Source of the DNA: a virus
Reading direction: 5' to 3' (one strand)
Length of the DNA stretch: 64,000 nt
IMG/VR virus record: IMGVR_UViG_3300032285_003860
Part shown: one piece after another, positions 1-64,000 of the stretch
Layout of the letters: each line of letters starts with the position of its first letter
How positions within the stretch are numbered: the stretch's first letter is position 1
Notes under the pieces: generated by a model
Databases searched by the model: none
The model's input: the letters and a program-made list of their open reading frames with translations, nothing else
Told to the model about the DNA's origin: nothing
Made by a program: the position numbers and the translations under genes

Positions 1-102
1 GAATATATTTTTCTATGGGTAAAGGAAAATAAGCCTTATAAATAAAAGGTTTATCTATTTTTGCGCCACAGGCTAATGCGTAAGATTCTAAAGTATGCAT
101 AT

Positions 103-2040
103 TTAATTATATTTTAAAGAAAAATCAATTTTATCGTTTCCGTTGTGCATGAATGAAGGAAGCTTTTGGGTTGTAACATATGGCAAATAAGCAACATTAA
201 AATAACCCTTATGAGAGTTATTGCCTTCTAAAAATACAATATTTTCCATCATTGGATTAAACTCTATCCATTTATCTACAAATTGGTTACCATCAATAAT
301 CTCTTTGTACTCTCTTTTTGTAGAAACATATAGAGACCATTCAGGATACTTTTCTTTGATCGACCTAAAGAGTGAGGAAATAAGAAATATATCTTCTGCA
401 TTTCCAGGCTGAACAACAATTACTCTGCCCTTGTCATTTGAATTTAAAAGGTCTTCAAATTTGACACCTTGAGCATTTTTTTCTTGACCATTTTTAAATG
501 CGACTTGACGAAAATAATCTTCTATTTGTTGGCGATTTAAATCTTTATCTATTCTCGCCATCCAATGTTTAAATCCGTCATCATTTCTGTCTATTGACTT
601 TTCGTCAAGGATATTGTGGTAAAGATGCAAAATCCATTCTGCATTATCTTTAATATCTGGGACTTTATAATTAGGATTTGGATTGTTTTTGATTGGTTCA
701 AAAGCAGAATCATCATTAATCTTTGGAGCGGCGTCAATAAAATCTTCCAAAAACTTACCAATAACTTCTATGGAAAAATTATCAATTACCCACTGCCTAC
801 CAGTTTTTCCAAGCTGCTTTCTGACTTCTGGTTTCATATTCAATACCTTTGTTAATTGCTTTGATATTGAATTAGGATAAGTACTTGCTTTAATGAACAT
901 TGTATCTGGCTCTCTATACTCTGCCCAATCAAGTGGCAAAGACCCTGCTCCGTCTTCGCAAGAATCTTCTCCACAGCTATAATTGGTAACAAGAGTAACA
1001 AGTTCAGTTAATTTTGCTTCTTGAATTGGTATTTCCTGCCCACCAGAAGTGAAGGGATGACAATAAACATCCATTAAATTATAAATTTCATTTAATTGAA
1101 CTTCATCTACGCCAAATCCAGGGCCAGTAGTTGTTTGGCTTTTTTCAGCCCTACAAAATCTGCAATTTTCATCATTAGTAGAAAATGACTTTATTTCATA
1201 CTTACCGCAATTTCTGCAAACATAAGTGGTCAATACATCGGAAAGTCTTAATCCATGCTCTTCCAAAAGTTTTTGGATATTCCATCCCTCTACCCAAGAG
1301 GTATGAAGCAATAGCTTTGTTTTCAAAGATGGATTCGCTTGTTTAAACATTTTGAATCCTTGAATCAAATTTGGAACGCTTTTTCTGAGCTGATTTCTAA
1401 AAACAAATCCGACTATAAATGTTTCTGGGTCAATATTGTTTGCCTTTCTTAAGGCTAATCTCTGCGTCTCTGACAATCTATAAAAATTATTCGTATTCAA
1501 AGACCCTCTCACAGTTTTTGTGTGGGTGTGGCCCATTTTATGAAGAGCCTTTGTGGCAAAATCCGCCCAACTCCAATAATTCTTTGTCTTTTTTGCTGCG
1601 ACCACTGCTTTATCAAGGATTGGAAGAGAATCCAAAGTGGTCCATAGCGCACAAGTAATTTTATTAAACCAAGGCTTTTCTATTGAGAAATCAATTCCCC
1701 AAATATCTTGAATACCAATATAAACATCTGGCTTTTCTTGCCTTACAGCGTCATCAATGGCAAATGCCCCATATCCCGCCATTCTACTGATTCCATCCCA
1801 ATTTTTGGGGTCATTTTGTTGTCTAATAAGCTCTATCTTATTGGGCTGAATGGTAGCTAAAGTTTTCCAAGGGGTTCTATTTAATTCCTGAATGTTGCCT
1901 TCTACAGAACCAACTGCAAGATTGATCAATTCATATTTATCTGTATTAAAAAGATACTCTAGAATATTCCTTGCGTTTTTACCAAAACCAGTATTTGCCA
2001 ATGGGAAATCAGTATGAATGAGGACTTTCTTTTTTGCCAT
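103..2040 (-). CDS. Multidomain glycosyltransferase (GT-B/GT4-like, CxxC-CxxC insert, DUF4214-like segment, C-terminal GT9-like half-domain)
   Basis: N-term TGFG motif, FVFRNQLRKS, DVYCHPFTSGGQEIPIQEA GT4-like motif, CRNC/CRFC pair; C-term EDIFLISSLFRSIKEKYP resembles GT9 N-domain. Confidence 0.75.
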   Translation of the reverse strand: MAKKKVLIHTDFPLANTGFGKNARNILEYLFNTDKYELINLAVGSVEGNIQELNRTPWKTLATIQPNKIELIRQQNDPKNWDGISRMAGYGAFAIDDAVRQEKPDVYIGIQDIWGIDFSIEKPWFNKITCALWTTLDSLPILDKAVVAAKKTKNYWSWADFATKALHKMGHTHTKTVRGSLNTNNFYRLSETQRLALRKANNIDPETFIVGFVFRNQLRKSVPNLIQGFKMFKQANPSLKTKLLLHTSWVEGWNIQKLLEEHGLRLSDVLTTYVCRNCGKYEIKSFSTNDENCRFCRAEKSQTTTGPGFGVDEVQLNEIYNLMDVYCHPFTSGGQEIPIQEAKLTELVTLVTNYSCGEDSCEDGAGSLPLDWAEYREPDTMFIKASTYPNSISKQLTKVLNMKPEVRKQLGKTGRQWVIDNFSIEVIGKFLEDFIDAAPKINDDSAFEPIKNNPNPNYKVPDIKDNAEWILHLYHNILDEKSIDRNDDGFKHWMARIDKDLNRQQIEDYFRQVAFKNGQEKNAQGVKFEDLLNSNDKGRVIVVQPGNAEDIFLISSLFRSIKEKYPEWSLYVSTKREYKEIIDGNQFVDKWIEFNPMMENIVFLEGNNSHKGYFNVAYLPYVTTQKLPSFMHNGNDKIDFSLKYN

Positions 2041-2059
2041 ATTTTAAATTATTATATAC

Positions 2060-2560
2060 TTAGAATGAACTTTTTTCTGGAAGAGTTTCTTGTTTTTGAA
2101 AAGACTTATCCAAAGCGTGAATCAAGAATTCTCGGATCAATCTTCCTTCTGCAAAAGTTAAACCAATATAAAAACTATTTTTTGCGCTAGAGTCTTCCTT
2201 GTCTGTTACTGCAATACTAAAGGAATAACCTCTTTGAGAAGGTTTTTCACCTTCTGCCACTTTGTTCATCCATTGACCAAATTTAATAGCTTTAAGATTT
2301 TTATCGCTATCATGTACAGTTGAGAATTCCCTGCCTCTATCTAATGCATCTAAAATCGCAGCAGCCTCAACTTGACCAAGTTTTACATTAACCTGCTTAA
2401 ATGGGTCGTTTCTACTAGCAGAAAATGTTCCAATTTGGCTTTTTGGGTCCCAAGTTGATTGTTTTATTAATGTTGCAAAAATAGCATTGTCTTTTGAAGA
2501 TTGGGAAAAAGAGCAGGCAAATCCAGTATTGTTTTTATTCGGATGATATATGGCCAACAT
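2060..2560 (-). CDS. Putative ssDNA-binding protein (Whirly/PC4-like fold)
   Basis: Pattern VKLGQVEAAAIL...FSTVHD...GYSFSIAV...FYIGLTFAEGRLI matches the beta-beta-beta-alpha repeat of Whirly-like proteins by eye. Confidence 0.45.
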   Translation of the reverse strand: MLAIYHPNKNNTGFACSFSQSSKDNAIFATLIKQSTWDPKSQIGTFSASRNDPFKQVNVKLGQVEAAAILDALDRGREFSTVHDSDKNLKAIKFGQWMNKVAEGEKPSQRGYSFSIAVTDKEDSSAKNSFYIGLTFAEGRLIREFLIHALDKSFQKQETLPEKSSF

Positions 2561-2607
2561 AGTGTATTTTATTATATAATAGAATGGACAAAGGTTCTAA
2601 TAATTAG

Positions 2608-5600
2608 ATGAATATTACGACAAATAATTCAATTAAAAATAATATTTTTGATGGCTCTTATCAAATTACTGTTTTGCCAATTCCTACTGGTTCGGCGTAT
2701 TCTTTTTGGTCTGGTAAAATACTCAATCCCGCTGGGATAACTGGGAGTCTTGTATATTTATCTGATGAACAAAGAGACTCTGGTTATCTTTTTTCTGGAT
2801 ACTCCTATACTGGAGACTCTTTTCCTTTTCCAAAGGGCGTTTTTTTAAGTGGAGCCACTTCAGAAACAACCTCCGTTAGTGGTTATTTATATTATTCTTT
2901 AAATACTCCATTATTAGGTGTTTGTCATGGAGTAGGAAATACGGGAGAAAATATGTGGTATAATGGTTATAATTTTTATAACGCATTTCATCCAGAGGGT
3001 ACTTTTTCTCCACCTTTTGGTCAAAATATTTCGGTTTATAAATCTAATTCAAATGGTACTGCTGCTCTTGCCGAAAATGGAAGCTGTTCGAGTTTGACAA
3101 GTCAAGAATATAATGATTTTTTTGGCATTGTTTCCAAAGCAGATGTAAACGCGGAGGCTTCTGCGGATGGTATTGCTAATGGTGGGACTTCATTTATTAA
3201 TTCTCCTGCTTATGCCTGTCCCGAAGAGGTTATTACGGTCTATTATTGGCACGAATCCCAATACAATATTATTGGTGGCACAGTTGGGGCAATAACGGCA
3301 AATACTTTTTTTAACACAAATCCGATTCCTACTTCTTTAGATAATTTTGATAGAAAAACTGATTTAAGATATTCTGTTTCTAGTGAACAGGGTGGAACTT
3401 TGCCAAATGGACAAAAAGAAACTATACAACATGTTTTATATGATGGTGGCGGAAAGCCAATTCCCGCTTATCAAACTGTTGGCGCAAATATTTTAAATAC
3501 TGTTTTGTGTCCATCTATTACCGCTGAAAGCTCTCTTTCCGTTGGAACACAAACAGAAAGTCAATTATTGCTTGCCGCAGATGTATTAAGTAATCCATCT
3601 AAAGGGTTTTTTGATTATTTTAATTGGTGGAATCTTTGGCACTTTCTTTACAAAGAAAATACTGATGGGTTTCCATTTCAAAATGATTATGGACTTTTTC
3701 AAGGCGAGGGGATAGTTATTCCAGCCGGTAGAAGCTCAAATTATGGTAGTCAACTTTTTGAGGCTCAAATTTCTAATGAAAATAATTATTGGGACAGAAG
3801 GCAGTGCCCAATGGGTATAAATTTTCTTCCGCATACATTTGGCGGAGCAATTTATGCTTGTCCATCTTATACTTTTGAAATTCCATATTACGCTGCAACT
3901 AAAAAATTTGGATTTTATGGAGCTAGATTTCTCGATGGATGCATTAGCTTAAGTTTAAATAATACTCTCAATGGACAGCCAAATTCCTCGGATTTACCAC
4001 CTAATTTTACTTATACTACCCCACAAGAAGAAGAGCCAAGCCCAGATGTTGGTACACTTTCAAGTAATAGTCGCTATGATAATCTTTTAGATATTGCCAA
4101 TAAAGAAGAATTACATTCTGACTTTTACGCCATGAATAAAGGATTATTCCTTTGGTCAAATTCTGGATTAATTAATTCGTCTCCTGATTTTATTAATTTA
4201 AGTTTAGTGCCAGGATTCTCTCAATTATTTACCAATTTATTGTCTCAATATTCTGCTGTTTTTCCTGGCGGAAAATCTGATATATTAAAAAATGATTATT
4301 TATATATTAGTGGAGAAGAAAGTCAGTTTTATGATACTGGTATTTATTCTTTGATATTGTCGCAGAATTCTAATTACAAAAATTTTAAAAATAATTTATA
4401 CGATCTTTTATCAGGATCTTTACAGATTAGCTATTGGAATAATATAGAAAAAGATTATTCATACGCTATTCTTTCTCAAAAAAATCAAGTTGATAATAGT
4501 TTCTATAGTCAATTGCAAGCTGGTAAACAATCAAGGTTTTTCACTAGGTATTTAGAAAATTATGTAAAAGGTAATTCCGTTGATTTGTATCCAACGAATA
4601 AGATTTATTTTAGTTATGATTCTGCTAGTAGTTATGTTGAAAGCTCTGGGTGGGCAAAATCCCCGAATTCTTTTGGAACAGCCAGTCATTTTGATCCAAA
4701 AATAACAAGAAGATATTTTCTTGGAGCATATAGTAATGGTCAAGATGTTACTGGAGTGGCTAATTTTTCTCAAAATTTCGCGGGGATTAATTTGAATAAT
4801 TACTCCTTTTATCCTGGATATTTTAATGGAAATATAGGATTAGAATTGCCTCCTCCTTCTTTTTTGCCCGTCATTTCTGGAGTATATGATTCAACAAATA
4901 ATCCTAACTTTAATAACGAATCAATTCAAGGAAATAGTTTTCCAGCAGTAACAAACGGTTGGAATTTAGTAGGATATAATGGAATAGGAAGATTAAATTT
5001 AAACTTCTCTTGTTTTACTCCTATATTTGTTCAAAACCCTCTTCCCATAACCCATTGTAAAATTGGTCAAGCTCCTACATTTAGGGCTTACGCAGTAGAT
5101 TATCATACTATTCCAGAAGATAAGATGAATAATCGCTATCCTGAAATTAGATATTGGATGGATAAGTTAAAAATAAGTAATGGCAATAAATCAGTCACAG
5201 CAAAAACGACAAACGCTTATCCATTGTCTTATAAATGGTATAGAATTAAAAAAAGTGATTGCACTGGATCAGTTTCTGACCCAACGATTCAAAATGGTGA
5301 CTTTAAGAAATTTTTATTAAATCCTGATTTTTCTAAAATAGTGCCCTCTAGTCAATCTGGTGAATGGTGCTGTTTGGAAGGTGATGACCAATATTGCACA
5401 TTAATCCATCCATCTGGATGCATCCCTCCATTGCCTTCTCCAATATCAAGTTTAAAATACAAGTATGCCAATTACCCAATGCAGCAAACTTTAAAACAAA
5501 ATAATTATAATATGACTTTTGTTAAGGGGGCGCAAAAAAATGAAGATGAAAACTATTATTACTTCTGTATGGCAAGGGGAAGATTTGGTATAAGAATAAG

Positions 5601-7458
5601 CGAGCCTTCTCAATTATTTATTGAAGATTGGATAGATTTTGATGTGAGTATGCGTAATGGAGGAAATAATGCATTCACAGCGAATAAAGCATTAACAGTC
5701 TCTTTCCAAGCTGGAGACGTGACCGTAAATTGTAACGCTTCTTCTGTTCCTTCTTACGCTGGATTCGTTCAAGATACTGATGCAATTCCAGAAGACGTAG
5801 TAGAAGAACAAATTCCTCCGCCAAATCGTGGATATGGAGATGTTTTTTCTTATAAATTTGTTGGACCATGGGGCTATAGAGGGGCAGTGCAAAGTTATAC
5901 TCCTGGAACATTAAATGATACAAGAGGACTTAGAGAAACCTGGGGTAGACTTTTACATTATGGTTCTCTTTTCCATTATCACAAACAGCTTTCTCAAACA
6001 GAAGGCGATGCCTTATATGGAAGAAATCACTTGCCAGTTTGTAACGCAGGGCATCAAATGTCCGACAAACAACAAGGCATAAAAGTTGTTGTAAATGGCA
6101 TCACTCATTGGGCCAATATGCAAAATCCTATTGCAGACACAAAGGGTAAATATGGAGTACTTTGGAGCAAGTTGGGTAATGCCGCAGAGCTTTATAATCC
6201 TGCCGTTTCTATTACAAATGGCGCTATTGACACTAGTCCATCGCCAGGATTAGGACAATGGCAATACGGAAACAACTTTGGAGCAATTCATAATTTTGGC
6301 TGGTTTAGTAATTTGATTGAGCCTGGCGGTAACACTAATGTCGAAAACGGTGATTTAACTACTACTCCTGGAACATTATCTACGACGGATTTTAAAAAGC
6401 TTAAAACAAATGTTCTTCCCGCTGGAACTCTTGCGGGGAAAAATTGTGGCTGGCACAAGGGCGGATTAGGAAGGTCTACTTCTTATTGGATAGAGGGTTT
6501 TAATGCTTTTTATGTTTTCTGCGACCCTTTAAAAAAGAAAAATGTTACAAATTATAGCTATATGAGTCCAGGATTGAGGCAGTCTAATAGCTCAATTCAA
6601 TATTTTTGGTTGGGTAAACCAAATAATTCATACCTCGAAAGATATCCAATGTTTGGTCCTTATGCTTACCAATGGAGGGTAAGAAGGCAAAATAGAGATA
6701 GAAATGGTAATGGTGTTTCAGAAGGCTTTTATTCTTATGGATGGGGATCAAACTATAGTTTAATGTATGATAATCCCGCCATTTATGGCCTTTTTATTAA
6801 ATATAAACAAAAAGATCAATCTGCTCTTGCACAGATTAATAGCTATAGAATTTCTGCATTTGGCTCTCCTGATGCAGCTTTAAGTGTTTCGCACACTAGA
6901 TTTGGATTTACAAATGGAGATGGTGGAGCGCGACCCTATCCTTCTCCTGGAATTTGGATAGGTAATATTTCCGACCCAACTCCAAATACAACCAGAGATT
7001 ATGTAAACAAAGGATATGCCAATGCTTTAAGCCCACAATTTTCTTTGTATGGATGTTCTGATGCTGATATTAATGCTGGAAACTGTTTTGATCCATGTAT
7101 TAGTATGAGATATCAAAATGGGTTCTTGCCAGGTGGCAAAAAACAAGATCTTTTTACAGCGAATAATTCATATCGTATCATTGCAAATAATCCAGTAGTA
7201 AATAATGTTACTGGCTCTTCAACAGTCGTTTTATCAGAAAACACTTATTTTCGTGGTCCTTTTGGTGCGCCACATATAAAATACTTGTCATCTTTGGGAA
7301 CAAAAGTAAATGGATTTTCCCCTTGTTTTGATGGCGGTGCAGATCATTGTAATTATATTACCCCCACTATTAACATTGGAGATTCAACTTACTATGAATC
7401 AAAGGGTCCAGTTATAATAAATACTGCAATAAGTGTATCGCAGGTCGTGAATTTTTAA
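2608..7458 (+). CDS. Large virion structural/adhesin-like protein with Ig-like domain
   Basis: 1616 aa, rich in S/G/N/Y/F and Cys; Ig-like motifs PIFVQNP..GQAPTF..LSYKWY..YYFCMARGRFG..SEPSQL. Confidence 0.55.
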   Translation: MNITTNNSIKNNIFDGSYQITVLPIPTGSAYSFWSGKILNPAGITGSLVYLSDEQRDSGYLFSGYSYTGDSFPFPKGVFLSGATSETTSVSGYLYYSLNTPLLGVCHGVGNTGENMWYNGYNFYNAFHPEGTFSPPFGQNISVYKSNSNGTAALAENGSCSSLTSQEYNDFFGIVSKADVNAEASADGIANGGTSFINSPAYACPEEVITVYYWHESQYNIIGGTVGAITANTFFNTNPIPTSLDNFDRKTDLRYSVSSEQGGTLPNGQKETIQHVLYDGGGKPIPAYQTVGANILNTVLCPSITAESSLSVGTQTESQLLLAADVLSNPSKGFFDYFNWWNLWHFLYKENTDGFPFQNDYGLFQGEGIVIPAGRSSNYGSQLFEAQISNENNYWDRRQCPMGINFLPHTFGGAIYACPSYTFEIPYYAATKKFGFYGARFLDGCISLSLNNTLNGQPNSSDLPPNFTYTTPQEEEPSPDVGTLSSNSRYDNLLDIANKEELHSDFYAMNKGLFLWSNSGLINSSPDFINLSLVPGFSQLFTNLLSQYSAVFPGGKSDILKNDYLYISGEESQFYDTGIYSLILSQNSNYKNFKNNLYDLLSGSLQISYWNNIEKDYSYAILSQKNQVDNSFYSQLQAGKQSRFFTRYLENYVKGNSVDLYPTNKIYFSYDSASSYVESSGWAKSPNSFGTASHFDPKITRRYFLGAYSNGQDVTGVANFSQNFAGINLNNYSFYPGYFNGNIGLELPPPSFLPVISGVYDSTNNPNFNNESIQGNSFPAVTNGWNLVGYNGIGRLNLNFSCFTPIFVQNPLPITHCKIGQAPTFRAYAVDYHTIPEDKMNNRYPEIRYWMDKLKISNGNKSVTAKTTNAYPLSYKWYRIKKSDCTGSVSDPTIQNGDFKKFLLNPDFSKIVPSSQSGEWCCLEGDDQYCTLIHPSGCIPPLPSPISSLKYKYANYPMQQTLKQNNYNMTFVKGAQKNEDENYYYFCMARGRFGIRISEPSQLFIEDWIDFDVSMRNGGNNAFTANKALTVSFQAGDVTVNCNASSVPSYAGFVQDTDAIPEDVVEEQIPPPNRGYGDVFSYKFVGPWGYRGAVQSYTPGTLNDTRGLRETWGRLLHYGSLFHYHKQLSQTEGDALYGRNHLPVCNAGHQMSDKQQGIKVVVNGITHWANMQNPIADTKGKYGVLWSKLGNAAELYNPAVSITNGAIDTSPSPGLGQWQYGNNFGAIHNFGWFSNLIEPGGNTNVENGDLTTTPGTLSTTDFKKLKTNVLPAGTLAGKNCGWHKGGLGRSTSYWIEGFNAFYVFCDPLKKKNVTNYSYMSPGLRQSNSSIQYFWLGKPNNSYLERYPMFGPYAYQWRVRRQNRDRNGNGVSEGFYSYGWGSNYSLMYDNPAIYGLFIKYKQKDQSALAQINSYRISAFGSPDAALSVSHTRFGFTNGDGGARPYPSPGIWIGNISDPTPNTTRDYVNKGYANALSPQFSLYGCSDADINAGNCFDPCISMRYQNGFLPGGKKQDLFTANNSYRIIANNPVVNNVTGSSTVVLSENTYFRGPFGAPHIKYLSSLGTKVNGFSPCFDGGADHCNYITPTINIGDSTYYESKGPVIINTAISVSQVVNF

Positions 7459-7479
7459 AGATATTAGTATAATAATAAA

Positions 7480-10400
7480 ATGAGTATCAATAGTCAATTA
7501 TTTGGTTTGGCGTCAGCAGTTGCCTATATAAGACAAGGCGGCGGCACCACAGCTAAAAATATTATACAGGGTATGAGCAATGCCTTTGGCGGCACCAATG
7601 ATGATGGGACATATGCATATAATTTGTTTCAGGCTGATACTGGCATACTTTATACAAATGGGTTTAATTTATCATATATAAGTTATGCTAACCTTGAAAA
7701 CACTGTGTCTCCTCTCGTTGGTAACATTCCCGTCCTAAATGTTGGTATTTCTGCTTTAACTTATGGGTATGGGAACTATTACTCTATTGGCGAGTCAAAT
7801 ATAGTAAATTATATAAATAAATTTAATACAGCAATGGGATATCCCAATATTTCTATTACTGAATCAGACTTTGATATCATTTTTTCTAGCTTATCTTTAG
7901 AAGGCATAAATAATGATGTAATAAATTCTCCTGATTCAGCAAACCCGATTGGTAAAAATGTCAATTATAATTGGTATGATTCTTCTGTTTTGTTTGGCTT
8001 AGATAAGTCTACTTCCCACGCCACATTAATTAAAGATATAGAAAATCAATATTATTACCTTACAGGAAAATTAATCTATGATCCTATTCCTGGAGATTTA
8101 GTAAAATGCATTTCTTCTGGAACACTGATAAATACTTCTAGTGGAGTAATTTTTACTAATTATATTTTAAATCAGCCTTGTTATGATGCGGATTCTTATA
8201 TCGGTCCTGTTTCTGGAATTAATTTTTTTAGAACATTTAATGATGGTCCAGGAACATCTGGATATTTTGATGATACCGTTACCCAAGAATATGTGAATTT
8301 TGATAAAGCTATTTTAGCAAAAGAAGATTATTCTTCAAACAATAGAGCTTTATATTCTTATCAAACTGATGAAAATGGCAATTATTTATTTTTGAAATCT
8401 GGAGTAAATATTGATGTTCCTGGAGTGTTTAATCCGTCAGAAGAATATGGAGCAGGACATACAAATAAAATATCTGCTGGACAGTATTGTTCTTTTACTG
8501 GATATTATGCAGAAGGCGTTCCATTAATGAGAATGCATCAAGGCGATAATCAATTAAAATGGAATGTCCAAAAGAGTTATGTCGGAGATTATCCTAATGG
8601 CATTTGTGTTATCACTAGCTCTTTGGAAAATTGGACTGGTTGGAAATTGGTTAATTTTGAACTTGATGAAAGTCAATCTGAATATTTTCAAAATGTCTTG
8701 ACAAATCCTGACGCCAATTTAAAAAGATTTTTAAAAAGATGTTTAAGTTTAACTAATTCAAAAGATTCTCATGGTAATCCAGTGACTCCTTATAGTTTGG
8801 TATATGAATATAATACTGGGGTATTGGCTTGCTATGGGCCTTATAATGCTCCGACTGATGAACTTGGTCATCTTATCCCAACTTATGTTGGTCCTCCTCA
8901 ATTAAATGGCTCTGCCGACTTGCCTGGACTTGCTTTTTATCAAACTTTTGATAATTCAAATTTCCCAGACTCAGGCGGAGAATATATTACAATTAATATT
9001 CGTCCAGTAATATCTAGTTCTTCTGCGGGATCAATAAATGGAGATTCTACAAGGACTTTTTCTTCCAGCGTCTCTAATTCTAATCTTTTTTCTTTGTCTG
9101 GGTCGTCCCATGCAGGTTTAAATGCCGCAAAATTAAGTTTTAATAAAAAAATTGATTCTTCGGGTCTTTCTGGTTACGATGATATATTCAAAAAATGTTT
9201 ATCTATTGGTGATAATTTTCAAAACTCTATTTCTGGAGCTTTATATCCACAATCGAATGCTGGATTTAATTATTCTGGTGGAATATATTTTTCTGGAAAC
9301 GAAATTGTGTATCCTCAAGACTTATTGCATTTGTCCAAACTTATTGGTTCAGAATATTCTGGCGTAATGTTTTTAACTGGGTTTCAAAATATAAATGATA
9401 ATTCTGTGTCATTGATAAACAGATATGATTCACAATTTTATACTGGTAATGTTTCTAATGGAGCAAAGACCGCTGGAGAAAATGTAGGATACTATTATTT
9501 TCAAGACACAATATTGGGTGCATCAAACGCTGGTTGGGAAAGTTTTTCTCCAATTCCTCCAGATGTTCAAAATGACGCTGATAATCTACCTTATCTTTCT
9601 GGTATATATTCTGGAATTTCTTTAACTAGTAAAGTAGAAAATTATTTACCAAGATATTATTCTGGACCATATAGAAGCTATTCTATAAAATTTTTATATC
9701 CAAATGCTTCTGGTGCAACAATCACATATGATTCTAAACTAAATGGATTTCCGTATAAAATTACGTATTCCATGACAATTAAAGAAGAATCTGTTAGAGA
9801 AGTATATGGCTTGTCTGGACTCTATAGCAGTCAGCAAAATTTATATCCTATTAGAGCCAATGCTTTTGGTGGAACATCTGCATTAAATGAATTAATGCCG
9901 ACCATGTTTTTAAGTCCATATACATATAATTTTAATGTAAATAAATCTATTTATCCAGATTCAGGGGGCTTTAATCATTCAGCTTCTTATGGTGGATTTG
10001 TTAATGGATTTTATGTTCCTAATTTTAGAAACAATATAAATGACCCATATAATGCGCCGAATTATTGTACTCAATCTTTTTTAAATAGTAACGCGTACCA
10101 AGATTCTTGTTCTTTTATAAATGGCATTAAAACTACTGGAAAAGTTAATTATAAAGTTATTTATACTGGCGGAGGACTTACAAAGAAAATTGGTTTTATT
10201 GAGCCAGCCCTAGATTCTACTTTGTTTTGGAATTATTCTTCAAATAAAATAACGGGAGAAGCTTTTTATGTTCCTCCAGTTTTTGATTTGTCTACATATA
10301 CAATTAATCCTTCTCAAAATTTATTAGACATGACTGTGAATAGATTGTTTGGTAAAAAAACTGATCCAACTTTTTCAAACAATGGTCTTGTAAGAACAGG

Positions 10401-12279
10401 TATTCTGGTCGATGGATTTGATCCAATTTTCTATGAGTATGTTGGTGGAAGAATTGGTTCTGGGGCAAATAATGAAGGTGGCTATAATAGCAAAAATATT
10501 ATTGGCGATCAATGGTTGGATTTTTACGCAAAAAATTGGGGAGTTTATAATGCCCCAAATTGCCCTAATTATGGTACTCACGAGGAGCGTCTTGCTAAGA
10601 ATGATAATTATTTGATACTTTCATCATTTACAAATAGCGGTCTAAATATTTATGCCAGAGGATTAAACTATTATCCCTATTTTAGCAATTGGACTTATAC
10701 TAAAATGAATGGGTTGGGCAATATAGGCGTTACAACCAGCCAAATTAATTTAAATGGTGAATCTTATTATAATTTTGATTTGCAAAATATATTCCCCACC
10801 AAAACTGTTCCATTAAGTGGTCAATTTTATTCTTCTGGCGGTTTTAATCTTGGACCTTTCCCTCAAGATGTTGAGCTTTGTGTTTCTGGAGCAGATTCTA
10901 TTATTCCAAGCGGTTATCTTTTTGTGGATGGAGAGCAAATGACTTTTAATTATCTCGGTAACTGTCCAATAAATAATATGGAAAATTTTGTTCCTAATTC
11001 TGGAATTATTACAAGTCAAGCTGGAAGAGGGTCTCTATTAACTACTTTTAAATTAATTCCTTCTGGTTCTTTTGTAAACTTAAATATAAAAAGTTTTACA
11101 TCTATTGGTTCAGGTTTAATTGGAATTACTGGAAAATCAACGGTGACCATTCGTCCAAGAACTTTGCTTGGCGCAGTCAATACTGATAATTATGATGATT
11201 ATGGGTATCCATTCATTTCTGGGGATTATCTCGCTAATATGAATGCTTCTAATTATATAAATAATGGCTCAGAAAGCATTTTCTCTGCAAATCTTAGTCA
11301 ATTTACAGATTTGATTGGTCAAAATATATCAAAGCAGACCCCAGTGCGTTCGGAGATAATTTTCCCCGTTCCTGGTCCTGATTTTATTCCTTATCTTAGT
11401 GGTTTGGGTCTAGTTACTTCGGACGCCAATGGAAATTATGTATTTACAACTACAAGAGGGCCCACTTATGATTATTGGGTAAATAAAAATCCTTATGCCT
11501 TATTTACTGGAATTAGAGAATCAACAAGGCTTTCAATTCAAATTGATAATATTTCTTTAGATTATTCTCCTGTACCATATCAAAGCTATAAAAATATTAT
11601 TGTGTCTGGGGCATGTACAATAAGCGGAGAATTTTCTTATACTGGACAAGCAGAAAGCGCAATACTTTCCCAAGGTATAGTTTTGTCGGGATGGACTGGA
11701 AGCGGATATTCTGCTGCTGTATTAAGAGATATTTCTGCGCCAATTTATGTTTCTGATATATTAAGTCGTCTTCCTGGAAATTTGCTTCCTTCTGGACAAG
11801 GGATAAACTATCTTTTAGAAGCCCCCTCTTTAATGAAAAAGAGAAAGCGCTTTTTTCAAATTACTGGTGGAGATACTTATATTGATGCTCCGCCTCCAGG
11901 GGTAACCAATTACAATAAATTCGCTTGGCCAGCTTTAAGTGATTTAGCTACTTTGAATCCAAACATTGTTTACGAACAGCTTCCTCCAGAAGATGGGTTT
12001 ATTTTTCCAACAGATAATTTAATATTTAGCGCATCTCAAGGGCAAGCGATTTTAACTGGAGCAACATCTGGAACAAAATTCAATCCAGTAGAAAACGTCA
12101 CCTATCAAGCAATTTTAAATTACGCTTTTCTAGATAGTACTGCGACTAATTCACTATATAATTCTGGAAAATGTATTTTTCCATTTACAGAAGGCTCTAA
12201 TATAATAAATAGCGGCAATCTAACTGGAGTACTCGTACAAGAGCGCACTCCTTTGGCAGTCTATATAAATTTCGTATAA
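7480..12279 (+). CDS. Large virion structural protein (tail fibre/baseplate-like)
   Basis: 1599 aa, composition rich in S/G/N/Y with many SG/TG dipeptides, tandem with the previous gene; no enzyme motifs. Confidence 0.5.
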   Translation: MSINSQLFGLASAVAYIRQGGGTTAKNIIQGMSNAFGGTNDDGTYAYNLFQADTGILYTNGFNLSYISYANLENTVSPLVGNIPVLNVGISALTYGYGNYYSIGESNIVNYINKFNTAMGYPNISITESDFDIIFSSLSLEGINNDVINSPDSANPIGKNVNYNWYDSSVLFGLDKSTSHATLIKDIENQYYYLTGKLIYDPIPGDLVKCISSGTLINTSSGVIFTNYILNQPCYDADSYIGPVSGINFFRTFNDGPGTSGYFDDTVTQEYVNFDKAILAKEDYSSNNRALYSYQTDENGNYLFLKSGVNIDVPGVFNPSEEYGAGHTNKISAGQYCSFTGYYAEGVPLMRMHQGDNQLKWNVQKSYVGDYPNGICVITSSLENWTGWKLVNFELDESQSEYFQNVLTNPDANLKRFLKRCLSLTNSKDSHGNPVTPYSLVYEYNTGVLACYGPYNAPTDELGHLIPTYVGPPQLNGSADLPGLAFYQTFDNSNFPDSGGEYITINIRPVISSSSAGSINGDSTRTFSSSVSNSNLFSLSGSSHAGLNAAKLSFNKKIDSSGLSGYDDIFKKCLSIGDNFQNSISGALYPQSNAGFNYSGGIYFSGNEIVYPQDLLHLSKLIGSEYSGVMFLTGFQNINDNSVSLINRYDSQFYTGNVSNGAKTAGENVGYYYFQDTILGASNAGWESFSPIPPDVQNDADNLPYLSGIYSGISLTSKVENYLPRYYSGPYRSYSIKFLYPNASGATITYDSKLNGFPYKITYSMTIKEESVREVYGLSGLYSSQQNLYPIRANAFGGTSALNELMPTMFLSPYTYNFNVNKSIYPDSGGFNHSASYGGFVNGFYVPNFRNNINDPYNAPNYCTQSFLNSNAYQDSCSFINGIKTTGKVNYKVIYTGGGLTKKIGFIEPALDSTLFWNYSSNKITGEAFYVPPVFDLSTYTINPSQNLLDMTVNRLFGKKTDPTFSNNGLVRTGILVDGFDPIFYEYVGGRIGSGANNEGGYNSKNIIGDQWLDFYAKNWGVYNAPNCPNYGTHEERLAKNDNYLILSSFTNSGLNIYARGLNYYPYFSNWTYTKMNGLGNIGVTTSQINLNGESYYNFDLQNIFPTKTVPLSGQFYSSGGFNLGPFPQDVELCVSGADSIIPSGYLFVDGEQMTFNYLGNCPINNMENFVPNSGIITSQAGRGSLLTTFKLIPSGSFVNLNIKSFTSIGSGLIGITGKSTVTIRPRTLLGAVNTDNYDDYGYPFISGDYLANMNASNYINNGSESIFSANLSQFTDLIGQNISKQTPVRSEIIFPVPGPDFIPYLSGLGLVTSDANGNYVFTTTRGPTYDYWVNKNPYALFTGIRESTRLSIQIDNISLDYSPVPYQSYKNIIVSGACTISGEFSYTGQAESAILSQGIVLSGWTGSGYSAAVLRDISAPIYVSDILSRLPGNLLPSGQGINYLLEAPSLMKKRKRFFQITGGDTYIDAPPPGVTNYNKFAWPALSDLATLNPNIVYEQLPPEDGFIFPTDNLIFSASQGQAILTGATSGTKFNPVENVTYQAILNYAFLDSTATNSLYNSGKCIFPFTEGSNIINSGNLTGVLVQERTPLAVYINFV

Positions 12280-12280
12280 A

Positions 12281-14842
12281 TTACGATTCCTTTAATTCTG
12301 CCAATTTACTATAAATTTTATTTTGTTGGGTAGCGATGATGTCTGCAAAGACACAATCATCTTCCATTTTTGTGCCGCAAACAATGACAATGTCTCCTTC
12401 TTTTGGCAAACCATTATTCAAAGACTTACATTGTTCAAGCTTGTCTTTAAAAATCATGACCTTCAAGCTTCCTGTTTCGTCGCTGATTTGAAATCTAGCA
12501 TAAGTATTTCCATTTTTTGTTTTTCCTGTTTTGGGCGCTTCTTCTAATACTCCAATGAAATCGCATTTTGTTTTTTCTCCATATCCTTGGATATCAACAA
12601 TAGGCTCTAGGGTTTCTTTTTTAGAAAGGAATATATCAATCAATTTTTTGCCATGAGTATATCCAATCAACTTGTTCTCATACCACCAATTTGCAAAATC
12701 CATGCATCCCTTGTTCTGCAAATAAATTAATTTATATTTTTCCGAATGCTTCTTTATCGTTTCAAATCGAGAGGCCTTAATAAGATTTTTGCCTTTTTCA
12801 TCTTTAATTGTATCAACTAAAGCTTTGACTGTTTTGGAGACGCTATTTTCATAATTGTTTGCATAATTGATAACGTGCCTTTTTTCTTTATCCGTTAAGA
12901 TATTCCAAAGCTGCGCCTCGTAAACAAGTAATGGGCGATTATTAGATAAGCTATCAAGCGTACCAGCTTGAATAAGAGCAGACAAAACACCTATTCCAAG
13001 ACCAGCTTCTTTAGAAGACTCAAAAAGTTCAAATTTATTAGAATGGCGTCTTTTAAAATTATTAAATTTTTCAATTGTTTTTTCACTTATGCCCCTAATA
13101 GAAGACAAGCCAAATCGAATGTTTTTGCCTTCAATAGAGAAATCGACTTCGGAGAGGGTTAAACTTGGAGGAAGCAATTCAACCTTCAATGCGTTCATTT
13201 CTTTATGAATCTTAGAGATTTCGCCAATTGGGTCGGGTTCATGCCTAGTCATTTTCAACAATGACAAATAAAATTGAGTAGGATGATTAAACTTTAAATA
13301 TACTGTTTGCGCACACAATACGGAATAAGAGAAGCTGTGAGACTTGTTAAATTGATAACCGCCAGAGTCTTCAACGATTTTCCAGAAGACTTCGCCCACT
13401 TCTTTGGGGAGTTTATTTTCTTTGACCTTTTCTTCAATCTTTGCTTTCCAAGTTTTAATTTCTTCAATCTTCTTTTTACCAATGCATCGACGAATCTGTT
13501 CTGATTCATCCAAGGTAAAGCCAATTTTATTAGCCATTTTCATAGCCTGTTCTTGATAAAGACACAGTCCGCCGGTTTCTCGTAAAACATCATCAAAGAA
13601 TGGATGAATTGAATCTACTGTTCCTGTATTAGAATAATTTGCAAAGTTATCTGCAAATTGCAAGGCTCCTGGTCGAGCAATAGCCAATACAGCACTGATT
13701 TCAGACAAATTCTTTGGTTTAACTTTCTTTGCGACCTTAAAATTAGTCTCTGCTTCAATTTGAAAGACTCCATGAGGATATTTCAAATCTTGTAGATGCA
13801 AATAAATAGATTCTTCATTTACATTGATATCTTGAGGCTTAATTCCCAAAGACTTGCAGCAATCATCAATTACTGATACGCTTCTCAAGCCGAGGGCGTC
13901 CAGCTTAACAGCAAACTCTGCCACCCATCCCATGTCATAACTAGATACTTCTTCTTTGTCAGAAGAAAGTTCTGTTGGGCAACAGTCTTCCAGCTTGTCA
14001 AAAGAAATCAGGATTCCAGAAGGATGGACTCCCTTGTTTTTAATTAAATCTTTTAATTTTAAAGCGGTATCATAAATCAAAGAATTTTTACTGCACCATT
14101 CTTTAAACTCTGGGGAAGTCTCATACGCCTCCTTCATGTCCATAATGATACCATGGTTTTTTGGAATAAAACCCGTAACCATCGTCATTTCTTCCTCGGG
14201 CTTCATTCCTAGAACTTTGCCAACTTCTTTAATACAAAGCTTTGCAGAAAGAGTGTTGAGAGTAAGGATTTTTGAAGTTTTACCTTTGTATTTTTGATTG
14301 ATATAATCAATAACTTTAGAACGCTGATAATAATCAAAATCAATATCAACATCCATCAGAAGAGAGCCAGCAAGATAAATAATTCCATCAATAACAGTCT
14401 TTTTTGAGCGAGTTTTTGAAATGAAGCGTTCAAAATATAATTCATTTTTTAATGAATCAATCTTTGTCACACCAATAAGAAAAAGAACAAGACTTCCAGC
14501 GGCAGATCCACGACCTGGACCAGTGGGAATATTTTGCTCTCTGCAAAAGTTTACAACATCCCATACCAACAGAATATAATCGACTAGACCAAGGTCATTG
14601 ATTGTATCTAATTCGTATTTGACTCTGGTGGAATAATCTTTGTATTCTTTTGAGCCTTTTGCATGACCCAAAGCAAGGAAACCTTTTTTACAAAGAGAAC
14701 GTAAAAAATCAAAATTAGAGCAATCCTCTCCTAATCCCAAATCTTTTCTATGGCGTTCCTCGATTTTAATTTCTGGAAGACGCACTCCTTTAATTGGGCT
14801 TTCAATTGTAGAGAACTGACTGACAAAATCCAAAGTATTCAT
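12281..14842 (-). CDS. dnaE: DNA polymerase III alpha catalytic part (C-family, lacking PHP)
   Basis: GPGRGSAAGSLV, FERF, DVDIDF, HPSGI, KLDALGL, GVFQIE, LYQEQ, FNKSHS, C-terminal OB fold. Confidence 0.95.
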   Translation of the reverse strand: MNTLDFVSQFSTIESPIKGVRLPEIKIEERHRKDLGLGEDCSNFDFLRSLCKKGFLALGHAKGSKEYKDYSTRVKYELDTINDLGLVDYILLVWDVVNFCREQNIPTGPGRGSAAGSLVLFLIGVTKIDSLKNELYFERFISKTRSKKTVIDGIIYLAGSLLMDVDIDFDYYQRSKVIDYINQKYKGKTSKILTLNTLSAKLCIKEVGKVLGMKPEEEMTMVTGFIPKNHGIIMDMKEAYETSPEFKEWCSKNSLIYDTALKLKDLIKNKGVHPSGILISFDKLEDCCPTELSSDKEEVSSYDMGWVAEFAVKLDALGLRSVSVIDDCCKSLGIKPQDINVNEESIYLHLQDLKYPHGVFQIEAETNFKVAKKVKPKNLSEISAVLAIARPGALQFADNFANYSNTGTVDSIHPFFDDVLRETGGLCLYQEQAMKMANKIGFTLDESEQIRRCIGKKKIEEIKTWKAKIEEKVKENKLPKEVGEVFWKIVEDSGGYQFNKSHSFSYSVLCAQTVYLKFNHPTQFYLSLLKMTRHEPDPIGEISKIHKEMNALKVELLPPSLTLSEVDFSIEGKNIRFGLSSIRGISEKTIEKFNNFKRRHSNKFELFESSKEAGLGIGVLSALIQAGTLDSLSNNRPLLVYEAQLWNILTDKEKRHVINYANNYENSVSKTVKALVDTIKDEKGKNLIKASRFETIKKHSEKYKLIYLQNKGCMDFANWWYENKLIGYTHGKKLIDIFLSKKETLEPIVDIQGYGEKTKCDFIGVLEEAPKTGKTKNGNTYARFQISDETGSLKVMIFKDKLEQCKSLNNGLPKEGDIVIVCGTKMEDDCVFADIIATQQNKIYSKLAELKES

Positions 14843-15483
14843 ATTTCTATTTGATATTTTAGCTTATTCCAGACTTTGAGGTTTAATTGCAAATCAACCA
14901 GTGCGTTATGCAAATTGTCATAGTCATGATCTATATTATACTCTTTACCAAGAGAAGTCAAGTTCGTTTTAATGCCTTTTATATGTGCGTTTGCCATCGT
15001 GTATTGATAATCCATCCAAACATCATCATTTGGTCTATATGGGCGGTTCATTTTGATTCCTTGCGCAACGGATTTTGTATCAATGATTTTATCAAGGATA
15101 AAAGACCAATCTTCACCCATATATTCGAAATATCCTTTTAATAAGTAAATGTCAAATCGTAAACCATTGTGCATTATAATTTTATCTGCCCATTTTAACG
15201 ATTCAATGATTTTCGGAAATGCCTCATCGGGCGTAACACTGTTTTTATCAAAATGAGCTTGATTGAACTTGGTTACCATTGCCGCCCCTGCGCCTATTTT
15301 AAATTTACAATCATCCCACTTGATTAGAAGATCTATTTCTTCGATAATCTGTTCTCCTTCTACCTTTAATACTGCAATCTGCCAAGGTCTATTTGCCTGA
15401 AAATTTAAATTTAAATTAAATGTTTCGCAATCAATAAGTGCAATCTTTGCTTTTTTATTAAATCTGATAAGATGTTCGTCCAT
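14839..15483 (-). CDS. DEDDh 3'-5' exonuclease (epsilon/DnaQ-like)
   Basis: IDCET, HNGLRFD, IIDT, HNALVD motifs; likely start ATG at 15483 (MDEHLIRF). Confidence 0.85.
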   Translation of the reverse strand: MDEHLIRFNKKAKIALIDCETFNLNLNFQANRPWQIAVLKVEGEQIIEEIDLLIKWDDCKFKIGAGAAMVTKFNQAHFDKNSVTPDEAFPKIIESLKWADKIIMHNGLRFDIYLLKGYFEYMGEDWSFILDKIIDTKSVAQGIKMNRPYRPNDDVWMDYQYTMANAHIKGIKTNLTSLGKEYNIDHDYDNLHNALVDLQLNLKVWNKLKYQIEI

Positions 15484-15487
15484 AATA

Positions 15488-16249
15488 TTATTTGTTATTT
15501 TCACGCAGCCAACGGTCATAATTAAATGAATCACTGCAAAGATGATTAAATTCTGGCTTTTCTATATTTGTTCTTTCCGAAATGCATCTAAATGTGTTGT
15601 AGGCAATAAAGTCAAGTTTTGATTTATAATAAATGCTTTGAACTTCAAGCGTTTCTAATTTATTATTTTTACTATAATCAAGTACTTTTTTTCGCAGCAG
15701 CCCATCAAACGGAATTCCATTATCTTCTAAAAACATTATTGGTTTAATTGCGCCAAATTCAGGGACATGAAAATGACCTTCAAAAGAATTTAAATGAAGA
15801 AAAGAGTCATAAAATGGCACTGCGAGACTCAAATCTTCTACCCATAATCTATGAAGATTTGCAAAGTCTAAACAGGCATTGTAGTAAAACCCCTCTTTTG
15901 CCGCAATGCTCCAAAGCTTTATTAAAGCCTGATAACCTTTATTATTTTTGGCGAAAATGATATATTTCGCCCTGCTGTTTAGCGAATCTGCGTCCTGATT
16001 TTTAATATCTTTTGTTATTGAAATTCTTAATCCAAAGATTAATTTAAGTTTATTTTCTGTGCATCGAGTAATTGCCTCTAAAAAAGAAGAAACATTATCC
16101 TCGACAAGACAAAGATGGTCTTGTTTGGAATGAAGAACTAAATCAATGATAGAAACAGGATAATTTTCAATTGAACCAGATGGCTTTTCTAGGGTATTAA
16201 TTGATTTTCCCAAAGAAAAATGGCTTTTGTAACAAGCAAGTTTTTGCAT
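15488..16249 (-). CDS. Stand-alone PHP domain of DNA polymerase III alpha
   Basis: KSHFSLGKS, KLIFGLRI, IIFAKNNKGYQALIKLWS match the DnaE N-terminal PHP; most metal-binding His lost. Confidence 0.85.
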   Translation of the reverse strand: MQKLACYKSHFSLGKSINTLEKPSGSIENYPVSIIDLVLHSKQDHLCLVEDNVSSFLEAITRCTENKLKLIFGLRISITKDIKNQDADSLNSRAKYIIFAKNNKGYQALIKLWSIAAKEGFYYNACLDFANLHRLWVEDLSLAVPFYDSFLHLNSFEGHFHVPEFGAIKPIMFLEDNGIPFDGLLRKKVLDYSKNNKLETLEVQSIYYKSKLDFIAYNTFRCISERTNIEKPEFNHLCSDSFNYDRWLRENNK

Positions 16250-16287
16250 ATGTTATCATAGTGCCATTAGTTTAAAAAAAGTCAAGC

Positions 16288-17340
16288 TTAAAAATCATCT
16301 AATGCATCTTTATATTTCTTCTCTATCTTAGTCTCTGGCAATTCGCCTATTGCATTACAATATCTTGGGCAACCTTTATAAACTGCTTCTTCAATAACTT
16401 GACCTTCTTTTAAAACAATATCTTCTTTCTTTTTGTAAGATTTGATTTCTTTTCCGTCTTTTTTAACAATATAGTAAGTAAAGCCAAATTTATAACTGCA
16501 ATGCCACATTGGGGTGCCATCTTTTTTTAATTGACCAGGTTCTTTGGCAAAACCGCACATGAGCTTTCCAGAAAAAGTTCCATCTGTTGGCATACCCTTA
16601 TCTGCCGCCATATTAGAATAAGCCTGTTTTTCAGAAAAATTTTCTAATCTGTTTTGAATAGATTCAAGATAATATTCTGCTCCCTTTAATTGGTCTTCAT
16701 TAAATGATACTTCAACAATTGGGTCTTCTGGAAATTGTAAAAAGACAAACCTGACTTTTGGGGTCAATTCTGGCCATATTTTTTTGCAAGCAATAGAATA
16801 AATTATGCCCTGAAGATTAGAATCAATATCTTCTCCCTCAAATTTCTTTTTTGAAGTCTTATAGTCATCAATAATAATCTCGTTGCCTTTTTTAGATGGG
16901 CGGTCAATAAATCCTCGAATCAAATATCTAGGAGATTCATTAAGAATATTAAATTCATATTCTGGCTTAATTAGTTTTGCGCCCTTCACATAAAAGTCAG
17001 CCTTTAGACCAACAAGAATCATTTGATTGATATGGTCGTAAACTTCTTTTGTATTTGGAAGCTTATACTTTTTAATTCTATTTTTGATAAATCTATTTAC
17101 CGTTGGGCATCCAGAGATATGGTCTTTTTTAATTATTAATTTATATTTATTTTTGTGCTTTGGCAGAATCAATAGTTCAAATAGGTCATGAACAACAGAA
17201 CCCTTCAATGCTCCCTCATTTGTAGAATCAGGCACATTATTTTTATACTTTTGAAAGTATGTCCAGCTACAGCCTTCAAAAGTCTTGACCTTTGATGCAG
17301 ATATTGCTGTAAGCTCTAATTTAGGTATTGCTTCTTCCAT
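16288..17340 (-). CDS. PD-(D/E)XK RecB/Cas4-like exonuclease
   Basis: SASKVKTFEGC, GSVVH, RGFID, IDDYKT, Q..IY, C-terminal Cys. Confidence 0.85.
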   Translation of the reverse strand: MEEAIPKLELTAISASKVKTFEGCSWTYFQKYKNNVPDSTNEGALKGSVVHDLFELLILPKHKNKYKLIIKKDHISGCPTVNRFIKNRIKKYKLPNTKEVYDHINQMILVGLKADFYVKGAKLIKPEYEFNILNESPRYLIRGFIDRPSKKGNEIIIDDYKTSKKKFEGEDIDSNLQGIIYSIACKKIWPELTPKVRFVFLQFPEDPIVEVSFNEDQLKGAEYYLESIQNRLENFSEKQAYSNMAADKGMPTDGTFSGKLMCGFAKEPGQLKKDGTPMWHCSYKFGFTYYIVKKDGKEIKSYKKKEDIVLKEGQVIEEAVYKGCPRYCNAIGELPETKIEKKYKDALDDF

Positions 17341-18215
17341 GAATAAATTTCCTCGCAGCTCATTTCACCAAAATCTTTGGCAGTCGGTAGAGCAATAGTG
17401 ACTTGACTTTCATCAAAATAATTCAAAAGCTTTTCTTTATATTCCAATGAAGCTTTGTTTCCAACAAAACTGTTATATTCATCATTGTTTAAAGAAATGA
17501 TGATGCGTCCTGCATCCAATTTTAAAAGGTGTTGTATAATTTTGGGGCTAAGACTAACGCCAAAAGACACAAGAACATTATTTATTCCACATTCCATCAT
17601 CTTTAAGCAGTCTCCAATTGATTCAACCAATATGACACAGTTTGCTTTTTTAATTGCTTCTGAAGCATTGGTTGGGAAAATAAAGTCTTTCTTTTGCCCC
17701 AATATCTTCCATTTTGGTAGAGAATCATTATTTTGCAATAGTCTTCCAGCAAAACCAATCAAATCTTCCCTATCGTTGAATATTGGAAACACATATCTAC
17801 CTTTCATCCTGCCATTTTGGGCTACTCCACCGCCAAACTGATTCAAAACATGGTCAGAAATGCCTCTTTTCTTCCAATATGAGTTATCTTTTAATAATTT
17901 AATTAAAAGTTCCTTGTCAAACTTCTTGGTGTCGCACAATTCTATGGATTCTGAATTACTTATAGATATTGGTAGGTCTCCAATATAATTTTTAGTATCT
18001 CTTATAGAGGGCAAATTAAGCGTTTTCTGCACTAACTGTGCCAAACCACCACCAATACGCTCCGCGTGGTCGTACCATTGACCATTTGATTTTTTAATAC
18101 AAAGAACTGTCGGGTTATCAGAATCACGATATAGGGGTTTTGCCCTCCATACATCTCCAGAATCAACCAAAGTGACATATCCAATACTATTTAATACTGA
18201 AAGAACATCGCTCAT
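17316..18215 (-). CDS. dnaG: DNA primase (Toprim)
   Basis: GRYVFPIFN..LIGFAGR, ILVESIGD Toprim motif, KDFGE. Confidence 0.85.
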   Translation of the reverse strand: MSDVLSVLNSIGYVTLVDSGDVWRAKPLYRDSDNPTVLCIKKSNGQWYDHAERIGGGLAQLVQKTLNLPSIRDTKNYIGDLPISISNSESIELCDTKKFDKELLIKLLKDNSYWKKRGISDHVLNQFGGGVAQNGRMKGRYVFPIFNDREDLIGFAGRLLQNNDSLPKWKILGQKKDFIFPTNASEAIKKANCVILVESIGDCLKMMECGINNVLVSFGVSLSPKIIQHLLKLDAGRIIISLNNDEYNSFVGNKASLEYKEKLLNYFDESQVTIALPTAKDFGEMSCEEIYSWKKQYLN

Positions 18216-19696
18216 AGTGTTTCCTCCCTTATTGTGGGTTGATCTGCAACCAGAAATTGAGAATTTTGTCTGTTTATTGTATCAAGCAGAGAACCTCTTT
18301 CTTCTACTTTAAAATTATTAATATTAAAATTAATAAAATTAGGCACATATTTCTGGGTTCCATCTGGAAAAGTCCTACGAATCAAGTTGTTGTGCCCTGC
18401 CGCATTCCTCCCTTGATAGCGAGCCTTGATTTCAATCAATTTGTGCGTTCCGCTTTCTGGAGTATCCATAACCATTTCATCCTCTGTTCTGCGACGAAAA
18501 ATGCCCAAATAAGTAGTAAACCACATTAGTCGGTCTGAAAGAGCGATTGCTGAACCATCATCCGTGACATCCTGAGCTTTTTTATTTGTATTTTCTCCAG
18601 AGCGATTCAATTGGATGGCAGTCAACAAAGGAAAGTCGAATTCCACAGAGATTCTCTTGAGCTTGTCTACTTTTTCTCCCAAAGCTTGATGCTCTGCCCA
18701 ATTTTGGGCAAGTTTTTCTCCAGTCAATTTCAGATAATCATAAACTACAATAGCTTTATTACCCCTTCCAACCACATTCAAATACCAACGACGAATAATA
18801 GAACACACTTCGTCAACGTTTTTATTGCCAACATAATAATGATAAGTTTTATAATCTTTCTTAAGATTTTTAAGATGCTTTCTTACCTTTTCAACGTAAT
18901 CAGGATTTTTTCTCCAATTACCGCTTTCAAGATACCAAAGAGGTACTCCTGAATTTGCGGCAGCGGTACGAAATTTAATTTCTTCCGTGGTCATTTCTGT
19001 GTCAAGAACAAGAACGGGGACTTTATTAATCCTTCCTGATTCATTGGCCCAATCATTAAGGATTGTTGTTTTACCTTGTCCTGCGCGAGAAGCAATTGCA
19101 TAAATGTTTCCGCCGCGCAATCCACCATAGCAACGATTAAATTCAGGATACGGAGTGACCAAGCCATTTTCTTCTTGAGGATTATTCCCTCTTTCTTCGA
19201 CCATTTCAAGAATATCTTCGAAAAGCGCAGAGGGCTTACCATCAGTATCAAAAGAAATCATCTTTTCTCCATAGATTGCATCTACTTCAGAAATGGTTGT
19301 ATTTAGTTCTTGATTTGCAGATTTATTAACATGGTCTTTGATTCTATTGCAAGACTCTTCAATATCTCTCAAAGCCCTGAGCTTAACAAGCTCTTTGCAA
19401 GCTTTAAGCGTTGCCTCTTTTGTAATAGAGGCAAAAGAAATACTTTCTACATAAGAAAAAATATCAATATTGTCTTTAAATGCAATACCAAGATTTTTAA
19501 TCTTTTGAGCGAGGATAACTTTGTCAATTTTTTCGTTTTGAAGAAAAGAAGACCTAATGCAGCTATAAATTGTCGAATGAGGCTGGGCAACAAAATCTTT
19601 TTCAGAAACAAAAGATTCTATTTCAGATATTGCATCTTGATTTTGAATCAATCCTGCTAAAACGTGTTTTTCTATCTGTAATGAATGTAAAGGCAT
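18212..19696 (-). CDS. dnaB: Replicative DNA helicase
   Basis: ASRAGQGKT Walker A, DTEM, VYDYL, QLNR. Confidence 0.92.
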   Translation of the reverse strand: MPLHSLQIEKHVLAGLIQNQDAISEIESFVSEKDFVAQPHSTIYSCIRSSFLQNEKIDKVILAQKIKNLGIAFKDNIDIFSYVESISFASITKEATLKACKELVKLRALRDIEESCNRIKDHVNKSANQELNTTISEVDAIYGEKMISFDTDGKPSALFEDILEMVEERGNNPQEENGLVTPYPEFNRCYGGLRGGNIYAIASRAGQGKTTILNDWANESGRINKVPVLVLDTEMTTEEIKFRTAAANSGVPLWYLESGNWRKNPDYVEKVRKHLKNLKKDYKTYHYYVGNKNVDEVCSIIRRWYLNVVGRGNKAIVVYDYLKLTGEKLAQNWAEHQALGEKVDKLKRISVEFDFPLLTAIQLNRSGENTNKKAQDVTDDGSAIALSDRLMWFTTYLGIFRRRTEDEMVMDTPESGTHKLIEIKARYQGRNAAGHNNLIRRTFPDGTQKYVPNFINFNINNFKVEERGSLLDTINRQNSQFLVADQPTIREETL

Positions 19697-19740
19697 ACGA
19701 TACTTTATAGTATGCCTTAAAATTAGTTTTTGGTCAAGAT

Positions 19741-20043
19741 TTAAATTACGTCTGAATCGTCTTCACCAGACTGAGCCTCTTCATCCCTTACGGACGTTTC
19801 AATATTGAATCTTGCGCTTTCAATATTCATGTCGTTTAATGCTACAGCCCAATCTGTTATATGCTTTTGTAAAGCTAAACAATGCGCGGGAGAATCAAAT
19901 GTCATTATATTTTCTGGTTGGCCATCTTCATTATTAAAATAAAATAAAATAAACCCTCCAGCCGTATGCTCAACCAATTGATTGATTACTTGGTCTGGAA
20001 CTGACCCATTGTTTTTACTTTTTTGCTTCGACATCTTGCTCAT
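19741..20043 (-). CDS. Hypothetical protein
   Basis: 100-aa ORF in operon orientation, acidic C-terminus; true start may be the second Met at 20034. Confidence 0.6.
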   Translation of the reverse strand: MSKMSKQKSKNNGSVPDQVINQLVEHTAGGFILFYFNNEDGQPENIMTFDSPAHCLALQKHITDWAVALNDMNIESARFNIETSVRDEEAQSGEDDSDVI

Positions 20044-20112
20044 AATTACACACTTATACCCATCAAGTATATAATATTAATATTAATCATTAATAATTAA
20101 AAAATAAATATA

Positions 20113-20526
20113 TCAGAGTGTAATATTAAATCTTTCTAAGAAGAAGGTTGTTGATAATTCTTTAATTTCTTTTGTATAGATAATGACTTGTTGAAATTTA
20201 TTGTCTAACAACCATTGAGACTTTATTTCGTCGTTCTTTATTCCTTTTAAAAAACTGGCTCTAGAATTATTATGAAAATAATGAAAGTCTTCATGCTGTG
20301 GGCCATGAACTTCTATAGCGATTTTTCTTGTAGCATTTAAAATATCAACTTTCAATAAGCTTCCGTAAACAGGAAATTCTTCATATACGATATTATTTTT
20401 CCAATAAGGATATAAAAATTTTTTTACATCAGCTTGAGCAATGGAGCGAGACTTCTTATCCCATTTGATAAGAAATCTCGTTACATTCTTATTAATCAAT
20501 TTACCATTTACGCTTAAAAGTCTCAT
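20113..20526 (-). CDS. DUF559/Vsr-like PD-(D/E)XK endonuclease
   Basis: EEFP..LKVDI..IAIEVHGPQH..ND..K. Confidence 0.7.
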   Translation of the reverse strand: MRLLSVNGKLINKNVTRFLIKWDKKSRSIAQADVKKFLYPYWKNNIVYEEFPVYGSLLKVDILNATRKIAIEVHGPQHEDFHYFHNNSRASFLKGIKNDEIKSQWLLDNKFQQVIIYTKEIKELSTTFFLERFNITL

Positions 20527-21617
20527 GCTTTGTTCAACGCATTTCTAAATTTATTAAAAAGATAATCTCTAATATCAGTATGCTCTTCTAAATATTTTCT
20601 AAGATTGTCTGAGCCTTGATGTTGTTTTTCCATTTCCAATTTATTTTCTTTTAGTTCCGTCAATAGAGAATCAGAAATCGTTACCCATGCACCTTTGGCA
20701 AGCGCAAACTGCCAAGATAAAAGCTGGTCAATAATTTCGTATTCAATCCAGACGCTTTGTCCATCTTTGCGGCCATATTTGATTGGATACTTTACCTCTG
20801 TTCCTGTCTTTTCATTTGGCGTCTTGCGAAACATTATTTTGCACCAATGACCAATGGGTTTCTCTTCCTTATCTTTAATGATATCTTTTTGCCATCTCTG
20901 CTGAAATTCAAGAATCCAATCGCTGTAATGCAAAGCGGCATTTCCTCCTGAAGCATTTGTGACCTTTGGGTCGCCTTTGACATATTGGCTAATCTGAATA
21001 GATGAGCGAACTTGAGAGATTAAGAAGCAGATATGCCCTCTGCTTGAGAACGCTGCCGCCATCTTCCTAAGAAGGTCTGCCGTCAACAATGCTGCACCAG
21101 CAGTTTTATTTGCTTCTGTCGCAGATTTAAGCAAATCATTTCTAGGAACAAGGGCGTCAAGAGAATCAAGGATAAAGAAATAATATTTATCATCATCTTT
21201 ATCTCTAATAAGACCTCTCATTAAGTCGATTACAAATTCGTAATCGTTAGTAGGAATGACTCTCCATTGATTTGGGTCAGTAGAAACCCCAGACCTACTA
21301 ATAATGTCCGCGCTTAGTCTTCCTTCTGATTTGATATAAATTACTTGACCTTTCTTTGGATGAAGCTTTTGAAAACTTGCTGCAAAAGCCATTGCATTGC
21401 TTGTTTTTCCACCCTCGGTGATTCCACTAGAGCGCACAATTCCTGGGCGAATTCCTCCACCCATCTCAATATCTAAATTGAGACTGCCGCTGCTAACGAC
21501 ATAATCTACTGCTTCGTCAAAAGCATAATGATATTCAGAATTGTCCTTAAGATATTTGTCTAGGACAGTCATTTGCTTATTATCTGGTTCTTCTTTTTGT
21601 TCTTTGATTTTTGCCAT
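20523..21617 (-). CDS. recA: RecA/UvsX recombinase
   Basis: SSGSLNLDI..GGG, GITEGGKTS, ILDSLDAL, ISQVR, SGGNAALHYS. Confidence 0.9.
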   Translation of the reverse strand: MAKIKEQKEEPDNKQMTVLDKYLKDNSEYHYAFDEAVDYVVSSGSLNLDIEMGGGIRPGIVRSSGITEGGKTSNAMAFAASFQKLHPKKGQVIYIKSEGRLSADIISRSGVSTDPNQWRVIPTNDYEFVIDLMRGLIRDKDDDKYYFFILDSLDALVPRNDLLKSATEANKTAGAALLTADLLRKMAAAFSSRGHICFLISQVRSSIQISQYVKGDPKVTNASGGNAALHYSDWILEFQQRWQKDIIKDKEEKPIGHWCKIMFRKTPNEKTGTEVKYPIKYGRKDGQSVWIEYEIIDQLLSWQFALAKGAWVTISDSLLTELKENKLEMEKQHQGSDNLRKYLEEHTDIRDYLFNKFRNALNKA

Positions 21618-21621
21618 AATG

Positions 21622-22011
21622 TTATTTATATAAATTTAAAAAGTCTTTTAGGGATTTGGGTTGTTTTTTAAAAACAGTGTCTTCTCCTATTTTATTTTGA
21701 GACAGCATTATTTCCTGATGTTTAGGAGAAAAATCGGAAATAGATTTTTTATAATTAAAAAACTGCTCTTGCAAATATTGCTGCCCATAATCCGCAATAA
21801 AATAAGCAAGAGATGGTACTTTTTTATTATACGGAGGAATAACCCAAAGAAGAAAATCTGGATTATACTTTGCGCAAAGAGTATTTGCAATCTTCATTTC
21901 CCTTGGCCAGAAATACTTTTCAGAGAAACTGGCTGGATCAATGAATTTAGAAATAATTTTATGCTGAATCTTCGGCTCTTTTTTAAGAGGTTTTTCTTGA
22001 ATTAATTTCAT
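21622..22011 (-). CDS. Hypothetical protein
   Basis: 129-aa ORF co-oriented between gmd and recA. Confidence 0.55.
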   Translation of the reverse strand: MKLIQEKPLKKEPKIQHKIISKFIDPASFSEKYFWPREMKIANTLCAKYNPDFLLWVIPPYNKKVPSLAYFIADYGQQYLQEQFFNYKKSISDFSPKHQEIMLSQNKIGEDTVFKKQPKSLKDFLNLYK

Positions 22012-23056
22012 TTACATCTGATAGTACCATACGTTCTACCAGTTTGTCAAATGAAATTTTCGGGGTCCAGCCGAGTTCAGTTCTTGCAAGCGTTGAATCC
22101 CCCAAAAGAATATCAACTTCCGCAGGGCGATAAAATTTTGGATTAATTTTGACCAAAACAGAGCCTTTGACATTCAAATCTTCCGCCAATTTATTTGTGA
22201 TTGAATATTCTTCGCTCAAACCCTTTCCGTGCCATGCTCCATCAATTCCAGCAACTTTAAATGCTTTTTCAATAAATTCTCTAATGGAATGCGTTTCGTT
22301 AGAAGAGAGAATATATTCCTTTGGCTTTTCTTGATTCATCATTAGCCATACGCCTTCAATAAAGTCTTGTGCATGAGACCAATCGCGTTTTGCATCAATA
22401 TTTCCAAGTTCAAGCGGGGCGAATTCTTGATTATTTTCTATTGCGTTTTTAATTCTTGCTACATTGGTCGTGATTTTTCTTGTAACAAACTCAATGCCGC
22501 GTCTTTCGCTTTCATGATTGTATAAAATACAATGAACAGCATATAAATTATAAGAATCTCTATAAACTTTGGTTAAATGTCTTGCCGCAGCTTTTGCTGC
22601 TCCATACGGGCTTCTTGGACGAATTGGATGGTTGAGGTCTTGAGGGGTATAAATTACATCCCCCATCTCTTCAGAGCTTCCTGCGCTGTAAAAACGACAA
22701 TGTGGTGCAAATTTTCGGATAGCTTCAAGGCATCGAAGCACTCCCATTGCTCCCGCATCAAAAGTCTGCTCTGGGATTTGCCAACTGATACCTACAAAAG
22801 ATTGAGAAGCGAAATTAATAAAATAATCTGGATTAACTTCTCTAACAACGTTTTCTATTGATTGAGAATCACACAAATCTCCTGTGACCAATTGGAATCG
22901 GGGATTTTTTAATGCATTTTCAATATTTGAATAGTCTGGTTTAGCAGATCTTCTAACCATCCCATAAATTTGATGATTAGTATGTTCAAGCAGATAGTCT
23001 ACCATATAAGACCCATCTTGACCAGTCACGCCCGAAACTATAATTTTCTTATTCAT
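21983..23056 (-). CDS. gmd: GDP-mannose 4,6-dehydratase
   Basis: GVTGQDGSY, SQSFV, PRSPYGAAK, NHESERRG..FVTRKI, RDWSHA, RPAEVD. Confidence 0.95.
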   Translation of the reverse strand: MNKKIIVSGVTGQDGSYMVDYLLEHTNHQIYGMVRRSAKPDYSNIENALKNPRFQLVTGDLCDSQSIENVVREVNPDYFINFASQSFVGISWQIPEQTFDAGAMGVLRCLEAIRKFAPHCRFYSAGSSEEMGDVIYTPQDLNHPIRPRSPYGAAKAAARHLTKVYRDSYNLYAVHCILYNHESERRGIEFVTRKITTNVARIKNAIENNQEFAPLELGNIDAKRDWSHAQDFIEGVWLMMNQEKPKEYILSSNETHSIREFIEKAFKVAGIDGAWHGKGLSEEYSITNKLAEDLNVKGSVLVKINPKFYRPAEVDILLGDSTLARTELGWTPKISFDKLVERMVLSDVNEINSRKTS

Positions 23057-23859
23057 AGTTCATTATAAATCTGCTTGATACCATTTGTCAAGTTTATTTT
23101 GGGATTCCAAAGATTTAAAATATATTTATCTGGTTCATTTTTCTTATTCATTTGGATATCGTATGAATCTCCAATAGAAATTGAGGCACCAGACATAGAA
23201 GAAATTATTTTGGCTATGTCAATAATCTTTGTCCATTCAAAGTTTGTAATGTGAAGATTTTCATTTCTGGAAATTTCTTGATATTTATTCATTAAAATCT
23301 CAAGACATTCAGAACAGTCATCTGCGTGCAAAAATTGCCTCTCTTCTTCTCCAGAAGTTTTTATGGCAATGTGGCCTTTGCTTTTTGCTGCTTTGATAAA
23401 ATCAGTGATTACATGAAACTTCTTTTCGTCTGTTTCTAGCCCATAAACATTCCAAAATTTAACAAGCAATCCGCCAAGATTTTGAGTGTACTTCTCTCCT
23501 ATAGACTTCAATAATCCATAATTTGAATAACTCATATTTGCCATTTGACTTGAAGCAAACAAAAATGGGGTTTTGTATTTTTCTAAAGACTCAAACGTAT
23601 AAAGCATAAGCTTCATATTGTTATCCATAAATTCTTTGGTATCTTGATACTTCTTCAAATATGTTGAGCCTCCCACATCAAACGCTAAAAAGAATACAAA
23701 ATCTATTGATGGCAAAATAGTATTTAAAATGTCTTTTTGTCGCAAGTCTTGTTCTGGATTTTTTTCTATATCAAATTCCTTAACATTATGATTTTTGCTG
23801 AGATGGTTTTTTAATGCTGCGCCAATTTGACCTTGAGAACCTAGTATTAAAATGTTCAT
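23053..23859 (-). CDS. NAD-dependent epimerase/dehydratase
   Basis: GSQGQIG Rossmann motif, YGLLK, NVYG, RQFLHADD. Confidence 0.85.
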   Translation of the reverse strand: MNILILGSQGQIGAALKNHLSKNHNVKEFDIEKNPEQDLRQKDILNTILPSIDFVFFLAFDVGGSTYLKKYQDTKEFMDNNMKLMLYTFESLEKYKTPFLFASSQMANMSYSNYGLLKSIGEKYTQNLGGLLVKFWNVYGLETDEKKFHVITDFIKAAKSKGHIAIKTSGEEERQFLHADDCSECLEILMNKYQEISRNENLHITNFEWTKIIDIAKIISSMSGASISIGDSYDIQMNKKNEPDKYILNLWNPKINLTNGIKQIYNEL

Positions 23860-24686
23860 ATATGTTTTAAAAAGCAATTTTCATATAACCATTTGTCTGG
23901 TGAAGCAAATTTCTGAAATTTATTAAAATTTTCTTCAATTACTTGCTTTTTGTTATTATAGTCTTCTACGCTAATTTTTGCCAGTATCTGTTTCAGGTCT
24001 TCTATTGTTTCCCAAGTATAAAATCCATCTTTATTAAAATGATTTGACATATTTGGGTCTCCCCAATAAATAGGAATACATCCCGAAGCAAAACAATCAA
24101 TAATTTTATCTGTAAAATAATTGGGAAATCTACAGTTTTCCGCAACTATCATATACATATAGTCTTTAAATGGCGCCACTCTTCCATCTGGCTCATCGCT
24201 AAACCATTTATAACCACTTCCCCAAAGTTCAAGTTCGGGGTGCAAATTCATGGATATCAATTTGTGGCGAAGCTGATGTCCTGGAGCATAATTTTTATTT
24301 GATGCAACAATTGATAATAATTTGTTCTTGGGATAGATTTTGCAATTTTGCTTTGGTATCCAACAAGCCCCACCGCAATAAGCTTGTTTATATTTTGGAT
24401 TATTTGGGATTGGAGCGTAAGTATAAATATAATCAAATTTATGTTCTATTTGATGAATATGATTGATTACATACGGTTTTATTATTGGACTTTCTGCTGC
24501 TAGTGCAATTTTGTATTTTGATTTAACTTTGTCTACAATTGGGTCAAAACACATTTCATCTGTAAATAAAGATATGCCGTCAAATTCCATTAGCGGGGGC
24601 TTGATATATTCTACCAAAGGCTCTGGCCAATGCATGTTAATATAAGGTCCATCTCCAGTATTCTTGTCAAAAAAATTAATTTTCAT
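23856..24686 (-). CDS. GT10 (alpha-1,3/4-fucosyltransferase-like) glycosyltransferase
   Basis: YMYMIVAEN...YFTDKIIDCFASGCIPIYWG motif. Confidence 0.8.
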   Translation of the reverse strand: MKINFFDKNTGDGPYINMHWPEPLVEYIKPPLMEFDGISLFTDEMCFDPIVDKVKSKYKIALAAESPIIKPYVINHIHQIEHKFDYIYTYAPIPNNPKYKQAYCGGACWIPKQNCKIYPKNKLLSIVASNKNYAPGHQLRHKLISMNLHPELELWGSGYKWFSDEPDGRVAPFKDYMYMIVAENCRFPNYFTDKIIDCFASGCIPIYWGDPNMSNHFNKDGFYTWETIEDLKQILAKISVEDYNNKKQVIEENFNKFQKFASPDKWLYENCFLKHI

Positions 24687-25399
24687 ATATTTTTTTTGTG
24701 TTCGTCTATCTTTTTCTCCAATTCTGCTTCTGTATAGTCTTGAAAATGCTGAAAACCTCGTGGGGACATTTGGCGACCCAGATAATTAATTATTGCTTCT
24801 GGATTATTTGAAATATCATGGATATGAGAATATACGCATTCGTTTGCTTTGGCCGTTATATATCCTTTTGTTGCGGCTCTGTATGCAAGCTCTCTTTCGC
24901 AGCCAAGTGGGGAAGCAATTTCATCATAAACATAATCTCCGCAATCTTTTATCATTTTAGATTTTAAACCCAAAACAAATCCCTGCGGTATTGATACTAT
25001 GTCGTTTGGTTTTCCTCCCATTCCCACGCATGAAATTCCTATATTATCTGGGATAAGTGTCTCAACTAAAGACTTATATGTCGCTGGATGAACTGCACAA
25101 TCATCACTCAACATTATTAAATATTTTGACCAAGAAATTTTGTATGCTAGATTTATAGCTTTTGCAAATCCCATATTTTGACTGGAAAAAATAAATCTTG
25201 TTATTCTTGGCTCATTTTTTGCATATTCTAATATTTTCCAACTTTCTTCTGAGTAAAAATTTATAATTAAAATAAATTCATCAGGTGGGAATCCGCTATA
25301 TGCTTCCTCGACTCTTTTTTTGATATTATCTAAAGATTTATAGCCTATCGTTAATATTGCATAATTATTTTTATTATCCATAGAGTTCCTTATAGTCAT
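24683..25399 (-). CDS. GT2-like glycosyltransferase
   Basis: NMGFAKAINLA..YLIMLSDD. Confidence 0.65.
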   Translation of the reverse strand: MTIRNSMDNKNNYAILTIGYKSLDNIKKRVEEAYSGFPPDEFILIINFYSEESWKILEYAKNEPRITRFIFSSQNMGFAKAINLAYKISWSKYLIMLSDDCAVHPATYKSLVETLIPDNIGISCVGMGGKPNDIVSIPQGFVLGLKSKMIKDCGDYVYDEIASPLGCERELAYRAATKGYITAKANECVYSHIHDISNNPEAIINYLGRQMSPRGFQHFQDYTEAELEKKIDEHKKNI

Positions 25400-26066
25400 T
25401 TTCTATTGTTTGGAATTTATTTCCATTTCCATACTTGCATGGACCGGCATAATGAATAAAATTGGAGTTATATCTATTATTCTGTTCGTCAAATTCTCCC
25501 AAATCCATTCTGTTGAAGCTATGAGATAAAGATTTAAATGGAATTTTGTTCTTGGCTACAGCAAAATTTAAAGCAGTTTGCTCTCCTCCGTCAATGCTAA
25601 AGCATTTTTGTGTAAATTGAATTTTTGAAATCAAAGAAAATAGATTAACGTGAGGCTTTGAATATAAAACGCACCCAGAATTAAAATACATTTTTCTGTT
25701 ATCTATCAACGGCCATTCAAAATCTGGACTATAAGTATCAATCCAGGAGTCCCTTTTCATATGTTCTGCATCGCCGTTTTCATTGAATGCGTATAAATAA
25801 TTTTCGTCTGGATATTCTTCAAATATATTTTTTGCAGAAGGGGTAACTAATACGTCTGCATCTAAACATAATACTCTATCATATTCTTCCAAGAGTTCCA
25901 AACATTGAAATTTTTCAAAATAGTGATTTATAAAATTATATTTTTGCCCATTGCACAAAAAGAAAGACAATTGATATTTTTCTGCGTATTTTGCTATAGA
26001 ATTTAAACAAAATTTATATCTGGAAGGATCTCCAAGAGCCAAGCTGAATATTGCTAATTTTTTCAT
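25374..26066 (-). CDS. GT-A glycosyltransferase (GT8/GT34-like)
   Basis: YDRVLCLDADV, YFNSG, EQTALN, FIHYAG. Confidence 0.75.
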   Translation of the reverse strand: MKKLAIFSLALGDPSRYKFCLNSIAKYAEKYQLSFFLCNGQKYNFINHYFEKFQCLELLEEYDRVLCLDADVLVTPSAKNIFEEYPDENYLYAFNENGDAEHMKRDSWIDTYSPDFEWPLIDNRKMYFNSGCVLYSKPHVNLFSLISKIQFTQKCFSIDGGEQTALNFAVAKNKIPFKSLSHSFNRMDLGEFDEQNNRYNSNFIHYAGPCKYGNGNKFQTIENDYKELYG

Positions 26067-27054
26067 TATTTATAACTTCTTTTATTATATATTCTGCGAG
26101 TAATTTCGGAGATAAATTCTCGCATTCTCTTTTGCATGATTGAGATAAATTTTCTCCACCAAAAGCTTCTAAAAAATATGATGGACATTTCTTTCTGCAT
26201 TCTAAATGCAAATGACTTGGAAAAAATGAATTTCCAAGTTTAAAAAATTCTACTTTATTAATTAAACACGCTTGAAACAAAACAATGGGCTTATTTCTTA
26301 TATTAAATGCATGATGTACTCCGCCATCACTCATTATTCCATAATCCATAAAATCTACATTCCTTATTAAATTAAAAATGTCTCCTGTGTCTGGGCAATG
26401 CTCGTCTCCAATTCCAAAATTTTCTTGAGAAAACTCAAATATTTTTATTCTAGGATTGGAATATTTTAATGTTTTTACTAGCTCTTTCCATGATTCTAGC
26501 CCTTTCATACCATTAAATCTAAACCCTTTTCCATCGCAATGGGGGTGAGGCGTTGTTTTGCCTGAAAGTTTTGTGGTGGGAACAATTCCTATGTTAATAA
26601 AATTAGTATTATTTTCGTATTTTGGCACATTTATTTCTGATAAAAAGCTTTGTTTTTTATCAAAAAGTAGGTTTTCTAGCCCTAATTGAAGTAGGTAATT
26701 CAATGTGATTATATTTGCTGTTGGATGGTTTTCTAAAAGTTCAGCATTATCTTTCCAGAATGTAAACGTCTTTGGGTGCCAATCTGGATAAATTACCTTT
26801 ATATTTTCTATTTTCTCATCCGAAAGGGCGTATTGATGATAATTAACGTATATTTCTTGCTGATTTGGTTCTCTAACCAAGTCTACGTTTTTATCCAATT
26901 TAAATATATCTATAAGAAATCCATAAGTGATTACTTCTAGGGTGCAATCTGGATATACTGATTTTAAAATCTTGGGAACAAAAGTAAAAATTAAACTATC
27001 CCCAAGGTTTTTTGGAAATATCCATCTTGGAAAATATAATCGAATATTTTTCAT
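26014..27054 (-). CDS. GT9 (heptosyltransferase-like) glycosyltransferase
   Basis: LGDSLIFT..LKSVYP, SDGGVHHA; likely start ATG at 27054. Confidence 0.65.
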   Translation of the reverse strand: MKNIRLYFPRWIFPKNLGDSLIFTFVPKILKSVYPDCTLEVITYGFLIDIFKLDKNVDLVREPNQQEIYVNYHQYALSDEKIENIKVIYPDWHPKTFTFWKDNAELLENHPTANIITLNYLLQLGLENLLFDKKQSFLSEINVPKYENNTNFINIGIVPTTKLSGKTTPHPHCDGKGFRFNGMKGLESWKELVKTLKYSNPRIKIFEFSQENFGIGDEHCPDTGDIFNLIRNVDFMDYGIMSDGGVHHAFNIRNKPIVLFQACLINKVEFFKLGNSFFPSHLHLECRKKCPSYFLEAFGGENLSQSCKRECENLSPKLLAEYIIKEVINNEKISNIQLGSWRSFQI

Positions 27055-27869
27055 TCTATTAACTCTTTTATTCCATTTTTTATATCTATTTTTTGCACAA
27101 AACCCATCTTTTTTATCTTTTCGCAATCTAAAACCATATCTTTTGTCTGTACTATTTTATGGAAATTTGACGCTTCTATAGGAGTAATTTTACTCGTAGA
27201 CCCTGTTTCTTTTATTATAAAGTCAATAATTTCTCTAAAGTTTTGTGGAATTCCGCTCCCTATATTTATTATCTGATTGTGGTCTGAATTATTAATACAT
27301 AAATTGATTGCATTGCATACATCAGAGACATGCATATAATCTCTTACAAATTGGCCATCATTATATAATTCTATATCTTCTTTATTTTTTATTTTTTTGA
27401 CAAGATACTGTAACGCATTTTTTTGTTTAGATATTCCTTTGTCATTCTTACCGTAAACATTACATAGTCGAAGTATTCTATATTTTATATTAAACGTTGC
27501 GCAATAGCTTATAATTAAATCTTCTGCGCATTTTTTTGTTATACTATAAAAACCTTTTGGATTACAGCAAAAATCTTCCTTCGCTGGTAAATCAACATTT
27601 CCATAAACAAACCAGCTGCTTATAAAATTAAAAGTAATATCTTTGTCTTTGCAGTGACTTAATACTTTTAATAATTTAATTAAATTTGTATTTACATCTT
27701 TGTAGATATCATCGAATACATGATAATTATGAGTGGTGCTAATCATGTATAGCACATCTTTAAATAAGGGAATATCGCCTGCCCTGTTGTGTATATGGGT
27801 AGACTCAGGGTACAGATTATAATAATTGCTACCTATAAATCCTGTGCCGCCAAACAAGTCAACTTTCAT
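27051..27869 (-). CDS. NAD-dependent epimerase/dehydratase
   Basis: GGTGFIG, SSWFVYG, YSITK, RLCNVYG, RDYMHVSD. Confidence 0.88.
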   Translation of the reverse strand: MKVDLFGGTGFIGSNYYNLYPESTHIHNRAGDIPLFKDVLYMISTTHNYHVFDDIYKDVNTNLIKLLKVLSHCKDKDITFNFISSWFVYGNVDLPAKEDFCCNPKGFYSITKKCAEDLIISYCATFNIKYRILRLCNVYGKNDKGISKQKNALQYLVKKIKNKEDIELYNDGQFVRDYMHVSDVCNAINLCINNSDHNQIINIGSGIPQNFREIIDFIIKETGSTSKITPIEASNFHKIVQTKDMVLDCEKIKKMGFVQKIDIKNGIKELIE

Positions 27870-29160
27870 ATTTCGACAAAACTTCTTGAATATATTCTAT
27901 ATTTTCTTTTGATATTGTTGGGGAGCATCCGACAAAGAATACTAAATCCAGAACTTTATTCGATTCTGGATATTTTTTATAATCATCAAGGTGTTTATAG
28001 CCTTTATGCATTAGGAGATTGCCTGCAAAATAATTACGGGTCTGTATACCATTTTTCTCTAAATAATTAACTAGATTGAGCTTTTGAGTCTTATTGTTGC
28101 AAATGATAGGTACTCCAAATGGAACCCAATCTGTATCACTCAAGCATTTTGGAAATCTTATGTCTTTGACGTTGTCTTTGAACACTTTCCATATTTCTAA
28201 TAAATTATCTGCTCTTTTTTCGCAAATAAAGTCAAGCTTCTTTAACTGTTCTATTCCTATTGCCCCTTGCAAGTCTAAAGGTTTTAGATTGTATCCAATT
28301 CTATTGAATACATATTTATGGTCAATTATTGTGTCTGGAAAGTCACTTAGCCAGTTTGAAAATCTCTTTCCACAAGAGCCATTGGCTAAAAGATTACATG
28401 TTCCTACGCACCAGCAATCTCTTCCCCAAGTTCCATAGCTTCTGGCTAATTGAACAATTTGCTCTATGTCAGAAGATACCATTCCGCCTTCTAAAGTGGT
28501 TATTTCATGCGCTGGATAGAAAGAACATGATGAAGCTATAGCATATTCATTTAAATATTTGCCTTTCCATTTTGACCCAAGAGAATCGCAATTATCTAGC
28601 AAAAGAGTGATGTCTCCCATTTCGCATATATTTAATAAAACATCCATGTCTGGTGGATTACCCAATACAGGACTTAAAAATATTGCTTTTGTATTTTTGG
28701 TAATTTTGTTTTTTAATTTGTCAAGATCAAAGTTTAAAGTATCCCATTCAATATCTATAAATACTGGTTTCAGTCCATTTTGAACTATTGAAGATACTGT
28801 CGTTGGGAATCCCACCGCAGAAACAATAATTTCATCTCCGTCTTGCCATTTAAAATATTCTTTGCAAGCGGCAATTAAAAGTAAATTTGCTGAACTCCCG
28901 CTATTGGTAAAAAATGAGAACTTTTGATTTGTCTTTTTTCCAAATTCTTTTTCAAATTGGGCGCATGTTTCTCCAGAGCTTGACCATTTTCCAAATAACA
29001 AAGCTTCGATTGCTGCCGCCATTTCATTCTCATCAAAAAATGCTCCTGAATAATAAACTTTATTCTTTGGAGCATTCAGATTATGGCAAAACTTTGGAAG
29101 ATTTCCATGTTCTTCCTGTAGTTTTAATATGAAATTTTTTATGACTTCTCTTTTATCCAT
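27859..29160 (-). CDS. rfbH: RfbH/DdhC-type NDP-4-keto-6-deoxyhexose 3-dehydratase (PMP/[2Fe-2S])
   Basis: NSGSSANL, SFYPAH with His replacing the DegT Lys, GRDCWC...C..CGKRF Fe-S cysteines, TRNYFAGN. Confidence 0.85.
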   Translation of the reverse strand: MDKREVIKNFILKLQEEHGNLPKFCHNLNAPKNKVYYSGAFFDENEMAAAIEALLFGKWSSSGETCAQFEKEFGKKTNQKFSFFTNSGSSANLLLIAACKEYFKWQDGDEIIVSAVGFPTTVSSIVQNGLKPVFIDIEWDTLNFDLDKLKNKITKNTKAIFLSPVLGNPPDMDVLLNICEMGDITLLLDNCDSLGSKWKGKYLNEYAIASSCSFYPAHEITTLEGGMVSSDIEQIVQLARSYGTWGRDCWCVGTCNLLANGSCGKRFSNWLSDFPDTIIDHKYVFNRIGYNLKPLDLQGAIGIEQLKKLDFICEKRADNLLEIWKVFKDNVKDIRFPKCLSDTDWVPFGVPIICNNKTQKLNLVNYLEKNGIQTRNYFAGNLLMHKGYKHLDDYKKYPESNKVLDLVFFVGCSPTISKENIEYIQEVLSKYES

Positions 29161-29174
29161 AATTTATTATTGTT

Positions 29175-29900
29175 TTATCTATTAAATCCAATTTTATCGT
29201 GATTAACAAGGAATTTTAGATATATTTTTTCTGCCCCTTTGTTTATTTTCTCTGAATATTCTGGACTTCTGTTCTCATAATCATAAGTATAATTAACCAA
29301 AAGCTTTGGAATATTATAAAATTGATAATGTTTCACTGCTCTGCTAAATAAATCATAATCTTCGCTAACACAAGAATCGTCATATCCCCCGCATTTAGTC
29401 AATATTCTTTTGTTAAAAATTAAAGATGGGTGAGCCATTGGGTTGTTTCCAATATGATAACTGTGAAGAATTTGTTCGTGTGTTTCTGGATAAAAAACTT
29501 CTTTGACCCCATCTTTTGTATGAAAGAACATGCCTGTTCCGCAAACATCAATTTTATTTTCAATGACGAATGGCAGTTGAATTTCTATCTTATTTAATAG
29601 CCATTCATCATCACAGTCAAGAATTGAAAAATAATCACAATCAGTGATTTTCATTGCTGTAAAAAGACTAGTATTTCTTCCTGCCACTAATCCTTTTTCT
29701 GGGCTTTTTGCATAAATTATATTTTCATACTCCGATACAACTTCTAAAAGGTTGTCTGTCGAGGCGAGATCATTTACTATAACTATTTTATAATCAAACA
29801 TACCCTTTTTAAAGGCTGTTTGATTAACTATAGAATCAAGAGCTTTTTTTATTATTCCTGCTCCGTTTTTCACCGTCATTAAGATTGCAATTGTTTCCAT
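29175..29900 (-). CDS. GT2 glycosyltransferase
   Basis: ILMTVKN, NDLASTD, GLVAGRN, LDCDD, EDYDL. Confidence 0.85.
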   Translation of the reverse strand: METIAILMTVKNGAGIIKKALDSIVNQTAFKKGMFDYKIVIVNDLASTDNLLEVVSEYENIIYAKSPEKGLVAGRNTSLFTAMKITDCDYFSILDCDDEWLLNKIEIQLPFVIENKIDVCGTGMFFHTKDGVKEVFYPETHEQILHSYHIGNNPMAHPSLIFNKRILTKCGGYDDSCVSEDYDLFSRAVKHYQFYNIPKLLVNYTYDYENRSPEYSEKINKGAEKIYLKFLVNHDKIGFNR

Positions 29901-29903
29901 TTT

Positions 29904-30512
29904 TTATAATAGTTCGTCTAATTTAAAGTCTTTTCTTTTAAAAATCGCGCAAAACACTCCTTCGCTATCGTAAATGTTATGAAGATTTAAATAACAAAAA
30001 AAGTCAAAATTGTTCTTGGAAAAAGTCTTTACCCACGTTTTTTTACATTTCCTATTTATGTGCGTTGGATCTTTTTCTGAGATTTCCAATACAAATTTTG
30101 CGTTATCTTCAAGCGGGACAGGTATTCTTACGAGAACAAAATTAGATTTTAAATTGGTTAAAATTTCATCGACTTCCTTCTCTGGAATATGCTCTAAAAC
30201 ATCTAAAAAGAAAACAAGATTTTGCTGAGGTATATTTTTTGGGTCAAAAACAGTAAAACCCTTTGATTCTGTGACTGACCTTGCCCAATTTGATATTTCT
30301 ACTCCATGGATTTTATTATAACCAATCTGTTTAAATCCCTGCATTAAAAAACCGACGGCACAACCATAATCAAGAATTGGTTGATTTTTAAAATCAAGAC
30401 CCATGCTATCAAAAAAAGAATCTATTTCTCTTGCAAGCTTGGCATATCTTTGGCCTCTAGAAAGATAATTTTTATAATTATTTGTCTCGTAGTATTCTTT
30501 TTCAAAGTTCAT
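29904..30512 (-). CDS. Class I SAM-dependent methyltransferase
   Basis: ILDYGCAVG, GVEIS, DVLEH, DPTHI. Confidence 0.85.
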   Translation of the reverse strand: MNFEKEYYETNNYKNYLSRGQRYAKLAREIDSFFDSMGLDFKNQPILDYGCAVGFLMQGFKQIGYNKIHGVEISNWARSVTESKGFTVFDPKNIPQQNLVFFLDVLEHIPEKEVDEILTNLKSNFVLVRIPVPLEDNAKFVLEISEKDPTHINRKCKKTWVKTFSKNNFDFFCYLNLHNIYDSEGVFCAIFKRKDFKLDELL

Positions 30513-31615
30513 GGGAAGTTTTTGTCTGGCATATCATTACATACGGTATGCAATAGTTTATTATTAAATTTATAATAGCAGTATTTACAAGTACTTTCCC
30601 AATTTTCGCCATTATTATTTTTTATTTCGTATGGGAAACCTTTTTCTTTAAAGTTTTCGTTTATTTTATTCCATGTGACAATAATGTCTTCAACCTTGCA
30701 TAAAGAATAGTCTAAATCATAATTTCTTTTATTCAAAACATGACTTGTGCATGTATAGACATGGTATTCATTTTTGCCATGTGGGTCTGGGGCAACATAG
30801 GGGCGAATCATTCCTACATAGCATCCATCATTAAATGGAGAGTCATCATATCCAATGTCTTTGATAAAGATTTTATTAAATTTGTCTACTTCATCAATCG
30901 TTTCTTGAAATTCCTGTCTTACACTTGCGTTGTTTCCTTTTATTAAGCAATTTCCTGCTATTCTAACGAATTTAATTTCTGGATTCAATTCAAGGACTTT
31001 TGCAATTCTTCTAATTGTCTCTGCGTTCGTGGGCGTATATTTCTTTCCAATTCTTGTTCCTGTTCCAGATTCTTCATCATAAATAATGTAAGAAAGACCC
31101 ATTTTATTGGCTGGAAAAGAACAAAAGTCATAGTCTTCTGGATTAAATCCTTCGTCTAGCTTAATTAAACTTATTCTTATCCAAGAAATTTTATCAAAGT
31201 TTTCTTTTTTAATTTTGTTTAGTTTTAGGGTATTAGTAATTATTCCAATAAAATAACCAAGTTCATTTGCATATTCTATGATTGAATTAATATCATCACC
31301 TGTGTCTTTGTCTCTATAAATCAAAGGCTCTCCTCCGCCGGTTATTTCTACGCTTTTTGCACCCAGCAACTTGAAATCTCTTAGAGTTTGCTTTATTTTT
31401 TCAAATGGCATATAGCTCTTAAGTGGTCTTTCTGCAACCGAGCAAAATGGGCAACCGCTTGAGCAAGCCTCAATTGGCGCGAGTTGAATAGTTATAGGTT
31501 TAAAAGTTCTATCTTTTTGAATTGAATGCAGAACGTCTGTATGTTGAAGAAGCTTATCTCCCCAAGTGCTGTATTTTTGGGTAAGGTCTTGATGTTTTTT
31601 TGTTTTGTTTTCCAT
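30509..31615 (-). CDS. Radical SAM protein with SPASM/twitch-like C-terminus
   Basis: CSSGCPFC, TGGGEP, additional C-terminal Cys. Confidence 0.88.
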   Translation of the reverse strand: MENKTKKHQDLTQKYSTWGDKLLQHTDVLHSIQKDRTFKPITIQLAPIEACSSGCPFCSVAERPLKSYMPFEKIKQTLRDFKLLGAKSVEITGGGEPLIYRDKDTGDDINSIIEYANELGYFIGIITNTLKLNKIKKENFDKISWIRISLIKLDEGFNPEDYDFCSFPANKMGLSYIIYDEESGTGTRIGKKYTPTNAETIRRIAKVLELNPEIKFVRIAGNCLIKGNNASVRQEFQETIDEVDKFNKIFIKDIGYDDSPFNDGCYVGMIRPYVAPDPHGKNEYHVYTCTSHVLNKRNYDLDYSLCKVEDIIVTWNKINENFKEKGFPYEIKNNNGENWESTCKYCYYKFNNKLLHTVCNDMPDKNFP

Positions 31616-31618
31616 ATT

Positions 31619-32413
31619 CTATTTTATTAGATAAGCAAATTTATCTCTATTTTTCATTACATAACTCGGTAGGCCAATTGAATCGTCTTTAACGATATGA
31701 AATCCATTTCTATCATAAGGGTCTCTCAATGAGTCTCTTCTTTCTTTTATTTTCTCGACAGACAGGTATTCTGGAGAATGATACTCGCTATGAGAGCTTG
31801 CGAGCATTTTATAAGCAATTTGATTTTCATCTCCTAAATGAGAAAAATGCCAGCCAGAATTGTAAATTCTATTAAGATGGTCTTTTGATTGCCTTACGTC
31901 ATTAAAGTTTTTATTTTTTAAATTTTTATATCTATCGCAAACAACAGAAGGAAACCAATAATGATTATCTGGAGACAATATCGGAGTATTCATATACCAG
32001 AAAAATCCTCTTAGAGTTAAAACGCATGGGAAAGTTTTAAGTTCTGATACGGATTTTGCCGTAGGAATTTCATCTAAATCAGAAAACATAATGATATCTT
32101 CGTCATCGCAATGAGCCAAGGCATTTTTTACCGCATCTCTTTGAAGAAACATTAATGAATGCCTATGTTCGTCACCTTTGTTATAAAATTCTGAAGAAGG
32201 GTTCTGCAAACCTTTCTCAAGTTTTAAATAAATAATCTTATCTTTGTATTTTTGATATATTTCTGAATTTTCAAGATAGAATGGCTTTTTTACATTAGAA
32301 ACAGTAATATCTGATTCGCAAATAACAAATTTATCAACTACATCTTTTAGTTCTTCAATTCTTATTTCTAAAATGTGGGTTTCGTTTAAAAAGTTAAAAC
32401 AATCGTAAATCAT
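31619..32413 (-). CDS. GT17 (beta-1,4-GlcNAc transferase-like)
   Basis: IYDCF.F.NE..ILEIR..EL..VVDKFVICES, QRD, SDLDEIP, GWHFS. Confidence 0.85.
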   Translation of the reverse strand: MIYDCFNFLNETHILEIRIEELKDVVDKFVICESDITVSNVKKPFYLENSEIYQKYKDKIIYLKLEKGLQNPSSEFYNKGDEHRHSLMFLQRDAVKNALAHCDDEDIIMFSDLDEIPTAKSVSELKTFPCVLTLRGFFWYMNTPILSPDNHYWFPSVVCDRYKNLKNKNFNDVRQSKDHLNRIYNSGWHFSHLGDENQIAYKMLASSHSEYHSPEYLSVEKIKERRDSLRDPYDRNGFHIVKDDSIGLPSYVMKNRDKFAYLIK

Positions 32414-32417
32414 ATTT

Positions 32418-33260
32418 TTATTCAGTTATGATGTTCCAAAAATCAAATGATGCAGTATTGCATTTATTTAAAAACTCTTTCATTCCGAGTCTTTTCATTT
32501 CATGGATACATCCTATCTTATCATTAATCATCATTTCCATTCCTGATAAAGCTGCCTCTCCTGCGGCTCTACAAAAGGGTTCATCTATTCTAGGGAAATA
32601 TATAAAAGTTTTATATTTATTATATAGTTCGGGCATCTTTTCGTGAGATACTTTTCCAAGGAATTCTATATTTGGAATGCTTGTGGCTAAATGTTCAAAA
32701 ATCTTTTCTCCCCATCCAGCGACGACAAATTGTATTTGCGGATTATCTATAGCGTATCTAAAAAAGTCAAAAGTGCCTTTGAATTCGTGCATGAATCCAA
32801 CGTAAAGGACTTTATCTTCCCTATTATTCTTATTATCAAAAAAGATAGATGAATCTATTGGGTCTGGAACTATTCTAACGTTAATAAAATAATCTCCGTA
32901 ATGATTTTTAAATAAATTATAATGATATTCAGTTAGGAAGAATGCATTTTTGCAGCTTGTGTAAAGCTGATGTCTTTTAGACTGAGAAAGATATCTATTC
33001 ATATCATGCTCGACTCTTGAATGAGCTTTTGCAGAAGATAAATAATCAATTATAAATGGATATTTCTGGTTTAAAAATTCAAGATTTGCAGAAATCACAT
33101 GGTCGTAAGAGTTTTTAAGCAATTCTGGGTCTGAATCACAAGTAAAATGAGTTATATTTAAACCCATCTGCCTTCCCTTTTTAATAATAATATCATCGCT
33201 TCTTTGAGCGCCTCCAGGACTATGCAAGATTGAAAAATCAGAAACCCAAAGAATGTTCAT
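32418..33260 (-). CDS. GT4 glycosyltransferase
   Basis: GGAQ, LYVG....KG, EPFCRAAGEA. Confidence 0.8.
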   Translation of the reverse strand: MNILWVSDFSILHSPGGAQRSDDIIIKKGRQMGLNITHFTCDSDPELLKNSYDHVISANLEFLNQKYPFIIDYLSSAKAHSRVEHDMNRYLSQSKRHQLYTSCKNAFFLTEYHYNLFKNHYGDYFINVRIVPDPIDSSIFFDNKNNREDKVLYVGFMHEFKGTFDFFRYAIDNPQIQFVVAGWGEKIFEHLATSIPNIEFLGKVSHEKMPELYNKYKTFIYFPRIDEPFCRAAGEAALSGMEMMINDKIGCIHEMKRLGMKEFLNKCNTASFDFWNIITE

Positions 33261-33270
33261 ATTTTATATA

Positions 33271-34116
33271 TTATCTATTCCACGAAATAGCGTGGTTTTT
33301 AATTAGACCATCATTCTTGTCTATATATTCAAAAATAAATTCTATTTGTGGTATATTGGTACTCTTTGCTTCCCTGAGTTTTCCAAAAAGATCTTTTAAT
33401 GATACTGTTTTGGGTATATTTATTTCTGCGAGTTGCTGTTTTAAGGCAGAGTATCCTGTAACTTTCTTAATATAAATATGTGACTTAGATTGTTTTAATA
33501 ATTTAAATATTTGAGTAAAAAATATATCATTCTGACTCTTTGTATAAGAAGTTAGATTTCCAAATCTAACAGATTTAAATGCCACTGCGCCATCAAAATA
33601 ATCTAATCCAAAATTAAAAACATCATCGCATTCAAATTTTATTCCATCTTCATCTAAGAAATACCCATAAAAAGTAAAAATTTCTTCATTAGCTTTTATA
33701 TCTTTTGAGGCAGTAAATATAAATGTTTTATCTTTTATTTTCCACTCAGCATTGTTTCCGCTGTTTGAAGTATTGTAGATTGGTCCAAATCCCAATGGTA
33801 AAACTGTATAAACTACTTCTTCTCCATCTGGATGATATTTTGGCATCCATTTAAAATAATAATCTTCCGCATCTTTAAAACCAAGATTCTTTCGAAGATT
33901 TTCTATGAATTTTTCTTTTGGATGAAGAAGGTTTTGAGATTTTAATGTATCAATAATTGGCTTTAAAGATAATACTTGCTGTGGGAGAACAATAAATGGC
34001 GACTCTTCTAGCGTCTCTCCATTTTGAATATCCTCTTTTGCAAATACCCCAAATCCTTCTATTGGAGAATTTCTTACTTCTATTTTAGATGAGAAAATCA
34101 GTTTGTTTTTTTGCAT
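33271..34116 (-). CDS. SET-domain protein (putative lysine methyltransferase)
   Basis: EVRNSPIEGFGVFAKEDI..GE, LGFGPIYNTS, A.KDIKANEEIFTFYG. Confidence 0.8.
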   Translation of the reverse strand: MQKNKLIFSSKIEVRNSPIEGFGVFAKEDIQNGETLEESPFIVLPQQVLSLKPIIDTLKSQNLLHPKEKFIENLRKNLGFKDAEDYYFKWMPKYHPDGEEVVYTVLPLGFGPIYNTSNSGNNAEWKIKDKTFIFTASKDIKANEEIFTFYGYFLDEDGIKFECDDVFNFGLDYFDGAVAFKSVRFGNLTSYTKSQNDIFFTQIFKLLKQSKSHIYIKKVTGYSALKQQLAEINIPKTVSLKDLFGKLREAKSTNIPQIEFIFEYIDKNDGLIKNHAISWNR

Positions 34117-34444
34117 GAGGATGTTTCTTTCCAGTTCTCTGTTCGTATTTCAATTCTGCATTTCTACGCATTTCATCTTGACCAGAGTTGCCTCCTCTTT
34201 TTTCAGAAAGCTCTGCGCTTTTATCCCACAATTGTCCTAAAGAATAATTTTTTTGCCTAGTCTTTCTTACAAAGTCATTTGGGTCGGTTAAACTTAACTG
34301 TGTATCTATTGAAGCCTGTGGTTTACAAAATTCTCTTTGCCATTTTACACCTTTTTCGTCTATATAAATATGTTCATCGCTCATAGCTTGAACGACTTCT
34401 ATGATTTTTCCATTTTCTGGATGAGAGAATGTATAAATAGGCAT
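34085..34444 (-). CDS. FmdB-like small protein (Cys-less zinc-ribbon homologue)
   Basis: MPIYTF..ENG..IEVVQAMSD N-terminus. Confidence 0.5.
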   Translation of the reverse strand: MPIYTFSHPENGKIIEVVQAMSDEHIYIDEKGVKWQREFCKPQASIDTQLSLTDPNDFVRKTRQKNYSLGQLWDKSAELSEKRGGNSGQDEMRRNAELKYEQRTGKKHPHAKKQTDFLI

Positions 34445-34447
34445 ATC

Positions 34448-35143
34448 TTAAATAGTTATATCAAAATTATCTGAAATTGGTACGCGAGACGCAATGAATA
34501 AAGCCCTTGATTTTTCCTTTATTGGAATAGAAAAACAATTTACAAAACCTTTTATACCCATAGCTTTTTTAAAGTCAATAAATTCTTCTTCATTACACGA
34601 GACTTCTCCACAAATAGATTTAACATTCTTTTCTATTAGCTTAGAATTTGTAAGGATTTCTCTTTCGGCATATCCTATATTTAATTTCATTATATCAATT
34701 TCTTCTCCATAGCAGTATTCTGTTAAAATAGTATCTAAGTTATGGCATTGACATGGATAATAATTTTCCTGTTCTTCTTTAATTAAACCAATGGAAGACA
34801 AGTCGAAATAGATATTATCAACAAATTCTGGAGTAGAAAATCTACCAATTATTGACTCTGTATATATTCCCAGTTGAAAGGGAGTAACTCTCCCAACAAA
34901 ATCTAATTTATAACAATTTTGAAGCAATGACTTAAAATTATCTAAAAATGGCTCGATTGCATATACTTTTCTTGCTCCAAGCGTGAGGGCAGTAAATGAG
35001 AAAAAACCAGCGTGCGCGCCAATATCCAAGAATACTTTTGAATTGTCTTTGTTTGCTTTTAATTTGTAATAATTATTAAAAAAGACATTGTCAAAAATAC
35101 CTTGGTCATTGGTAAAGCTTCTGGTTATAATTTCTGGGGTCAT
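34448..35143 (-). CDS. FkbM-family methyltransferase
   Basis: FLDIGAHAGFFS, VYAIEP, IDIMKLNIGYAE. Confidence 0.8.
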   Translation of the reverse strand: MTPEIITRSFTNDQGIFDNVFFNNYYKLKANKDNSKVFLDIGAHAGFFSFTALTLGARKVYAIEPFLDNFKSLLQNCYKLDFVGRVTPFQLGIYTESIIGRFSTPEFVDNIYFDLSSIGLIKEEQENYYPCQCHNLDTILTEYCYGEEIDIMKLNIGYAEREILTNSKLIEKNVKSICGEVSCNEEEFIDFKKAMGIKGFVNCFSIPIKEKSRALFIASRVPISDNFDITI

Positions 35144-35145
35144 AT

Positions 35146-36240
35146 TTATGATACCGAGGCAATAACATTTTCAACAAACTTTTCTTTAGAGAATGTGGTT
35201 TGAAGGGTTTTACCTGCTTCGTTTTGCCTATTAGATAAAACTTTTCTACAGGCTAATTCACAGGCAGAGATAAAATCTGCTTCATTAAAGTCATAAATAT
35301 TACCTTGATTGAAAGGCTGGCCCTTTTGAAAAAACATTCCATCATACGCTGGAATTTTTTCAGAAGGATTTACCCAAGTTACCATTTCGTCCGTTGCCCA
35401 GTCTTTATAGGTATGAGCATTAAGCAATACAGCGTGTTTACCTATTGCAACACTTTGGAATTCTGGAAGCGCCCATCCTTCTCCACCAGAAAGACCAAGA
35501 ACAACATCTCCACTATTAAGGAAATCATTGTACATTGAATTTTCATTCATTGATGGATAGAAACTGACATTGAAAGGTTTTTCTCCGCCAAGGATTCCAC
35601 CAATAATCTGCTGATTCTGTTGCTCAGATAAAAATCCATTATAAATTGCGCACTGAAGTGAATAATTAGGTTTGTTTCCAAATTTTTTTATCCAAGACTG
35701 AATAACCTTGGCATGATTTTTCCTTTTCTCAAATTTACCGCAAAGATTAAAAACAACTCTTTCATCATTAAAGAACTTCTTTTTGACGGAAAAAAAGTTA
35801 AAAGAATCAAAAGCTAAAGGCAAATATCCTGTTTCTACTCCAGCATTTTTAAATGCTTCGCAGCTATATTTTGAAGAAAAATACGTTTTATTATTTTTTG
35901 CAATATTGACTTCTACTTTTGTTGGCTCGTCCAATTCATGAAAAGACAACAAGCTCTGGCTTTTTGAAAAAGACTCTAAAGAACCATTTAAATGCCAAAG
36001 CTTGAAAATTGGGATATCTCTCGTATAATTTTCAAGGCCATTTATGATTTTAGAATTAATCCAGTCGCTAAATTCTTTTGTTACTGATTGACTAGATAAA
36101 TCCACTGGACCAATAGGAAATAAATAAATATCATGCTTTATTCCGGTTGACTTTTCTTGTTCAAAGATTGTGCGGATTAAAAGTGATGATACTTGACCAA
36201 AACTAACTCTATTGAGTGGTAAATTTAATGCTAATTTCAT
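35146..36240 (-). CDS. GT4 glycosyltransferase
   Basis: GKFEKRKN, SGGEGWALPEFQ. Confidence 0.8.
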   Translation of the reverse strand: MKLALNLPLNRVSFGQVSSLLIRTIFEQEKSTGIKHDIYLFPIGPVDLSSQSVTKEFSDWINSKIINGLENYTRDIPIFKLWHLNGSLESFSKSQSLLSFHELDEPTKVEVNIAKNNKTYFSSKYSCEAFKNAGVETGYLPLAFDSFNFFSVKKKFFNDERVVFNLCGKFEKRKNHAKVIQSWIKKFGNKPNYSLQCAIYNGFLSEQQNQQIIGGILGGEKPFNVSFYPSMNENSMYNDFLNSGDVVLGLSGGEGWALPEFQSVAIGKHAVLLNAHTYKDWATDEMVTWVNPSEKIPAYDGMFFQKGQPFNQGNIYDFNEADFISACELACRKVLSNRQNEAGKTLQTTFSKEKFVENVIASVS

Positions 36241-36249
36241 ATTTAAATT

Positions 36250-36280
36250 AAAAAAAAGGAGGAGCGGTTGCTCCTCCTTT
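36250..36280. terminator. Intrinsic terminator hairpin
   Basis: AAAGGAGGAGC-GGTT-GCTCCTCCTTT with A-tract (U-tract on minus strand). Confidence 0.75.
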
Positions 36281-36290
36281 ATTGGACAGC

Positions 36291-36596
36291 TTAGATAAGC
36301 TCTTCTGCTTCTTCCTGCTGAACTGGAGCGGCGACAGTCTTTACAACCTTTTTAATTGGTGCTTGCGCTGCCACAGGGGCGGCACTGGCTCTAGGCTTAG
36401 ACAAATACATTCTCAAATCAGGATGATTGTCTGCCTTCTTAAATTTATTAGAGAAGATGACGACCTGAATGTCTTCATTGCCTTCTGGGAGAGCGGAACG
36501 CTTAATTGTGCCAGACAAGAACTTCTGTCCCTTGCCTTCCTTCTTCCACAATGCGCCAAGCTCAATTTGCTCCGACTTAGTATTAGTTTGTTCCAT
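36291..36596 (-). CDS. DUF736-like putative ssDNA-binding protein
   Basis: ELGALWKK..FLSG.I...NKFK...HPDLR; Ala/Pro linker, acidic tail. Confidence 0.6.
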   Translation of the reverse strand: MEQTNTKSEQIELGALWKKEGKGQKFLSGTIKRSALPEGNEDIQVVIFSNKFKKADNHPDLRMYLSKPRASAAPVAAQAPIKKVVKTVAAPVQQEEAEELI

Positions 36597-36647
36597 ATGT
36601 TTAGTTAGTTTTATAGTTAAAGCTTATTTTTATAAGCTAGTAAAATT

Positions 36648-36676
36648 ATTGTATTTAATATTTCTGATAAAGTCAA
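36648..36676 (-). promoter_or_regulatory. sigma70-type promoter
   Basis: TTGACT-N17-TACAAT upstream of the DUF736-like gene. Confidence 0.6.
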
Positions 36677-36684
36677 ATTATTTT

Positions 36685-37314
36685 TTAAACTAAATCGCAA
36701 ATATTGTTTGAATCTTTCATTTTGTTTTTAATTAAAATTAAACCTTTTTTATGCAAGCACATGACTGTTTGTGGCGATGCTTTTACTTTTCTTGCAATTT
36801 TATTCCAAATCATCTTTTTTCCTGCAAAATATCTATATTCGAATATATCTTTGATTCTTGGGTCTTTCATTTGGCCTAGTATATCGAATATATAATCTTT
36901 GCTTTCTTCCAAAGAGTTTTGTGATTCAAAATAATTATTAAAAATTTGCTGCTCTTCTATTTTTTTCTGAACATCTTCGTCGCAAGAAGGCATGATAAAT
37001 CTTCTTGAATTTATCGAATTAAGGCAAAGATATCTTGCGTAATTACCTATCCACGAAGATAATTTTGTTTTCTTTTTTGGATTAAAAGTCTTAATACAAT
37101 GAAAGATAATCATATCTTTTTCATTAAAAATATCCTGTAAGTGGAATCCGCAATTACTTATTGAAGAAGAATATTTTTGACACATTTTATAAAAAACGTT
37201 CTCATATCTTCTACAAACCTCTAAAAAACATTCGCTACAGGCTTTATTTTTAACTTGCCTAATCAAATAAAGGTCAGATTTGTTTTCTAATGAATTGTTC
37301 AACAGTTTTGACAT
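36685..37314 (-). CDS. Phage sigma70-family sigma factor
   Basis: Region 2 (FNPKKKTKLSSWIGNYAR) and region 4 HTH (IFEYRYF..WNKIARKVKASPQTV). Confidence 0.75.
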   Translation of the reverse strand: MSKLLNNSLENKSDLYLIRQVKNKACSECFLEVCRRYENVFYKMCQKYSSSISNCGFHLQDIFNEKDMIIFHCIKTFNPKKKTKLSSWIGNYARYLCLNSINSRRFIMPSCDEDVQKKIEEQQIFNNYFESQNSLEESKDYIFDILGQMKDPRIKDIFEYRYFAGKKMIWNKIARKVKASPQTVMCLHKKGLILIKNKMKDSNNICDLV

Positions 37315-37861
37315 ATTTATTTAATCCTGAGCTTTTTAACGAAAAGTTCGGCTGCTTTTGCCATTCTATAAGAAGGTCAGAGTTTTCTTTTAAAAATGGG
37401 TCATTTTTCTTTTCATCATTGTTGGCTGGAGCAACAGTTTTTCCATCATCAATCATTGAAATATGAATCAATTTTCCTCCAAGGGTATTTCTTACCCAGT
37501 ACACTTCATCTTTTTCATACTCGCAATACCTGATATCAGTTATTACTGCAATATTTTTATTTGATTCTCTAACATAGTCTTGTATATGACTAGTTACAAG
37601 ACTTGTCCAATGCGTTCCATCCGACTGCTTTCTTCTAATCTTTCCATGTTCAACAAGAATTGGTCGAACCAAATCTTTTTCTTCTCTCGAACAATTGAAT
37701 ATATCTATATTATATAATTCTTTAATAAATGAAAATAACTCAGTTTTTAATGCATCCGCCAATGCGAAACGCTTAACATTTGGGTTGTTAAAATTTAGCA
37801 GAGAAAACATGGTGTCTTTGCCAGAACCTGCAACACCGCATAATCCAATAATTTGATTCAT
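37274..37861 (-). CDS. Deoxynucleoside monophosphate kinase
   Basis: IIGLCGVAGSGKDT, FALADALK, ITDIRY..E. Confidence 0.85.
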   Translation of the reverse strand: MNQIIGLCGVAGSGKDTMFSLLNFNNPNVKRFALADALKTELFSFIKELYNIDIFNCSREEKDLVRPILVEHGKIRRKQSDGTHWTSLVTSHIQDYVRESNKNIAVITDIRYCEYEKDEVYWVRNTLGGKLIHISMIDDGKTVAPANNDEKKNDPFLKENSDLLIEWQKQPNFSLKSSGLNKYVKTVEQFIRKQI

Positions 37862-37920
37862 ATCTACTACTTAGACTAGCAAATGTCTAAAATTGTTCAA
37901 GCTTTATAAAACGTGGGTAG

Positions 37921-37989
37921 AATTGCTTCGCAATTAAATCCTGCGGATTTATGTGATGGAAGTAATTATATTTCGTTAATATTAACGAA
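37921..37989. repeat. Cluster of short inverted repeats
   Basis: AATTGC-TTC-GCAATT, AAATCC-TGC-GGATTT and perfect 18-bp palindrome TTCGTTAATATTAACGAA. Confidence 0.7.
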
Positions 37990-38026
37990 CGCGTAAGCCT
38001 GTTATAATTTCTTTAAGCAAAAATAG

Positions 38027-38074
38027 AAAAAATACCCCCAAAATAATAATATTTTTATTATTACTTGGGAGTAT
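38027..38074 (-). terminator. Intrinsic terminator
   Basis: Minus strand ATACTCCCAA...TTGGGGGTAT long hairpin followed by T-tract. Confidence 0.65.
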
Positions 38075-38398
38075 CCTGAAATAATTTCTTCGAAGGGCAT
38101 TATTATTTAATCGTCCTAGCCAACGGACAGAAATTCAGAAGTGATTTTCACACTAGACAGCTACCATATAGGTGATGAGAGAGATTCTAAAACTCATTTA
38201 CGCTGCCAATACCTCGTTTCCGAAATGTCGGGTAAACTCCACAATTTACTTGCAGACTCTTTTTTTATCCCATCTGATAATGGGGGCCTTTCTCCTTTGG
38301 GCATGGTATTAAAGACAGTTTACCAATCTACTTTGCTTCGATTGCCGCAGGAAAACCTCACGATTGTCGTATGGCTTAAAAGATTCACTCTTTTTGTA
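38027..38398 (-). ncRNA. Candidate structured non-coding RNA
   Basis: Lies between a minus-strand promoter and terminator, no convincing ORF, several helices visible. Confidence 0.4.
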
Positions 38399-38405
38399 TT
38401 TACTT

Positions 38406-38435
38406 ATACTAAGCATTTATTTACAAAAATGTCAA
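38406..38435 (-). promoter_or_regulatory. sigma70-type promoter
   Basis: TTGACA-N18-TAGTAT on minus strand. Confidence 0.5.
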
Positions 38436-38461
38436 CATAAAATCTATAATAAGATTGAGTT

Positions 38462-38815
38462 ATGAATAATATTTTATTTATCTTTTGGAATATTTTAATT
38501 TTATATATTTTATTAGAGACAGATGCGGTATATAAATGGGCAAAGCTTTTTAAGTTAAAATGCCTTAAGTACCAAGAATTTGAAGAAAAACAGGCAATAT
38601 TTCAGCGTTATCAATATTTTTTATCAAGCAAATATCCAAATTTTATTGTTTCTTTAATAACTTGTCAAGAATGTTTAACCATTTGGTTAAATATAATTCA
38701 ATTTGTATTTTTTTCTGATATATTGGGGGGTTGGATATTTTTTGGATTAAACTGTATAGTAACTTTATATGGAATATCTGCTTTCAAATATCTTTTAAAA
38801 AAAACATATGAGTAA
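38462..38815 (+). CDS. Hypothetical membrane protein (CxxC)
   Basis: Hydrophobic segments, LITCQECL..W. Confidence 0.6.
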   Translation: MNNILFIFWNILILYILLETDAVYKWAKLFKLKCLKYQEFEEKQAIFQRYQYFLSSKYPNFIVSLITCQECLTIWLNIIQFVFFSDILGGWIFFGLNCIVTLYGISAFKYLLKKTYE

Positions 38816-39323
38816 CATTGTTTACGAAAGGATAGCTAGGGAGAAGACTCAAAAAATAAACTTTGTACGCAAAAAAGAACAACCAAAAGAAATCGACGAA
38901 ATGAATCAACAGCAAGAAAAAGATTCATCTCCACCAATTAGTCCAGAAATATTAAAACAAGAGCTTTTAAAAAAAATAAATCCAAAGCCTAAAATAACCA
39001 TGAACGAACAATCGACGCAAACAGAAGAACCAGTAATTGAATTAATTCATTTTTCGGCACTAATAGAATTTGTTAGCTGGTACGAACAAAATTCAGATAA
39101 ATTTTCAGAGGGCCAGAACAAAGCTCTAAAAACTTTAACAGAAGCAAGAGACATGACTCTTGGTGGATGCAACTGCGACAGAGAAAAAAGAAAATATATC
39201 GCAGAAGATTATTTTAAGAAATTTTGGGTCACAAATCAATCAACGGACCTTCTTCCTACACTATTAAAAATAGTAAAATCAAAAAAAATCATTTTCGGAG
39301 ATTTTTTAAGTTATCCATCTTAA
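38808..39323 (+). CDS. Hypothetical protein
   Basis: 171 aa, GGCNC motif. Confidence 0.55.
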   Translation: MSNIVYERIAREKTQKINFVRKKEQPKEIDEMNQQQEKDSSPPISPEILKQELLKKINPKPKITMNEQSTQTEEPVIELIHFSALIEFVSWYEQNSDKFSEGQNKALKTLTEARDMTLGGCNCDREKRKYIAEDYFKKFWVTNQSTDLLPTLLKIVKSKKIIFGDFLSYPS

Positions 39324-39403
39324 AATATTGTATCTATCTTTGCATCAAAAAAAGTCTTGCGCTATTATCAAAAGTAGCGTAAGATAAGAATACATTTTAT
39401 TTT

Positions 39404-41374
39404 ATGGACAAAAACAACTTTAATGGTCTTGAGGAAATGGCGAATTTTACATTCACTACTAAATACGCCAAGTATGATGAAAAAAAGAAACGCAGAGAAA
39501 CTTGGGACGAAACTGTTTCTCGCGTTGAAAAGATGCATTTAAAGAAATTCAATTATCTTTCGGAAAAAGATAAGGCTCAAATTTCTCAAGCTTTTGACTT
39601 TGTAAGAGAGAAAAAGATTACCCCTTCGATGCGCTCAATGCAATTTGGCGGTAAAGCCGTTGAGGCTCATAATGGTAGAATTTTCAATTGCGCTGTGCGC
39701 CATATTGATTCTCTTCGTTCTTTTGCGGAATCTTTTTATACTTTGCTGTGTGGCACTGGCGTCGGTTTTGGCATCACTAATTTCTTTCTGAATCGCTTAC
39801 CTGACTTAGTAAATTCAGGCGATAAAACTGGCACTGTCGTAACATATGTCGTTCAAGACAGCATTGAAGGATGGGGCGATTCAATTGAAGCATTGATGAA
39901 TTGTTATTTCAAAAATACTCCTTACTCTGGTCGTAAGATTGTATTTGATTACAGCCGCATTCGCCCAAAGGGAGCAAAATTAAAGACTGGTGGCGGCAAA
40001 GCTCCAGGATATAAAGGGCTAAAAAATTGCCATAAGAAAGTCAAAGCAATGCTTGATAAGATTATTGAAGATAATGGTCAGAAAAGACTCAAGACAATTG
40101 ACGCTTATGATATTTTGATGCACTGTGCTGATGCAGTTCTTAGCGGTGGAATTCGTCGCTCTGCTTGTAGCGTCATTTTTGAAGCCTCTGATGAGGACAT
40201 GATGAACGCAAAAACTGGAAAGTGGTTTGAAGAAAATGCGCAGAGAGCAAGAAGCAATAATTCTGCAATCATTATCCGTGAGAAAACTTCTTATAAAGAG
40301 TTTTGTAATCTTATCGAAAAAACCAAGCAATTTGGAGAACCAGGATTTTTATATGTTGTAGATGAAAAGCAACTTTTGAATCCCTGTTTTGAAATTTCAT
40401 TTATTCCAATGACTGCTGATGGGCGATGTGGTTTTCAATTTTGTAACTTGACATCTGTCAACGGGGCAAAAACTACAACTCTTCAAGAGTTTAAGGATGC
40501 AACTTGGGCAGCATCTCTTATTGGAACATTACAGGCTGGATATACAACATTCCCATATCTGGGGCACACCTCAGAAGAGTTGACTAGAGAAGAATCCTTG
40601 CTTGGCGTCTCAATAACAGGAATGATGGATAACCCAGATGTCTTGTTTAACGCCAAGAATCAAAAAGAAGCCGCAAAAGTTGCCGTCGAAACTAACAAAG
40701 AATGGGCGAAAAAGATTGGCATTAATCAAGCTGCACGTGTGACCTGCATCAAGCCAGAAGGAACAAATTCCATTGTTTTGTCTGCTGCTTCTGGTATTCA
40801 TCCACATCATGCTAGAAAGTATTTTCGCCGCATTCAGGTTAATAAAGAAGATAATGTCTATAATTTCTTTAAAATGTTTAATGACCACGCTTGTGAAGAA
40901 AGCGTCTGGAGCGCAAATAAGACTGATGATGTTATAACCTTTCCAATCGTCATCTCTGATAAAGCCAAAATCAAGAGCGATTTGAATGCAATTGAGCATT
41001 TAAAATTAATTAAATTAACCCAAGAAAATTGGGTTAATACAGGAACAACAGAGGTAAATAAAAAGCCTCTCAACCATAGTGTTAGCTGCACCGTAATGGT
41101 TAAAGATGACGAATGGGAAGAGGTAACAAAGTTCTTGTTTGAAAATCAAAAGGACTTTACTGCCGTTTCTCTTCTCCCATATTCTGGCGACAAGATTTAT
41201 AAACAAGCTCCTATGGAAGCAGTAATTACTCCAGAAGATGAAGCCAAGTTTGATGCCTTATTGAAAAATTGGAACAAGGTTGATTATAAAAAGCTTGAGG
41301 AAGACGAAGACACAACCAATCATGGAGCAGAAGCAGCGTGCGCTAGTGGAGCGTGTGAAGTAACTAAAATATAA
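39404..41374 (+). CDS. nrdJ: Class II (adenosylcobalamin-dependent) ribonucleotide reductase, monomeric type
   Basis: RETWDETV.RV, PSMR, FNCA, GTGVGF, GGIRRSA, NPCFEI, KPEGT, C-terminal CASGAC. Confidence 0.92.
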   Translation: MDKNNFNGLEEMANFTFTTKYAKYDEKKKRRETWDETVSRVEKMHLKKFNYLSEKDKAQISQAFDFVREKKITPSMRSMQFGGKAVEAHNGRIFNCAVRHIDSLRSFAESFYTLLCGTGVGFGITNFFLNRLPDLVNSGDKTGTVVTYVVQDSIEGWGDSIEALMNCYFKNTPYSGRKIVFDYSRIRPKGAKLKTGGGKAPGYKGLKNCHKKVKAMLDKIIEDNGQKRLKTIDAYDILMHCADAVLSGGIRRSACSVIFEASDEDMMNAKTGKWFEENAQRARSNNSAIIIREKTSYKEFCNLIEKTKQFGEPGFLYVVDEKQLLNPCFEISFIPMTADGRCGFQFCNLTSVNGAKTTTLQEFKDATWAASLIGTLQAGYTTFPYLGHTSEELTREESLLGVSITGMMDNPDVLFNAKNQKEAAKVAVETNKEWAKKIGINQAARVTCIKPEGTNSIVLSAASGIHPHHARKYFRRIQVNKEDNVYNFFKMFNDHACEESVWSANKTDDVITFPIVISDKAKIKSDLNAIEHLKLIKLTQENWVNTGTTEVNKKPLNHSVSCTVMVKDDEWEEVTKFLFENQKDFTAVSLLPYSGDKIYKQAPMEAVITPEDEAKFDALLKNWNKVDYKKLEEDEDTTNHGAEAACASGACEVTKI

Positions 41375-41375
41375 T

Positions 41376-41480
41376 ATGTATATTCAATTAGAATTTCCAT
41401 TTGTAGATCAATTCTATATAAAAAAAGAAACAACATCTTATCATTATGAATATGGTGTAACTATTGTTACTATTAAATAA
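41376..41480 (+). CDS. Small hypothetical peptide (34 aa)
   Basis: MYIQLEFPFVDQFYIKKETTSYHYEYGVTIVTIK, starts 1 nt after the nrdJ stop; below the ORF-track cutoff. Confidence 0.35.
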   Translation: MYIQLEFPFVDQFYIKKETTSYHYEYGVTIVTIK

Positions 41481-41485
41481 TTTTT

Positions 41486-41860
41486 GGGGACGTACTGGTT
41501 TCGATTTGCGAAAAACGACCTTAATTGCACACAGAGGATGATGGTTGGCCTCTTAAAATATCTATCAAAAACTCAACTGCTAACGCATTGAAATCGCTCG
41601 CTTTTGTGCCTGTTGTGGGCAGAGAAGTGGCTGCCGTAGCCTAATTGTTGGCTACCCGTTTGTCTCTTGATTCTCGCTATAGAGAACAAACGATATTGGC
41701 GAGAAAAAACGCAGGGGCTAATGTGCGTAATCAGGAGCTAAAAACTCAAAAGGAATGGAAAGTCAGTTCCAGTCTTTTGTTTTATCAAGTCTGACTAAGT
41801 GTGTAGAAATTTTGGGAGTTCGTTGCAAAGACGCGGGTTCAACTCCCGCCGTCTCCACCA
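41486..41860 (+). ncRNA. ssrA: tmRNA
   Basis: 5' GGGGACGTACTGGTTTCGA and 3' GCGGGTTCAACTCCCGCCGTCTCCACCA with G3.U70; tag ORF 41579-41644 ANALKSLAFVPVVGREVAAVA*. Confidence 0.93.
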
Positions 41861-41907
41861 ATTTATTTATTTGAATAATTTCTCGTATAACCTTGTCTAA
41901 TATAGAG

Positions 41908-42198
41908 ATGAATACTCCACCAGAAGATTTAAAGTCTCAAATGCTCACAGAAGCCATGCTTATCCTAAATTCTGTAGCCTTTCTTGAAAAACAAGTCTAT
42001 AATAAGATAGCTGAAATCGAAGAAGCCACAAACAACAACTTATACGAAGATGTTGAAAGATTAGAGATGGAAACAAAAGCCCTTCTTCGAAAAATCCAGT
42101 TGGAAAATTCCAACATGGACAGCTTTACAAAAAAGTATCAAGAAAGGGTCAATAATGAAAAAAAAGCAATTTTATCTAGTATTAAACAAAAAAAATAA
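41908..42198 (+). CDS. Hypothetical coiled-coil protein
   Basis: Helical ORF; likely ATG start at 41908. Confidence 0.55.
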   Translation: MNTPPEDLKSQMLTEAMLILNSVAFLEKQVYNKIAEIEEATNNNLYEDVERLEMETKALLRKIQLENSNMDSFTKKYQERVNNEKKAILSSIKQKK

Positions 42199-42307
42199 AT
42201 ATACATACGGCGCATTTCCAAGAACAAAAAAAGGAAAAGAAGAAGCTCTGGCGTATAAGGAAACACTTAAAAAAACTAATAAAAAATTAGAATTTGTAAT
42301 AAAGTGA
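42155..42307 (+). CDS. Small basic hypothetical protein (50 aa)
   Basis: MKKKQFYLVLNKKNKYTYGAFPRTKKG..., fills the gap between neighbouring ORFs. Confidence 0.5.
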   Translation: MKKKQFYLVLNKKNKYTYGAFPRTKKGKEEALAYKETLKKTNKKLEFVIK

Positions 42308-42309
42308 TT

Positions 42310-42498
42310 ATGGACAACGGAACAGATAAAAAAGAAAAAGCCCTAGAATTAATAGATCAATTAATCTCTCTTGAGAAACAAGTTGACCTTGAATACAAGA
42401 AACTTCTCTATGCCCAAAAGGGAGAAATGGTTGGCGCAGGAGATAATATAGTAGTCTTTCATTTAAAAATATTAAAAGATTTAGTCAAAGAACTATGA
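42310..42498 (+). CDS. Hypothetical protein
   Basis: ORF overlapping the next gene by ATGA. Confidence 0.55.
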   Translation: MDNGTDKKEKALELIDQLISLEKQVDLEYKKLLYAQKGEMVGAGDNIVVFHLKILKDLVKEL

Positions 42499-42788
42499 TT
42501 ACTATTGGTTTGATAAACGAGCTTAAATTTATTTCGGATTCGTTAAAGTCTCCAGTATCTATGGAGCTAAAGACCGACAGAGTAAAAGAAAAAATTATCG
42601 TTAAAATAAAAGATGATTTTTTAGATATATGGTATATGGACAACCATATATGGACTGAAAATCTAAAAGAGTCAAGGAGCATGTTTGGGATAGAAAGCTG
42701 TGATAATATCGCAAAGATAATTTGGATTATTGATTCTGGAGACAAAGAGAATTGGGGGCGCTTCGCTTTTTATGATGAAAAAACTTGA
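42495..42788 (+). CDS. Hypothetical protein
   Basis: 97-aa ORF in operon. Confidence 0.55.
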   Translation: MITIGLINELKFISDSLKSPVSMELKTDRVKEKIIVKIKDDFLDIWYMDNHIWTENLKESRSMFGIESCDNIAKIIWIIDSGDKENWGRFAFYDEKT

Positions 42789-42813
42789 CAAATAAAGAAC
42801 CATAAGTTATTCT
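42785..42813 (+). promoter_or_regulatory. sigma70-type promoter
   Basis: TTGACA-N17-TATTCT before the ECF sigma gene. Confidence 0.55.
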
Positions 42814-42824
42814 TTTGTCATCAA

Positions 42825-43340
42825 ATGACAAATCAAGAATTTTCAGAAAAAATAGAGTCTTCAATTCAAAAAGGAAAAGCTTTTTTACATACTAAATTTA
42901 AACTATCATCACACGACGCAGAAGATTGCGTGCAGAATTCAGCCGTAAAAGCTTATAAAAATCTTTCTTCTTTTAATGCAAAATCCCAATTTGATACATG
43001 GTTTCTAACGATAGTTAGAAATGAAGCGTTAAATTTCCTTTCCAAGAAGAGTTTGCAATGCGTTGAGTTGCAAGAAGCCCTGTCAGTCAAAGCAATAGAA
43101 GAAGAGTCAAATAAAGACTACATCTCCTTGGTGGAGCAGGGGCTTACCCATCTTAATGAGAAAAATAAAACAATCATTGAAATGTCTTTAAAAGATTGTT
43201 ATTCGACAAAAGAAATGTCGGAGATTTTAAATATCCCAATGTCCTCAGTAAGGACCCGTCTTTTTTACGCAAAAAAGAAATTAAAAAGTATAATAAAGAG
43301 AAATGCATACAAATCAAACATACAACTCCCTAATCATTGA
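42825..43340 (+). CDS. ECF-type RNA polymerase sigma factor
   Basis: DAEDCVQ...KAY..L.SF..KSQFDTWF..IVRN; region 4 EMSEILNIPMSSVRTRLFYAKKKL. Confidence 0.9.
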   Translation: MTNQEFSEKIESSIQKGKAFLHTKFKLSSHDAEDCVQNSAVKAYKNLSSFNAKSQFDTWFLTIVRNEALNFLSKKSLQCVELQEALSVKAIEEESNKDYISLVEQGLTHLNEKNKTIIEMSLKDCYSTKEMSEILNIPMSSVRTRLFYAKKKLKSIIKRNAYKSNIQLPNH

Positions 43341-43869
43341 AAACGTGGGGAAGATTCAGTTCCCTGCTTCTCTAAATAAAACAATAGAGAAAATTGATTG
43401 GGCAAAACAATCTTGGATGTCTATTGGTCTTCCGGCGTTTGGTTCTGTTTTTTGTGTCTCTAATGATATCTTGTATTTTCAAGAAGATGCATCAGGTAAT
43501 GTTTCGCTAAAATTGAGCGAATTTACTGGAGAAGTCTTGGCAAACACAACCTTGGTTCCTGAAGAAAAAGACCAAGATAGCTATGTTGTTTCCTTTAAAC
43601 TCTTGTTCTTTAAGGGTCTACTTTGTGAATCAGAGATGAAAGAATTAAAAGCCATTCCTTATAAAGAATATTCGGAGGGCTTTGAGAAGTTTAAAATTGA
43701 AACAGACAAAAAGATAAAAATAATTAATAGTTTCTGGTATAGAAGGGTTTATAAACCTTATTCTTTTTTGGTAAAGGGAGTGGCACTAGTCTTTATTGCC
43801 CCCGTAGAATTCATTACAAAGATAATGTATAAATCTTTTGAGGCGATGCTATTCATTGATGAATCTTAA
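43303..43869 (+). CDS. Hypothetical protein with hydrophobic C-terminus
   Basis: 188-aa ORF overlapping the ECF sigma gene. Confidence 0.5.
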   Translation: MHTNQTYNSLIIENVGKIQFPASLNKTIEKIDWAKQSWMSIGLPAFGSVFCVSNDILYFQEDASGNVSLKLSEFTGEVLANTTLVPEEKDQDSYVVSFKLLFFKGLLCESEMKELKAIPYKEYSEGFEKFKIETDKKIKIINSFWYRRVYKPYSFLVKGVALVFIAPVEFITKIMYKSFEAMLFIDES

Positions 43870-43912
43870 AAAATAATTTGACAAAATACAAAACTTAATT
43901 AATAATAACTAT

Positions 43913-44134
43913 ATGAATCAACAAATGGACCAACAAATGGCTCTAAATGAGCTACTCAAAGATGCGACAGACATGGCTTGTTCTTGTGGTAATATTTATT
44001 TTACCCCAGCAATTAACCTTAAAAAGGTCTCTGCCTTGATTTCTCCCACCCAAAAGGAAGAACTCGCGCAAATGGGCGTACTGCTATGTTCAAAATGCGG
44101 TATCAAGTTTGAACGCCCAACGATAATTTCGTAA
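43913..44134 (+). CDS. Small zinc-ribbon protein
   Basis: CSCG...CSKCG. Confidence 0.65.
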   Translation: MNQQMDQQMALNELLKDATDMACSCGNIYFTPAINLKKVSALISPTQKEELAQMGVLLCSKCGIKFERPTIIS

Positions 44135-44148
44135 TAGCACTAGAAAAC

Positions 44149-44193
44149 AAAAAAACCCGCCAGATGAAAATCTAGCGGGTCATTCTTTTTTTT
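44149..44193. terminator. Bidirectional intrinsic terminator between convergent genes
   Basis: A-tract ACCCGC.AGAT-GAAA-ATCT.GCGGGT T-tract. Confidence 0.75.
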
Positions 44194-44201
44194 ACTCTTT
44201 A

Positions 44202-44855
44202 CTAGAACTTGTCTTTTAATTCTTTTTCTCTGGCTGGATTAAGAGGGGAGTCATAAGGATATTCTTTTCCAGTCTTGTTAACTGCAACTTCGTCATCATA
44301 ACAAGGTTCAACATTACGCAATTCAGGCAATGATTTAAGAATGTCGTCCTCAGAATACCATGTGTATCCATCCCAATCTTCATTTGGGTCAACAAGAACA
44401 GGTTTTTCATAATAGTATTCAGTCAGCTCTTTGAGTCTTGATGGCTGTTCTTGAACAAGAGGATTGGTAGGGGAAATAATTTTATTCAAATGATTCATTT
44501 CATCACTCAAACCAGCAACATCTCCAATTTTTGTTGGAGTTTGTGGTTCATTTCTTGAGGCAATTGATGAAACTGGCTTTGAACTCCACATTTTGCAAGA
44601 CCAATAATTGGCTTTCCATTTGGGTCCAGGAGTTTCGCAATGATGACGGGCGCGATAACTTTTTTGACGCTCTGGATTATCGCGTTTGATTTCCATGTTT
44701 GGGTCACCAAATGTAACTTTAACAATGTTGCCTTTGTCATTTTTTACATAAACGGCAAACTTTTTGGGGCCATCTGGGGTACGAAAAGGCTTATTTAAAG
44801 CTCTCTTTTCTTTTGTGGCAGCAAGACTGTGTGAAAAATCAACAATGTATTTCAT
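44202..44855 (-). CDS. Conserved phage protein (DUF6321-like)
   Basis: KKFAVYVKN..GNIVKVTFGD..M.I....PER..SYRARHHC....YWSC..W. Confidence 0.65.
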   Translation of the reverse strand: MKYIVDFSHSLAATKEKRALNKPFRTPDGPKKFAVYVKNDKGNIVKVTFGDPNMEIKRDNPERQKSYRARHHCETPGPKWKANYWSCKMWSSKPVSSIASRNEPQTPTKIGDVAGLSDEMNHLNKIISPTNPLVQEQPSRLKELTEYYYEKPVLVDPNEDWDGYTWYSEDDILKSLPELRNVEPCYDDEVAVNKTGKEYPYDSPLNPAREKELKDKF

Positions 44856-44891
44856 ATAATTATATTTATTATTACACTTTTATCTGTTATC

Positions 44892-45881
44892 TTACAGGGC
44901 TTTTTCTTTTACCTTCTTTTCGATGATTTCTCCCAAGTTTATCAAGGGTTTTGTCTTTTCCGTTGATTGGAAGCTGTCTTGAAATCCGCCATCATCAAAT
45001 TTTTGAGCATCCCAACCGCTAGAAATCTGCTTGTTTGGAGGAGTAAAGCCAGAATCAAATGAGTCTTTTGGCAAATAATTGTCTCCAATAGGAGTAACTT
45101 GATTTTGTCCTTTTATTTCTAATTGTAAAGAATCAACTACTCCGCCTTCATAAGGGTAACCGCCTTTATGGTCGTCTCCAGAAATTTGTTTTTTAATATC
45201 TTTTGATTTGGGTTTTTCGCCTTTATAGTCAAGATGACCATCCTCATTGCGGTATGTTTTTAAAATCCACAAATTTTTAACATAAGAGTTTTTCTCTCCA
45301 AATTTATGATTGGCTCTCTGTTTAATACGAGATAGCTTCTCTTGATCTTTGTAAGTCACAGAAGCAAAATCAATTTCTTGTTTATGAATATCAGATATTG
45401 GTTTCATAGCAGCACTTTGAGGGTTTTGATTTCCATAGGGATAAATTTCCATAAAAGCATCTTGTGGCGTAGGTTTCATCTTGTCCAATTCTTTTGGAGT
45501 TAAAAAGTCAGCTGGGCGGTGATGTTGTTGTTCAAATAAAGTCGTTTTATCACTTTTGTCTATTTTTTCTTGTTCGGCTAGAGTTTGAGCAGGCAAGACA
45601 TCTTTAGTTAAATCAAGCTGTGCATCAAAAAAGACTTTGCTATCTTCAGTATAATCTCTCTTTTTTAATACAGTATCAACAGAACCTTTGAAAAAATCTA
45701 TCTCATCATCAATAAAAGGATTTTTATCGTTTCCAATGGGATTTTTTGAAGCAGTATTAATTTCTTCTGAAATTTCTTGGACTGCGTCTTTATTTTTATT
45801 TTTTTCTATCCAATATTTTTCTCTCCAAGAATCATAAGGTTCGTCATGGAAAAGGTCAATATTCTTAAATATATTAGCCAT
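44892..45881 (-). CDS. Hypothetical phage protein
   Basis: 329-aa charged ORF preceded by GTGTAA motif. Confidence 0.55.
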   Translation of the reverse strand: MANIFKNIDLFHDEPYDSWREKYWIEKNKNKDAVQEISEEINTASKNPIGNDKNPFIDDEIDFFKGSVDTVLKKRDYTEDSKVFFDAQLDLTKDVLPAQTLAEQEKIDKSDKTTLFEQQHHRPADFLTPKELDKMKPTPQDAFMEIYPYGNQNPQSAAMKPISDIHKQEIDFASVTYKDQEKLSRIKQRANHKFGEKNSYVKNLWILKTYRNEDGHLDYKGEKPKSKDIKKQISGDDHKGGYPYEGGVVDSLQLEIKGQNQVTPIGDNYLPKDSFDSGFTPPNKQISSGWDAQKFDDGGFQDSFQSTEKTKPLINLGEIIEKKVKEKAL

Positions 45882-45941
45882 ATCTAATTATATTACACAA
45901 AAAATGACATTCTATTATTTTATTTGTGTGTAAGTATTTTT

Positions 45942-46175
45942 ATGAACGAACAAGATAAACCAAAATTGAATGACCCAGAGCCAAATAAAGAAAATCCTCA
46001 AACAAATGATAATTCTTCTATTCTTGGAGTATCAATTAGGGGATGGATTGCAATGGTTGTGGTTGCAACAATCTGCTTAATGTCTGGATTAAAGATAGAC
46101 ATTAAAGAACCTTTATATACATTAGCTGGATTGATTGTTGGGTTCTACTTTGGGCAGAATCCTAAAAAGTCATAA
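45942..46175 (+). CDS. Small two-TM membrane protein (holin-like)
   Basis: SIRGWIAMVVVATICLM and LYTLAGLIVGFYFG helices. Confidence 0.55.
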   Translation: MNEQDKPKLNDPEPNKENPQTNDNSSILGVSIRGWIAMVVVATICLMSGLKIDIKEPLYTLAGLIVGFYFGQNPKKS

Positions 46176-46178
46176 GTC

Positions 46179-46697
46179 ATGCCTTACAAAAATCCAGAGC
46201 AAAAAGCTGCCTATGCCGCGAGGTATAGAGAGACAAATAGAAAAAAAGCAAATACTTATGCCAAGCAGTATCGCATAGAAAATAAGGAGATAGTTGTTTC
46301 TAAAGTCAAAGCATGGAGGCAACATAATCCTAATTGGGAAAGAGTTTCAGGTTACAATATAAAAAGGAACGCCAGTAGAAAAAAACGCTATAATACCAAT
46401 ATTCTGTATCGTTTGAAAGCTATTTACCGCGCCAATTTGACTCGTTATGTTTATCTAAAAAATGGCAAACACACCGATGAATTACTAGGATGCTCGATTG
46501 AGGAATTAAAAAATTATTTGACTTCAAAATTTCAAAAAGGAATGACTTGGGGGAATTATGGCAAGGGATGGCACATTGACCATATTGAACCATTATGCAG
46601 AGCAAAAACTTATAAAGAATTTGAGACTCTTTCTCATTTCACCAATTTACAACCACTATGGGCAGAGGATAATTTATCTAAAGGAAATAAGTTTTGA
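46179..46697 (+). CDS. HNH-type homing endonuclease
   Basis: LLGCSIEELK.YL..KF..GMTW.NYG..WHIDHI.P...HFTNLQPLWAEDN..K. Confidence 0.85.
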   Translation: MPYKNPEQKAAYAARYRETNRKKANTYAKQYRIENKEIVVSKVKAWRQHNPNWERVSGYNIKRNASRKKRYNTNILYRLKAIYRANLTRYVYLKNGKHTDELLGCSIEELKNYLTSKFQKGMTWGNYGKGWHIDHIEPLCRAKTYKEFETLSHFTNLQPLWAEDNLSKGNKF

Positions 46698-46712
46698 TTC
46701 TATAATAAGTAT

Positions 46713-47228
46713 ATGAAAAAGTTTTTAACTATTATTGGTATTGGATTAGTTAGTTTTGGCCTTTTAACTGGCTGTGTGACTGCATCAAACCCAAGCGGTC
46801 AAGTTGCTGTTGGTGGAGTTCATATTGACCCCGCTGCAACAGGCAATGCTGTTCGCATTGCTGCTAAATTGGGCGCAATGGCAGAAATTAGACATGACCC
46901 TAAAACTAGAGAATACTTTCAGCTTTCGGCGGCAGGAGTGGGAGCAATTATTGCGGCAGGAAACTATAATCCAACCAATATTCAAGCATCTCTTGATGGT
47001 TTAACTGGTAATTCTACAGTTTCAATGAGTATTGCAGATGCCCTTTCTCTTTATCAAGACTTTTTTGGTAAATTAGTTTCCGAAAAGCTTGATGCACAAA
47101 GCCCATATACAATTCCTGTGCTTACTGGTCTTGCCTTGGGATTACAAGATGCTGTAAATTTGACTGCTCCAGCATCAAATAATACAGATGCCACGACCCC
47201 TAATACGATACCATCTCCAACAAAATAA
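46713..47228 (+). CDS. Lipoprotein
   Basis: Signal peptide with lipobox LLTGC. Confidence 0.7.
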   Translation: MKKFLTIIGIGLVSFGLLTGCVTASNPSGQVAVGGVHIDPAATGNAVRIAAKLGAMAEIRHDPKTREYFQLSAAGVGAIIAAGNYNPTNIQASLDGLTGNSTVSMSIADALSLYQDFFGKLVSEKLDAQSPYTIPVLTGLALGLQDAVNLTAPASNNTDATTPNTIPSPTK

Positions 47229-47234
47229 ATTATT

Positions 47235-47429
47235 ATGGGTTTTTTATCTGGAATCTTTACTGCAATAACTGGAGTCTTTAACTATATTGTTGGGCGTTCT
47301 AATGCAAATAACGCTGCGGATGTAAAAGCTGCCCAAAAAGGTAAAGATGAAGCCATGCAAGTAGATAAAACAAATAAAGCCATTGAAAAAAGAGACACCA
47401 AGGAAATGCAAAATGAACTTAGTGAATAA
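47235..47429 (+). CDS. Small membrane-anchored protein (i-spanin-like)
   Basis: Amphipathic N-terminus then charged helix; overlaps the next lipoprotein gene. Confidence 0.45.
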   Translation: MGFLSGIFTAITGVFNYIVGRSNANNAADVKAAQKGKDEAMQVDKTNKAIEKRDTKEMQNELSE

Positions 47430-47766
47430 ATATATTTTATTATTATCTGTGGCTTTATTTTTAAGCGTGGGATGTGTTAGTACAATCACACCTGTTCAAG
47501 TTGTTTCAAATGGAGCCTCGTTTGATAATGGAGAAAGAAATAGCGGATTCATTGGATGGACAACAAATAATTCAATTACTTATGCTATTATTTCTGAACA
47601 CGCAAGAGATAGATACAATGCTTTAATTGATATTTACGGCAATAAAATTATACCACCAATTAAAAAAGATTATGGTGTAACAGATAATAAAACAAATTGC
47701 TTTATTACTCTTGAGGCGCTCTCTAATTTTGCCAAAATGAATCGTTGGCGCAAAAACGGGCAATAA
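47413..47766 (+). CDS. Lipoprotein (o-spanin-like)
   Basis: MNLVNKYILLLSVALFLSVGC lipobox. Confidence 0.55.
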   Translation: MNLVNKYILLLSVALFLSVGCVSTITPVQVVSNGASFDNGERNSGFIGWTTNNSITYAIISEHARDRYNALIDIYGNKIIPPIKKDYGVTDNKTNCFITLEALSNFAKMNRWRKNGQ

Positions 47767-47807
47767 ATTAACATATTCCCCTTTGTTTTGTGTAATAAAG
47801 GAGGAAT

Positions 47808-48434
47808 ATGGAACAATTTTTTTTAGACAATTCCAATAAAATTTATTATTTAATTTCTGTTTTTACGGCAGTTGTCACTTTTGTAGGTTTTTTATCTAAA
47901 TATTTAAGAAAGATAATAATTAAAATTAGAGAAAGAAACGCTAGAGTGGAGGAAATCCACAATAAAGTAGAAAAAATCTTTGAAGAAATTACCCCAAACC
48001 ACGGCTCCTCAATAAAAGATAAGATAAATTCATTAGATAAACGAATGGATAAAGTAGACGAAAATCTTGTTCTAAATAACAAATTAACTGAAAAAATATT
48101 TTACAGACAAAGATGGATATTAGATAATCAAGCCGCAGCAGTTTTTGAAAGTGATGTTAATGGAAAATGTATCTGGGCAAATGTTCATTATTTAAAATTA
48201 GTTCAAAGAGACATGGCTTTTATACTTGGCAATGGATGGAAAAATATTATTCATCCAGATGATAGAGAAAGAGTCATAATTAATTGGGATCGTTGCGTAG
48301 AAGATGGGATTGACGCAGAAGATACATACAGAATCATTGATATTGAAGGAAGAGTTTATAGGGTTTTCTGTTCTGCTACCAAAACAGAAGGTAATGGATA
48401 CATTGGCTCAATAAAAGTGCTTGATAACGAGTAA
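47808..48434 (+). CDS. Membrane-anchored PAS-domain protein
   Basis: N-terminal TM, coiled coil with PNHGSSIKD, PAS motifs D.NG.CIWAN...LGNGW..IIHPDDRERV...W; SD GGAGG. Confidence 0.8.
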   Translation: MEQFFLDNSNKIYYLISVFTAVVTFVGFLSKYLRKIIIKIRERNARVEEIHNKVEKIFEEITPNHGSSIKDKINSLDKRMDKVDENLVLNNKLTEKIFYRQRWILDNQAAAVFESDVNGKCIWANVHYLKLVQRDMAFILGNGWKNIIHPDDRERVIINWDRCVEDGIDAEDTYRIIDIEGRVYRVFCSATKTEGNGYIGSIKVLDNE

Positions 48435-48481
48435 TATTTATTTTTTATAAAAGAATCATTTTTTGCCCTATAATAAACATT

Positions 48482-49039
48482 ATGGAGCAGGAAAATAGAA
48501 GCCGCACTTATAAAAGGCGCACCAATATAACAATAAATTGTTCTGGGTGCGGTAAATCTTTCGAAAGAATAGAATACGAATTTGAAAGAAAATCTGCGCA
48601 AGGACAAACAAAATTCTTTTGTACTGAAAGCTGCGCTAAAAAATCAATTGGATTGGCAAGGATAAACGAATTTAGTCCATTTAAAATAATTTTTGCGGCA
48701 TCAAAAAGTGGTGCAAAAAAGAAAAAACTAGAATTTAATTTGACCCTAATTGAATTGAAAAAGAAATGGGACGAACAAAAAGGAATTTGCCCCTATTCTA
48801 AAAAGAAAATGGTTTTACCCACAAGTGCTTCCAAAAAAACTGTTATACCTTCACTAAAATCTGCCTCTTTAGACAGAATAGATTCTTCAAAGGGTTATAC
48901 ATTGGATAATATAGAATTTGTTACCAGATTTGTAAATTTAGGAAAAAATACATATTCAGGAGAAGATGTTCATAGTTTTTTAAAAGAAATGGTTGAAGAG
49001 TGGAATCGTAACAAAATTGACTCACTGCCAAACATATAA
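48482..49039 (+). CDS. HNH-like endonuclease with N-terminal zinc finger
   Basis: CSGCGKSF..FFCTESC; QKGICPYS..ASLDRIDSSKGY..DNI.FV...VNLGK. Confidence 0.8.
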   Translation: MEQENRSRTYKRRTNITINCSGCGKSFERIEYEFERKSAQGQTKFFCTESCAKKSIGLARINEFSPFKIIFAASKSGAKKKKLEFNLTLIELKKKWDEQKGICPYSKKKMVLPTSASKKTVIPSLKSASLDRIDSSKGYTLDNIEFVTRFVNLGKNTYSGEDVHSFLKEMVEEWNRNKIDSLPNI

Positions 49040-49059
49040 AGCGTGTAAGTTAAGATAGA

Positions 49060-49782
49060 ATGAAATATCTTAGCGTATTTATATCAGACACCCACATTGG
49101 AAGCAAAAATACTAATATAAAGAAGCTTTTGTCTTTTTTAAAAGAAGTAGAATGCGAAAACTTATTTATCGTTGGAGATTTTATTGATGGATGGGAATTA
49201 AAATCCAAATGGCGTTGGAAAAATGACTATAACACGCTCTTGCAAAAACTCTTAAGAAAGAGTCGCAAAGGAACAAAAATATACCTATTGATTGGAAATC
49301 ACGATGATTTCCTTTTTCCTTTTAAAGATACAGAATTTGGCAATATATCCATACTGCGCGATTATGTTCATGTTACCGCAAATAAGAAAAAATGTTTAGT
49401 TATTCATGGCGACCAGTTTGATGGCATAATTAAATATGCAAAATGGTTGCAACACATTGGCTCTCACCTCTATAATTTAATCATTGACCTAAATACCCTA
49501 ATCAATAGATTAGCTAGAAAATTTGGCAAAACATATAGCTTTGCAAAAGCAATAAAACAAAACACAAAAGCCGCATTAAGTTTTATAAACAAATTTGAGC
49601 AATGCGTAATTGATGATGCAAAAAAGCATAACGCAGAAATTGTGATTTGCGGTCATGTTCATACCCCTTGTCATAAAAAAATAGAAGGCATTGAATATTT
49701 TAATTGTGGTTCTTGGCAGGAAGATGAATTTCATGCTGTGGTAGAGACTCAAGATGGAAAATTAAAACTAATTGATTTATGA
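49060..49782 (+). CDS. PlcP/LpxH-like metallophosphoesterase (putative phospholipase C)
   Basis: FISDTHIG, VGDFIDGW, QKLLRKSRKGT, GNHDD, HGDQFD..IKYAKWL, CGHVH, NCGSW. Confidence 0.8.
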   Translation: MKYLSVFISDTHIGSKNTNIKKLLSFLKEVECENLFIVGDFIDGWELKSKWRWKNDYNTLLQKLLRKSRKGTKIYLLIGNHDDFLFPFKDTEFGNISILRDYVHVTANKKKCLVIHGDQFDGIIKYAKWLQHIGSHLYNLIIDLNTLINRLARKFGKTYSFAKAIKQNTKAALSFINKFEQCVIDDAKKHNAEIVICGHVHTPCHKKIEGIEYFNCGSWQEDEFHAVVETQDGKLKLIDL

Positions 49783-50819
49783 AATGCGTATTTATTATTC
49801 AAGGAGAAGGCAGAGGGCATTCGACCCAAGCAATAGCGTTAGCGCAAATGCTAAAAGAACTTGGGGTAGAAGTTATTGCAGCATATATTGGTAAAAATCA
49901 TATTGGACGTAACCATGATTGGGTATTTAAAGAAATTGGAGTTGATGAGAATTATTTTTATAGCCCCAATTTTGTTTACAAAAACAACGAAGTGTCATTA
50001 AAAAGAACTGCTTTTAAATTCATTAAAAATATTTTTCAAATAAGAAAATCAATAAAACATCTCAAAAATGAACTTAAACAAATCAATCCAGATTTTGTGG
50101 TCAATTTTTATGAGCCACTTGCCCCTTTTGCTAAATCTGGCTTACAGATTCCTACTGTAACCATAGGGCATCAATTTTTAATTGACCATCCAAGTTATCC
50201 GCAGCAATTACCAATGCAAAGGAAATTAATCAGCCTTTTTAACAAATTAGTATCCTACCATAGCACTAAAGTAATAGCCCTTAGCTTTTATCCTTTAGTT
50301 GGTCAATACAAACACTATATCGCTCCTCCTCTTTTAAGAGAAGAAGTATTAAAAGCAAAACCAAAAACTATTTTCAATAAAGTTGTTGCGTATGTAATTA
50401 ATCCAATTTTTGTTCATAGTATCACTCAACAAGCATTTTGTTATTTAAAATATAAATTCACAATTTATAACGAATTATACGAACACAAAGGATTTAATTT
50501 TCAATCTAAGAAAATTTCCCCAGCTTTTGTTGATGATTTATTATCTGCCGAATATATTGTAACATCGGGGGGTTTTGAAACAATTTCAGAAGCTCATTAT
50601 CACGAAAAAAAGATTTTAGCCGTGCCTGTTAAAAATCATGCAGAACAAACCCTCAATACTATAGATGCATCAGAGAGAGGAATCATATTAACAAATAATG
50701 ATTATGATTTAAGTAAACTGCTTTTAAAAAATAATAGATTTCAAAAATCGCAATTTTCAAAAGAAGAATATAAAGAATGGTATATTAGATTCTTTAAAAA
50801 CTTTATCAAAAATATTTGA
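49779..50819 (+). CDS. GT-B glycosyltransferase (MJ1255/VC2487, GT28-like)
   Basis: QGEGRGHSTQ, PDFVVNFYEP, TSGGFETISEA, PVKNHAEQ..N; ATGA overlap with the upstream gene. Confidence 0.8.
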   Translation: MKCVFIIQGEGRGHSTQAIALAQMLKELGVEVIAAYIGKNHIGRNHDWVFKEIGVDENYFYSPNFVYKNNEVSLKRTAFKFIKNIFQIRKSIKHLKNELKQINPDFVVNFYEPLAPFAKSGLQIPTVTIGHQFLIDHPSYPQQLPMQRKLISLFNKLVSYHSTKVIALSFYPLVGQYKHYIAPPLLREEVLKAKPKTIFNKVVAYVINPIFVHSITQQAFCYLKYKFTIYNELYEHKGFNFQSKKISPAFVDDLLSAEYIVTSGGFETISEAHYHEKKILAVPVKNHAEQTLNTIDASERGIILTNNDYDLSKLLLKNNRFQKSQFSKEEYKEWYIRFFKNFIKNI

Positions 50820-50867
50820 GATTTAATAAAAAATAAGCGTATTATACATTAAATAGAGTTTTAAGAG

Positions 50868-50896
50868 TTGACAAAATTTTAACGAGTTGATATACT
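50868..50896 (+). promoter_or_regulatory. Strong sigma70 promoter of tRNA cluster
   Basis: TTGACA-N17-TATACT with extended TG. Confidence 0.75.
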
Positions 50897-50975
50897 GATT
50901 TAGGCTTAGACCAGTAGGTGTGCCATAACACCATGCTGCGTTCTGCGGGGTTAAAAACCGCGTGAGCGGCTGAAT

Positions 50976-51061
50976 GCATGGTTATTCCGTAGGAGTAGCG
51001 GGGCAGACTGTAAATCTGCTGCTTAATTGCTCGGGGAGTGCGACTCTCTCACCATGCACCA
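50976..51061 (+). tRNA. tRNA-Tyr(GTA)
   Basis: Acceptor GCATGGT/ACCATGC-A-CCA, anticodon arm GCAGA-CTGTAAA-TCTGC, long variable arm; T-loop TGCGACT. Confidence 0.88.
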
Positions 51062-51065
51062 TTTA

Positions 51066-51141
51066 CGAAGCGTAGGATAATGGCTATTCCGCCAGTTTTG
51101 GGTACTGGATATTGTGGATTCGAGTTCCACCGCTTCGACCA
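51066..51141 (+). tRNA. tRNA-Pro(TGG)
   Basis: Acceptor CGAAGCG/CGCTTCG-A-CCA, CCAGT-TTTGGGT-ACTGG, T-loop TTCGAGT. Confidence 0.92.
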
Positions 51142-51142
51142 T

Positions 51143-51514
51143 TTAATCAGCGTGAAGTTCTGCGTGGCAATTAGCGCAAATTAACTCGCATTTTTCGGCT
51201 TCTTTATAAGCAGCAGCTTTTCCTTTTAAAGCAAATAATTTACTAACTAAAGCTTCTTTTTTTAAAGGGTCTTTATGGTGAAAATGTAAAGCATCAAAAC
51301 ACTTATCATAAGAACACCTAGAGCATTTTCCCCCGTAAAGATTTTTTAATTCAAATAATTGAATTTTTCTATTTTTTCGGCGATATGCTAAAAATTTTTC
51401 TTTTGCTCCTTCGGCGCAATGATAATTAATTGTAGCTTTTGAGCAGTTTAGTATTTTGGAAATTTCACTATAAGATTTCCCTTTTTTTCTTAATTTGAGT
51501 ATTTTTTCTTTCAT
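51143..51514 (-). CDS. HNH endonuclease with N-terminal HTH
   Basis: GKSYSEISKILNCSKATI; CSRC...LHFHH.DP...CELICANCHAELH. Confidence 0.85.
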   Translation of the reverse strand: MKEKILKLRKKGKSYSEISKILNCSKATINYHCAEGAKEKFLAYRRKNRKIQLFELKNLYGGKCSRCSYDKCFDALHFHHKDPLKKEALVSKLFALKGKAAAYKEAEKCELICANCHAELHAD

Positions 51515-51614
51515 AAAAGAACTTACACAAGTTTAAATCATTTGAGAAGACTCGAACTATTTATGCGACAATAATCATAATTTAATTTTATGCGTTATAT
51601 AGCAGATAATTTAT

Positions 51615-51688
51615 GCGGTAGTGTTGTAGTAGTAGCAAACGAGTTTTCCAAACTTGGAGTGACGGGGCAGAACCGTCTTACCGCACCA
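51615..51688 (+). tRNA. tRNA-Gly(TCC), atypical
   Basis: Acceptor GCGGTAG/TTACCGC-A-CCA, CGAGT-TTTCCAA-ACTTG, T-arm GACGG-GGCAGAA-CCGTC. Confidence 0.82.
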
Positions 51689-51801
51689 TCTTTATACCCC
51701 CCGCAAACGCTATGCTATTGCAAAATAGCATCGACGCAGCATGAGACTAGGACACATGATGGTCTAGTGGACGCACTAGAATGGGGGTTTGTTAATTTCA
51801 T

Positions 51802-51876
51802 TCCAAAATAGCTCAATGGTGGAGCAAGATGCTGTTAACATCAAGGTTCTAGGTTCAAGTCCTAGTTTTGGAGCCA
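51802..51876 (+). tRNA. tRNA-Asn(GTT)
   Basis: Acceptor TCCAAAA/TTTTGGA-G-CCA, anticodon loop CTGTTAA, T-loop TTCAAGT. Confidence 0.93.
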
Positions 51877-51962
51877 ATTCTAATTATATGAAAAATATCT
51901 TTTTAGAGGTTTTTGAGCGTCTAATTATATGAAAATCTTTTCGCAGGTGCGAGAATGGTGGA

Positions 51963-51991
51963 GGCGCAGGGAAACCTGCGCCCTTTTAATT
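51963..51991 (+). terminator. Terminator-like hairpin
   Basis: GGCGCAGG-GAAA-CCTGCGCC followed by CTTTTAATT. Confidence 0.6.
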
Positions 51992-51992
51992 T

Positions 51993-52121
51993 ATGTTTAA
52001 ATATTTAATAATAATTTCTTTGTTTTTGGCAGGTGGATGTAGCTCAATGCAGCAAAATCAAAATTCTGATTCTCCAAATATTATGATAATTGGTGGTTAT
52101 GTGTTAGTAATGCCAGAATAG
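51993..52121 (+). CDS. Small lipoprotein (42 aa)
   Basis: MFKYLIIISLFLAGGCSS lipobox. Confidence 0.5.
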   Translation: MFKYLIIISLFLAGGCSSMQQNQNSDSPNIMIIGGYVLVMPE

Positions 52122-52202
52122 AGTGTAAGCCATTATGAGTGATTATTTTTTGGATAATGTTAGGAATTTGTTTTTTATATTTATGTAAAAATAAAGATTA
52201 AC

Positions 52203-52276
52203 TCCCGCTTAGTATAAAAGTATTACAAGAGACTTTGAATCTCAAGAAATTGGAGCATTACCAGTAGCGGGAACCA
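52203..52276 (+). tRNA. tRNA-Gln(TTG), atypical elbow
   Basis: Acceptor TCCCGCT/AGCGGGA-A-CCA, GAGA-CTTTGAA-TCTC, T-arm ATTGG-AGCATTA-CCAGT. Confidence 0.82.
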
Positions 52277-52297
52277 TAAAGCCGTGTATTATAAATT

Positions 52298-52588
52298 ATG
52301 AGTAATAAATATTATTTAGAAATCAATTTGTTAAGCAATGCAGACATAGAATCTGATGCAAGAGACATTTCCTATAAATCTCGCAAGGAAATGAAAGATA
52401 GTGATTTTCTTGACCCAGAAAATCGCAGTTTTCCAGTCACAACCTGTGAAGATGTAATGGCAGCAGTTCACGCATGGGGAAGATATAAAGGCTCAATGAG
52501 CTTTGAAACTTTTAAAGCTAAACTCACTCGCAAAGCGCATCAACTTGGATGCAAACTTCCAGAAAGCTGGACAGAAAAAAAGGATTAA
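52298..52588 (+). CDS. Hypothetical phage protein
   Basis: SDFLDPENRSFPV...DV.AAV.AWGRY motif. Confidence 0.6.
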   Translation: MSNKYYLEINLLSNADIESDARDISYKSRKEMKDSDFLDPENRSFPVTTCEDVMAAVHAWGRYKGSMSFETFKAKLTRKAHQLGCKLPESWTEKKD

Positions 52589-52589
52589 T

Positions 52590-52883
52590 ATGCCCTCAGT
52601 AAAAAAAGGTGAGAAACAATCTCACTATATGCACCGCTGCGTACCTATGCTCATCAAAGAAGGCAAGAAGCAAGACCAAGCTGTAGCTCAATGCCTTTCC
52701 ATGTTTAAACAAAAATGGAAAGCAAAAGGCGAAGAAGTACCAGATGAATCATCCGCTGAATTTCAAAATGCCCTTGCCAACTTTGATTGGGATAATTGCC
52801 CCGAATGTCTTGCTAGAGAATCAGAAGCAAATCATAAAATCGGCATATTTAATATTGACTTTCCAAATAAAAAACTTTCTTAA
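52590..52883 (+). CDS. Hypothetical phage protein
   Basis: MPSVKKGE...YM.RCVP.LIKEG...DQAVAQC.SM; ATG at 52590. Confidence 0.6.
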   Translation: MPSVKKGEKQSHYMHRCVPMLIKEGKKQDQAVAQCLSMFKQKWKAKGEEVPDESSAEFQNALANFDWDNCPECLARESEANHKIGIFNIDFPNKKLS

Positions 52884-52886
52884 ATT

Positions 52887-53633
52887 GTGCAAAATATAAT
52901 TGAAATAGATTTTAGCGAACTTAACAGTTTTAGTTCTTTAGGTTTTAATAAAGAATCATTAACAAATACAATTAATTATTTATCAAATAAAAATAAAGTT
53001 TTAGTTTTGGCTACTTCCAATCGCTGGGAAGGCGGCGATTATGAACCAGCAAAATCAACGCAACTTGCCCAATTTGTTACTAAAAAGTTAGGTTCTAAAG
53101 CCTCTTTTATTGATGTTAGCAAATTACATATTGAAATTTGCGAAGGAAATGTTTCAACTAATTTAGGCAATCGTTGCGGATTAAAAGATGCTTCATTAAA
53201 AGACAAAGACAAAAATCCAAGTGGATACCATCGTTGTTGGGCAAGCATAAACAATCAAGACGATGAATTATGGAAGATTAGCAAAGAGCTTTTTCAAAGC
53301 GATGCAGTATTATTTTTTACTTCTATCCGATGGGGGCAAACAAATAGCATTTATCAAAAATTAATAGAAAGATTAGACTGGATTGAAAATCGCCACACCA
53401 CTTTGGGCGAAGATAATATAGTTAAAAACATAGACGCAGGAATTATTGCCATTGGTCAAAATTGGAATGGGAAAAACGTAATAAATACAGAATCTCAAGT
53501 TTTAAAGTATTTTGGTTTCAAAACCCCCAGCGAATTAGCTTGGAATTGGCAATATACAAGCAATGACTTGGATGAATCTCAAGAAAGTTATAAGGCGGCA
53601 GTCAAATCTTTTGATAAAACTTTTTTAACTTGA
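52887..53633 (+). CDS. Flavodoxin-like / NAD(P)H-dependent FMN reductase family protein
   Basis: TSNR..KSTQLA, CEG...C..C, SDAVLFFTSIRWG...YQKLIERL. Confidence 0.75.
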   Translation: MQNIIEIDFSELNSFSSLGFNKESLTNTINYLSNKNKVLVLATSNRWEGGDYEPAKSTQLAQFVTKKLGSKASFIDVSKLHIEICEGNVSTNLGNRCGLKDASLKDKDKNPSGYHRCWASINNQDDELWKISKELFQSDAVLFFTSIRWGQTNSIYQKLIERLDWIENRHTTLGEDNIVKNIDAGIIAIGQNWNGKNVINTESQVLKYFGFKTPSELAWNWQYTSNDLDESQESYKAAVKSFDKTFLT

Positions 53634-53662
53634 CATTTTTAGCCGTAAGAGTTAATATAATT

Positions 53663-53745
53663 ATACAGAGTCACCCTTAATTTTGCTGTTTCTTGGGGGC
53701 TTATATTTGCTGAAGCACAACAGCGCCAAGCAAATAACTTTGTAT
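53663..53745 (+). ncRNA. Candidate three-way-junction RNA with kissing loops
   Basis: P1 ATACAGAGT/ACTTTGTAT, P2 CCCTTAA/TTGGGGG, P3 TATTTGCT/AGCAAATA; loops TGCTGTT and AACAGCG are complementary. Confidence 0.45.
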
Positions 53746-53795
53746 TTTGTGTCGCATCCCGATAGGAGGATTCCATAAGGGTCGGCACATTTTTT

Positions 53796-53870
53796 GCCGG
53801 ATAAGCATAGATAGCGATGCAGGGGTTTTGTAAACCTCAGAGGAGAGCGCAAGTCTCTCATTTGGCTCCA
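53796..53870 (+). tRNA. tRNA-Thr(TGT), atypical elbow
   Basis: Acceptor GCCGGAT/ATTTGGC-T-CCA, GGGGT-TTTGTAA-ACCTC, T-arm GAGAG-CGCAAGT-CTCTC. Confidence 0.82.
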
Positions 53871-53930
53871 TTTTGTCAGCAGACCCCCGCCGCCTCTTAA
53901 TAATGCGTAATCGTGGGGGTGTTTAATTTT

Positions 53931-54006
53931 GGGAGATTAGCTCAGTTAGTAGAGTAGCTCGCTTACACCGAGAAGGTCACAGGAGCAAAGCCTGTATCTC
54001 CCACCA
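53931..54006 (+). tRNA. tRNA-Val(TAC), atypical elbow
   Basis: Acceptor GGGAGAT/ATCTCCC-A-CCA, CTCG-CTTACAC-CGAG, T-arm ACAGG-AGCAAAG-CCTGT. Confidence 0.88.
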
Positions 54007-54015
54007 TTTTAAATT

Positions 54016-54104
54016 GGATGAGTAACCAGACAGGCGAACTGGAACCGACTTGAAATCGGCTTGTTCCTTACGGGAATGGGTTTCGACTACTCACTCATCC
54101 GCCA
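54016..54104 (+). tRNA. tRNA-Ser(TGA)
   Basis: Acceptor GGATGAG/CTCATCC-G-CCA, CCGA-CTTGAAA-TCGG, long variable arm, T-loop TTCGACT. Confidence 0.9.
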
Positions 54105-54146
54105 TTTTTTTAGACACTTTATCTTTTTTTGTGTAATATAAAGTAT

Positions 54147-54650
54147 ATGGCAAACCCTTTTACAAGAGATTACGTTGATATTTTAAATTTCCGCATTGAA
54201 CAAGAAGAAATTGCTTCTCGTTTATATGAAGCTATGTCGCTTTGGCTTGACAATAGTGGATATGTAAACGCTGCAAAAAGATGGAAAAAAGATTCTTTGG
54301 ATGAACTCGTCCATGCAGGATGGGCAAAAGAATATCTTTTAGACATGGGAATCACTCCAAAACTTTCTACTCTCCCAGAATGCCCAACGAGTTTCAAAGG
54401 ATTACCAGATGTTATCAGACAAACTTATGCTTTAGAAATTAAAGTTACCCAGCAATGCAATGATTTGTCCGAATTCGCTATGAAAATAGGCAATCATTTG
54501 CTTCACCAACTTGCGTTAAAGTTTTTAGCTGAACAACAAAAAGGAATGGGCGAAATTCAAACTCTCATGGATAAACTTGCCACTTTTGGCGAAGACAAAA
54601 TTGCCATGCGTTTGTTTGACCACGACTTCCAAGAAGAGCAAGAAGGTTAA
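54147..54650 (+). CDS. ftn: Ferritin
   Basis: LN.RI.QEE.ASRLY.AMS.WLD..GY..AA..W....DEL.HA; E.KVT; FL.EQ. Confidence 0.85.
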   Translation: MANPFTRDYVDILNFRIEQEEIASRLYEAMSLWLDNSGYVNAAKRWKKDSLDELVHAGWAKEYLLDMGITPKLSTLPECPTSFKGLPDVIRQTYALEIKVTQQCNDLSEFAMKIGNHLLHQLALKFLAEQQKGMGEIQTLMDKLATFGEDKIAMRLFDHDFQEEQEG

Positions 54651-54673
54651 TGAAGTAAAACAAAACAAATAAT

Positions 54674-54708
54674 CCCGCACTCTCAATCTGGAGGGTGCGG
54701 GTTTTTTC
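54674..54708 (+). terminator. Intrinsic terminator
   Basis: CCCGCACTCTC...GAGGGTGCGGG-TTTTTT. Confidence 0.8.
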
Positions 54709-54753
54709 TTGACATATATCAAAAATATGTAAACATTTATTATAAAATAAAAT

Positions 54754-54939
54754 ATGGGCAATACCGAAGAGCATTTTGCAATAATAGAAAATTCAATTAA
54801 TTGGCTCACTAAAGAAATTGAAATGATTCATCAAAGCAGGTCCCCAAATAAACCTCTTAGTAAAGAAAAAATGCTCCATGCCATTAATTTGCAAAACAAA
54901 CTGAATTGGGAGCGAAAGCAAATAGAAAAGTATGAATAA
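54754..54939 (+). CDS. Hypothetical protein
   Basis: 61-aa ORF after a TTGACA-type site. Confidence 0.5.
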   Translation: MGNTEEHFAIIENSINWLTKEIEMIHQSRSPNKPLSKEKMLHAINLQNKLNWERKQIEKYE

Positions 54940-55180
54940 ATTAATTATTGATAGGCAAAAATTATTTAAATTTTATTTAGAAAAAGTTAATCACCTTTGC
55001 GATAGCTGTGATTGGATTACATCAGTATCTCCAGAATTGATAATTGATATTATTGCAGAAGCAATAGAACAAAATCCTTCGATAGTAATTGAAGATACAA
55101 CAATGCAAATAATAGAAGAAGGAATAGAAAATTTAAAAAAAGAAAAAGTTTTAAAGCTAATAAATAACCAACTTAATTAA
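54932..55180 (+). CDS. Hypothetical protein
   Basis: 82-aa ORF, CDSCDW. Confidence 0.5.
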   Translation: MNKLIIDRQKLFKFYLEKVNHLCDSCDWITSVSPELIIDIIAEAIEQNPSIVIEDTTMQIIEEGIENLKKEKVLKLINNQLN

Positions 55181-55365
55181 TGAACAAAAAAGTCAACAAA
55201 ATCATCTCAAGTCACATCACAAAAATAGAAAAAATTGACACCACTCAGCCATTAGCAAAAGTCGTTAAAGAAATTGACTCTATAACACAAGATACTTATA
55301 GAGAACTTTATAATTACAGAGAAAAGAAAGAGACCCCAGACAAGAAGAAAGGCCATTGCTGTTAA
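55180..55365 (+). CDS. Hypothetical protein
   Basis: 61-aa ORF, TAATG coupling. Confidence 0.5.
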   Translation: MNKKVNKIISSHITKIEKIDTTQPLAKVVKEIDSITQDTYRELYNYREKKETPDKKKGHCC

Positions 55366-55381
55366 AAAATAGCATTAATGT

Positions 55382-55410
55382 TTGACATATAAAGCAGTGT
55401 CTGATATAGT
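55382..55410 (+). promoter_or_regulatory. sigma70-type promoter
   Basis: TTGACA-N17-TATAGT with extended TG. Confidence 0.65.
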
Positions 55411-55417
55411 ATTTTAT

Positions 55418-56053
55418 ATGTCGGAATTTATGAATCGGAATAGCGTATTGGTTCTAAATGCTTTATATCAACCAATAGGAACAGTTTCTCCAAAGAAAGC
55501 CCTTGTCGCCCTCAATTCAACAATTGATGGAAATCAATATTCTTCTAAAGCCATTGACATTATCTATGCCAAAAATCCAGATGGCACTTTCGATTTAGAA
55601 AATGTTATAACTTTTCAAAATTATAATTTTGAAGAATGGTTGATGGTTGATTTTCGAGAAGGTCTTGACCAAATAGTTCATACATCAAGACTACAAATAA
55701 GATGCCCCACTATCATAATGACTAACTATAGCAAAATGCCTATGCGCAAATTTAGAGCAACAAAAACGCTGCTTTATGAAATGCAAAAAGGCATCTGCGG
55801 TTATTCAGGCAAGAAAATGCCAATGAAAGCGATGAGTATAGAGCATAAACGCCCCAAAAGTAAGGGCGGCGGCGAAACTTTTCAAAACTTGATGGTAGTT
55901 GACAAAGATATAAATAGCAGGAGAGGAAATAAACCCTTGAAGGAGGTCGGTTTAAAAGCTCTTTTTAATCACAGAGAGCCGCAACCATTGCCTGTCGCTT
56001 ACGCAATAAAAAGCGCAGTTCATCCAGATTGGAATTATTTTATTGCAAAATAA
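55418..56053 (+). CDS. HNH endonuclease (McrA-like)
   Basis: VLVLNA.YQP, CGYSG..SIEH..PKSKGG..TF.NL.V....N..RGNK. Confidence 0.85.
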   Translation: MSEFMNRNSVLVLNALYQPIGTVSPKKALVALNSTIDGNQYSSKAIDIIYAKNPDGTFDLENVITFQNYNFEEWLMVDFREGLDQIVHTSRLQIRCPTIIMTNYSKMPMRKFRATKTLLYEMQKGICGYSGKKMPMKAMSIEHKRPKSKGGGETFQNLMVVDKDINSRRGNKPLKEVGLKALFNHREPQPLPVAYAIKSAVHPDWNYFIAK

Positions 56054-56056
56054 ATT

Positions 56057-56653
56057 ATGAAAAAAATATTTAACATTAAAATCTCAGAAGACGGCTTAAA
56101 CTCTATTATGAAGGCGCTTGAGTGCTATTCTCGCCTTGGCTTGAATCAGTTCGCATATTGCTTAGAGCATAATCCCAAATTTGATAGGCTAGATTGGGAC
56201 GATAAGCGCGAAATAGAAGAATATTTACGCCATAAGATTGATGCCCGCAATTTCGGCATCTATCACCCAGAAGTCGCTAAGTTTAATCAGGCTTTTCAAA
56301 TAAAGAAAGAAATTGAAAAACATATTTCTATTGCCAGAGAACCAATTATGCAACATATTACGAATAATTATGATGGAGCATTAGAAGAAGAAGCTTATTT
56401 GCCTTTTTTCTTTGACGACTCTGGCAATAAAATTGAACACAAAATCTCAATCAAGATTGATAAAAAACATCATTCCAAATTAAAAAAATTAAAAGAAAGT
56501 AAAAAATACGAAGAGCTTTGGCAATATGTTGATAAAAACATCAAAAATAATGATATTAAAGGCTTATCTAGTGAAATCAGCAGTGATTTTAATGAATTAA
56601 TTATTTATAAACCTTATAAATTAATTAAAACTGAGGAGCCTAAAAATGCTTGA
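56057..56653 (+). CDS. Hypothetical protein
   Basis: 198 aa, ALECYSRLGLNQF. Confidence 0.55.
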   Translation: MKKIFNIKISEDGLNSIMKALECYSRLGLNQFAYCLEHNPKFDRLDWDDKREIEEYLRHKIDARNFGIYHPEVAKFNQAFQIKKEIEKHISIAREPIMQHITNNYDGALEEEAYLPFFFDDSGNKIEHKISIKIDKKHHSKLKKLKESKKYEELWQYVDKNIKNNDIKGLSSEISSDFNELIIYKPYKLIKTEEPKNA

Positions 56654-56686
56654 CAGTTAGCCAAATAACACTTATTATAAGATAGT

Positions 56687-56893
56687 ATGAGAGAACAAAG
56701 ACATTCTGGACAAGTTTGGGCAATGAAGATGGGTATCCCCATTGTTGACCCAAAAGGCTGGGAATCATACGATGATTACAATCATGTTTTAATTACAAAA
56801 GAAGAATTCATTAATCGTGCCACCAGCAGCAAACTACTTGCGCCCAAAAAGGCTACCCGCAGAAATGCAAGCAAAATGTTTAAAAAGATTTAA
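56687..56893 (+). CDS. Hypothetical protein
   Basis: IVDPKGW...IT.EEF..R; preceded by TTGACA-N17-TATTAT at 56650. Confidence 0.55.
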   Translation: MREQRHSGQVWAMKMGIPIVDPKGWESYDDYNHVLITKEEFINRATSSKLLAPKKATRRNASKMFKKI

Positions 56894-56956
56894 ATAATTT
56901 ACGAAAAATACTAAATGGTTTAGTATTTCTTGTATATCGGAAAAAAAATAAAAAAT

Positions 56957-57439
56957 ATGAAGAAACTATTCACACTAACTATCGGAGCTATTCTTGCTTT
57001 GACATTGACTGCGTCGGCAGTTGATTTCTCTTCGCAAGCATTATATAACCACAACTTCAAGAGCAGCGAAAATGTTGTTGGCGCAGAAATTTCTGCTTCA
57101 ACAAATCTTTTTTCTGATGTAGTCGGTCAGACATCTCTTGGCATTAGTCAAGCCTATGGTTTGACAACTGATGGCGCAGACAGCACAGGCATCACAAGTC
57201 TTGCTTTCCGTCAGAATGTTGACAAGTTGGAGTTCGGTGGCTTCGCGCCGTTTGTTGCTGGAGAAACATCTCTTAGCTATGGCGAAAACCAAAAGGAAAA
57301 CTGGTCGCTCTCCCCCGTTGTCGGAGAATCCTTCTCCTACAAGGGAGTAAATTTGTTCGCTTCTGTCGCTTATGACTTTAGCCTTCAAAACAGAGGCGAT
57401 GGTTTGACTGCTCGCGCTGGTCTAAATTGGAAGTTCTAA
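56957..57439 (+). CDS. Outer-membrane beta-barrel protein
   Basis: Sec signal peptide (..TASA/VD), alternating amphipathic strands, C-terminal beta-signal ARAGLNWKF. Confidence 0.7.
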   Translation: MKKLFTLTIGAILALTLTASAVDFSSQALYNHNFKSSENVVGAEISASTNLFSDVVGQTSLGISQAYGLTTDGADSTGITSLAFRQNVDKLEFGGFAPFVAGETSLSYGENQKENWSLSPVVGESFSYKGVNLFASVAYDFSLQNRGDGLTARAGLNWKF

Positions 57440-57460
57440 AAAAACTAAAACAAAACACAA

Positions 57461-57490
57461 ACCCGCTAGTGAATAACTGGCGGGTTTTTT
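57461..57490 (+). terminator. Intrinsic terminator
   Basis: ACCCGCTAGT-GAATA-ACTGGCGGGT-TTTTT. Confidence 0.8.
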
Positions 57491-57525
57491 GTTGACATTT
57501 AAATAAATAAAATATAATATTTGAT

Positions 57526-58104
57526 ATGGTCATTCAAAAACAACAAGACATTAAAGAAACATTTGGCTATTTTATTTCTTTAATTAAAAATAAACAATTA
57601 TTAAAAACTTGCCAAGAGCTATATAATTATCCAGATTTTTGGACTCATGCGGCTTCTCTTGAGCATCACCATAATTTTAAAGGTGGATTAATAATTCATA
57701 CATTAGAAGTTGCTGATAATGCAAATTATTTGAGTCAAAGATTTCAAAACTGCAATAAAGATATTTTAATCTCTGCGGCTCTGTGGCATGACTTGGCAAA
57801 GATTTGGGAATATGAATGGAAAGAAAATAAAGGTCTTTCTTCTTATTATATGCCAAAATTTCATAAAACAGATTATGTCAAAAAAATCCATCATATTTCT
57901 GGCTCAAATGCGGAATTTACCGCAATGGCAATCAAAAACGAAGTGGATAGAAAATATATAACAATGGTGCAGCATTGCATTATCTCGCATCATGGAATAA
58001 AAGATTGGGGTTCTCCAGTCCTTCCAGAGTCTTTGGAGGCAATCATTTTACATCAATCCGATATGTTGAGCGCGATGTATCCGAAATATAACCAACAATT
58101 TTAA
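57526..58104 (+). CDS. HD-domain hydrolase (YhaM-like)
   Basis: AAS..HHHNF.GGL..HTLEV, ALWHDLAK..EY, HCI.SHHG..WGSP..P...EA.ILH.SD. Confidence 0.85.
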   Translation: MVIQKQQDIKETFGYFISLIKNKQLLKTCQELYNYPDFWTHAASLEHHHNFKGGLIIHTLEVADNANYLSQRFQNCNKDILISAALWHDLAKIWEYEWKENKGLSSYYMPKFHKTDYVKKIHHISGSNAEFTAMAIKNEVDRKYITMVQHCIISHHGIKDWGSPVLPESLEAIILHQSDMLSAMYPKYNQQF

Positions 58105-58105
58105 T

Positions 58106-58294
58106 ATGAAAAAAGAATTAGAAGAAACAGTTATTCGTCTTCGTAAATTTAATCAATGGCGCAGGGGCGCAGAATTAACTGAATTTAATACATTAGATTA
58201 CTCTCCAAGACAAATAGGGCTTGACCTCGACTATGTTTTAGATTATTGTGAAGGGAGATATGAAAACAGAATTACAAAACAAATTAATAAATAA
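58106..58294 (+). CDS. Hypothetical protein
   Basis: L..FN.WRRG...P..IG..LD motif. Confidence 0.55.
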   Translation: MKKELEETVIRLRKFNQWRRGAELTEFNTLDYSPRQIGLDLDYVLDYCEGRYENRITKQINK

Positions 58295-58814
58295 ATATCC
58301 AGAGCTATTTAATCTGGAAGAAAAGTCTCCGTTACGCCATAGAGGTATTGGATGCGGAGATGGCTGGTATAATCTATTAGACAAAACATTATATTTAATT
58401 GATTATCATGCCAAAAATCCAGAATGGCATCAGGAACGCTTTTATCAAGTCAAAATTTGGTATAATAAAATATTTTGGAATAATTTGTTTTTTCGCATTG
58501 CAAAGTTATTTCCCGAAAAAACCTATCGAATACTCTTTAAATATTTGAGCGCAGACCCTAGATACATTAATCCAAAAATTTCTTTAAAAGTAAAAGTAAT
58601 GCAGATTAAAGAAAAATTTGCAGGATTGCGTTTGCGTGTAGATGGGAGAGATGCTTACATAGATGGCATAATTTGTTTGGCAGAATCATTGTCTTATGGC
58701 CTTTGTGAACAATGCGGCACAAACGAAGGAGTATCGCAAAATAAAGAAGGATGGAACAAAACCCTTTGTAAAAAATGCAGAAAAATAATTGACAAAAAAA
58801 TAAATAAACACTAA
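58260..58814 (+). CDS. Conserved phage protein
   Basis: CGDGW..LL, QIKEKFAGLR, S...CEQCG...W..TLC..C. Confidence 0.65.
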   Translation: MKTELQNKLINKYPELFNLEEKSPLRHRGIGCGDGWYNLLDKTLYLIDYHAKNPEWHQERFYQVKIWYNKIFWNNLFFRIAKLFPEKTYRILFKYLSADPRYINPKISLKVKVMQIKEKFAGLRLRVDGRDAYIDGIICLAESLSYGLCEQCGTNEGVSQNKEGWNKTLCKKCRKIIDKKINKH

Positions 58815-58823
58815 TATTAAAAT

Positions 58824-59024
58824 ATGTTAAAACATAATCATAAATTCATCTACGAAGTTCAAGAATCAGACATTGAAGATGTTCCTCGTCAAACAGTTGT
58901 CGTTGGCATTGATGGAGATGTCACTCTGCACCACATGATTGAGGCATTTGAGAAATATCTTGTTGCCGCAGGATTTGTCCCTCCAGAAAATTCTTATCTT
59001 GACTTTGTATCAAAGCACGAATGA
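58824..59024 (+). CDS. Hypothetical protein
   Basis: TL..M.EAFE.YL.AAGF motif. Confidence 0.55.
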   Translation: MLKHNHKFIYEVQESDIEDVPRQTVVVGIDGDVTLHHMIEAFEKYLVAAGFVPPENSYLDFVSKHE

Positions 59025-59158
59025 AACATAAGCCCCTGAGTAGAGAGTTTCTCCTGAAAAGGGGTTTTTGTTGCCACAATGGGTGCAAAAATTGCCCATA
59101 TAAAAAAACCAAGCCAAATGAACTTAAACAGCCAAAACAAAAGAATACTGGTCTTTAG
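59021..59158 (+). CDS. Small Cys-rich protein (DUF5522-like)
   Basis: FLLKRGFCCHNGCKNCPY; ATGA overlap with the previous gene. Confidence 0.7.
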   Translation: MKHKPLSREFLLKRGFCCHNGCKNCPYKKTKPNELKQPKQKNTGL

Positions 59159-59885
59159 TGACCCGCATCAAAATATTGCGTATGTCGAACATCTTCTTGA
59201 GAAAGAGAAGCATGATACTGCCGTCTGTCTTGGAGACTGGTTTGACAGTTTCAATCTAAATTCAGAGAGGGATTTGGAACTGACCTGCAACTTTTTAAAG
59301 AAATGGCTTTTTAAAGATAACTTCTATACTTGCATTGGCAACCACGATATACAGTATCTTTTTGATAACAACTCCACTATATGTAGTGGCTATAGCAGAG
59401 ATAAAGACTTGTTTATAACTGATTACTTGGGTAGTTTTTTACCTCCCATCAGGGATAAATTCTTATGGTATTTGTGGATTGACGACTTCCTTTGTTCTCA
59501 TGCAGGAATTAACAGTCGTTCGTTTCCTTTTAATCAAGAAATAAATAAATCAACAATAACAACTTGGCTTGAAGGGCAATTAAATCAAGCAATCCCGCAA
59601 TTAATTAATGGAGGTCACCATTGGCTCTATGGTGCAGGCGAAGGCAGGGGCGGCAGACAAAAGATTGGCGGTATTACTTGGCAGGACTTTGATACAGAGT
59701 TTGAGCCGATTGATGGTTTAAAGCAACTGGTTGGACACAGCAGCCATAAAAGGATTTTAAATCACTATACTGATGGCAATTTAGATTTGACAAGTTGTGA
59801 AAACCTTGATATAGATTGTCACCTAAATGAATACTTAATAATCTCTAACGGAAAATTAGAAATAAAAAAACTAAAAGATTTATGA
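59118..59885 (+). CDS. Calcineurin-like metallophosphoesterase
   Basis: SDPH, LGDWFD, GNHD, SHAG, QLVGHS. Confidence 0.85.
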   Translation: MNLNSQNKRILVFSDPHQNIAYVEHLLEKEKHDTAVCLGDWFDSFNLNSERDLELTCNFLKKWLFKDNFYTCIGNHDIQYLFDNNSTICSGYSRDKDLFITDYLGSFLPPIRDKFLWYLWIDDFLCSHAGINSRSFPFNQEINKSTITTWLEGQLNQAIPQLINGGHHWLYGAGEGRGGRQKIGGITWQDFDTEFEPIDGLKQLVGHSSHKRILNHYTDGNLDLTSCENLDIDCHLNEYLIISNGKLEIKKLKDL

Positions 59886-60103
59886 CAAAAAAAGAAATAT
59901 TAAAAGAAATAAATAATTCTGTGGCTCATATTCAAAGTGTTCAAAAAATGGCTATTGAACCACACGAAGAAAAAGTCGTTGAATTGCTTATGGAGCTTTA
60001 TCCAAAAGCTACCAAAACTAATGCCCAAGATTGGATGTTGGATGTTGTATATAATAACCCCAAAGGTGCTTTAAAAACAATGGACAAAGTCTATGGCGGA
60101 TAA
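59882..60103 (+). CDS. Hypothetical protein
   Basis: 73-aa ORF in operon. Confidence 0.5.
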   Translation: MTKKEILKEINNSVAHIQSVQKMAIEPHEEKVVELLMELYPKATKTNAQDWMLDVVYNNPKGALKTMDKVYGG

Positions 60104-60266
60104 ACCACAACCAGCATCAGGCAAAGGCGATAAGCCCCGAAACTGTTTTTCTTCAAAATTTAAAAATAATTATGACGAGATTGATTGGGGTAAATCAAAA
60201 ACTCCAAAATTGAACACTAAAGAGCCAAATAAGAAGAATCCTTATGAAGCCCATCACCAAGTATAA
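60093..60266 (+). CDS. Small phage protein (57 aa)
   Basis: GKGDKPRN...F..NYDEIDW motif. Confidence 0.55.
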   Translation: MADKPQPASGKGDKPRNCFSSKFKNNYDEIDWGKSKTPKLNTKEPNKKNPYEAHHQV

Positions 60267-60301
60267 CTTGATAATTGCCCAAAAGTGTAATTATCTTCTA
60301 T

Positions 60302-61867
60302 ATGGGCTACAATAAAAATATTGAGTTAAAAAGCGAGGATTTTGATTTCGGTGGTAATCTTTTGCATCCAGTAGATTTAAGTGATGTCGGAGGCAGTTTA
60401 ACGATTGAGCATAGTGGAACCTATGATGGAATAATTTTTTTTTGGCTCCCAGTTTCTTTGCCTAGTGCTGTAAAAGTATCAGGAAATATTAGTATTAACG
60501 CTGGAGAAGTTTCTTGTGGTGATTTTATTTCTGGTGGAGGGCAAATTAACTCAATAAATAGTATCTATGCTTTAAATGATATAAAAGGAAGTTATGGTCT
60601 TAATTGCGGTGGAGAAATAGTTTCTTCAAGTGGAAATATCCTTTTTAGCGGTCAAGTTACTGCGGCAAGGGATATTAAGGCGGTAGGAGTCACCTCAAGC
60701 GGTAATATTAGTGCTAATTTTTTGACTGCTGGTGGAGATGTAATTAGTTTTTTTGCTAATGCAAATAAAATAGAAATTGGTGGAGATTTGAATGTTGCAG
60801 ATGGTTGGTTTGGTTCGGCTTATATAGGAAGAAATGCTTATGGAACATTAGATTCACTCGGTGACTTTACTGTTAGAGGTAATGTATTTCCTGGAATTCA
60901 ATCTGGATTCGGTGGCGGAGGAGGAATAGTGTCATCGTCAGGAAATTTAAATATCGGAAAAAACTGCTATACTGCTCCTTGGGCACCAAATGGAAACATA
61001 AATATTGGTGGAATATTAAATTTTTATTCTGGATATCAAGTAACAAATTCTGCTTATTGCAAAGGAATATTTTCTGCTTCAGGAATAGCGGGTAATAATG
61101 CAGACATTACTGCTGCCTCAATTATTATTGATGGCTATGCAAATTGCGGAGCATTACACGCTACTGGCGGAGCAATATATTGCATCGGAAATATTAATGG
61201 AAGCGGATTAGATAGTGACACTTCATCAATTTCAGCAGGGAACATCAACGCCTCTTATATTTCAGCAAAGAGCTTCATAGAAACTACGGGAAATCTTTAT
61301 AGTGAAAGAGATGTTATTTCTCGCAATTCTTGGATAAGAAGCAAGGGAAATATAACTTCTCATGTGGGCAAAGTGATTGCTTGTTTAGACATTACTGCGG
61401 CGGGGTATATCCTTGCAACAGGAGGAATTTACGCAGGAGTATGCGAAAAAACTGCCCCAGAACCAACGAAAATTATTTGCCAAAATATATCTGGATTAAA
61501 TATAGTTTATGGGACCCCCGTAGAAAAACCATTTTCAACATCTGTAAATTCTCCTTATTATGGACTTGTATTTGGATATGTAACGGCTTATGATGGTAAA
61601 AATAAAAAAGTCATCCCAATTAAAGAATTAACGAATTCTTCTTCATTGTTTGTCTTTTCTATAGATAAGTTGGCTGTTCCAAATACTCTTTTAATTGATT
61701 TTGTTAATTTGGAATATTTTGGTTCAAATAATTTTTTAGTGAAATCTTGCGAAACTCAATTTGGAACATTTAATACTGAAAAAACCGCCTCCCCAATGGG
61801 AGGAAATCATTATTTTGTTAATTTTCAATATACAGGAGCTAATTATTTTCAAATATATTTACCTTGA
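60302..61867 (+). CDS. Beta-helix/solenoid repeat protein, likely virion-associated
   Basis: Recurrent short G-N/D-I/V repeats; GTGTAA motif 11 nt upstream of ATG 60302. Confidence 0.55.
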   Translation: MGYNKNIELKSEDFDFGGNLLHPVDLSDVGGSLTIEHSGTYDGIIFFWLPVSLPSAVKVSGNISINAGEVSCGDFISGGGQINSINSIYALNDIKGSYGLNCGGEIVSSSGNILFSGQVTAARDIKAVGVTSSGNISANFLTAGGDVISFFANANKIEIGGDLNVADGWFGSAYIGRNAYGTLDSLGDFTVRGNVFPGIQSGFGGGGGIVSSSGNLNIGKNCYTAPWAPNGNINIGGILNFYSGYQVTNSAYCKGIFSASGIAGNNADITAASIIIDGYANCGALHATGGAIYCIGNINGSGLDSDTSSISAGNINASYISAKSFIETTGNLYSERDVISRNSWIRSKGNITSHVGKVIACLDITAAGYILATGGIYAGVCEKTAPEPTKIICQNISGLNIVYGTPVEKPFSTSVNSPYYGLVFGYVTAYDGKNKKVIPIKELTNSSSLFVFSIDKLAVPNTLLIDFVNLEYFGSNNFLVKSCETQFGTFNTEKTASPMGGNHYFVNFQYTGANYFQIYLP

Positions 61868-62060
61868 TTTTTCTTTAAAAGAGTGTTAGTATTTTTCATA
61901 ATCGTTTAGAAAGACAGTATAATAATCTGGACAAATATACAAATAACTTGTATATTCGTGAAAGGAAAAAAAATTGCGAGCAATGCAAAGAATTAATGAT
62001 TGAAAGTTATACTGTATGCCCTGCTTGCGGTTATGTTTTTTTAAAAAATTATAAAATACC

Positions 62061-62705
62061 ATGAATGTAAAACTTGTTTCTCTTACCAAGCCCCTTATTG
62101 AAGGACTAAACAATACAGAAGATATTGTTGCTTATTGTGCCAGAGTTAGCAATCCTGCCAATCAGATGAATACTGAAACTGCTCCGAAATTGTTGCGTTA
62201 TCTTATTAAGCACAATCATTGGAGTCCAATGGAGATGGTTAGTTGTTGTTTTGAGATTCAAACAAGCAGAGCAATTGCTGCACAAATACTTCGCCATCGC
62301 AGTTTTTCTTTTCAAGAGTTTAGCCAAAGATATTCTACTGCCACAAGTCTTGAGTCTATTGAAATAAGAAAACAGGGAAAGACCAATCGCCAAGTTGGTG
62401 ATGAGCCAGTTGAATTGGATGCCAATACAAAAATTCGCATTGAAGCAGCGCAGGAAATGTGCGTGGAATTATATAATGATTTAATTAAAGATGGAGTTGC
62501 AAAGGAATGTGCTAGAATGGTATTGCCGCTCAATACATCCACAACTCTTTACATGAATGGCACTCTCCGTAGCTGGATTCACTATCTTGAACTCCGCACC
62601 AAACAAGATACGCAAAAAGAACATCGTGATATTGCATTAGCTATTCAAGAAATCTTATTTAAAGAATTCCCCAATATTGCTGAAGCATTGAAAGAAACTG
62701 CGTAA
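62061..62705 (+). CDS. thyX: Flavin-dependent thymidylate synthase
   Basis: HWSPME, RHRSFSFQEFSQRY, KECARMVLP, TQKEHR. Confidence 0.95.
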   Translation: MNVKLVSLTKPLIEGLNNTEDIVAYCARVSNPANQMNTETAPKLLRYLIKHNHWSPMEMVSCCFEIQTSRAIAAQILRHRSFSFQEFSQRYSTATSLESIEIRKQGKTNRQVGDEPVELDANTKIRIEAAQEMCVELYNDLIKDGVAKECARMVLPLNTSTTLYMNGTLRSWIHYLELRTKQDTQKEHRDIALAIQEILFKEFPNIAEALKETA

Positions 62706-62911
62706 TGGACATCTTTTCTTGGTCAGCATTTGTTATAAATGTTTGGGCGGTCTATTTAAATATCCATAAAAATAAATGGTGTTGGATGTTGGGTTTTGCT
62801 TGTTCATCAATGTGGACAATATATGGCGTGATGACAAATCAACCTCCCCTATATCTAATGAATGGAATTTTCATTGTTATGAACCTCTATGGGGTTTTTA
62901 AATGGAAATAA
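62705..62911 (+). CDS. Short PnuC-like three-TM membrane protein
   Basis: K.KWCW..G......W..YG.....N.YGVFKW. Confidence 0.55.
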   Translation: MDIFSWSAFVINVWAVYLNIHKNKWCWMLGFACSSMWTIYGVMTNQPPLYLMNGIFIVMNLYGVFKWK

Positions 62912-62953
62912 TCTATTCTTGACACATCTCCAAATTTCATGTATCTTTAAAAC

Positions 62954-63499
62954 ATGGAATACAAAAAATTACAAGATTCGTTTAATAAGAATGGCTTCAC
63001 CTTTGAGCAGGTATGGCGCGAAGGAGACTTTGCAATCTATAAGCAAACCAAGGAAAATGTAAATAAACAATGGTATGAAGCCATTAAAATCACTCGCCAT
63101 AATGGATATAAGATTGGTGGCAATGTAATTGAGCCTAGCGAAATCTATCCATCTAATGAAAAGTGGGGAATTCTTGGTTTTACCTGTGTTGATTTGGTAT
63201 CTGCCCACAAAAAAATTGGCTATATGAAAGACCATCTTGACGAAATAATTAACAAAACCAAAGAAGTGGATGAAGGTGGCAAAGTCGTTGTTCGTGGTCA
63301 AAATAAATTGACTTATCCCCAAGATAAAGAATTCTCTATTAAGGATTTGGAATTTTTAAATAAAAATATTAAAAAACACAACATTTACCCTGCAATCCAA
63401 AAATTAATCGAAAAGGGCGAAATAAATGAATCCAAAAGGGAAAAGGTAGGCAAGGGCAAACCAACAGTATTCTATAAGTCGTCATCTTTGACGCTTTAA
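62954..63499 (+). CDS. Hypothetical protein with C-terminal winged-helix-like domain
   Basis: YPSNE.WG..GFT; C-term GKGKPTVFY; promoter TTGACA-N17-TATCTT at 62919. Confidence 0.55.
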   Translation: MEYKKLQDSFNKNGFTFEQVWREGDFAIYKQTKENVNKQWYEAIKITRHNGYKIGGNVIEPSEIYPSNEKWGILGFTCVDLVSAHKKIGYMKDHLDEIINKTKEVDEGGKVVVRGQNKLTYPQDKEFSIKDLEFLNKNIKKHNIYPAIQKLIEKGEINESKREKVGKGKPTVFYKSSSLTL

Positions 63500-63624
63500 G
63501 AGCCAAATAATAAGATAAAGCGTCATTTATGACGCATTAAACATGGACTATAAATTAAATAATAATGTAAAAAAATAATTAAAATACTTTTGACTTTTCC
63601 TAAAAAGTCTAGTATATTTTAAAC

Positions 63625-64000
63625 ATGAATTTATCCCTCTGCTGCATCTCCCTGCGTCTCCAAGAACAAGGTTATAAGTTTCAGACAATGACTTATACCC
63701 GATTTGCCTCCCTACCCCGCAAAGAAGCACTAGAAATTCTTTCCGCACGAATCCTCAATAATTTTGAGGTAACAGGAGAAATAATCCAATACTGTCATAA
63801 TTCTGGCATCAAAGGCTATCGCCTTTCTTCTGGGCTAACTCCCGTTATCAATCATCCAAGTGTAAATATAAGTCTATCAGACTTACCTAATTCTGATAAG
63901 ATTTTTAAGGAAATCACTAATGTCAAAAAAATTATCAAAGATACTGGAATCCGCATATCTGCTCATCCTAGTGAGTATATTTCTCTTACCAATACTAACA
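63625..64000 (+). CDS. uvsE: UV damage endonuclease (partial, runs off the window)
   Basis: Own translation MNLSLCCISL...YRLSS...GIRISAHPSEYISL; promoter TTGACT-N17-TATATT at 63590. Confidence 0.85.
   Translation, partial: MNLSLCCISLRLQEQGYKFQTMTYTRFASLPRKEALEILSARILNNFEVTGEIIQYCHNSGIKGYRLSSGLTPVINHPSVNISLSDLPNSDKIFKEITNVKKIIKDTGIRISAHPSEYISLTNTN

What the first reader, a model, noticed from the sequence alone, without database searches (positions are those of the whole stretch)
49060..50819. Phage-encoded PlcP-like phospholipase coupled to a glycosyltransferase: membrane lipid remodelling module
Seen: metallophosphoesterase with the GDFIDGW, QKLLRKSRKGT, HGDQFD..IKYAKWL and A.SFI..FE pattern, translationally coupled (ATGA) to a GT28-like enzyme and preceded by the GTGTAA motif. 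Knowledge: this pattern resembles PlcP (often annotated LpxH), which under phosphate starvation cleaves phospholipids to diacylglycerol that neighbouring glycosyltransferases convert to glycolipids. Inference: the phage mines host membrane phosphorus for genome synthesis and back-fills with glycolipid.
Basis: partly seen in the sequence, partly recalled or inferred. Interest (0 to 1): 0.75.

Follow-up and report, generated by a model that had tools for sequence, protein, structure and literature searches.

The report
Phage PlcP phospholipase plus glycosyltransferase pair
A large uncultured phage carries a relative of the bacterial enzyme PlcP, which cuts the phosphate head off membrane lipids, fused in one operon to an unstudied sugar-adding enzyme, so it probably turns host phospholipids into phosphorus-free glycolipids; databases wrongly label the first gene as the lipid A gene lpxH.

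Summary
Two intact ORFs overlap by ATGA: a 240-aa metallophosphoesterase (49060-49782) and a 346-aa GT-B glycosyltransferase (49779-50819).

The phosphoesterase is PlcP-type, not LpxH:
- It scores 57-65 bits against LpxH models whose cut-offs are 134-190.
- It carries His81 where every LpxH has the substrate-binding Arg.
- It is 37-41% identical to the P. aeruginosa PA3219 and S. meliloti PlcP proteins, against 23% to E. coli LpxH.
- A 100%-supported long branch separates it from LpxH.
- Bacteria carrying its closest relatives also have LpxH or LpxI.

The partner is not the classical Agt (GT4). It is an uncharacterised PF13528 / GT28-like enzyme. The pairing is conserved in 9 of 9 viral and 43 of 64 metagenome loci found from the glycosyltransferase side, and the two gene trees recover the same groups. 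Both genes are under purifying selection (dN/dS 0.013 and 0.09).

Relatives of the phosphoesterase occur in at least 434 IMG/VR contigs, often with Agt-like or GT2 partners. I found no paper describing phage PlcP; virome surveys list it as lpxH.

No enzyme activity, lipid product or phosphate-scavenging purpose was tested, and no Pho box or pstS lies nearby. This scan has noted phage PlcP-glycosyltransferase pairs many times on other DNA (78 notes), twice with this partner.

The parts
49043..49048 (+). GTGTAA motif 11 nt upstream of the phosphoesterase start codon. It is a candidate promoter or initiation element shared with several neighbouring genes.
   Evidence: Sequence. The total count is not above chance. 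Five of the 21 copies lie 9-18 nt before ORF starts, at 44872(-), 45893(-), 47790(+), 49043(+) and 51523(-).
49060..49782 (+). PlcP-type Mn-dependent metallophosphoesterase (predicted phospholipase C), 240 aa. It has an LpxH-like core plus a helical cap and no transmembrane segment.
   Evidence: PF00149 and PF12850 hits. LpxH NCBIfam models score 65 and 57 bits against cut-offs of 134 and 190. All seven metal ligands are kept, with His81 in place of the LpxH Arg (PMC5016852). Identity is 40.8% to S. meliloti PlcP, 36.7% to PA3219 and 22.7% to E. coli LpxH. Trees. Model has pLDDT 83.6, and its top 25 PDB hits are all LpxH. dN/dS is 0.013 against L184.
49779..49782 (+). ATGA overlap: the glycosyltransferase start codon overlaps the phosphoesterase stop codon, giving translational coupling.
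   Evidence: Coordinates, sequence. The same head-to-tail arrangement, with a gap of 0-8 nt, is seen in L184, L174-L181, L195, L201, L234, L245, L248 and the P. distasonis locus L265.
49779..50819 (+). GT-B glycosyltransferase of the PF13528 (Glyco_trans_1_3; MJ1255/VC2487-like) family, GT1/GT28-like, 346 aa. It is the predicted diacylglycerol glycosyltransferase.
   Evidence: PF13528 3.8e-34, PF03033 1.4e-6, PF04101 0.0018. TIGR00661 scores 87.7 bits, below its cut-off of 195.9. Model has pLDDT 95.1. Foldseek top hit is MurG at 1.3e-13. VIA-align gives YojK Z 24.9, sterol glucosyltransferase UGT51 Z 22.4, MurG Z 21.0 and plant MGDG synthase MGD1 Z 19.2. There is no BLAST hit to Agt1 PA3218. 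dN/dS is 0.092.

Best explanation
The two genes form a phage-borne, two-step membrane-lipid conversion cassette. Shown by computation: gene 1 is a member of the PlcP branch of the LpxH-like metallophosphoesterases; gene 2 is a nucleotide-sugar GT-B glycosyltransferase of the GT1/GT28 type; the two are translationally coupled, inherited together and kept under purifying selection in a lineage of roughly 170-kb uncultured phages and in Verrucomicrobiota, Methylomirabilota and Bacteroidota-type bacteria. Inferred: during infection the peripheral-membrane PlcP enzyme uses its two-metal centre to cut the phosphodiester bond of host glycerophospholipids, releasing a phosphorylated head group and leaving diacylglycerol in the membrane. 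The coupled glycosyltransferase then transfers a sugar from a nucleotide-sugar onto that diacylglycerol. If it is inverting, like its structural relatives, the product is probably beta-linked. This removes the diacylglycerol and keeps the bilayer intact with a phosphorus-free glycolipid. The most likely benefit is release of membrane phosphorus for phage nucleotide synthesis. Host phosphatases would still be needed to free orthophosphate from the head group.
For: Not LpxH:
- Scores lie far below the curated LpxH cut-offs.
- His81 replaces the Arg that is invariant and substrate-binding in LpxH (Okada 2016, PMC5016852). That paper also noted that the P. aeruginosa paralogue LpxH2 must have another substrate.
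- A 100%-supported branch of length 2.4-5 separates LpxH from the family.
- Betaproteobacterial genomes hold a true LpxH (213-297 bits) plus this paralogue (37-48 bits). Bradyrhizobium and the two Verrucomicrobia genomes that carry the pair hold LpxI and LpxB elsewhere.

PlcP family:
- Identity is 40.8% (8e-68) to the S. meliloti PlcP orthologue, 36.7% (3e-62) to P. aeruginosa PA3219 and 42.7% to a SAR11 plcP-agt locus.
- Characterised PlcPs are themselves only 46-47% identical to one another (PMC8528852).

Partner logic:
- In 55 related loci (34 viral) the gene directly downstream is an Agt1-like GT4, 35-54% identical to PA3218, a proven diacylglycerol glycosyltransferase.
- Here that position is filled by the PF13528 enzyme.
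- The PF13528 partner has the PlcP-like gene directly upstream in 9 of 9 IMG/VR loci and 43 of 64 metagenome loci.
- The two gene trees recover the same sub-groups.

Links to phosphate and lipid metabolism in bacterial versions of the pair:
- PPK1 lies downstream in 7 of 41 loci. One locus has a diacylglycerol-kinase-type gene and one has a lysyl-PG synthase domain.
- The characterised Burkholderia operon is plcP-agt-dagK (PMC13691135).
- Pelagibacter phage Mosig has a homologue next to pstS.

Functionality in phage:
- dN/dS is 0.013 and 0.092.
- The related IMG/VR genome G008 (174.5 kb, CheckV 100%) has a PolIII alpha 56% identical to the window's copy and carries the pair.
Against: - Nothing biochemical was tested.
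- The PF13528/TIGR00661 family has no characterised member that I could find, so diacylglycerol as acceptor rests on gene order and on replacement of Agt.
- The fold matches GT1/GT28 enzymes in general and ranks MGD1 only 33rd.
- No E. coli-type Pho box lies near the module, and no pstS was found in the window, so a link to phosphate starvation is not shown for this phage.
- The host is unknown.
- The cap that should bind the lipid is modelled with low confidence (pLDDT 45-68).
- In Bacteroidota I could not show that a separate LpxH or LpxI exists. A lipid A role for that distant sub-clade of the pair is therefore not excluded.
Confidence: 0.6

Rival explanations
1. The pair does remodel host lipids as described, but the selected benefit is not phosphorus supply. 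Glycolipid enrichment or phospholipid loss could change envelope properties to block superinfecting phages, to alter receptor or porin function, or to tune lysis timing.
For: There is no Pho box at the locus, and no pstS was found in the window. The phage invests heavily in surface-glycan genes at 21983-36240. Published work shows that PlcP-dependent glycolipids change membrane protein content and polymyxin tolerance in P. aeruginosa (PMC8528852, PMC9804370).
Against: In bacteria the pathway is a phosphate-starvation response (PMC4796936). Bacterial copies of this very pair often sit beside PPK1, and a phage homologue sits beside pstS. A roughly 170-kb genome has a high phosphorus demand (inference).
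Confidence: 0.15
2. The phosphoesterase cleaves some other phosphodiester- or pyrophosphate-linked envelope lipid, such as a polyprenyl-diphosphate-sugar or a nucleotide-activated lipid. The glycosyltransferase then builds or edits a surface glycoconjugate, as part of the phage's glycan programme.
For: The window holds a large glycan cluster: GDP-mannose dehydratase, an epimerase, GT10, GT2, GT1 and a DegT aminotransferase. The PF13528 family is uncharacterised. MurG, which uses a polyprenyl-linked acceptor, is among the best structural matches.
Against: The pair lies 13 kb from the glycan cluster on the other strand. It keeps together while its flanks change in related phages. The same pair occurs in bacteria next to PPK1 or a DAG-kinase-type gene, not next to glycan operons. 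The phosphoesterase clusters with enzymes shown to be phospholipases C.
Confidence: 0.12
3. The first gene is a true LpxH and the pair acts in lipid A synthesis, as the database labels imply.
For: The closest solved structures are all LpxH. NCBI, JGI and KEGG-based pipelines label homologues as LpxH. LpxB, the next enzyme of the lipid A pathway, is also a GT-B enzyme.
Against: Scores are below the LpxH cut-offs. The LpxH-specific Arg is replaced by His (PMC5016852). The protein lies on the far side of a 100%-supported long branch from LpxH. Carrier genomes have separate LpxH or LpxI plus LpxB. The glycosyltransferase has no LpxB Pfam hit and no LpxB entry among the 50 best-ranked entries shown.
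Confidence: 0.03
4. The genes are decaying passengers, or the contig is bacterial rather than viral.
For: No structural phage gene was recognised inside the 64-kb window. One GenBank 'phage' contig with the pair (MT836169.1) looks bacterial.
Against: Both ORFs are intact and under strong purifying selection. The window has a phage-type replication module, tRNAs, a tmRNA and homing endonucleases. A related IMG/VR genome rated 100% complete shares its polymerase and the pair.
Confidence: 0.03

Closest known systems
Bacterial PlcP-Agt lipid-renovation pathway (S. meliloti SMc00171; Phaeobacter sp. MED193; SAR11 HTCC7211; P. aeruginosa PA3219-PA3218; B. cenocepacia BCAL2364-2366)
   Same: The first enzyme belongs to the same family: 37-43% identity, the same clade against LpxH and all metal ligands kept. 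The operon logic is the same, with the phospholipase gene immediately followed by, and often overlapping, a glycosyltransferase gene (PMC4796936, PMC8528852, PMC13691135).
   Different: The cassette is carried by a phage. The partner is a PF13528, GT1/GT28-like and probably inverting enzyme, not the GT4 retaining Agt; it has no BLAST similarity to PA3218. No Pho box was found. Products are untested.
LpxH (UDP-2,3-diacylglucosamine diphosphatase, lipid A pathway)
   Same: It has the same metallophosphoesterase core with an inserted helical cap, is the only solved fold of this kind and has the same seven metal ligands.
   Different: Identity is 21-23%. The window protein has GNHD rather than the LpxH-specific GNRD, different cap residues and scores below the curated cut-offs. 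It co-exists with LpxH or LpxI in bacterial carriers.
Phage PlcP-like genes with Agt-like (GT4) or GT2 partners, including Pelagibacter phage Mosig gene 120 annotated as 'UDP-2,3-diacylglucosamine hydrolase'
   Same: These viral genes belong to the same phosphoesterase family: 39% identity to Mosig, and at least 434 IMG/VR contigs carry a relative. They are often followed by a glycosyltransferase.
   Different: The window's lineage uses the PF13528 partner and forms its own clade with Verrucomicrobia-type bacterial pairs. These viral genes are undescribed in the papers I could search and are listed only as lpxH.
GT28/GT1 lipid glycosyltransferases (plant MGD1, MurG, sterol glucosyltransferase UGT51, B. 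subtilis YojK/YjiC)
   Same: They share the GT-B fold over the full length (Z 19-25). The window protein has an N-terminal G-rich loop with an invariant His14 and a C-terminal invariant E289-Q290 pair, and its structural relatives use hydrophobic or lipid acceptors.
   Different: Identity is 12-17%. No characterised member belongs to the window protein's own Pfam family. The acceptor and donor are unknown.

Membership tests
PlcP (metallophosphoesterase-type phospholipase C of lipid remodelling) | Calcineurin-like two-metal centre with all ligands present | tested here: met
   D10, H12, D40, N80, H116, H199 and H201 align with the LpxH metal ligands. They are invariant in 24 and in about 70 family members.
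PlcP (metallophosphoesterase-type phospholipase C of lipid remodelling) | Groups with experimentally characterised PlcP rather than with LpxH | tested here: met
   Identity is 40.8% to the S. meliloti orthologue and 36.7% to PA3219, against 22.7% to E. coli LpxH. Tree path lengths are about 2.5 against about 12, and the LpxH split has 100% SH-aLRT support.
PlcP (metallophosphoesterase-type phospholipase C of lipid remodelling) | Adjacent gene for an enzyme that consumes diacylglycerol (Agt, BtaAB, Pgt) | tested here: inconclusive
   A glycosyltransferase is coupled directly downstream, but it is of an uncharacterised family. Sister loci carry an Agt1-like GT4 at the same position.
PlcP (metallophosphoesterase-type phospholipase C of lipid remodelling) | Phosphate-starvation (PhoB / Pho box) control | tested here: not met
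   No match to CTGTCATNNNNCTGTCAT with up to 3 mismatches lies near the module. The only close match (63792) is inside an ORF. The host, and so its Pho box, is unknown, so this is a weak test.
PlcP (metallophosphoesterase-type phospholipase C of lipid remodelling) | Mn-dependent hydrolysis of PE, PG or PC to diacylglycerol | not testable with these tools
   Needs an enzyme assay or lipidomics.
LpxH (lipid A UDP-2,3-diacylglucosamine diphosphatase) | Score above the curated equivalog cut-offs | tested here: not met
   NF003743 scores 65.2 bits against 134, and TIGR01854 scores 57.3 against 190.35. True LpxH of Betaproteobacteria scores 213-297 bits.
LpxH (lipid A UDP-2,3-diacylglucosamine diphosphatase) | Arg in the GNRD motif, which binds the beta-phosphate and is specific to LpxH among metallophosphoesterases (PMC5016852) | tested here: not met
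   The window protein has GNHD (His81). His is invariant in the PlcP-like set and Arg is present in all four LpxH sequences (paper text).
LpxH (lipid A UDP-2,3-diacylglucosamine diphosphatase) | Fills the pyrophosphatase step of lipid A synthesis in its carriers | tested here: not met
   Carriers of the closest bacterial pairs (G005, G006) have LpxI (141-144 bits) and LpxB elsewhere. Betaproteobacteria have a separate LpxH. This was not settled for Bacteroidota.
Agt (GT4 glycosyl-diacylglycerol synthase) | Sequence membership in the GT4 Agt group | tested here: not met
   There is no BLASTP hit to PA3218 at E<=10. PF13439 scores 23.1 bits, below its cut-off of 28.5.
PF13528 Glyco_trans_1_3 / TIGR00661 (MJ1255/VC2487 family) | Profile match above the curated cut-off | tested here: met
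   PF13528 scores 118.8 bits against 25, over residues 1-308 of the protein and profile positions 1-308 of 322. The narrower TIGR00661 subfamily model scores 87.7 bits against 195.9, which is not met.
GT28 (MurG / MGDG synthase type) | GT28 N- and C-terminal domain profiles and fold | tested here: inconclusive
   PF03033 scores 28.8 bits, above its cut-off of 26.2. PF04101 scores 18.8 bits, below its cut-off of 22. MurG gives Z 21.0 and MGD1 Z 19.2, but GT1 enzymes score higher at Z 22-25.

The most novel reading that the evidence does not exclude
Phages carry complete phospholipid-to-glycolipid conversion cassettes as a widespread and so far unrecognised class of auxiliary metabolic genes, hidden under the label lpxH. 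In this lineage the sugar-adding step is done by the uncharacterised PF13528/MJ1255-type family. That family would then be a new family of diacylglycerol glycosyltransferases used by Verrucomicrobiota, Bacteroidota-type bacteria and their phages.
Probability: 0.5. Interest if true: 0.75.

Novelty: new variant of a known kind. Interest (0 to 1): 0.62.

Why it matters
If the reading is right, phages can take phosphorus directly from the host membrane. That adds a new route to the known viral phosphate genes (pstS, phoH, phoA) and changes how viral 'lpxH' counts in ocean and lake viromes should be read: as lipid remodelling, not LPS synthesis. It would also assign a first function to a large uncharacterised glycosyltransferase family, and it predicts virus-driven shifts in the glycolipid-to-phospholipid ratios that are used as field markers of phosphorus stress. 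The prediction can be tested directly by expressing two small genes in E. coli and running lipidomics.

Tried and rejected
- Lipid A reading (LpxH plus an LpxB-like enzyme): rejected, for the reasons in the report.
- DNA-glucosylation reading of the glycosyltransferase: set aside. The same pair is chromosomal in bacteria next to PPK1 or a DAG-kinase-type gene, and T4-type DNA glucosyltransferases were not among the listed fold matches.
- Pho box search: nothing near the module. The one good match at 63792 is inside an ORF.
- pstS next to the gene in viral loci: found only in Mosig and one fragment, L116, so it is not a general association.
- GTGTAA as an over-represented hexamer: not supported. 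Only its position relative to start codons is unusual.
- A single-protein scan of IMG/VR found nothing. The alignment-based scan was needed.
Genes on the rest of the phage contig could therefore not be examined, and the record behind L184 is not held.
- The paper on PlcP manganese dependence (PMC6052262) is not held.
- The giant ORF 2608-7458 has no match in the related IMG/VR genomes.
- The host could not be assigned. The nearest bacterial relatives point to Verrucomicrobiota or Methylomirabilota for the phosphoesterase. The glycosyltransferase is equally close to Cytophagales and to Verrucomicrobia.
- The freshwater origin comes from earlier notes only and was not verified.
Full report
**What is there**

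The window is a low-GC (about 33%) stretch with the marks of a large phage:
- a DnaB, primase, PolIII-alpha and exonuclease replication module;
- a class II ribonucleotide reductase, ThyX and a sigma factor;
- several HNH-type homing endonucleases;
- tRNAs and a tmRNA;
- no cellular housekeeping genes.

No structural gene was recognised inside the window, and no whole genome is held for it. However, an IMG/VR genome rated 100% complete by CheckV (G008, 174.5 kb) has a PolIII-alpha 56% identical to the window's copy and a weak terminase match (20.4 bits, below the cut-off); two other pair-carrying viral records, G009 and G010, have clear ones.

At 49060-49782 and 49779-50819 on the + strand lie two intact ORFs of 240 and 346 aa. 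They overlap by ATGA.

**The first gene is PlcP-type, not LpxH**

It is a calcineurin-like metallophosphoesterase. Its only close solved relatives are LpxH structures, at 18-22% identity. The predicted model has a confident core and a less confident two-helix cap at residues 121-189.

Four independent tests separate it from LpxH.
1. Profile scores. NCBI's LpxH equivalog models give 65 and 57 bits against cut-offs of 134 and 190. Real LpxH genes of Betaproteobacteria score 213-297 bits.
2. A defining residue. Okada et al. (PMC5016852) state that LpxH alone among metallophosphoesterases replaces the catalytic-site His by Arg80, which clamps the beta-phosphate of the pyrophosphate substrate. The window protein has GNHD. 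His is invariant in about 70 family members, while all four LpxH sequences have Arg. The same paper noted that the P. aeruginosa paralogue 'LpxH2' must have another substrate.
3. Phylogeny. In FastTree and IQ-TREE trees, LpxH is cut off by a 100%-supported branch of length 2.4-5.
4. Genome logic. Three betaproteobacterial genomes carry both a true LpxH and this paralogue. Bradyrhizobium and the two Verrucomicrobia genomes that carry the closest bacterial copies have LpxI and LpxB elsewhere.

**Link to characterised PlcP**

PLSDB happens to hold two useful records. One is a chromosome-sized S. meliloti record. The other is a P. aeruginosa fragment with the gene order PA3219, PA3218, cyaB.
- The window protein is 40.8% identical (8e-68) to the S. 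meliloti protein.
- It is 36.7% identical (3e-62) to PA3219.
- It is 42.7% identical to a SAR11 plcP-agt locus.
- It is 22.7% identical to E. coli LpxH.

Characterised PlcPs are themselves only 46-47% identical to each other (PMC8528852). Tree path lengths are about 2.5 to the PlcP references and about 12 to LpxH.

**The second gene**

It matches PF13528 (3.8e-34) and the GT28 N-terminal domain above its cut-off. It is below the cut-off of the TIGR00661 subfamily model. It has no BLAST similarity to the classical partner Agt1.

A very confident model (pLDDT 95) is a GT-B fold. Its nearest structural relatives are GT1 and GT28 enzymes that glycosylate hydrophobic or lipid acceptors:
- YojK, Z 24.9;
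- sterol glucosyltransferase UGT51, Z 22.4;
- MurG, Z 21.0;
- plant MGDG synthase MGD1, Z 19.2.

This fits a lipid acceptor but does not prove one. I found no paper that characterises the family. Neither protein has a transmembrane segment, and both are basic (net charge +8 and +15). That is in keeping with peripheral membrane enzymes, which is only a weak inference.

**The pair is one unit**
- The closest homologues of both proteins sit on contigs of identical length.
- From the phosphoesterase side, the nearest bacterial loci (Methylomirabilota and two Verrucomicrobia) and the nearest viral loci all have the PF13528 gene directly downstream.
- From the glycosyltransferase side, 9 of 9 IMG/VR loci and 43 of 64 metagenome loci with enough upstream sequence have the PlcP-like gene directly upstream.
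- The phosphoesterase and glycosyltransferase trees recover the same sub-groups.
- The flanking genes differ between related phages.
- Against a relative that is 91% identical at the DNA level (L184), dN/dS is 0.013 for the phosphoesterase and 0.092 for the glycosyltransferase.

**Why diacylglycerol is the likely link**

In 55 related loci, 34 of them viral, the gene at the same downstream position is a GT4. It is 35-54% identical to PA3218 Agt1, which makes monoglucosyl-diacylglycerol (PMC8528852). In 14 viral loci the neighbour is a GT2. The PF13528 gene therefore looks like a non-orthologous replacement of Agt.

Bacterial and metagenomic copies of the PF13528-type pair are followed by polyphosphate kinase PPK1 in 7 of 41 loci. 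One locus has a DAG-kinase-type gene and one has a lysyl-PG synthase domain. This echoes the characterised plcP-agt-dagK operon of Burkholderia (PMC13691135). Pelagibacter phage Mosig has a homologue beside pstS.

**What is not shown**

There is no assay, no lipid measurement and no expression data. No Pho box lies near the module, and no pstS was found in the window. The host is unknown. For the distant Bacteroidota sub-clade of the pair (for example P. distasonis) I could not show a separate LpxH or LpxI, so a lipid A role there is not excluded.

**Novelty**

Relatives of the phosphoesterase occur in at least 434 IMG/VR contigs. They form several purely viral clades, and some sit next to T4-type RegA or SegE genes. 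Full-text searches found no paper that joins PlcP with phage or auxiliary metabolic genes. Virome studies list the gene as lpxH under LPS biosynthesis (PMC10653327, PMC9611531), and the Mosig genome announcement does not discuss it.

Within this scan the theme is frequent. There are 78 notes in at least 68 genomes, two of them with the PF13528 partner. I treated those notes as leads and re-derived the evidence here.

I class the finding as a new variant of a known kind: the bacterial PlcP-glycosyltransferase pathway, carried by a phage and with a different, unstudied glycosyltransferase.

Noticed in passing
window 44872(-), 45893(-), 47790(+), 49043(+), 51523(-), 41455(+), 20051(-), 52123(+): GTGTAA is not over-represented overall, but it sits 9-18 nt upstream of five ORF starts, 31 nt before the tmRNA gene and directly before two further ATGs. 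It may be a phage promoter or initiation element for one set of genes.
   Followed up: partly
window, leaders of 52 ORFs of at least 150 aa: Only 7 of 52 leaders have a Shine-Dalgarno-like motif. Many have a TATAAT-like hexamer 5-15 nt before the ATG, which suggests very short or absent leaders and a host with low Shine-Dalgarno use.
   Followed up: partly
window 21983-36240 (-): This is a large glycan-synthesis cluster on the other strand. It encodes GDP-mannose 4,6-dehydratase, an epimerase, a GT10 fucosyltransferase-like protein, two GT2, a DegT-type aminotransferase, a radical SAM protein and GT1-type enzymes. A further GT1-like ORF lies at 103-2040.
   Followed up: partly
window 2608-7458 (+) and 7480-12279 (+): Two adjacent giant ORFs of 1616 and 1599 aa have no Pfam or PHROG match. 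The first has no match in the related IMG/VR genomes.
   Followed up: partly
window 50868-50896 (+): A near-consensus sigma-70-type promoter (TTGACA, 17 nt, TATACT, with a TG extension) lies just after the glycosyltransferase stop and ahead of tRNA-Pro (51066). It marks the end of the cassette's transcription unit.
   Followed up: no
window 59079-59885 (+), 54129-54650 (+), 57526-58104 (+): These ORFs are a second, unrelated metallophosphoesterase (SbcD-like), a ferritin-like protein and an HD-domain protein.
   Followed up: no
window 63792-63809 (+): This sequence matches the E. coli Pho box consensus with one mismatch (CTGTCATAATTCTGGCAT), but it lies inside an ORF that runs off the window. 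It is probably a chance match.
   Followed up: partly
L002 (MT836169.1, 'Bacteriophage sp.', human faeces): This unverified 12-kb 'phage' contig carries the phosphoesterase-glycosyltransferase pair followed by polyphosphate kinase PPK1. It groups with gut Bacteroidales-type loci, so it is probably bacterial DNA.
   Followed up: partly
L263 (CP090106.1) and L264 (NZ_CP042268.1) in the plasmid collection: A 3.72-Mb S. meliloti record labelled pSymB is chromosome-sized. A P. aeruginosa 'plasmid' carries the chromosomal PA3219-PA3218-cyaB region. Both look like mislabelled or misassembled replicons.
   Followed up: no
L008, L013, L065 and L002, L197, L209, L213, L233, L254, L255: Polyphosphate kinase PPK1 lies directly downstream of plcP-type genes, or of the PlcP-PF13528 pair, in several unrelated bacteria. 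This is a recurring link between lipid remodelling and polyphosphate.
   Followed up: partly

What the first reader, a model, noticed from the sequence alone, without database searches (positions are those of the whole stretch)
50976..54104. Systematic rewiring of the tRNA elbow: G18/U55 replaced by A18/G55
Seen: T-loops of Gly (GGCAGAA), Gln (AGCATTA), Thr (CGCAAGT), Val (AGCAAAG) and Tyr (TGCGACT) all have G55-C56 instead of TTC. In Gly, Gln, Thr and Val the D-loop GG is AG; Tyr is ambiguous. Pro, Asn and Ser keep both GG and TTC. Co-variation across unrelated isotypes with intact stems and CCA argues for selection rather than decay. Inference: these tRNAs would not need TrmA/TruB modification and may evade host anti-phage tRNA nucleases or elbow-reading factors. 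I cannot confirm how far this has been described.
Basis: partly seen in the sequence, partly recalled or inferred. Interest (0 to 1): 0.72.

Follow-up and report, generated by a model that had tools for sequence, protein, structure and literature searches.

The report
Phage tRNAs with rewired elbow
Five of at least eleven tRNA genes in this uncultured freshwater-type phage replace the near-universal tRNA corner contact G18-U55 with a strictly matched A18-G55; they look like working tRNAs built on an alternative corner that I did not find described for tRNA in the papers searched.

Summary
On the + strand, tRNA-Tyr, Gly, Gln, Thr and Val (50976-54006) have G55-C56 T-loops and A18-G19 D-loops. 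Pro, Asn and Ser keep GG and TTC, as do Arg, Leu and Ile just beyond the window. The Tyr ambiguity is settled by homology: it is A18.

These are not decaying genes. All have 19-21 of 21 cloverleaf pairs and an encoded CCA. A relative whose flanking genes are 91-96% identical keeps all eight, with 1.6% change; six of the ten changes form three compensatory stem pairs, and no elbow base changes.

The swap is general. Among tRNAs in viral contigs not chosen for their loops: GG/TC 297, AG/GC 41, AG/TC 1, GG/GC 0. It also occurs in cells. The only tRNA-Thr(UGU) found in a Saccharibacteria genome is of this type, so the corner probably works in translation.

The structural logic is known from riboswitches, whose T-loops have G at position 2 and an intercalating adenosine. 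The outer G19:C56 face is kept.

G55 cannot be made into pseudouridine. The idea of escape from defence nucleases is untested, but a published T-loop nuclease loses activity when U55 is mutated.

This scan has noted the same swap on other DNA in over 100 genomes. My full-text searches found no paper describing it.

The parts
50868..50896 (+). Promoter-like site (TTGACA, 17 nt, TATACT, with TG) ahead of the Tyr-Pro pair
   Evidence: 11 of 12 matches. This is a consensus match only, and the number of such sites in the region is not above the shuffles.
50976..51061 (+). tRNA-Tyr(GUA), long variable arm, rewired elbow: A18-G19 in D-loop GTAGGAGTA, T-loop TGCGACT (U54 G55 C56 G57 A58), A73, CCA
   Evidence: The alignment with canonical phage tRNA-Tyr shows GG to AG and TTC to TGC. 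A compensatory 27:43 G:C to A:U change is seen in relative L375.
51066..51141 (+). tRNA-Pro(UGG), canonical elbow (GG; TTCGAGT), 4 nt after Tyr
   Evidence: Identical in L375.
51615..51688 (+). tRNA-Gly(UCC), rewired: D-loop AGTAGTA (A18-G19), T-loop GGCAGAA (G54 G55 C56 A57 G58), A73, CCA
   Evidence: Rfam 42.2 bits. 21 of 21 stem pairs. Identical in L375.
51802..51876 (+). tRNA-Asn(GUU), canonical elbow (GG; TTCAAGT)
   Evidence: Two compensatory stem changes in L375, at 5:68 and 52:62.
51963..51982 (+). Terminator-like hairpin with a T-run after Asn
   Evidence: 8 pairs, 7 of them G-C. Pattern match only.
52203..52276 (+). tRNA-Gln(UUG), rewired: D-loop AAAAGTA (A18-G19), T-loop AGCATTA (A54 G55 C56 A57 U58), U1:A72, CCA
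   Evidence: Rfam 43.4 bits.. L375 differs at four structure-tolerant positions, including A57 to G57 and a G:U to A:U change.
53630..53658 (+). Promoter-like site (TTGACA, 17 nt, TAATAT) ahead of the Thr-Val-Ser block
   Evidence: 10 of 12 matches. Consensus match only.
53796..53870 (+). tRNA-Thr(UGU), rewired: A8, D-loop AGATAGCG (A18-G19), T-loop CGCAAGT (C54 G55 C56 A57 A58), CCA
   Evidence: 21 of 21 stem pairs. Not reported by Rfam. Identical in L375. The same D-loop type recurs in other viral tRNA-Thr genes, in L133, L176 and L191.
53931..54006 (+). tRNA-Val(UAC), rewired: D-loop AGTTAGTA (A18-G19), T-loop AGCAAAG (A54 G55 C56 A57 A58), A73, CCA
   Evidence: (55.5 bits). Homologous to the canonical tRNA-Val of cyanophage Syn30, with the same acceptor stem. 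Identical in L375.
54016..54104 (+). tRNA-Ser(UGA), long variable arm, canonical T-loop TTCGACT, 9 nt after Val
   Evidence: Relaxed ARAGORN and reading. Identical in L375.

Best explanation
The five genes encode working elongator tRNAs that decode codons this AT-rich phage uses heavily. They are built on an alternative inner elbow. A18 takes the place of G18 as the base that slips between positions 57 and 58 of the T-loop, and it contacts G55 instead of pseudouridine 55.

This is the same rule that riboswitch T-loops follow: G at loop position 2, with an intercalating adenosine from the partner loop. In these tRNAs the 54-58 pair is also free to vary. The outer face (G19:C56), G53:C61 and purine 57 are kept, so factors that stack on that face should still recognise the molecule.

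Shown: the sequence pattern, its strict covariation, purifying selection, and its presence as the only tRNA-Thr(UGU) found in a bacterial genome.

Inferred: the three-dimensional contact, expression, charging, and use on the ribosome in this phage.

Why phages favour this corner is open. My split is: a near-neutral alternative spreading within a mobile pool of phage tRNAs, about 0.4; resistance to nucleases that read U54-U55, about 0.25; correct folding without host TruB, TrmA or TrmH modification, about 0.2.
For: 1. Intact genes. The seven tRNAs the loop-agnostic scan finds, which include all five rewired ones, have 19-21 of 21 stem pairs, U33 and A37. All eight tRNAs have an encoded CCA. The acceptor and discriminator features that I recall from the tRNA identity literature fit bacterial synthetases: Tyr G1:C72 and A73 with a long variable arm, Val A73, Thr G1:C72 and C2:G71, Gln U1:A72.

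2. Rewired and canonical genes are interleaved 4 and 9 nt apart (Tyr-Pro, Val-Ser), behind promoter-like sites.

3. Purifying selection. Relative L375 has flanking genes 91-96% identical but only 10 changes in 625 tRNA positions. Six of these form three compensatory stem pairs, and none falls at position 18, 19, 55 or 56.

4. Covariation elsewhere.
- Seeding on an A18 D-arm in viral contigs: 58 of 61 parsed tRNAs have G55.
- Neighbouring tRNAs not chosen by loop sequence: GG/TC 297, AG/GC 41, AG/TC 1, GG/GC 0, spread over 14 loci and 28 anticodons.
- Seeding on one T-arm that differs only at position 55: with G55, 5 of 6 have AG and none has GG; with U55, 71 of 71 have GG.

5. Homology. The window's Tyr and Val belong to phage tRNA families whose cultured members are canonical. 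They differ from those at the two elbow positions, alongside other substitutions.

6. Use in cells. In 85 parsed bacterial hits, 75 A18 D-arms go with G55. In a Saccharibacteria genome, the only tRNA-Thr(UGU) among about 46 tRNAs is A18/G55 and all the others are canonical.

7. Structural precedent. FMN and cobalamin riboswitch T-loops are YGNRA with an intercalating adenosine (99.96% A), whereas tRNA T-loops differ by having U at position 2; an rRNA T-loop reads GGAAG (bioRxiv 10.1101/2022.12.26.521914). The G55 tRNAs match this: 54-58 is U-A in 64% and G-G in 19%, and position 57 is A in 62%, against G in 77% of U55 tRNAs.

8. Codon fit. CAA is 78%, CCA 53%, GGA 45%, ACA 36% and GTA 29% of their codon families in 55 window ORFs.
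Against:
- The host is unknown, so codon supplementation cannot be compared with host usage.
- Rfam does not report Thr or Tyr.
- tRNA-Gly has A73, where I recall U73 as usual for bacterial tRNA-Gly. tRNA-Thr has A8.
- The A18-G55 contact is inferred by analogy with riboswitch T-loops and is not seen in any tRNA structure.
- Val (A54-A58), Gly (G54-G58) and Gln (A54-U58) fall outside the Y-A closing pair of the riboswitch consensus.
- The covariation counts are not corrected for shared ancestry.
- The Saccharibacteria genome is an 800-kb multi-contig assembly, so a second tRNA-Thr(UGU) could have been missed.
Confidence: 0.8

Rival explanations
1. Counter-defence is the driving selection. G55, and loss of U54 in four of the five, makes the phage's own tRNAs immune to host nucleases that recognise the UUC of the T-loop, so translation of phage messages survives when host tRNAs are cut. 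This would add a reason to the best explanation rather than replace it.
For: - The type III CRISPR-associated Schlafen nuclease CbCash cleaves 28 E. coli tRNAs, mainly in the T-loop, 5' of U55.
- Single U54 or U55 mutations abolish that cleavage, and its authors say it is open whether phage tRNAs are targeted (PMC13462974).
- Some viral contigs carry many rewired tRNAs: 11 and 8 rewired neighbours in L172 and L191.
Against: - The same corner is used by single chromosomal tRNAs of Saccharibacteria, Parcubacteria and others whose neighbouring tRNAs are canonical. That is not what nuclease escape predicts.
- Here only 5 of at least 11 phage tRNAs are rewired. Cleavage of the other six and of host tRNAs would still stop translation.
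- No such nuclease is known for this phage's unidentified host.
Confidence: 0.25
2. Independence from modification is the driving selection. G55 supplies from its own base the hydrogen bonds that stabilise the T-loop turn. Such tRNAs, made in a burst during infection, would then fold correctly without pseudouridine 55, m5U54 or Gm18 from host enzymes.
For: - G55, A18 and non-U54 cannot receive these modifications; this follows directly from the sequence.
- In T-loops, the base at position 2 is placed to bond to the backbone of nucleotide 5, and G is the usual base there outside tRNA.
- The 54-58 pair is freed from U-A in the G55 class.
Against: - No stability measurements exist.
- Six tRNAs of the same phage keep the canonical, modifiable corner.
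- Tyr keeps U54.
Confidence: 0.2
3. Host matching. The phage infects a lineage whose own tRNAs commonly use A18/G55, and its tRNAs simply copy the host style.
For: A18/G55 tRNAs are frequent in candidate-phyla-radiation bacteria, Omnitrophota and some Bacilli assemblies.
Against: - In those bacteria only one or a few tRNAs per genome are rewired: 1 of about 46 in the Saccharibacteria genome, and 3 AG/GC against 113 GG/TC among neighbouring tRNAs.
- The window's Tyr and Val are closest to phage tRNAs of enterobacterial phages and cyanophages, which are canonical.
Confidence: 0.1
4. These are not translation tRNAs. They would be kept out of the ribosome and act as decoys, primers or amino-acid donors, like the non-proteogenic tRNA-Gly species of staphylococci.
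For: The S. aureus NP1-3 tRNA-Gly species lack G18-G19 and U55 and are excluded from translation (PMC13443448).
Against: - The window's five keep G19:C56 and normal 7-nt anticodon loops.
- They cover five amino acids and match heavily used phage codons.
- A tRNA of the same class is the only ACA decoder found in a bacterial genome.
Confidence: 0.06
5. The five are decaying pseudogenes, or an artefact of how the loops were read.
For: Standard finders miss three or four of the five: ARAGORN at default finds only Val, and Rfam misses Thr and Tyr.
Against: - Stems are complete and CCA is encoded.
- The tRNAs diverge 1.6% against 4-9% in flanking genes, with compensatory pairs.
- The same two-position swap recurs in hundreds of independent genes.
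Confidence: 0.02

Closest known systems
Canonical bacterial and phage elongator tRNAs (Rfam RF00005), including phage tRNA clusters such as those of Vequintavirinae, Ounavirinae and T4-like cyanophages
   Same: - The cloverleaf, U33 and A37, G19:C56, G53:C61, purine 57 and encoded CCA are all present.
- The genes are clustered and match codons preferred by the phage.
- The window's Tyr and Val are recognisable homologues of canonical phage tRNA-Tyr and tRNA-Val.
   Different: - G18 and U55, described in reviews as highly or universally conserved, are replaced by A18 and G55.
- U54-A58 is replaced in four of the five.
T-loop and T-loop-receptor modules of FMN and cobalamin riboswitches (YGNRA T-loop with an intercalating adenosine; Batey laboratory, bioRxiv 10.1101/2022.12.26.521914)
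   Same: - G at T-loop position 2, a purine at position 4, and an adenosine as the presumed donated base.
- The Tyr (UGCGA) and Thr (CGCAA) loops fit YGNRA exactly.
- The wider G55 class prefers A at position 57, as the riboswitch loops prefer A at position 4.
   Different: - The setting is a tRNA elbow, where position 3 (C56) still pairs with G19.
- Val, Gly and Gln have A-A, G-G and A-U closing pairs.
- No structure shows the A18-G55 contact in a tRNA.
Non-proteogenic tRNA-Gly (NP1-3) of Staphylococcus aureus and S. epidermidis
   Same: These are natural bacterial tRNAs that lack G18 and U55 (PMC13443448).
   Different: [quoted passage not shown]
- The window's tRNAs keep G19:C56 and normal anticodon loops and span five amino acids.
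Phage tRNAs that escape anticodon-loop nucleases (Azam et al. 2024, PMC11555353, cited in PMC13462974; other examples recalled from memory)
   Same: Phage-encoded tRNAs whose sequence differs from host tRNAs at a site read by a defence nuclease.
   Different: - The known cases change the anticodon loop of one isotype.
- Here the change is in the elbow, across five isotypes, and no matching nuclease has been tested.
A18/G55 chromosomal tRNAs of Saccharibacteria (tRNA-Thr UGU) and Parcubacteria or Nomurabacteria (tRNA-Phe GAA), seen here
   Same: The same A18-G19 with G55-C56 corner and the same T-loop types, GGCAGAG and TGCAAAT.
   Different: These are single housekeeping genes in cellular genomes, not a set within a phage cluster. 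I found no paper describing them.

Membership tests
Elongator tRNA (Rfam RF00005) | Cloverleaf with 7-bp acceptor, 3-4-bp D, 5-bp anticodon and 5-bp T stems, and 7-nt anticodon and T loops | tested here: met
   19-21 of 21 pairs for Tyr, Gly, Gln, Thr and Val.
Elongator tRNA (Rfam RF00005) | Score at or above the Rfam gathering threshold of 29 bits | tested here: inconclusive
   Val 55.5, Gln 43.4 and Gly 42.2 bits pass. Thr and Tyr are not reported even at E up to 10.
Elongator tRNA (Rfam RF00005) | U33 and a purine at position 37 in the anticodon loop | tested here: met
   The loops are CTGTAAA, TTTCCAA, CTTTGAA, TTTGTAA and CTTACAC.
Elongator tRNA (Rfam RF00005) | Conserved elbow G18-G19 with T54-U55-C56 and A58 | tested here: not met
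   All five have A18 and G55. G19 and C56 are kept. The 54-58 pair is U-A only in Tyr. This departure is the finding itself.
Elongator tRNA (Rfam RF00005) | Transcribed, processed, aminoacylated and used on the ribosome | not testable with these tools
The support is indirect: purifying selection, and a tRNA of the same class that is the only ACA decoder found in a bacterial genome.
   All five window tRNAs fit.
Riboswitch-type T-loop with receptor (YGNRA plus intercalating A) | G at T-loop position 2 and a purine at position 4 | tested here: met
   Positions 55-58 read GCGA, GCAG, GCAU, GCAA and GCAA. Position 57 is a purine in all five.
Riboswitch-type T-loop with receptor (YGNRA plus intercalating A) | [quoted passage not shown] | tested here: inconclusive
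   Met by Tyr (U-A) and Thr (C-A). Not met by Val (A-A), Gly (G-G) or Gln (A-U).
Riboswitch-type T-loop with receptor (YGNRA plus intercalating A) | The adenosine from the partner loop intercalates between positions 4 and 5 | not testable with these tools
   Inferred from A18 standing in place of G18. No RNA 3D tool or solved structure was available.
Staphylococcal non-proteogenic tRNA-Gly | Loss of both G18 and G19 and of U55, an extra 31-38 pair, and glycine only | tested here: not met
   G19 is retained, the anticodon loops are the normal 7 nt, and five isotypes are involved (set against PMC13443448).

The most novel reading that the evidence does not exclude
The A18/G55 corner is a general, built-in counter-defence and autonomy device of phage tRNAs. 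By removing the U54-U55 site, it would make them invisible to T-loop-directed immune nucleases of the Schlafen (Cash) type and independent of host TruB, TrmA and TrmH. Keeping the G19:C56 face would still let the ribosome, RNase P and synthetases use them. Its presence in a few cellular tRNAs would then reflect the same pressure or transfer from phages.
Probability: 0.2. Interest if true: 0.85.

Novelty: new variant of a known kind. Interest (0 to 1): 0.62.

Why it matters
- Pseudouridine 55 and G18 are treated in reviews as near-invariant parts of every cytoplasmic tRNA, and tRNA finders are tuned to them.
- A second, strictly coupled design that works in phages and in at least some bacteria shows that the inner elbow is replaceable. 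It also ties the tRNA elbow to the general rule for T-loops and their receptors.
- It explains why default gene finders miss such tRNAs: here ARAGORN missed four of the five and Rfam missed two.
- It gives a natural test set for how TruB, TrmA, TrmH, EF-Tu, RNase P and the ribosome read the elbow.
- It makes one open question directly testable: whether phage tRNAs escape the newly described T-loop nucleases.

Tried and rejected
- No whole genome is held for the window. There is therefore no expression evidence and no full tRNA census.
- Relatives fetched through the flavodoxin-like gene at 52887-53633 (80 viral loci) and the ferritin-like gene (54 viral loci) carry none of this tRNA cluster. 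Only the metagenome scan gave a close relative, L375.
- A covariance model built from Pro, Asn and Val (R1) was too narrow and missed Gly and Thr. I replaced it with a loop-agnostic cloverleaf scanner.
- BLAST of the rewired tRNAs against about 50,000 phage records gave canonical homologues for Val and nothing for Gly. A rewired tRNA-Thr and a rewired tRNA-Pro taken from other viral loci likewise gave mostly partial or canonical matches, or none. The only rewired candidate I saw in a cultured phage is one unannotated gene in Sinorhizobium phage Phosso.
- The DnaE-type polymerase is under 30% identical across its length to anything in the phage collection, so no host could be inferred.
- Pfam and PHROGs scans of 29 window ORFs found no tRNA-modifying, repair or CCA-adding enzyme.
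- Rfam on the spacers gave nothing above threshold; the best was an abiF-like hairpin at 25.4 bits against a cut-off of 37.
- Literature. 'A18' with 'G55' and 'tRNA' returned no relevant paper. Searches on phage tRNA T-loops and D-loops found nothing relevant. The L-array paper has no occurrence of T-loop, G18 or U55 in its text. 'Purine trap' is not in the held library, so my recollection of in-vivo selection work on D-loop and T-loop variants by the Steinberg laboratory could not be checked.

Full report
**What the window is**

The window has 33.5% G+C. It encodes a DnaE-type polymerase, a DnaB-type helicase, a UvsX-like recombinase, ribonucleotide reductase and several glycosyltransferases, and a tmRNA at 41486-41860. 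It is identical to part of a 162,952-bp metagenome scaffold (ENA ERZ28593878) and to a Logan contig from run ERR2848522. Nothing in about 50,000 phage records is close: there is no megablast match, and the polymerase is under 30% identical across its length. No whole genome is held for it. Notes from other windows of the same scaffold describe virion genes, so I treat it as a large uncultured phage with an unknown host.

**Checking the observation**

Reading the sequence, relaxed ARAGORN and a cloverleaf scanner that ignores loop sequence give eight + strand tRNAs, all with an encoded CCA:

| tRNA | Coordinates | T-loop | D-loop |
|---|---|---|---|
| Tyr-GUA | 50976-51061 | TGCGACT | GTAGGAGTA |
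| Pro-UGG | 51066-51141 | TTCGAGT | has GG |
| Gly-UCC | 51615-51688 | GGCAGAA | AGTAGTA |
| Asn-GUU | 51802-51876 | TTCAAGT | has GG |
| Gln-UUG | 52203-52276 | AGCATTA | AAAAGTA |
| Thr-UGU | 53796-53870 | CGCAAGT | AGATAGCG |
| Val-UAC | 53931-54006 | AGCAAAG | AGTTAGTA |
| Ser-UGA | 54016-54104 | TTCGACT | not parsed |

The scanner finds seven of the eight, with 19-21 of 21 stem pairs. It misses Ser, which has a 3-bp D stem. Its four other hits in the 64-kb window lack a CCA tail.

Standard tools are biased against these genes. Default ARAGORN reports only Pro, Asn and Val. Rfam gives Val 55.5, Gln 43.4 and Gly 42.2 bits and nothing for Thr, Tyr or Ser.

Against canonical tRNA-Tyr of Escherichia phage LTH01 and Hafnia phage Zyzzx, the D-loop differs by GG to AG and the T-loop by TTC to TGC. 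So all five G55 tRNAs have A18 and all three U55 tRNAs have G18 (p = 0.018).

A locus reaching past the window end adds Arg-UCU, Leu-UAA and Ile-UAU, all canonical. The phage therefore has at least 11 tRNAs, five of them rewired.

**Are they live genes?**

A metagenome scan found a relative, L375, on a 168-kb contig. Its flanking genes are 91-96% identical to the window's. It keeps all eight tRNAs.

- Only 10 of 625 tRNA positions differ (1.6%).
- Six of those ten are three compensatory pairs: Tyr 27:43 G:C to A:U, Asn 5:68 A:U to G:C, and Asn 52:62 G:C to A:U.
- Gln has a G:U to A:U change, A57 to G57, a D-loop change outside positions 18-19, and a change at position 43, which faces A27 in an already mismatched pair.
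- Gly, Thr, Val, Pro and Ser are identical.
- No position 18, 19, 55 or 56 changes.

Rewired and canonical genes sit 4 and 9 nt apart (Tyr-Pro, Val-Ser), behind promoter-like sites at 50868-50896 and 53630-53658. They are presumably transcribed and processed together.

The acceptor and discriminator features that I recall from the tRNA identity literature fit bacterial-type synthetases. The exceptions are A73 in tRNA-Gly, where I recall U73 as usual, and A8 in tRNA-Thr.

The anticodons match heavily used codons. CAA is 78%, CCA 53%, GGA 45%, ACA 36% and GTA 29% of their codon families in 55 window ORFs.

**Is the coupling general?**

I ran three tests.

- **Seeding on the D-arm in viral contigs.** An exact A18 D-arm (TAGCTCAGTTAGTAGAG) occurs in 114 IMG/VR stretches. 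Of 61 that parse as cloverleaves, 58 have G55-C56 and 3 have TTC.
- **Neighbours not chosen by loop sequence.** Among distinct tRNAs in those loci that were not picked by the pattern, the table is GG/TC 297, AG/GC 41, AG/TC 1, GG/GC 0 (p = 3e-52, uncorrected for relatedness). The 41 come from 14 loci and 28 anticodons.
- **Seeding on the T-arm.** I used one T-arm that differs only at position 55. With G55, 5 of 6 distinct tRNAs have AG and none has GG. With U55, 71 of 71 have GG.

Within the G55 class, G53:C61 is kept in 127 of 128 and position 57 is always a purine (A in 62%, against G in 77% of U55 tRNAs). The 54-58 pair is relaxed: U-A 64% and G-G 19%, with U-G, A-A, C-C, A-U, C-A and A-G making up the rest. 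In U55 tRNAs it is U-A in 93%. The window's T-loop types recur in unrelated viral tRNAs, either exactly (GGCAGAA, AGCATTA, AGCAAAG, TGCGACT) or, for Thr, as the close variant CGCAAAT.

**Not phage-only**

Of the 85 hits that parse, 75 have G55. Many are in Saccharibacteria (tRNA-Thr UGU, T-loop GGCAGAG) and in Parcubacteria or Nomurabacteria (tRNA-Phe GAA). Others are in Omnitrophota and in Bacilli assemblies. Their neighbouring tRNAs are canonical: 113 GG/TC against 3 AG/GC.

I listed all tRNAs of one Saccharibacteria genome. Of about 46, the only tRNA-Thr(UGU) is the A18/G55 one. The CGU and GGU threonine tRNAs and everything else are canonical. By the standard wobble rules, ACA needs a UGU anticodon. 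The rewired tRNA must therefore work in translation there, unless the 800-kb multi-contig assembly has lost another copy. That is made unlikely by the same gene recurring in about 20 other Saccharibacteria assemblies with compensatory acceptor-stem changes.

**How it most likely works**

In the canonical elbow, G18 intercalates between positions 57 and 58 and bonds to pseudouridine 55. G19 pairs with C56, and the outer face of that pair is what the L1 stalk, RNase P and T-boxes stack on (PMC4810234).

The Batey laboratory's survey of riboswitch T-loops reports the following (bioRxiv 10.1101/2022.12.26.521914):
- UGNRA in 88.7% and CGNRA in 10.9% of loops;
- the partner loop donating an adenosine in 99.96% of cases;
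- tRNA T-loops standing apart by having U at position 2;
- an rRNA T-loop that reads GGAAG.

The rewired tRNAs follow this non-tRNA rule. They have G at position 2, adenosine as the presumed intercalator, a preference for A at position 4, and U-A, C-A or G-G closing pairs. I therefore read A18/G55 as the tRNA elbow rebuilt on the commoner T-loop/receptor solution, with the outer face untouched. The sequence pattern is shown. The three-dimensional contact is inferred.

Independence from TruB follows directly from G55. Four of the five also lack U54, and A18 cannot carry Gm18.

Escape from factors that read the elbow by stacking on G19:C56 is unlikely, because that pair is kept.

Escape from nucleases is untested but has a concrete candidate. 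CbCash, a type III CRISPR-associated Schlafen nuclease, cuts tRNAs 5' of U55. Single U54 or U55 mutations abolish the cut, and its authors leave open whether phage tRNAs are targeted (PMC13462974).

Three points count against defence escape as the sole driver:
- single rewired housekeeping tRNAs occur in cells;
- six of this phage's eleven tRNAs stay canonical;
- no nuclease is known for the unidentified host.

Staphylococcal non-proteogenic tRNA-Gly species also lack G18-G19 and U55 and are kept out of translation (PMC13443448). They lose G19 as well, have a shortened anticodon loop, and are glycine-only, so the window's genes are not of that kind.

**Novelty and verdict**

Full-text searches for A18 with G55 and tRNA, and for phage tRNA T-loops and D-loops, found no description of this swap. 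Two reviews call these bases highly or universally conserved. The L-array paper has no occurrence of T-loop, G18 or U55 in its text. Subscription journals are not covered, and I could not check older in-vivo selection work on D-loop and T-loop variants.

This scan has already noted the same swap on other DNA: 121 notes in at least 106 genomes. The counts and tests reported here are my own.

I rate it a new variant of a known kind. These are real tRNAs with an alternative, coupled inner elbow whose structural logic is known from other RNAs. This window is a moderate example, with 5 of at least 11 tRNAs rewired.

Noticed in passing
window 53659-53795: A structured leader lies between the promoter-like site at 53630 and tRNA-Thr. 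It folds as a three-way junction (about 53663-53745), then a hairpin, then a run of U immediately before the tRNA (fold z = -2.8). The 162-nt segment 53634-53795 that contains it is 161 of 162 identical in relative L375, while flanking genes differ by 4-9%. It may be an attenuator or an unknown small RNA. No Rfam match.
   Followed up: partly
window 51696-51788: A cloverleaf-like four-way junction sits between tRNA-Gly and tRNA-Asn. It is closed by ACCCCC/GGGGGU, with a GCAA-tetraloop arm and a GACG-loop arm, and has no CCA or T-loop. It is 97% conserved in L375. tRNA processing would release it. Function unknown.
   Followed up: partly
window 53886-53918: A hairpin in the Thr-Val spacer weakly resembles the abiF RNA motif (25.4 bits, cut-off 37, E = 0.2). 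This is probably chance, but the spacer is 97% conserved in L375.
   Followed up: no
window 41486-41860: A phage-encoded tmRNA (128 bits) with the tag peptide ANALKSLAFVPVVGREVAAVA. Its T-arm is canonical (GGGTTCAACTCCC), unlike the five rewired tRNAs.
   Followed up: no
window 51143-51514 (- strand) and L375:2570-2814: A 123-aa helix-turn-helix gene lies between tRNA-Pro and tRNA-Gly. It is absent from relative L375, where Pro and Gly are adjacent. L375 instead has a 245-nt insertion just upstream of tRNA-Tyr, with a promoter-like site and a G+C-rich structured stretch ending in a hairpin and a T-run. The tRNA island is a hotspot for small insertions.
   Followed up: partly
L633:14412-14668 (686-942 nt beyond the window end): A second tRNA block holds Arg(UCU), Leu(UAA) and Ile(UAU), all with canonical elbows and CCA. 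A UAU-anticodon isoleucine tRNA is unusual for bacteria-type decoding. Nine of the 11 tRNAs have U34.
   Followed up: partly
window 51615-51688 and 53796-53870: tRNA-Gly has discriminator A73 where I recall U73 as usual for bacterial tRNA-Gly. tRNA-Thr has A8 instead of U8. A8 and the D-loop AGATAGCG recur in rewired tRNA-Thr genes of unrelated viral contigs (L133, L176, L191), which suggests a distinct phage tRNA-Thr lineage.
   Followed up: no
L372:2634-2706 (Sinorhizobium phage Phosso, PV764938.1): An unannotated tRNA-Pro(UGG)-like gene with T-loop GGCGGCG and no GG in the D-loop lies between two annotated tRNA-Leu genes of a cultured 469-kb phage. It shares its acceptor stem (CAGGGTA/TACCCTG) with rewired tRNA-Pro genes of IMG/VR contigs. 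Its tail is ACTA, not ACCA. This could be a culturable test system.
   Followed up: no
L085, L089, L105, L106 and about 15 other loci from IMG sample 3300045988: A recurrent tRNA-like gene has an A18/G55 elbow (T-loop TGCGGYT), anticodon loop ATACCAT (anticodon ACC, with A34) and no encoded CCA. It is nearly identical across many contigs of 40-75 kb. It is either an unusual glycine tRNA or not a decoding tRNA.
   Followed up: no
window 2608-12279: Two adjacent ORFs of 1616 and 1599 aa have no Pfam match at E <= 0.001.
   Followed up: no
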